Positions 1 to 64,000 of a stretch of DNA of 64,000 bases are shown here, one piece after another. This DNA comes from the human T2T-CHM13v2.0 reference genome, Homo sapiens. A program made the position numbers and the translations under genes. The notes below the pieces were generated by a model, which was given only the letters and a program-made list of their open reading frames with translations, was not told the DNA's origin and ran no database searches. The DNA lies in the NCBI GenBank assembly GCA_009914755.4, contig CP086569.2, forward strand, positions 48,416,001-48,480,000, written 5' to 3'. Position 1 is the stretch's first letter. Each line of letters starts with the position of its first letter.

Positions 1-671
<671 letters not shown>

Positions 672-1234
672 ATATTTTTTAAATGAAAAAAAATTTGAAA
701 GGTACTCTGCTTGGTACAATAATCAAATGTATAAACTGAGGAATAAAACATAACCATGAAAGCTACTTATAACTGCATATGGAAAATACAGAGGATAATT
801 TTTTAAATAACATATTTTGAAAGCCTTAACTAGTAATTTGAAGAGTTGGCATTTGAAAGGCCAGTATGAATATACCTTCAAAGCAGCAACACAGGTTCCC
901 CATGAGAAAAAGCAAACTCAGGGAAAATAAAACCACAAAGGTTCAATCTCTTCTGACCTTTGAAATACACAGCACAGACAGTGGTCCTTAGGAGGAAGAG
1001 CAGGAGACCCCTAATTCCGTCACCATGGCGATAGGGCATAAACATTGCTGGGTGAGGGCACAATCCACATTGTGAGGTCCAACTGCTGCCAGGAAGACAG
1101 GAGTGCTTTTACATAGACCGAAATGTCATTGAAGGCTCAGAGTTTTGTTTCAAGAACTGAATCCCAAGCCCACACGTTATTAGGCTGCACTTCTTAAAAC
1201 AAGTTATGAGATGGGAAAAAGGGCACCCACAAAC
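672..1234. other. Complex (non-low-complexity) about 560 bp segment of the repeat unit; origin unknown. Recurs in every unit, running from Alu end+1 to ORF start+356
   Basis: Sequence 'catattttttaaatgaaaaaaaatttgaaaggtactctgcttggtacaataatcaaatg ... ccatggcgatagggcataaacattgctgggtgagggcacaatccacattgtgaggtccaactgctgccaggaagacagg ... gggcacccacaaacatacg'. About 45% GC. Not recognisably Alu or simple repeat. Carries the recurrent 61-codon minus-strand ORF. Begins with a variable A-run ('aaatgaaaaaaaa' or 'aaataaaaaaaaa'). Confidence 0.6.
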
Positions 1235-2792
1235 ATACGTATACATTATGTATATAATAATATACAGTATCATATATATAATATATATAACCTATGTATA
1301 ATATTGTTTTACATCCTGCATCTTATGTTATATATAGTATAAAATATAATAATTGATAATATATAAGTTTTATATTTATACAATATGACATATAGTATAT
1401 ATTATAATTTATGACATATATAATATATGTTATATATCATATATAGAATATATTATACGGTTAATATACGTATCAAATATAAATTATACATTATATATAT
1501 TATATATAATATATCTGTTATATATAATACCCATTATGCATAATATATATATTATGTCTATGTTATATATAGCATAAAACAACATATAATAATATATAAT
1601 TGTATATATAAAATGCGACATATAATATATATTATATTTTATGACATATGTAATACATATTATATATTATATATAATACGTTGTATGTATAACACCTATA
1701 TTAAATATATATTATATGACTATGTTATTAATTACATGTCACATATGTTATATATTATATATTTTACATAGAATATACCGGTTACATACAATATATACTA
1801 TGTTACCTATAATGTAAAATTTATTACATGTAAAATAAAGAATGCAATATATGATGTATAATTTATAATATACAATATGTGGAATGTGATATATATAACA
1901 TATAATATATGATATATGATATACAGTATATGATATATAACATACAATATATGATACCTAATATATATGGCATACAATATATATTTTATGATATGTATTC
2001 TATATGTTTTATATTCTGTTATATATAACTATTTGAAATTATATATAACTGTATAATATTTTATGTAAATATGTAATATAATATATATAACTATATAATA
2101 TATTATATATAACTATATATTATGTTATATATACTTTTATAACATAATTTACATAAAATATCATAATATAATATATATTATATTATTTCATATTACATAA
2201 ATATATATTACATATCACCCTATATAAGTAACATACATAATAGTATAATATAGATTATATTATGTTATATTAAATATCATATATATCATGTATCATATAT
2301 TCTATAATATATATTATACATTATATAATATGCATGTTGTCTATTATGTGATATATATAACTATATATATAATTATATTATTATACATATAACTAGATAA
2401 ACATGTAATTCTACATATTTTCATTTATAATATATAGAATTATATAATCATATATAATTATTTATATTCTATAAAAAATTATATCATTATATAAATTATA
2501 ATATATAAAAATTATAATATGTACTACAAATATATATATTATATATCATATATGATATAGTACCTTTGTTATATATCATAATACATATAAATGTGTATTA
2601 TGTTATCTATAATTATATAATTTCATATATAAGATGTATAATATGTATTATATATTATATATGTTATGTAATATATATAGTATATATAAGATGACACAGG
2701 ATAAATATTATATACTATGACATATAAAATATATGAGGTTATATGTTACATATAAGGCATAGCACATAACATGTAATATATATCATATATAA
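1235..2792. repeat. AT-rich low-complexity block of unit 1 (about 1.56 kb, about 85-90% A+T by eye)
   Basis: Degenerate (TA)n/(ATATAA)n-like sequence, dense in short palindromes ('ttacatgtaa', 'atatcatatatgatat'). Contains an internal roughly 230-bp sub-duplication (about 1310-1545 vs 1545-1790). Confidence 0.85.
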
Positions 2793-3090
<298 letters not shown>

Positions 3091-3296
3091 ATATTTTTTA
3101 AATGAAAAAAAATTTCAAAGGTACTCTGCTTGGTACAATAATCAAATGTATAAACTGAGGAATAAAACATCACCATGAAACCTACTTATAACTGTATACG
3201 GAAAATACAGAGGATAATTTTTTAAATAACATATTTTGAAAGCCTTAACTAGTAATTTGAAGAGTTGGCATTTGAAAGGCCAGTATGAATATACCT

Positions 3297-3482
3297 TCAA
3301 AGCAGCAACACAGGTTCCCCATGAGAAAAAGCAAACTCAGGGAAAATAAAACCACAAAGGTTCAATCTCTTCTGACCTTTGAAAGACACAGCACAGACTG
3401 TGGTCCTTAGGACGAAGAGCAGGAGACCCCTAATTCCGTCACCATGGCGATAGGGCATAAACATTGCTGGGTGAGGGCACAA
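3297..3482 (-). other. Representative copy of the repeat-borne 61-codon ORF (27 intact copies). Probably non-coding
   Basis: ORF track: MCPHPAMFMPYRHGDGIRGLLLFVLRTTVCAVSFKGQKRLNLCGFIFPEFAFSHGEPVLLL. Recurs once per unit only because the units are 97-100% identical. No family resemblance I can recognise. Every change the ORF track shows between copies alters an amino acid (G/V, E/V, R/H, E/D, P/T, V/A, M/K, C/F ...); silent changes would not appear in that track, so this argues against coding only weakly. Confidence 0.1.
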
Positions 3483-3653
3483 TCCACATTGTGAGGTCCA
3501 ACTGCTGCCAGGAAGACAGGAGTGCTTTTACATAGACCGAAAGGTCATTGAAGGCTCAGAGTTTTGTTTCAAGAACTGAATCCCAAGCCCACACGTTATT
3601 AGGCTGCGCTTCTTAAAACAAGTTATGAGATGGGAAAAATGGCACCCACAAAC

Positions 3654-5210
3654 ATACGTATACATTATGTATATAATAATATACAGTATCATATATATAA
3701 TATATTTAAACTATGTATAATATTGTTTTACATCCTGCATCTTATATTATATATATTGTATAAAATATAATAATTGATAATATATAAGTTTTATATTTAT
3801 ACAATATGACATATAGTATATATTATAATTTATGACATATATAATATATGTTATATATCATATATAGAATATATTATACGGTTAATATACGTATTAAATA
3901 TAAATTAAACATTATATATATTATATATAATATATCTGTTATATATAATACCCATTATGCATAATATATATATTATGTCTACGTTATATATAGTATAAAA
4001 CAACATATAATAATATATAATTGTATATATAAAATGCGACATATAATATATATTATATTTTATGACATATGTAATATATATTATATATTATATATAATAC
4101 ATTGTATGTATAATACCTATATTAAATATATATTATATGACTATGTTATTAATTACATGTCACATGTGTTATATATTATATATTTTACATAGAATATACC
4201 GGTTACATAAAATATATAGTATGTTACCTATAATGTATAATTTATTACATGTAAAATAAAGAATGCAATATATTATGTATAATTTATAATATACAATATG
4301 TGGAATGTCATATATATAACATATAATATATGATATATGATATACAGTATATGATATATAACATACAATATATGATACCTAATATATATGGTATGCAATA
4401 TATATTTTATGATATGTATTCTATATGTTTTATATTCTGTTATATATAACTATTTGAAATTACATATAACTGTATAATATTTTATGTAAATATGTAATAT
4501 AATATATATAACTATATAATATATTATATATAACTATATATTATGTTATATATACTTTTATAACATAATTTACATAAAATATCATAATATAATGTATATT
4601 ATATTATTTCATATTACATAATATATATTACATATCACCCAATATATGTAACATACATAATATTATAATATAGATTATATTATGTTATATTAAATATCAT
4701 ATATATCATGTATCATATATTCTATAATATATATTACACATAATATAATATGTATGTTGTCTATTATGCGATATATATAACTATATATATAATTATATTA
4801 TTATACATATAACTAGATAAACATGTAATTCTACATATTTTCATTTATAATATATAGAATTATATAATCATATATAATTATTTATATTCTATAAAAAATT
4901 ATATCATTATATAAATTATAATATATAAAAATTATAATATGTACTACAAATATATATATTATATATCATATATGATATAGTACCTTTGTTATATATCATA
5001 ATACATATAAATGTGTATTAAGTTATCTATAATTATATAATTTCATATATAAGATGTATAATATGTATCATATATTATATATGTTATGTAATATATATAG
5101 TATATATAAGATGACACAGGATAAATATTATATAATATGACATAAAATATATGACGTTATATGTTACATATAAGGCATAGCACATAACATGTAATATATA
5201 TCATATATAA
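3654..5210. repeat. AT-rich low-complexity block, unit 2
   Basis: Homologous to 1235-2792 at one-unit offset. Confidence 0.8.
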
Positions 5211-5508
<298 letters not shown>

Positions 5509-6071
5509 ATATTTTTTAAATGAAAAAAAATTTCAAAGGTACTCTGCTTGGTAAAATATTCAAATGTATAAACTGAGAAATAAAACATAACCATGAAACC
5601 TACTTATAACTGCATATGGAAAATACAGAGGATAATTTTTTAAATAACATATTTTGAAAGCCTTAACTAGTAATTTGAAGAGTTGGCATTTGAAAGGCCA
5701 GTATGAATATACCTTCAAAGCAGCAACGCAGGTTCCCCATGAGAAAAAGCAAACTCAGGGAAAATAAAACCACAAAGGTTCAAACTCTTCTGACCTTTGA
5801 AAGACACAGCACAGACAGTGGTCCTTAGGACGAAGAGCAGGAGACCCCTAATTCCGTCACCATGTCGATAGAGCATAAACATTGCTGGGTGAGGGAACAA
5901 TCCACATTGTGAGGTCCAACTGCTGCCAGGAAGACAGGAGTGCTTTTACATAGACCGAAAGGTCATTGAAGGCTCAGAGTTTTGTTTCAAGAACTGAATC
6001 CCAAGCCCACACGTTATTAGGCTGCGCTTCTTAAAACAAGTTATGAGATGGGAAAAAGGGCACCCACAAAC

Positions 6072-7927
<1,856 letters not shown>

Positions 7928-8490
7928 ATATTTTTTAAATGAAAAAAAATTTCAAAGGTACTCTGCTTGGTACAATAATCAAATGTATAAACTGAGGAAT
8001 AAAACATAACCATGAAACCTACTTATAACTGCATATGGAAAATACAGAGGATAATTTTTTAAATAACGTATTTTGAAAGCCTTAACTAGTAATTTGAAGA
8101 GTTGGCATTTGAAAGGCCAGTATGAATATACCTTCAAAGCAGCAACACAGGTTCCCCATGAGAAAAAGCAAACTCAGGGAAAATAAAACCACAAAGGTTC
8201 AATCTCTTCTGACCTTTGAAAGACACAGCACAGACAGTGGTCCTTAGGACGAAGAGCAGGAGACCCCTAATTCCGTCACCATGGCGATAGGGCATAAACT
8301 TTGCTGGGTGAGGGCACAATCCACATTGTGAGGTCCAACTGCTGCCAGGAAGACAGGAGTGCTTTTACATAGACCGAGAGGTCATTGAAGGCTCAGAGTT
8401 TTGTTTCAAGAACTGAATCCCAAGCCCACACGTTATTAGGCTGCGCTTCTTAAAACAAGTTATGAGATGGGAAAAAGGGCACCTACAAAC

Positions 8491-10342
<1,852 letters not shown>

Positions 10343-10905
10343 ATATTTTTTAAATGAAAAAAAATTTCAAAGGTACTCTGCTTGGTACAATAATCAAATG
10401 TATAAACTGAGGAATAAAACATAACCATGAAACCTACTTATAACTGCATATGGAAAATACAGAGGATAATTTTTTAAATCACATATTTTGAAAGCCTTAA
10501 CTAGTAATTTGAAGAGTTGGCATTTGAAAGGCCAGTATGAATATACCTTCAAAGCAGCAACACAGGTTCCCCATGAGAAAAAGCAAACTCAGGGAAAATA
10601 AAACCACAAAGGTTCAATCTCTTCTGACCTTTGAAAGACACAGCACAGACAGTGGTCCTTAGGACGAAGAGCAGGAGACCCCTAATTCCGTCACCATGGC
10701 GATAGGGCATAAACATTGCTGGGTGAGGGCACAATCCACATTGTGAGGTCCAACTGCTGCCAGGAAGACAGGAGTGCTTTTACATAGACCGAAAGGTCAT
10801 TGAAGGCTCAGAGTTTTGTTTCAAGAACTGAATCCCAAGCCCACACGTTATTAGGCTGCGCTTCTTAAAACAAGTTATGAGATGGGAAAAAGGGCACCCA
10901 CAAAC

Positions 10906-12464
10906 ATACGTATACATTATGTATATAATAATATACAGTATCATATATATAATATATATAACCTATGTATAATATTGTTTTACATCCTGCATCTTATATT
11001 ATATATATTGTATAAAATATAATAATTGATAAAATATAAGTTTTATATTTATACAATATGACATATAGTATATATTATAATTTATTACATATATAATATA
11101 TGTTATATATCATATATAGAATATATTATACGGTTAATATACGTATTAAATATAAATTATACATTATATATATTATATAAAATATATCTGTTATATATAA
11201 TACCCATTATGCATAATATATATATTATGTCTATGTTATATATACTATAAAACAACATATAATAATATATAACTGTATATATAAAATGCGACATATAATA
11301 TATATTATATTTTATGACATATGTAATATATATTATATATTATATATAATACGTTGTATGTATAATACCTATATTAAATATATATTATATGACTATGTTA
11401 TTAATTACATGTCACATATGTTATATATTATATATTTTACATAGAATATACCGGTTACATACAATATATACTATGTTACCTATAATGTATAATTGATTAC
11501 ATGTAAAATAAAGAATGCAATATATTATGTATAATTTATAATATACAATATGTGGAATGTGATATATATAACATATAATATATGATATATGATATACAGT
11601 ATATGATATATAACATACAATATATGATACCTGATATATATGGTATACAATATATATTTTATGATATGTATTCTCTTTGTTTTATATTCTGTTATATATA
11701 ACTATTTGAAATTATATATAACTGTATAATATTTTATGTAAATATGTAATATAATATATATAACTATATAATATTTTATATATAACTATATATTATGTTA
11801 TATATACTTTTATAACATAATTTACATAAAATATCATAATATAATATATATTATATTATTTCATATTACATAATATACATTCCATATCACCCAATATAAG
11901 TAACATACATAATATTATAATATAGAATATATTATGTTATATTAAATTTCATATATATCATGTATCATATATTCCATAATATACATTATACATTATACAA
12001 TATGTATGTTGTCTATTATGTGATATATATAACTATATATATAATTATATTGTTATACATATAACTAGATAAACATGTAATTCTACATATTTTCATTTAT
12101 AATATATAGAATTATATAATCATATATAATTATTTATATTCTATAAAAAATTATATCATTATATAAATTATAATATATAAAAATCATAATATGTCCTACA
12201 AATATATATATTATATATCATATATGATATAGTACCTTTGTTGTATATCATAATACATATAAATGTGTATTATGTTATCTATAATTATATAATTTCATAT
12301 ATAAGATGTACAATATGTATTATATATTATATATGTTATGTAATATATATAGTATATATAAGATGACACAGGATAAATATTATATACTGTGACATATAAA
12401 ATATATGAGGTTATATGTTACATATAAGGCATAGCACATAACATGTAATATATATCATCTATAA
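10906..12464. repeat. AT-rich low-complexity block, unit 5
   Basis: Homologous at unit offset. Confidence 0.8.
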
Positions 12465-12762
12465 TTTTTTTTTAGACAGAGTCTTGTCCTGTTGCACAGG
12501 GTGGAGTACAATGGCGCCATCTTTGCTCATTGCAACATCTGCCTCACGGGTCCAAGCGATTGTCCTCCCTCAGCCTGCCAGGTAGCTGGGACTACACCAC
12601 ACTGGGACTACACCAGCTGCCACCATGCCTAGCTAATTTTTTGGATTTTTAGTAGTGACAGCGTTTCACTGTATTGGCCAGGATGGTCTTGATCTCTTCA
12701 CCTTGTGATCCCCTTGTCTTGACCTCCAAATTTGCTGGGATTACAGGCCTGAGCCAAGATCC
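12465..12762 (-). mobile_element. Alu, antisense, unit copy 6; subtype A
   Basis: Same Alu. Variants 'gctcattgcaac', 'cagcctgccagg', 'ccccttgtcttgacctcc'. Confidence 0.93.
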
Positions 12763-13325
12763 ATATTTTTTAAATGAAAAAAAATTTCAAAGGTACTCTG
12801 CTTGGTACAATAATCAAATGTATAAACTGAGGAATAAAACATAACCATGAAACCTACTTATAACTGCATATGGAAAATACAGAGGATAATTTTTTAAATC
12901 ACATATTTTGAAAGCCTTAACTAGTAATTTGAAGAGTTGGCATTTGAAAGGCCAGTATGAATATACCTTCAAAGCAGCAACACAGGTTCCCCATGAGAAA
13001 AAGCAAACTCAGGGAAAATAAAACCACAAAGGTTCAATCTCTTCTGACCTTTGAAAGACACAGCACAGACAGTGGTCCTCAGGACGAAGAGCAGGAGACC
13101 CCTAATTCCGTCACCATGGCGATAGGGCATAAACATTGCTGGGTGAGGGCACAATCCACATTGTGAGGTCCAACTGCTGCCAGGAAGACAGGAGTGCTTT
13201 TACATAGACCGAAACGTCATTGAAGGCTCAGAGTTTTATTTCAAGAACTGAATCCCAAGCCCACACGTTATTAGGCTGCGCTTCTTAAAACAAGTTATGA
13301 GATGGGAAAAAGGGCACCCACAAAC

Positions 13326-14882
13326 ATACGTATATATTATGTATATAATAATATACAGTATCATATATATAATATATATAACCTATGTATAATATTGTTT
13401 TACATCCTGCATCTTATATTATATATATTGTATAAAATATAATAATTGATAATATATAAGTTCTATATTTATACAATATGACATATAGTATATATTATAA
13501 TTTATGACATATATAATATATGTTATATATCATATATAGAATATATTATACGGTTAATATACGTATTAAATATAAATTATACATGATATATATTATATAT
13601 AATATATCTGTTATATATAATACCCATTATGCATAATATATATATTATATCTATGTTATATATAGTATAAAACAACATATAATAATATATAATTGTATAT
13701 ATAAAATGCGACATATAATATATATTATATTTTATGACATATGTAATATATATTATATATTATATATAATACGTTGTATGTATAATACCTATATTAAATA
13801 TATATTATATGACTATGTTATTAATTACATGTCACATGTGTTATATATTATATATTTTACATAGAATATACCGGTTACATACAATATATACTATGTTACC
13901 TGTAATGTATAATTTATTACATGTAAAATAAAGAATGCAATATATTATGTATAATTTATAATATACAATATGTGGAATGTGATATATATAACATATAATA
14001 TATGATATATGATATACAGTATATGATATATAACATACAATATATGATACCTAATATATATGGTATACAATATATATTTTATGATATGTATTCTCTATGT
14101 TTTATATTCTGTTATATATAACTATTTGAAATTATATATAACTGTATAATATTTTATGTAAATATGTAATATAATATATATAACTATATAATATATTATA
14201 TATAACTATATATTATGTTATATATACTTTTATAACATAATTTACATAAAATATCATAATATAATATATATTATATTATTTCATATTACATAATATATAT
14301 TACATATCACCCAATATAAGTAACATACATTGTATTATAATATAGAATATATTATGTTATATTAAATATCATATATATCATGTATCATATATGCTATAAT
14401 ATATATTATACATTATATAATATGTATGTTGTCTATTATGTGATATATATAACTATATATATAATTATATTATTATACATATAACTAGATAAACATGTAA
14501 TTCTACATATTTAGATTTATAATATATAGAATTATATAATCATATTTAATTATTTAAATTCTATAAAAAATTATATCATTATATAAATTATAATATATAA
14601 AAATTATAATATGTACTACAAATATATATTATATATCATATATGATATAGTACCTTTGTTATATATCATAATACATATAAATGTGTATTATGTTATCGAT
14701 AATTATATAATTTCATATATAAGATATATAATATGTATTATATATTATATATGTTATGTAATATATATAGTATATATAAGATGACACAGGATAAATATTA
14801 TATACTATGACATATAAAATATATGAGGTTATATGTTACATATAAGGCATAGCACATAACATGTAATATATATCATATATAA
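13326..14882. repeat. AT-rich low-complexity block, unit 6
   Basis: Homologous at unit offset. Confidence 0.8.
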
Positions 14883-15180
<298 letters not shown>

Positions 15181-15743
15181 ATATTTTTTAAATGAAAAAA
15201 AATTTCAAAGGTACTCTGCTTGGTACAATAATCAAATGTATAAACTGAGGAATAAAACATAACCATGAAACCTACTTATAACTGCATATGGAAAATACAG
15301 AGGATAATTTTTTAAATAACATATTTTGAAAGCCTTAACTAGTAATTTGAAGAGTTGGCATTTGAAAGGCCAGTATGAATATACCTTCAAAGCAGCAACA
15401 CAGGTTCCCCATGAGAAAAAGCAAACTGAGGGAAAATAAAACCAAAAAGGTTCAATCTCTTCTGACCTTTGAAAGACACAGCACAGACAGTGGTCCTTAG
15501 GACGAAGAGCAGGAGACCCCTAATTCCGTCACCATGGCGATAGGGCATAAACATTGCTGGGTGAGGGCACAATCCACATTGTGAGGTCCAACTGCTGCCA
15601 GGAAGACAGGAGTGCTTTTACATAGACCGAAAGGTCATTGAAGGCTCAGAGTTTTGTTTCAAGAACTGAATCCCAAGCCCACACGTTATTAGGCTGCGCT
15701 TCTTAAAACAAGTTATGAGATGGGAAAAAGGGCACCCACAAAC

Positions 15744-17302
15744 ATACGTATACATTATGTATATAATAATATACAGTATCATATATATAATATATATAAC
15801 CTATGTATAATATTGTTTTACATCCTGCGTCTTATAATATATATATTGTATAAAATATAATAATTGATAATATATATGTTTTATATTTATACAATATGAC
15901 ATATAGTATATATTATAATTTATGACATATATAATATATGTTATATATCATATATAGAATATATTATACGGTTAATATACGTATTAAATATAAATTATAC
16001 ATTATATATATTATATATAATATATCTGTTATATATAATACCCATTATGCATAATATATATATTATGTCTATGTTATATATAGTATAAAACAACATATAA
16101 TAATATATAATTGTATATAGAAAACGCGACATATAATATATATTATATTTTATGACATATGTAATATATATTATATATTATATATAATACGTTGTATGTA
16201 TAATACCTATATTAAATATATATTATATGACTATGTTATTAATTACATGTCACATATGTTATATATTACATATTTTACATAGAATATACCGGTTACATAC
16301 AATATATACTATGTTAACTATAATGTATAATTGATTACATGTAAAATAAAGAATGCAATATATTATGTATAATTTATAATATACAATATGTGGAATGTGA
16401 TATATATAACATATAATATATGATATATGATATACAGTATATGATAATTAACATACAATATATGATACCTAATATATCTGGTATACAATATATATTTTAT
16501 GATATGTATTCTATATGTTTTATATTCTGTTATATATAACTATTTGAAATTATATATAACTGTATAATATTTTATGTAAATATGTAATATAATATATATA
16601 ACTATATAATATATTATATATAACTATATATTATGTTATACATACTTTTACAACATAATTTACATAAAATATCATAATATAATATATATTATATTATTTC
16701 ACATTACATAATATATATTACATATCACCCAATATATGTAACATACATAATATTATAATATAGATAATATTATGTTATATTAAATATCATATATATCATG
16801 TATCATATATCCTATAATATATATTACACATTATATAATATGTATGTTGTCTATTATGTGATATATATAACTATATATATAATTATATTATTATACATAT
16901 AACTAGATAAACATGTAATTCTACATAATTTCATTTATAATATATAGAATTATATAATCATATATAATTATTTATATTCTATAAAAAATTATATCATTAT
17001 ATAAATTATAATATAAAAAAATTATAATATGTACTACAAATATATATATTATATATCATATATGATATAGTACCTTTGTTATATATCATAATACATATAA
17101 ATGTGTATTATGTTATCTATAATTATATAATTTCATATATAAGATATATAATATGTATTATATATTGTCTATGTTATGTAATATATATAGTATATATAAG
17201 CTGACACAGGATAAATATTATATACTATGACATATAAAATATATGAGGTTATATGTTACATATAAGGCATAGCACACAACATGTAATATATATCATATAT
17301 AA
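15744..17302. repeat. AT-rich low-complexity block, unit 7
   Basis: Homologous at unit offset. Confidence 0.8.
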
Positions 17303-17600
17303 TTTTTTTTTAGACAGAATCTTGTCCTGTTGCACAGGGTGGGGTACAATGGCGCCATCTTTGCTCACTGCAACTTCTGCCTCACGGGTCCAAGCGATGG
17401 TCCTCCCTCAGCCTCCCAGGTAGCTGGGACTACACCACACTGGGACTACACCAGCTGCCACCATGCCTAGCTAATTTTTTGGATTTTTAGTAGTGACAGC
17501 GTTTCACTGTATTGGCCAGGATGGTCTTGATCTCTTCACCTTGTGATCCCCTTGCCTTGGCCTCCAAATTTGCTGGGATTACAGGCCTGAGCCAAGATCC
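17303..17600 (-). mobile_element. Alu, antisense, unit copy 8; subtype B (first B-type copy)
   Basis: Diagnostic switch to 'gaatcttgtcc', 'ggtggggtac', 'gcaacttctgcc'. Also 'agcgatggtcc', shared with copy 15. Confidence 0.93.
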
Positions 17601-18163
17601 ATATTTTTTAAATGAAAAAAAATTTCAAAGGTACTCTGCTTGGTACAATAATCAAATGTATAAACTGAGGAATAAAACATAACCATGAAACCTACTTATA
17701 ACTGCATATGGAAAATACAGAGGATAATTTTTTAAATAACATAGTTTGAAAGCCTTAACTAGTAATTTGAAGAGTTGGCATTTGAAAGGCCAGTATGAAT
17801 ATACCTTCAAAGCAGCAACACAGGTTCCCCATGAGAAAAAGCAAACACAGGGAAAATAAAAACACAAAGGTTCAATCTCTTCTGACCTTTGAAAGACACA
17901 GCACAGACAGTGGTCCTTAGGACGAAGAGCAGGAGACCCCTAATTCCGTCACCATGGCGATAGGGCATAAACATTGCTGGGTGAGGGCACAATCCACATT
18001 GTGAGGTCCAACTGCTGCCAGGAAGACAGGAGTGCTTTTACATAGACCGAAAGGTCATTGAAGGCTCAGAGTTTTGTTTCAAGAACTGAATCCCAAGCCC
18101 ACACGTTATTAGGCTGCGCTTCTTAAAACAAGTTATGAGATGGGAAAAAGGGCACCCACAAAC

Positions 18164-20013
<1,850 letters not shown>

Positions 20014-20576
20014 ATACTTTTTAAATAAAAAAAAATTTCAAAGGTACACTGCTTGGTACAATAATCAAATGTATACACTGAGGAATAAAACATAACCATG
20101 AAACCTACTTATAACTGCATATGGAAAATACAGAGGATAATTTTTTAAATAACATATTTTGAAAGCCTTAACTAGTAATTTGAAGAGTTGGCATTTGAAA
20201 GGCCAGTATGAATATACCTTCAAAGCAGCAACACAGGTTCCCCATGAGAAAAAGCAAACTCAGGGAAAATAAAAACACAAAGGTTCAATCTCTTCTGACC
20301 TTTGAAAGACACAGCACAGACAGTGGTCCTTAGGACGAAGAGCAGGAGACCCCTAATTCCGTCACCATGGCGATAGGGCATAAACATTGCTGGGTGAGGG
20401 CACAATCCACATTGTGAGGTCCAACTGCTGCCAGGAAGACAGGAGTGCTTTTACATAGACCGAAAGGTCATTGAAGGCTCAGAGTTTTGTTTCAAGAACT
20501 GAATCCCAAGCACACACGATATTAGGCTGCGCTTCTTAAAACAAGTTATGAGATGGGAAAAAGGGCACCCACAAAC

Positions 20577-22435
<1,859 letters not shown>

Positions 22436-22998
22436 ATACTTTTTAAATGAAAAAAAATTTCAAAGGTACTCTGCTTGGTACAATAATCAAATGTATACAC
22501 TGAGGAATAAAACATAACCATGAAACCTACTTATAACTGCATATGGAAAATACAGAGGATAATTTTTTAAATAACATATTTTGAAAGCCTTAACTAGTAA
22601 TTTGAAGAGTTGGCATTTGAAAGGCCAGTATGAATATACCTTCAAAGCAGCAACACAGGTTCCCCATGAGAAAAAGCAAACTCAGGGAAAATAAAAACAC
22701 AAAGGTTCAATCTCTTCTGACCTTTGAAAGACACAGCACAGACAGTGGTCCTTAGGACGAAGAGCAGGAGACCCCTAATTCCGTCACCATGGCGATAGGG
22801 CATAAACATTGCTGGGTGAGGGCACAATCCACATTGTGAGGTCCAACTGCTGCCAGGAAGACAGGAGTGCTTTTACATAGACCGAAAGGTCATTGAAGGC
22901 TCAGAGTTTTGTTTCAAGAACTGAATCCCAAGCCCACACGTTATTAGGCTGCGCTTCTTAAAACAAGTTATGAGATGGGAAAAAGGGCACCCACAAAA

Positions 22999-24555
22999 AT
23001 ACGTATACATTATGTATATAATAATATACAGTATCATATATATAATATATATAACCCATGTATAATATTGTTTTACATCCTGCATCTTATATTATATATA
23101 TTGTATAAAATATAATAATTGATAATATATAAGTTTTATATTTATACAATATGACATATAGTATATATTATAATTTATGACATATATAATATATGTTATA
23201 TATCATATATAGAATATATTATACGGTTAATATACGTATTAAATACAAATTATACATTATATATATTATATATAATATATCTGCTATATATAATAACCAT
23301 TATGCATAATATATATATATGTCTATGTTATATATAGTATAAAACAACATATAATAATATATAATTGTATATATAAAATGCGACATATAATATATATTAT
23401 ATTTTATGACATATGTAATATATATTATATATTATATATAATACGTTGTATGTATAATACCTATATTAAATATATATTATATGACTATGTTATTAATTAC
23501 ATGTCACATGTGTTATATATTATTTATTTTACACAGAATATACCGGTTACATACAATATATACTATGTTACCTACAATGTATAATTTATTACATGTAAAA
23601 TAAAGAATGCAATATATTATGTATAATTTATAATATACAATATGTGGAATGTGATATACATAACATATAATATATGATATAGGATATAGAGTATATGATA
23701 TATAACATACAATATATGATACCTAATATATATGGTATACAATATATATTTTATGATATGTATTCTCTATGTTTTATATTCTGTTATATATAACTATTTG
23801 AAATTATATATAACTGTATAATATTCTATGTAAATATGTAATATAATATATATAAAAATATAATATATTATATATAACTATATATAATGTTATATATACT
23901 TTTATAACATAATTTACATAAAATATCATGATATAATATATATTATATTATTTCATATTACATAATATATATTACATATCACCCAATATAAGTAACATAC
24001 ATAATATTATAATATAGATTTTATTATGTTATATTAAATATCATATATGTCATGTATCATATATTCTATAATATATATTATACATTATATAATATGTATG
24101 TTGTCTATTATGTGATATATATAACTATATATATAATTATATTATTATACATATAACGAGATAAACATGAAATTCTACATATTTTCATTTATAATATATA
24201 GAATTATATAATCATATATAATTATTTATATTCTATAAAAATTATATCATTATATAAATTATAATATATAAAAATTGTAATATGTACTACAAATATATAT
24301 ATTATATATCATATATGATATAGTACCTTTGTTATATATCATAATACATATAAATGTGTATTATGTCATCTATAATTATATAATTTCATATATAAGATGT
24401 ATAATATGTATTATATATTATATATGTTATGTAATATATATAGTATATATAAGATGACACAGGATAAATATTATATACTATGACATGTAAAATATATGAG
24501 GTTATATGTTACATATAAGGCATAGCACATAACATGTAATATATATCATATATAA
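22999..24555. repeat. AT-rich low-complexity block, unit 10 (mosaic: A-type variants after a B-type Alu and ORF)
   Basis: 'aacccatg', 'atatctgctat', 'ttatttattttacacagaat', as in units 3 and 4. Confidence 0.8.
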
Positions 24556-24853
24556 TTTTTTTTTAGACAGAGTCTTGTCCTGTTGCACAGGGTGGAGTAC
24601 AACGGCGCCATCTTTGCTCACTGCAACATCTGCCTCACGGGTCCAAGCGATTGTCCTCCCTCAGCCTCCCAGGTAGCTGAGACTACACCACACTGGGACT
24701 ACACCAGCTGCCACCATGCCTAGCTAATTTTTTAGATTTTTAGTAGTGACAGCGTTTCACTGTATTGGCCAGGATGGTCTTGATCTCTTCACCTTGTGAT
24801 CCCCTTGCCTTGGCCTCCAAATTTGCTGGGATTACAGGCCTGAGCCAAGATCC
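24556..24853 (-). mobile_element. Alu, antisense, unit copy 11; subtype A (reversion to A after three B copies)
   Basis: 'gagtc', 'ggagtacaacggcgcc', 'acatctg', 'gtagctgagactac', 'ttttttagattt'. Confidence 0.93.
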
Positions 24854-25416
24854 ATATTTTTTAAATGAAAAAAAATTTCAAAGGTACTCTGTTTGGTACA
24901 ATAATCAAATGTATAAACTGAGGAATAAAACATAACCATGAAACCTACTTATAACTGCATATGGAAAATACAGAGGATAATTTTTTAAATAACATATTTT
25001 GAAAGCCTTAACTAGTAATTTGAAGAGTTGGCATTTGAAAGGCCAGTATGAATATACCTTCAAAGCAGCAACACAGGTTCCCCATGAGAAAAAGCAAACT
25101 CAGGGAAAATAAAACCACAAAGGTTCAATCTCTTCTGACCTTTGAAAGACACAGCACAGACAGTGGTCCTTAGGACGAAGAGCAGGAGACCCCTAATTCC
25201 GTCACCATGGCGATAGGGCATAAACATTGCTGGGTGAGGGCACAATCCACATTGTGAGGTCCAACTGCTGCCAGGAAGACAGGAGTGCTTTTACACAGAC
25301 CGAAAGGTCATTGAAGGCTCAGAGTTTTGTTTCAAGAACTGAATCCCAAGCCCACACGTTATTAGGCTGCGCTTCTTAAAACAAGTTATGAGATGGGAAA
25401 AAGGGCACCCACAAAC

Positions 25417-26975
25417 ATACGTATACATTATGTATATAATAATATACAGTATCATATATATAATATATATAACCTATGTATAATATTGTTTTACATCCTG
25501 CATCTTATGTTATATATATTGTATAAAATATAATAATTAATAATGTATAAGTTTTATATTTATACAATATGACATATAGTATATATTATAATTTATGACA
25601 TATATAATATATGTTATATATCATATATAGAATATATTATACGGTTAATATACGTATTAAATATAAATTATACATTATATATATTATATATAATATATCT
25701 GCTATATATAATACCCATTATGCATAATATATATATTATGTCTATGTTATATATAGTATAAAACAACATATAATAATATATAATTGTATATATAAAATGC
25801 GACATATAATATATATTATATTTTATGACATATGTAATATATATTATATATTATATATAATACGTTGTATGTATAATACCTATATTAAATATATATTATA
25901 TGACGATGTTATTAATTACATGTCAAATGTGTTATATATTATTTATTTTACACAGAATATACCGGTTACATACAATATGTACTATGTTACCTACAATGTA
26001 TAATTTATTACATGTAAAATAAAGAATACAATATATTATGTATAATTTATAATATACAATATGTGGATTGTGATATATATAACATATAATATATGATATA
26101 GGATATACAGTATATGGTATATAACATACAATATATGATACCTAATATATATGGTATACAATATATATTTTATGATATGTATTCCCTATGTTTTATATTC
26201 TGTTATATATAACTATTTGAAATTATATATAACTGTATAATATTTTATGTAAATATGTAATATAATATATATAAAAATATAATATATTATATATAACTAT
26301 ATATTATGTTATATATACTTTTATAACATAATTTATATAAAATATCATAATAAAATATATATTATATTATTTCATATTACATAATATATATTACATATCA
26401 CCCAATATAAGTAACATACATAATATTATAATATAGATTATATTATGTTATATTAAATATCATATATATCATGTATCATATATTCTATAATATATATTAT
26501 ACATTATGTAATATGTATGTTGTCTAATATGTGATATATATAACTATATATATAATTATATTATTATACATATAACTAGATAAACATGTAATTCTACATA
26601 TTTCCATTTATAATATATAGAATTATATAATCATATATAATTATTTATATTCTATAAAAAATTATATCATTATATAAATTATAATATATAAAAACTATAA
26701 TATGTACTACAAATATATATATTATATATCATATATGATATAGTACCTTTGTTATATATCATAATACATATAAATGTGTATTATGTTATCTATAATTATA
26801 TAATTTCATATGTAAGATGTATAATATGTATTATATATTATATATGTTATGTAATATATATAGTATATATAAGATGACACAGGATAAATATTATATACTA
26901 TGACATATAAAATATATGAGGTTATATGTTACATATAAGGCATAGCACATAACATGTAATATATATCATCTATAA
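25417..26975. repeat. AT-rich low-complexity block, unit 11
   Basis: Homologous at unit offset. Confidence 0.8.
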
Positions 26976-27273
<298 letters not shown>

Positions 27274-27836
27274 ATATTTTTTAAATGAAAAAAAATTTCA
27301 AAGGTACTCTGCTTGGTACAATAATCAAATGTATAAACTGAGGAATAAAACATAACCATGAAACCTACTTATAACTGCATATGGAAAATACAGAGGATAA
27401 TTTTTTAAATAACATAGTTTGAAAGCCTTAACTAGTAATTTGAAGAGTTGGCATTTGAAAGGCCAGTATGAATATACCTTCAAAGCAGCAACACAGGTTC
27501 CCCATGAGAAAAAGCAAACTCAGGGAAAATAAAACCACAAAGGTTCAATCTCTTCTGACCTTTGAAAGACACAGCACAGACAGTGGTCCTTAGGACGAAG
27601 AGCAGGAGACCCCTAATTCCGTCACCATGGCGATAGGGCATAAACATTGCTGGGTGAGGGCACAATCCACATTGTGAGGTCCAACTGCTGCCAGGAAGAC
27701 AGGAGTGCTTTTACATAGACCGAAAGGTCATTGAAGGCTCAGAGTTTTGTTTCAAGAACTGAATCCCAAGCCCACACCTTATTAGGCTGCGCTACTTAAA
27801 ATAAGTTATGAGATGGGAAAAAGGGCACCCACAAAC

Positions 27837-29690
<1,854 letters not shown>

Positions 29691-30253
29691 ATATTTTTTA
29701 AATGAAAAAAAATTTCAAAGGTACTCTGCTTGGTACAATAATCAAATGTATAAACTGAGGAATAAAACATAACCATGAAACCTACTTATAACTGCATATG
29801 GAAAATACAGAGGATAATTTTTTAAATAACATATTTTGAAAGCCTTAACTAGTAATTTGAAGAGTTGGCATTTGAAAGGCCAGTATGAATATACCTTCAA
29901 AGCAGCAACACAGGTTCCCCATGAGAAAAAGCAAACTCAGGGAAAATAAAACCACAAAGGTTCAATCTCTTCTGACCTTTGAAAGACACAGCACAGACAG
30001 TGGTCCTTAGGACGAAGAGCAGGAGACCCCTAATTCCGTCACCATGGTGATAGGGCATAAACATTGCTGGGTGAGGGCACAATCCACATTGTGAGGTCCA
30101 ACTGCTGCCAGGAAGACAGGAGTGCTTTTACATAGACCGAAAGGTCATTGAAGGCTCAGAGTTTTGTTTCAAGAACTGAATCCCAAGCCCACACGTTTTT
30201 AGGCTGCGCTTCCTAAAACAAGTTATGAGATGGGAAAAAGGGCACCCACAAAC

Positions 30254-31812
30254 ATACGTATACATTATGTATATAATAATATACAGTATTATATATATAA
30301 TATATATAACCTATGTATAATATTGTTTTACATCCTGCATCTCATATTATATATATTGTATAAAACATAATAATTGATAATATATAAGTTTTATATTTAT
30401 ACAATATGACATATAGTATATATTATAATTTATGACATATATAATATATGTTATATATCATATATAGAATATATTATACGGTTAATATACGTATTAAATA
30501 TAAATTATACATTATATATATTATATATAATATATCTGCTATATATAATATCCATTATGCATAATATATATATTATGTCTATGTTATATATAGTATAAAA
30601 CAACATATAATAATATATAATTGTATATATAAAATGCGACATATAATATATATTATATTTTATGACATAAGTAATATATATTATATATTAGATATAAAGC
30701 GTTGCATGTATAATACCTATATTAAATACATATTATATGACTATGTTATTAATTACATGTCACATGTGTTATATATTATTTATTTTACACAGAATATACC
30801 GGTTACATACAATATATACTATGTTACCTACAATGTATAATTTATTACATGTAAAATAAAGAATGCAATATATTATGTATAATTTATAACATACAATATG
30901 TGGAATGTGATATATATAACATATAATATATGATATATGATATACAGTATATGATATATAACATACAATATATGATACCTAATATATATGGTATACAATA
31001 TATATTTTATGATATGTATTCTCTATGTTTTATATTCTGTTATATATATCTATTTGAAATTATATATAACTGTATAATATTTTATGTAAATATGTAATAT
31101 AATATATATAAAAATATAATATATTATATATAACTATATATTATGTTATATATACTTTTATAACATAATTTACATAAAATATCATAATATAATATATATT
31201 ATATTATTTCATATTACATAATATATATTACATATCACCCAATATAAGTAACATACATAATATTATAATATGGATTATATTATGTTATATTAAATATCAT
31301 ATATATCATGTATCATATATTCTATAATATATATTATACATTATATATTATGTATGTTGTCTATTATGTGATATATATAACTATATATATAATTATATTA
31401 TTATACATATAACTAGATAAACATGTAATTCTACATATTTTCATTTATAATATATAGAATTATATAATCATATATAATTATTTATATTCTATAAAAAATT
31501 ATATCATTATATAAATTATAATATATAAAAATTATAATATGTACTACAAATATATATATTATATATCATATATGATATAGTACCTTTGTTATATATCATA
31601 ATACATATAAATGTGTATTATGTTATCTATAATTATATAATTTCATATATAAGATGTATAATATGTATCATATATTATATATGTTATGTAATATATATAG
31701 TATATATAAGCTGACACAGGATAAATATTATATACTATGAAATATAAAATATATGAAGTTATATGTTACATATAAGGCATAGCACATAACATGTAATATA
31801 TACCATATATAA
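30254..31812. repeat. AT-rich low-complexity block, unit 13
   Basis: Homologous at unit offset. Confidence 0.8.
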
Positions 31813-32110
<298 letters not shown>

Positions 32111-32673
32111 ATATTTTTTAAATGAAAAAAAATTTCAAAAGTACTCTGCTTGGTACAATAATCAAATGTATAAACTGAGGAATAAAACATAACCATGAAA
32201 CCTACTTATAACTGCATATGGAAAATACAGAGGATAATTTTTTAAATAACATATTTTGAAAGCCTTAACTAGTAATTTGAAGAGCTGGCATTTGAAAGGC
32301 CAGTATGAATATACCTTCAAAGCAGCAACACAGGATCCCCATGAGAAAAAGCAAACACAGGGAAAATAAAAACACAAAGGTTCAATCTCTTCTGACCTTT
32401 GAAAGACACAGCACAGACAGTGGTCCTTAGGACGAAGAGCAGGAGACCCCTAATTCCGTCACCATGGCGATAGGGCATAAACATTGCTGGGTGAGGGCAC
32501 AATCCACATTGTGAGGTCCAACTGCTGCCAGGAAGACAGGAGTGCTTTTACATAGACCGAAAGGTCATTGAAGGCTCAGAGTTTTGTTTCAAGAACTGAA
32601 TCCCAAGCCCACACGTTATTAGGCTGCGCTTCTTAAAACAAGTTATGAGATGGGAAAAAGGGCACCCACAAAC

Positions 32674-34230
32674 ATACGTATACATTATGTATATAATAAT
32701 ATACAGTATCATATATATAATATATATAACCTATGTATAATATTGTTTTACATCCTGCATCTTATGTTATATATATTGTATAAAATATAATAATTGATAA
32801 TATATAAGTTTTATAATTATACAATATGACATATAGTATATATTATAATTTATGACATATATAATATATTTTATATGACATATATATAATATATTATAGG
32901 GTTAATATACGTATTAAATATAAATTATACATTATATATATTATATATACTATATCTGTTATATATAATACCCATTATGCATAATATATATATTATGTCT
33001 ATGTTATATATAGTATAAAACAACATATAATAATATATAATTGTATATATAAAATGCGACATATAATATATATTATATTTTATAACATATGTAATATATA
33101 TTATATATTATATATAATACGTTGTATGTATAATACCTATATTAAATATATATTATATGACTATGTTATTAATTACATGTCACATGTGTTATATATTATA
33201 TATTTTACATAGAATATACCGGTTACATACAATATACACTATGTTACCTATAATGTATAATTTATTACATGTAAAATAAAGAATGCAATATATTATGTAT
33301 AATTTATAATATACAATATGTGGAATGTGATATATATAACATATAATATATGATATATGATATACAGTATATGATATATAACATACAATATATGATTCCT
33401 ATTATATATGGTATACAATATATATTTTATGATATGTATTCTATATGTTTTATATTCTGTTATATATAACTATTTGAAATTATATGTAACTGTATAATAT
33501 TTTATGTAAATATGTAATATAATATATATAACTATATAATATATTATATATAACTATATATTATGTTATATATACTTTTATAACATAATTTACATAAAAT
33601 ATCATAACATAATATATATTATATTATTTCATATTACATAATATATATTACATATCACCCAATATAACTAACATACATAATATTATAATATAGATTATAT
33701 TATGTTATATTAAATATCATATATATCATGTATCATATATTCTATAATATATATTACACATTATATAATATGTATGTTGTCTATTATGTGATATATAACT
33801 ATATATATAATTATATTTTTATACATATAACTAGATAAACATGTAATTCTACATATTTTCATTTATAATATGTAGAATTATATAATCATATATAATTATT
33901 TATATTCTATAAAAAATTTTATCATTATATAAATTATAATATATAAAAATTATAATATGTACTACAAATATATATATTATATATCATATATGATATAGTA
34001 CCTTTGTTATATATCATAATACATATAAATGTGTATTATGTTATCTATAATTATATAATTTCATATATAAGATGTATAATATGTATCATATATTATATAT
34101 GTTATGTAATATATATAGTATATATAAGATGACACAGGATAAATATTATATACTATGACATAGAAAATATATGAGGTTATATTTTACATATAAGGCATAG
34201 CACATAACATGTAATATATATCATACATAA
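32674..34230. repeat. AT-rich low-complexity block, unit 14
   Basis: Homologous at unit offset. Private rearranged stretch at about 32860-32900. Confidence 0.8.
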
Positions 34231-34528
34231 TTTTTTTTTAGACAGACTCTTGTCCTGTTGCACAGGGTGGGGTACAATGGCGCCATCTTTGCTCACTGCA
34301 ACTTCTGCCTCACGGGTCCAAGCGATGGTCCTCCCTCAGCCTCCCAGGTAGCTGGGACTACACCACACTGGGACTACACCAGCTGCCACCATGCCTAGCT
34401 AATTTTTTGGATTTTTAGTAGTGACAGCGTTTCACTGTATTGGCCAGGATGGTCTTGATCTCTTCACCTTGTGATCCCCTTGCCTTGGCCTCCAAATTTG
34501 CTGGGATTACAGGCCTGAGCCAAGATCC
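34231..34528 (-). mobile_element. Alu, antisense, unit copy 15; subtype B
   Basis: 'gactcttgtcc', 'ggggtac', 'acttctg', 'agcgatggtcc' (the last shared with copy 8). Confidence 0.93.
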
Positions 34529-35091
34529 ATATTTTTTAAATGAAAAAAAATTTCAAAGGTACTCTGCTTGGTACAATAATCAAATGTATAAACTGAGGAA
34601 TAAAACATAACCATGAAACCTACTTATAACTGCATATGGAAAATACAGAGGATAATTTTTTAAATAACATAGTTTGAAAGCCTTAACTAGTAATTTGAAG
34701 AGTTGGCATTTGAAAGGCCAGTATGAATATACCTTCAAAGCAGCAACACAGTTTCCCCATGAGAAAAAGCAAACACAGGGAAAATAAAAACACAAAGGTT
34801 CAATCTCTTCTGACCTTTGAAAGACACAGCACAGACAGTGGTCCTTAGGACGAAGAGCAGGAGACCCCTAATTCCGTCACCATGGCGATAGGGCATAAAC
34901 ATTGCTGGGTGAGGGCACAATCCACATTGTGAGGTCCAACTGCTGCCAGGAAGACAGGAGTGCTTTTACATAGACCGAAAGGTCATTGAAGGCTCAGAGT
35001 TTTGTTTCAAGAACTGAATCCCAAGCCCACACGTTATTAGGCTGCGCTTCTTAAAACAAGTTATGAGATGGGAAAAAGGGCACCCACAAAC

Positions 35092-36652
35092 ATACGTATA
35101 CATTATGTATATAATAATATACAGTGTCATATATATAATATATATAACCTATGTATAATATTGTTTTACATCCTGCATCTTATGTTATTTATATTGTATA
35201 AAATATAATAATTGATAATATATAAGTTTTATAATTATACAATATGACATATAGTATATATTATAATTTATGACATATATAATATATGTTATATATCATA
35301 TATAGAATATATTATACGGTTAATATACGTATTAAATATAAATTATACATTATATATATTATATATAATATATCTGATATATATAATACCCATTATGCAT
35401 AATATATATATTATGTCTATGTTATATATAGTATAAAACAACATATAATAATATATAATTGTATATATAAAATGCGACATATAATATATATTATATTTTA
35501 TAACATATGTAATATATATTATATATTATATATAATACGTTGTATGTATAATACCTATATTAAATATATATTATATGACTATGTTATTAATTACATGTCA
35601 CATGTGTTATATATTATATATTTTACATAGAATATACCGGTTACATACAATATATACTATGTTACCTATAATGAATAATTTATTACATGTAAAATAAAGA
35701 ATGCAATATATTATGTAAAATTTATAATATACAATATGTGGAATGTGATATATATAACATATAATATATGATATATGATATACAGTATATGATATATAAC
35801 ATACAATATATGATTCCTAATATATATGGTATACAATATATATTTTATGATATGTATTCTATATGTTTTATATTCTGTTATATATAACTATTTGAAATTA
35901 TATATAACTGTATAATATTTTATGTAAATATGTAATATAATATATATAACTATATAATATATTATATATAACTATATATTATGTTATATATACTTTTATA
36001 ACATAATTTACATAAAATATCATAATATAATATATATTATATTATTTCATATTACATAATATATATTACATATCACCCAATATAACTAACATACATAATA
36101 TTATAATATAGATTATATTATGTTATATTAAATATCATATATATCATGTATCATATATTCTATAATATATATTACACATTATATAATATGTATGTTGTCT
36201 ATTATGTGATATATATAACTATATATATAATTATATTTTTATACATATAACTAGATAAACATGTAATTCTACATATTTTCATTTATAATATGTAGAATTA
36301 TATAATCATATATAATTATTTATATTCTATAAAAAATTTTATCATTATATAAATTATAATATATAAAAATTATAATATGTACTACAAATATATATCTATT
36401 ATATATCATATATGATATAGTACCTTTGTTATATATCATAATACATATACATGTGTATTATGTTATCTATAATTATATAATTTCATATATAAGATGTATA
36501 ATATGTATCATATATTATATATGTTATGTAATATATATAGTATATATAAGATGACACAGGATAAATATTATATACTATGACATATAAAATATATGAGGTT
36601 ATATGTTACATATAAGGCATAGCACATAACATGTAATATATATCATATATAA
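35092..36652. repeat. AT-rich low-complexity block, unit 15
   Basis: Homologous at unit offset. Confidence 0.8.
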
Positions 36653-36950
36653 TTTTTTTTTAGACAGAATCTTGTCCTGTTGCACAGGGTGGGGTACAAT
36701 GGCGCCATCTTTGCTCACTGCAAATTCTGCCTCACGGGTCCAAGCGATTGTCCTCCCTCAGCCTCCCAGGTAGCTGGGACTACACCACACTGGGACTACA
36801 CCAGCTGCCACCATGCCTAGCTAATTTTTTGGATTTTTAGTAGTGACAGCGTTTCACTGTATTGGCCAGGATGGTCTTGATCTCTTCACCTTGTGATCCC
36901 CTTGCCTTGGCCTCCAAATTTGCTGGGATTACAGGCCTGAGCCAAGATCC
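36653..36950 (-). mobile_element. Alu, antisense, unit copy 16; subtype B
   Basis: B diagnostics plus private 'gcaaattctg'. Confidence 0.93.
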
Positions 36951-37513
36951 ATATTTTTTAAATGAAAAAAAATTTCAAAGGTACTCTGCTTGGTACAATA
37001 ATCAAATGTATAAACTGAGGAATAAAACATAACCATGAAACCTACTTATAACTGCATATGGAAAATACAGAGGATAATTTTTTAAATAACATATTTTGAA
37101 AGCCTTAACTAGTAATTTGAAGAGTTGGCATTTGAAAGGCCAGTATGAATATACCTTCAAAGCAGCAACACAGGTTCCCCATGAGAAAAAGCAAACTCAG
37201 GGAAAATAAAAACACAAAGGTTCAATCTCTTCTGACCTTTGAAAGACACAGCACAGACAGTGGTCCTTAGGACGAAGAGCAGGAGACCCCTAATTCCGTC
37301 ACCATGGCGATAGGGCATAAACATTGCTGGGTGAGGGCACAATCCACATTGTGAGGTCCAACCGCTGCCAGGAAGACAGGAGTGCTTTTACATAGACCGA
37401 AAGGTCATTGAAGGCTCAGAGTTTTGTTTCAAGAACTGAATCCCAAGCCCACACGTTATTAGGCTGCGCTTCTTAAAACAAGTTATGAGATGGGAAAAAG
37501 GGCACCCACAAAC

Positions 37514-39372
<1,859 letters not shown>

Positions 39373-39935
39373 ATACTTTTTAAATGAAAAAAAATTTCAA
39401 AGGTACTCTGCTTGGTACAATAATCAAATGTATACACTGAGGAATAAAACATAACCATGAAACCTACTTATAACTGCATATGGAAAATACAGAGGATAAT
39501 TTTTTAAATAACATATTTTGAAAGCCTTAACTAGTAATTTGAAGAGTTGGCATTTGAAAGGCCAGTATGAATATACCTTCAAAGCAGCAACACAGGTTCC
39601 CCATGAGAAAAAGCAAACTCAGGGAAAATAAAAACACAAAGGTTCAATCTCTTCTGACCTTTGAAAGACACAGCACAGACAGTGGTCCTTAGGACGAAGA
39701 GCAGGAGACCCCTAATTCCGTCACCATGGCGATAGGGCATAAACATTGCTGGGTGAGGGCACAATCCACATTGTGAGGTCCAACTGCTGCCAGGAAGACA
39801 GGCGTGCTTTTACATAGACCGAAAGGTCATTGAAGGCTCAGAGTTTTGTTTCAAGAACTGAATCCCAAGCCCACACGTTATTAGGCTGCGCTTCTTAAAA
39901 CAAGTTATGAGATGGGAAAAAGGGCACCCACAAAC

Positions 39936-41792
<1,857 letters not shown>

Positions 41793-42355
41793 ATACTTTT
41801 TAAATGAAAAAAAATTTCAAAGGTACTCTGCTTGGTACAATAATCAAATGTATACACTGAGGAATAAAACATAACCATGAAACCTACTTATAACTGCATA
41901 TGGAAAATACAGAGGATAATTTTTTAAATAACATATTTTGAAAGCCTTAACTAGTAATTTGAAGAGTTGGCATTTGAAAGGCCAGTATGAATATACCTTC
42001 AAAGCAGCAACACAGGTTCCCCATGAGAAAAAGCAAACTCAGGGAAAATAAAAACACAAAGGTTCAATCTCTTCTGACCTTTGAAAGACACAGCACAGAC
42101 AGTGGTCCTTAGGACGAAGAGCAGGAGACCCCTAATTCCGTCACCATGGCGATAGGGCATAAACATTGCTGGGTGAGGGCACAATCCACATTGTGAGGTC
42201 CAACTGCTGCCAGGAAGACAGGAGTGCTTTTACATAGACCGAAAGGTCATTGAAGGCTCAGAGTTTTGTTTCAAGAACTGAATCCCAAGCCCACACGTTA
42301 TTAGGCTGCGCTTCTTAAAACAAGTTATGAGATGGGAAAAAGGGCACCCACAAAC

Positions 42356-44211
<1,856 letters not shown>

Positions 44212-44774
44212 ATACTTTTTAAATAAAAAAAAATTTCAAAGGTACACTGCTTGGTACAATAATCAAATGTATACACTGAGGAATAAAACATAACCATGAA
44301 ACCTACTTATAACTGCATATGGAAAATACAGAGGATAATTTTTTAAATAACATATTTTGAAAGCCTTAACTAGTAATTTGAAGAGTTGGCATTTGAAAGG
44401 CCAGTATGAATATACCTTCAAAGCAGCAACACAGGTTCCCCATGAGAAAAAGCAAACTCAGGGAAAATAAAAACACAAAGGTTCAATCTCTTCTGACCTT
44501 TGAAAGACACAGCACAGACAGTGGTCCTTAGGACGAAGAGCAGGAGACCCCTAATTCCGTCACCATGGCGATAGGGCATAAACATTGCTGGGTGAGGGCA
44601 CAATCCACATTGTGAGGTCCAACTGCTGCCAGGAAGACAGGAGTGCTTTTACATAGACCGAAAGGTCATTGAAGGCTCAGAGTTTTGTTTCAAGAACTGA
44701 ATCCCAAGCCCACACGTTATTAGGCTGCGCTTCTTAAAACAAGTTATGAGATGGGAAAAAGGGCACCCACAAAC

Positions 44775-46631
<1,857 letters not shown>

Positions 46632-47194
46632 ATACTTTTTAAATAAAAAAAAATTTCAAAGGTACACTGCTTGGTACAATAATCCAATGTATACACTGAG
46701 AAATAAAACATAACCATGAAACCTACTTATAACTGCATATGGAAAATACAGAGGATAATTTTTTAAATAACATATTTTGAAAGCCTTAACTAGTAATTTG
46801 AAGAGTTGGCATTTGAAAGGTCAGTATGAATATACCTTCAAAGCAGCAACACAGGTTCCCCATGAGAAAAAGCAAACTCAGGGAAAATAAAAACACAAAG
46901 GTTCAATCTCTTCTGACCTTTGAAAGACACAGCACAGACAGTGGTCCTTAGGACGAAGAGCAGGAGACCCCTAATTCCGTCACCATGGCGATAGGGCATA
47001 AACATTGCTGGGTGAGGGCACAATCCACATTGTGAGGTCCAACTGCTGCCAGGAAGACAGGAGTGCTTTTACATAGACCGAAAGGTCATTGAAGGCTCAG
47101 AGTTTTGTTTCAAGAACTGAATCCCAAGCCCACACGTTATTAGGCTGCGCTTCTTAAAACAAGTTATGAGATGGGAAAAAGGGCACCCACAAAC

Positions 47195-49052
<1,858 letters not shown>

Positions 49053-49615
49053 ATACTTTTTAAATGAAAAAAAATTTCAAAGGTACTCTGCTTGGTACAA
49101 TAATCAAATGTATACACTGAGGAATAAAACATAACCATGAAACCTACTTATAACTGCATATGGAAAATACAGAGGATAATTTTTTAAATAACATATTTTG
49201 AAAGCCTTAACTAGTAATTTGAAGAGTTGGCATTTGAAAGGCCAGTATGAATATACCTTCAAAGCAGCAACACAGGTTCCCCATGAGAAAAAGCAAACTC
49301 AGGGAAAATAAAAACACAAAGGTTCAATCTCTTCTGACCTTTGAAAGACACAGCACAGACAGTGGTCCTTAGGACGAAGAGCAGGAGACCCCTAATTCCG
49401 TCACCATGGCGATAGGGCATAAACATTGCTGGGTGAGGGCACAATCCACATTGTGAGGTCCAACTGCTGCCAGGAAGACAGGCGTGCTTTTACATAGACC
49501 GAAAGGTCATTGAAGGCTCAGAGTTTTGTTTCAAGAACTGAATCCCAAGCCCACACGTTATTAGGCTGCGCTTCTTAAAACAAGTTATGAGATGGGAAAA
49601 AGGGCACCCACAAAC

Positions 49616-51472
<1,857 letters not shown>

Positions 51473-52035
51473 ATACTTTTTAAATGAAAAAAAATTTCAA
51501 AGGTACTCTGCTTGGTACAATAATCAAATGTATACACTGAGGAATAAAACATAACCATGAAACCTACTTATAACTGCATATGGAAAATACAGAGGATAAT
51601 TTTTTAAATAACATATTTTGAAAGCCTTAACTAGTAATTTGAAGAGTTGGCATTTGAAAGGCCAGTATGAATATACCTTCAAAGCAGCAACACAGGTTCC
51701 CCATGAGAAAAAGCAAACTCAGGGAAAATAAAAACACAAAGGTTCAATCTCTTCTGACCTTTGAAAGACACAGCACAGACAGTGGTCCTTAGGACGAAGA
51801 GCAGGAGACCCCTAATTCCGTCACCATGGCGATAGGGCATAAACATTGCTGGGTGAGGGCACAATCCACATTGTGAGGTCCAACTGCTGCCAGGAAGACA
51901 GGAGTGCTTTTACATAGACCGAAAGGTCATTGAAGGCTCAGAGTTTTGTTTCAAGAACTGAATCCCAAGCCCACACGTTATTAGGCTGCGCTTCTTAAAA
52001 CAAGTTATGAGATGGGAAAAAGGGCACCCACAAAC

Positions 52036-53891
<1,856 letters not shown>

Positions 53892-54454
53892 ATACTTTTT
53901 AAATAAAAAAAAATTTCAAAGGTACACTGCTTGGTACAATAATCAAATGTATACACTGAGGAATAAAACATAACCATGAAACCTACTTATAACTGCATAT
54001 GGAAAATACAGAGGATAATTTTTTAAATAACATATTTTGAAAGCCTTAACTAGTAATTTGAAGAGTTGGCATTTGAAAGGCCAGTATGAATATACCTTCA
54101 AAGCAGCAACACAGGTTCCCCATGAGAAAAAGCAAACTCAGGGAAAATAAAAACACAAAGGTTCAATCTCTTCTGACCTTTGAAAGACACAGCACAGACA
54201 GTGGTCCTTAGGACGAAGAGCAGGAGACCCCTAATTCCGTCACCATGGCGATAGGGCATAAACATTGCTGGGTGAGGGCACAATCCACATTGTGAGGTCC
54301 AACTGCTGCCAGGAAGACAGGAGTGCTTTTACATAGACCGAAAGGTCATTGAAGGCTCAGAGTTTTGTTTCAAGAACTGAATCCCAAGCCCACACGTTAT
54401 TAGGCTGCGCTTCTTAAAACAAGTTATGAGATGGGAAAAAGGGCACCCACAAAC

Positions 54455-56311
<1,857 letters not shown>

Positions 56312-56874
56312 ATACTTTTTAAATAAAAAAAAATTTCAAAGGTACACTGCTTGGTACAATAATCCAATGTATACACTGAGAAATAAAACATAACCATGAA
56401 ACCTACTTATAACTGCATATGGAAAATACAGAGGATAATTTTTTAAATAACATATTTTGAAAGCCTTAACTAGTAATTTGAAGAGTTGGCATTTGAAAGG
56501 TCAGTATGAATATACCTTCAAAGCAGCAACACAGGTTCCCCATGAGAAAAAGCAAACTCAGGGAAAATAAAAACACAAAGGTTCAATCTCTTCTGACCTT
56601 TGAAAGACACAGCACAGACAGTGGTCCTTAGGACGAAGAGCAGGAGACCCCTAATTCCGTCACCATGGCGATAGGGCATAAACATTGCTGGGTGAGGGCA
56701 CAATCCACATTGTGAGGTCCAACTGCTGCCAGGAAGACAGGAGTGCTTTTACATAGACCGAAAGGTCATTGAAGGCTCAGAGTTTTGTTTCAAGAACTGA
56801 ATCCCAAGCCCACACGTTATTAGGCTGCGCTTCTTAAAACAAGTTATGAGATGGGAAAAAGGGCACCCACAAAC

Positions 56875-58731
<1,857 letters not shown>

Positions 58732-59294
58732 ATATTTTTTAAATGAAAAAAAATTTCAAAGGTACTCTGCTTGGTACAATAATCAAATGTATAAACTGAG
58801 GAATAAAACATAACCATGAAACCTACTTATAACTGCATATGGAAAATACAGAGGATAATTTTTTAAATAACGTATTATGAAAGCCTTAACTAGTAATTTG
58901 AAGAGTTGGCATTTGAAAGGCCAGTATGAATATACCTTCAAAGCAGCAACACAGGTTCCCCATGAGAAAAAGCAAACACAGGGAAAATAAAAACACAAAG
59001 GTTCAATCTCTTCTGACCTTTGAAAGACACAGCACAGACAGTGGTCCTTAGGACGAAGAGCAGGAGACCCCTAATTCCGTCACCATGGCGATAGGGCATA
59101 AACATTGCTGGGTGAGGGCACAATCCACATTGTGAGGTCCAACTGCTGCCAGGAAGACAGGAGTGCTTTTACATAGACCGAAAGGTCATTGAAGGCTCAG
59201 AGTTTTGTTTCAAGAACTGAATCCCAAGCCCACACGTTATTAGGCTGCGCTTCTTAAAACAAGTTATGAGATGGGAAAAAGGGCACCCACAAAC

Positions 59295-61153
<1,859 letters not shown>

Positions 61154-61716
61154 ATACTTTTTAAATGAAAAAAAATTTCAAAGGTACTCTGCTTGGTACA
61201 ATAATCAAATGTATATACTGAGGAATAAAACATAACCATGAAACCTACTTATAACTGCATATGGAAAATACAGAGGATAATTTTTTAAATAACATATTTT
61301 GAAAGCCTTAACTAGTAATTTGAAGAGTTGGCATTTGAAAGGCCAGTATGAATATACCTTCAAAGCAGCAACACAGGTTCCCCATGAGAAAAAGCAAACT
61401 CAGGGAAAATAAAAACACAAAGGTTCAATCTCTTCTGACCTTTGAAAGACACAGCACAGACAGTGGTCCTTAGGACGAAGAGCAGGAGACCCCTAATTCC
61501 GTCACCATGGCGATAGGGCATAAACATTGCTGGGTGAGGGCACAATCCACATTGTGAGGTCCAACTGCTGCCAGGAAGACAGGCGTGCTTTTACATAGAC
61601 CGAAAGGTCATTGAAGGCTCAGAGTTTTGTTTCAAGAACTGAATCCCAAGCCCACACGTTATTAGGCTGCGCTTCTTAAACCAAGTTATGAGATGGGAAA
61701 AAGGGCACCCACAACC

Positions 61717-63573
<1,857 letters not shown>

Positions 63574-64000
63574 ATACTTTTTAAATGAAAAAAAATTTCA
63601 AAGGTACTCTGCTTGGTACAATAATCAAATGTATACACTGAGGAATAAAACATAACCATGAAACCTACTTATAACTGCATATGGAAAATACAGAGGATAA
63701 TTTTTTAAATAACATATTTTGAAAGCCTTAACTAGTAATTTGAAGAGTTGGCATTTGAAAGGCCAGTATGAATATACCTTCAAAGCAGCAACACAGGTTC
63801 CCCATGAGAAAAAGCAAACTCAGGGAAAATAAAAACACAAAGGTTCAATCTCTTCTGACCTTTGAAAGACACAGCACAGACAGTGGTCCTTAGGACGAAG
63901 AGCAGGAGACCCCTAATTCCGTCACCATGGCGATAGGGCATAAACATTGCTGGGTGAGGGCACAATCCACATTGTGAGGTCCAACTGCTGCCAGGAAGAC

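What the first reader, a model, noticed from the sequence alone, without database searches (positions are those of the whole stretch)
1235..2792. About 1.56 kb palindrome-rich block of roughly 85-90% A+T per unit, i.e. about 42 kb of AT-rich DNA in the window. Candidate fragile, cruciform or S/MAR-like sequence
Each unit carries a long degenerate TA-rich tract packed with perfect short palindromes. Examples are the 18-bp 'tatatcatatatgatata' at 123-140, recurring in every unit, and 'ttacatgtaa'. Long AT-rich and palindromic AT-rich repeats are known to stall replication and form secondary structures: the AT-rich minisatellite expansions at rare fragile sites FRA16B and FRA10B, and the PATRRs mediating t(11;22). 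AT-rich tracts are also typical of scaffold/matrix attachment regions. A tandem array of about 27 such tracts is a plausible hotspot for instability, late replication and assembly gaps.
Basis: partly seen in the sequence, partly recalled or inferred. Interest (0 to 1): 0.5.

Follow-up and report, generated by a model that had tools for sequence, protein, structure and literature searches.

The report
AT-rich part of human DYZ2 satellite
The flagged block is the AT-rich third of the well-known 2.4-kb DYZ2 (HSat1B) satellite that fills much of the human Y-chromosome long-arm heterochromatin; its many small palindromes are what its TA-rich composition predicts, so it is a known, ordinary satellite and not a new fragile element.

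Summary
The whole window is 26.4 tandem copies of a 2,420-bp unit, about 98% identical to each other. Each unit has a 1,558-bp block of 85.9% A+T, a 5'-truncated Alu about 18% diverged from the recalled AluY consensus, and about 570 bp of mixed sequence. This is the human DYZ2 / HSat1B satellite, most likely from Yq12. Consensus length, the 'ACATACG' junction, G+C, CpG density and unit identity all match published values. A published 40-nt Yq-specific probe target occurs once per unit.

However, short palindromes and inverted or mirror repeats are no more frequent than in dinucleotide-matched shuffles, and palindromes of at least 8-12 bp are depleted.

Single-strand folding is modestly better than shuffles (z = -5.3). 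It reaches about 70% of a FRA16B-type array and about 27% of a perfect palindrome. The best hairpin, 106 bp at 2056-2161, decays in divergent copies.

The defining features of PATRRs and of FRA16B-type minisatellites were tested and are not met. High flexibility and low duplex stability are real but follow from composition.

The predicted instability and assembly gaps are documented facts for Yq12. They are attributed to unequal sister-chromatid exchange in the array. The feature is already known and of low interest.

The parts
1..64000 (.). DYZ2 / HSat1B tandem array: 26.4 copies of a 2,420-bp unit, mean pairwise identity 98.0%
   Evidence: Anchor spacing is 2,413-2,422 bp. The consensus is 2,420 bp with 98% identity between units. 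G+C is 24.55% and CpG density is 1 per 143 bp. These match published DYZ2 values.
1235..2792 (.). AT-rich block of the first complete unit (the finding). It recurs every ~2,420 bp (next copy starts at 3654), with a partial copy at about 1-372.
   Evidence: 85.9% A+T. It is a degenerate, layered set of tandem repeats with periods of about 21-22, 37-39 and 230 bp. All 33 indel columns among the copies fall here, and its length ranges from 1,551 to 1,560 bp.
1233..1239 (+). 'ACATACG' heptamer at the junction of the HSATI part and the AT-rich part
   Evidence: The heptamer sits at consensus position 12 and occurs 24 times in the window. Hallast et al. describe this heptamer at this junction.
2056..2161 (.). 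Best local hairpin or cruciform candidate: a 106-bp imperfect quasi-palindrome inside the 22-bp-repeat zone
   Evidence: Fold z = -3.9 for 2022-2221 and -4.8 for 2046-2171. The arms are about 87% complementary with 3-4 indels. The signal is lost in copies of 86% identity or less.
2542..2559 (.).
   Evidence: Present in 26 of 27 units.
2793..3084 (-). 5'-truncated, old Alu element. It is antisense on the + strand, and its A-tail abuts the AT block.
   Evidence: Aligns to positions 13-288 of the AluY consensus (recalled from memory) at 81.5% identity, with a 15-nt internal insertion. There is a sub-threshold Rfam hit to mir-1268 (Alu-derived, from memory) at 2897-2963.
3085..3653 (.). Mixed-composition part (35-50% G+C) corresponding to the 'HSATI' segment of DYZ2
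   Evidence: Composition is. It is 99-100% identical to human-contaminant contigs. It has no ORF longer than 61 aa.
3060..3099 (+). 40-nt target of the published Yq-specific 'Y-chrom' padlock probe, spanning the junction of the Alu 5' end and the HSATI part, followed by the DraI site
   Evidence: 27 hits, one per unit, 13 of them exact. The probe sequence and its exclusive labelling of Yq are from PMC2212658.

Best explanation
The block is the AT-rich segment of the human DYZ2 / HSat1B satellite, the 2.4-kb 'tripartite' repeat of AT-rich block, truncated Alu and HSATI. It most probably comes from the Yq12 heterochromatin.

It is non-coding bulk satellite DNA. The AT segment is a decayed, layered TA-rich simple or minisatellite repeat that was captured, together with an Alu and a unique segment, into a longer unit. 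That unit was then amplified and is kept homogeneous by unequal sister-chromatid exchange and gene conversion.

Within the unit, the AT segment is the fastest-evolving and only length-variable part, which I infer to be due to replication slippage. Its dense small palindromes, mirror repeats, high flexibility and low melting stability are direct consequences of its AT/TA dinucleotide composition.

Its modest excess of foldability comes from tandem copies of nearly self-complementary TA-rich motifs. That excess is lineage-specific and not conserved.

Shown here: identity, anatomy, composition-matched statistics and the variation pattern. Taken from the literature: chromosomal location, copy-number polymorphism, hypermethylation and the exchange mechanism. 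Inferred: slippage as the source of the indels, and the lack of a structure-specific function.
For: Identity:
- Period and consensus are 2,420 bp, equal to the published 2,420-bp DYZ2 consensus.
- The tripartite anatomy matches, with an AT region above 85% AT and an Alu about 20% diverged and 5'-truncated.
- 'ACATACG' sits at the HSATI/AT junction.
- G+C is 24.55% and CpG is 1 per 143 bp, against published 24% and 1 per 150 bp.
- Units are about 98% identical, against published 'over 98%'.
- The 40-nt Yq-specific probe target occurs once per unit.
- The same unit appears at 99-100% identity as stray short contigs in 17 unrelated bacterial assemblies and in metagenomes, as T2T-Y reported for HSat1B.

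Composition explains the motifs.

The AT block is the mutable part:
- It holds 33 gapped columns against 0 elsewhere. Substitutions per site are 0.0128, against 0.0101 (Alu) and 0.0072 (HSATI).
- In a variant class of copies the AT block is about 87% identical while HSATI and Alu are 96-100% identical.
- It is published as 'highly variable'.

The hairpin is not conserved.

Array dynamics: blocks of several units are duplicated within the window, and the published mechanism is unequal exchange.
Against: - No reference genome or Dfam library was available. Assignment to Yq12, as opposed to the smaller acrocentric HSat1B arrays, rests on homogeneity, unit length and being the dominant variant. 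It does not rest on a direct alignment.
- The whole-block fold z of -5.3 and the 2056-2161 hairpin (z of about -4 to -5) show real inverted symmetry that composition alone does not explain.
- Published Yq12 inversion breakpoints lie at AT-block boundaries. This leaves room for some structure- or flexibility-related breakage.
Confidence: 0.93

Rival explanations
1. PATRR-like element: the AT block extrudes cruciforms or hairpins that are cleaved and drive rearrangement, as PATRR11 and PATRR22 do in t(11;22).
For: - The literature traces the PATRR-bearing AT-rich repeats of LCR22 to the same HSATI/Alu/AT-rich tripartite repeat.
- The block contains a 106-bp quasi-palindrome with z of about -4 to -5.
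- The whole block folds better than shuffles, z = -5.3.
- Yq12 inversion breakpoints lie at AT-block edges.
Against: - PATRRs are several hundred bp, over 90% AT, nearly perfect palindromes without a spacer.
- Here the best palindrome is 106 bp, about 87% complementary and gapped. The longest ungapped hairpin arms are 33 nt at 82%, and distant arms are at most 96 nt at 74%.
- MFE per nt is -0.11 to -0.13, against -0.45 for a perfect palindrome built from the same DNA.
- Hairpin potential decays without compensation in divergent copies.
Confidence: 0.07
2. FRA16B/FRA10B-type AT-rich minisatellite fragile site: the tracts stall replication and exclude nucleosomes when bound by minor-groove ligands, giving cytogenetic fragility.
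For: - The block is a high-flexibility, low-stability island. Nearly all 100-bp windows exceed 13.7 degrees.
- It contains degenerate internal periodicities of 21-22 bp and 37-39 bp.
- Its fold energy is about 70% of that of a FRA16B-type array of equal length.
Against: - FRA16B and FRA10B are uninterrupted arrays of 33-42-bp units that span several kb, with 91% AT reported for FRA10B.
- Here each 1.56-kb tract is interrupted by 860 bp of 35-50% G+C DNA. The internal repeats match at only 60-85%.
- No match to the 33-bp unit within 4 mismatches.
- A large fragile-site review does not mention Yq12 or the Y chromosome at all.
Confidence: 0.08
3. Scaffold/matrix attachment region: the AT tracts anchor the array to the nuclear scaffold every 2.4 kb.
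For: High A+T content, low duplex stability and regular spacing. These are generic S/MAR correlates.
Against: These properties are non-specific. No biochemical or literature evidence for matrix binding of DYZ2 was found. S/MARs are defined operationally, not by sequence.
Confidence: 0.1
4. The same satellite family, but from an acrocentric short-arm (chr13/14/15/21/22) HSat1B array and not from Yq12.
For: HSat1B also occurs on acrocentric short arms.
Against: - Y copies are described as a single, highly homogenised cluster over 98% identical. Acrocentric HSat1B shows many allelic alignments below 95%.
- The window's units are 98% identical, with the Y modal length of 2,420 bp.
- Their consensus is the dominant variant among human contaminant contigs. 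That fits the roughly 14 Mb of DYZ2 on the Y chromosome.
Confidence: 0.1

Closest known systems
DYZ2 / HSat1B (human satellite I 2.47-kb male-specific repeat; Frommer et al. 1984; Rhie et al. 2023; Hallast et al. 2023)
   Same: Everything tested matches: the 2,420-bp unit, the AT-rich + truncated Alu + HSATI order, the ACATACG junction, 24-25% G+C, 1 CpG per ~145 bp, about 98% inter-unit identity, and the Yq-specific 40-nt probe target in every unit.
   Different: Nothing material differs. The window shows two local unit subfamilies and duplicated multi-unit blocks. This is the kind of local structure already described for Yq12.
PATRR22 / LCR22 AT-rich repeats (Translocation Breakpoint Type A)
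   Same: Both share the flanking signature of HSATI + Alu + AT-rich repeat. The TBTA is reported as 85% identical to satellite I clone X00470.1. Both are AT-rich and carry inverted symmetry.
   Different: A PATRR is a spacer-less, nearly perfect palindrome of several hundred bp and over 90% AT. The DYZ2 AT block is 85.9% AT, and its best palindrome is 106 bp and imperfect. Its predicted structure energy is about one quarter of that of a perfect palindrome.
FRA16B / FRA10B expanded AT-rich minisatellites
   Same: Both are TA-rich, highly flexible and of low duplex stability, with moderate hairpin potential.
   Different: The fragile sites are uninterrupted arrays of a well-defined 33-42-bp unit several kb long. 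DYZ2 has 1.56-kb degenerate tracts embedded in a 2.4-kb unit, with no match to the 33-bp unit.
HSat1A (SAR, 42-bp AT-rich satellite)
   Same: It belongs to the same classical 'satellite I' density fraction. Together with HSat1B it is described as the most AT-rich part of chromosomes.
   Different: HSat1A is a simple 42-bp monomer array. The window has a 2.4-kb composite unit. Sequence relatedness could not be tested because no 42-bp consensus was available to me.

Membership tests
DYZ2 / HSat1B | Tandem unit of about 2.4 kb (published consensus 2,420 bp) | tested here: met
   Spacing is 2,413-2,422 bp with mode 2,420, and the consensus is 2,420 bp. Published value.
DYZ2 / HSat1B | Tripartite unit: AT-rich region over 85% AT, a 5'-truncated Alu about 20% diverged, and a more G+C-rich HSATI segment | tested here: met
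   The AT block is 85.9% AT. The Alu aligns to positions 13-288 at 81.5% identity, using a consensus recalled from memory. The third segment is 35-50% G+C. Published description.
DYZ2 / HSat1B | 'ACATACG' at the junction of HSATI and the AT-rich repeat | tested here: met
   At window 1233-1239, consensus position 12, with 24 occurrences. Published.
DYZ2 / HSat1B | Contains the sequence of the cloned male-specific 2.47-kb satellite I repeat | tested here: met
   The 40-nt padlock target designed from Frommer 1984, which labels only Yq, is found once per unit: 27 hits, 13 of them exact, each followed by the DraI site.
DYZ2 / HSat1B | About 24% G+C, about 1 CpG per 150 bp, and units over 98% identical | tested here: met
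   24.55% G+C and 1 CpG per 143 bp. Mean identity is 98.0%.
DYZ2 / HSat1B | Match to the Dfam/RepeatMasker HSATI model, and location in Yq12 or an acrocentric p-arm | not testable with these tools
   No human reference or repeat library is available here. Location is inferred from homogeneity, unit length and dominance among contaminant contigs.
PATRR (palindromic AT-rich repeat) | Palindrome several hundred bp long | tested here: not met
   The longest hairpin-type element is 106 bp, at 2056-2161. The longest ungapped arms are 33 nt. Definition.
PATRR (palindromic AT-rich repeat) | Nearly perfect arm symmetry, without a spacer | tested here: not met
   The best arms are about 87% complementary with 3-4 indels. 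Distant arms are 70-79% complementary and 10-1,157 nt apart.
PATRR (palindromic AT-rich repeat) | Over 90% A+T | tested here: not met
   85.9% overall. Only some 100-200-bp windows reach 90-93%.
PATRR (palindromic AT-rich repeat) | Recurrent de novo translocation breakpoints at the palindrome centre | not testable with these tools
   This needs breakpoint data. The literature gives only Yq12 inversion breakpoints at the AT-block edges.
FRA16B/FRA10B AT-rich minisatellite | Uninterrupted array of a 33-42-bp AT-rich unit spanning several kb | tested here: not met
   The tracts are 1.56 kb, separated by 860 bp of non-AT DNA. Internal periods of 21-22, 37-39 and 230 bp match at only 60-85%. Definition.
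FRA16B/FRA10B AT-rich minisatellite | Sequence similarity to the 33-bp FRA16B unit | tested here: not met
   No match within 4 mismatches, and 1-2 matches at 6 mismatches in this low-complexity DNA.
FRA16B/FRA10B AT-rich minisatellite | Cytogenetic gap or break induced by distamycin A or BrdU | not testable with these tools
   This is an experimental test. The fragile-site review does not mention Yq12.
S/MAR | Retention on the nuclear scaffold or matrix (operational definition) | not testable with these tools
   Only generic correlates could be computed: high A+T and low duplex stability, at -0.96 kcal/mol per step.

The most novel reading that the evidence does not exclude
The Y-lineage-specific 106-bp quasi-palindrome (2056-2161) and the wider network of imperfect inverted repeats in the AT block are present in thousands of copies. 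They might act as weak hairpin-forming replication barriers that seed sister-chromatid exchange. In that case a 'mini-PATRR' mechanism, and not tandem homology alone, would contribute to the more than five-fold length polymorphism of Yq12 and to the AT-block-edge inversion breakpoints.
Probability: 0.06. Interest if true: 0.4.

Novelty: already known. Interest (0 to 1): 0.08.

Why it matters
This does not matter as a discovery. DYZ2/HSat1B has been known since 1984 and has been sequence-resolved since 2023. Its AT-rich block, non-B motif enrichment, hypervariability and link to the LCR22 AT-rich repeats are all published.

Two small points are useful. First, the apparent enrichment of palindromes and of inverted and mirror repeats in this satellite is fully accounted for by dinucleotide composition. 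This is a caution for non-B motif catalogues. Second, the same unit still sits as human contamination in many bacterial assemblies.

Tried and rejected
- Rfam scan of three units: only a sub-threshold mir-1268 hit in the Alu part, and no RNA family.
- ORF scan: nothing longer than 61 aa, even with bacterial start codons. A coding reading is rejected.
- The first whole-block shuffle run timed out. It was redone in parallel.
- A fixed-column base-pair count on alignment A1 was abandoned. The variant copies lack one 22-bp unit and were mis-registered. I replaced it with per-orthologue folding against each copy's own shuffles.
- A blastn search for orthologues of the quasi-palindrome returned hundreds of low-complexity hits. 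Only the top 12 were used.
- The primary papers were not held: Babcock 2007 (PMC1832092) and Frommer 1984 (PMC318713). Their content is cited only through papers that quote them.
- No PATRR22 or TBTA sequence text was available for direct alignment.
- A search for Yq12 replication-timing data gave nothing specific. Late replication of Yq12 is therefore only background knowledge from memory.
- The HSat1A 42-bp consensus was not obtainable, so relatedness of the AT block to HSat1A was not tested.
- A bacterial or phage origin was never a serious possibility. The matches in bacterial assemblies are short stray contigs, or N-flanked inserts, of foreign composition.

Full report
**What is in the window**

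The 64-kb window is a single tandem array. A conserved anchor recurs 27 times at spacings of 2,413-2,422 bp, and the commonest 20-mer offset is 2,420 bp. Twenty-five complete units align into a 2,420-bp consensus, with a mean pairwise identity of 98.0% and a minimum of 96.9%.

Each unit has three parts:
- A 1,558-bp AT-rich block. In the first complete unit it lies at 1235-2792, exactly the flagged interval.
- An Alu-like piece of about 290 bp that begins with a T-run (2793-3084).
- About 570 bp of 35-50% G+C sequence (3085-3653).

**Checking the observation**

The block is 85.9% A+T, with 100-bp windows between 77% and 93%. There are 26 complete copies plus a partial copy at the window start, about 40.9 kb of AT-rich DNA. 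The 18-bp palindrome TATATCATATATGATATA is at 123-140 and in 26 of 27 possible positions. TTACATGTAA occurs 26 times. The description is therefore accurate.

The phrase 'packed with palindromes' does not survive a composition-matched control.
- Against 500 dinucleotide-preserving shuffles, perfect palindromes of at least 8, 10 and 12 bp are depleted (62 vs 108 +/- 14, 24 vs 53, 13 vs 26).
- Palindromes of at least 16 bp are as expected (7 vs 6.2). The longest is 24 bp, which is unremarkable against 21 +/- 3.5.
- Using non-B-DB-style definitions (perfect arms of at least 10 nt, spacer 0-100 nt), the AT block has 52 inverted repeats and 47 mirror repeats, about 33 and 30 per kb. The other 861 bp of the unit has none.
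- Shuffles of the AT block give 51 +/- 15 and 48 +/- 14.

The motif richness follows from AT and TA steps making up 57% of all dinucleotide steps.

**Identity**

The anatomy matches the human satellite DYZ2 / HSat1B.
- The T2T-Y paper describes a tandem repeat of about 2.5 kb made of an ancient AluY fragment (20% diverged), an extremely AT-rich region (over 85% AT) and a more G+C-rich region. Most units are over 98% identical.
[quoted passage not shown] They report an 'ACATACG' heptamer at the HSATI/AT junction, 24% G+C and 1 CpG per 150 bp.
- The window has a 2,420-bp consensus, ACATACG at 1233-1239, 24.55% G+C and 1 CpG per 143 bp.
- Its Alu aligns to positions 13-288 of AluY at 81.5% identity. 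The AluY consensus was recalled from memory.

For a sequence-level test I used the 'Y-chrom' padlock probe of Lohmann et al. It was designed from Frommer's 1984 clone of the male-specific 2.47-kb satellite I repeat, and it labels only the Y long arm. Its 40-nt target, TTGCTGGGATTACAGGCCTGAGCCAAGATCCATATTTTTT, occurs once in every unit. There are 27 hits with at most 2 mismatches, 13 of them exact, against 0 expected. Each is followed by the DraI site used in that protocol.

An exact 30-mer from the non-Alu part also finds short stray contigs in 17 unrelated bacterial assemblies and 24 metagenome loci. Most are 99-100% identical to the window's consensus over all three parts. T2T-Y reported exactly this contamination pattern for HSat1B.

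I could not align to a human reference, so a Yq12 origin (as opposed to an acrocentric origin) is an inference. It rests on three points:
- High homogeneity. Acrocentric HSat1B shows many allelic alignments below 95%.
- The modal Y unit length.
- The window's consensus being the dominant variant among contaminant contigs.

**Structure-forming potential**

- The whole AT block, folded as single-stranded DNA, gives -206.9 kcal/mol. Forty dinucleotide shuffles give -182.4 +/- 4.6, so z = -5.3. The tool's own fold of 1,500 nt was -198.8 kcal/mol.
- In 200-nt windows, z lies mostly between +1.6 and -1.5. The exception is 2022-2221, with z = -3.5 and -3.9 with the dedicated tool and 200 shuffles.
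- That signal is a 106-bp quasi-palindrome at 2056-2161, inside a zone of 22-bp repeats. Its arms are about 87% complementary with 3-4 indels.
- No larger symmetric element exists. The longest ungapped hairpin arms are 33 nt at 82%. The longest distant inverted repeat is 96 nt at 74%, with 284 nt between the arms.

Benchmarks on 462-nt sequences:

| Sequence | MFE, kcal/mol per nt |
|---|---|
| DYZ2 AT-block windows | -0.111 to -0.132 |
| Array of the published FRA16B 33-bp unit | -0.167 to -0.171 |
| Perfect palindrome built from the same DYZ2 DNA | -0.451 |
| Alu + HSATI part of the unit | -0.097 |

The hairpin is not conserved.
- In copies at least 95% identical, z is -1.9 to -4.7. Single substitutions weaken the hairpin without compensation.
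- In copies of 86% identity or less, including a variant class lacking one 22-bp unit, z is +0.6 to -1.9.
- I infer that the excess foldability is a by-product of tandem copies of nearly self-complementary TA-rich motifs.

**Flexibility and unwinding**

The parameter tables used here were recalled from memory: SantaLucia nearest-neighbour energies, and the Sarai twist fluctuations used by TwistFlex.
- The AT block averages -0.96 kcal/mol per step, against -1.39 for the Alu and -1.29 for the HSATI part.
- It averages 14.99 degrees of twist flexibility.
- 1,446 of 1,458 100-bp windows exceed the 13.7-degree 'flexibility peak' threshold. None of the 748 windows outside the block does.

These features are real but purely compositional.

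**Variation**

- Among the 25 aligned units, all 33 gapped columns lie in the AT block and none in the other 849 columns.
- Substitutions per site against the consensus are 0.0128 for the AT block, 0.0101 for the Alu and 0.0072 for the HSATI part.
- AT-block length ranges only from 1,551 to 1,560 bp.
- In a variant class of external copies, the AT block is about 87% identical to the window's, while the HSATI and Alu parts are 96-100% identical.

The AT block is thus the fastest-evolving part. This agrees with the published remark that it is 'highly variable'.

**Comparison with known families**

- PATRRs are defined as several hundred bp, over 90% AT, nearly perfect palindromes without a spacer. 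All three sequence criteria fail here.
- FRA16B and FRA10B are uninterrupted arrays of a 33-42-bp unit that become fragile when several kb long, with 91% AT reported for FRA10B. Here the tracts are 1.56 kb and interrupted. Their internal periods are degenerate, and there is no match to the 33-bp unit within 4 mismatches.
- S/MAR status is operational and cannot be tested here.
Babcock et al. 2007 and Delihas derive the PATRR-bearing AT-rich repeats of LCR22 from this same HSATI/Alu/AT-rich repeat, and the TBTA is 85% identical to satellite I clone X00470.1. I know this only through papers that cite them.
  - It is the largest gap in GRCh38-Y.
  - About 15% of Strand-seq libraries show sister-chromatid exchanges there.
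  - Its length ranges from 10.3 to 53.1 Mb between men.
  - Its de novo mutation rate is about ten times the autosomal rate.
  - Inversion breakpoints lie at AT-block edges.
- The authors attribute the array dynamics to unequal sister-chromatid exchange and gene conversion.
- T2T-Y had already noted that HSat1B is enriched for inverted and mirror repeats.

**Verdict**

The finding is a correct description of a well-known satellite. Its identity was missed and its palindromes were over-interpreted. Novelty: already known. Interest: low.

Noticed in passing
window 1222-61703 (units u01-u25): The units fall into two subfamilies: u01-07 and u10-13, against u08-09 and u14-25. Blocks of several units are duplicated: u17-19 match u21-23 (about 9.68 kb apart) and u09 matches u17 (about 19.36 kb apart). 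20-mer offsets peak at 4,837-4,842, 9,680 and 19,359 bp. An EcoRI-site polymorphism tracks the pattern.
   Followed up: partly
L001-L017 (genome contigs); L006:5897-6920: The same DYZ2 unit sits, at 99-100% identity, as stray contigs of 0.6-2.5 kb in assemblies of 17 unrelated bacteria (Mycobacterium, Bifidobacterium, Streptomyces and others). In Nostocoides japonicum T1-X7 (NZ_HF570958.1), a piece of about 1 kb lies between 100-N gaps inside a 5.16-Mb RefSeq pseudo-scaffold whose sequence is about 75% G+C. This is human contamination.
   Followed up: yes
L028:2238-4122, L029:150-2445, L034:2336-5693, L037:1-1206, L035, L032: A variant class of the repeat has an AT block only about 84-87% identical to the window's, while its HSATI and Alu parts are 96-100% identical. 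In L028, L034 and L037 a variant unit lies directly next to a Y-type unit on the same contig. This is either a real mixed array or an assembly chimera.
   Followed up: partly
L018 (BNJT01002008.1), L021 and L027 (BNJU01004413.1): Metagenome contigs of about 54 kb carry much older, heterogeneous copies, with HSATI 77-97% and the AT block 82-98% identical. One AT block (L018:8252-9819) is partly replaced by near-pure TA-rich low-complexity sequence. These are probably peripheral or acrocentric HSat1B from human DNA in the samples.
   Followed up: no
window 2897-2963 (- strand), and the same position in each unit: The Alu part carries a 15-nt internal insertion that looks like a local duplication (GGGACTACACC...GGGACTACACC). 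It gives a sub-threshold Rfam hit to mir-1268, an Alu-derived family from memory (36.9 bits against a gathering score of 83).
   Followed up: partly
window 675 and the same position in each unit (padlock target position 35): A T/C polymorphism (CATATTTTTT vs CATACTTTTT) in the published 40-nt Y-probe target appears to separate the two unit subfamilies. Thirteen of the 27 copies have a single mismatch to the probe, twelve of them this change.
   Followed up: no
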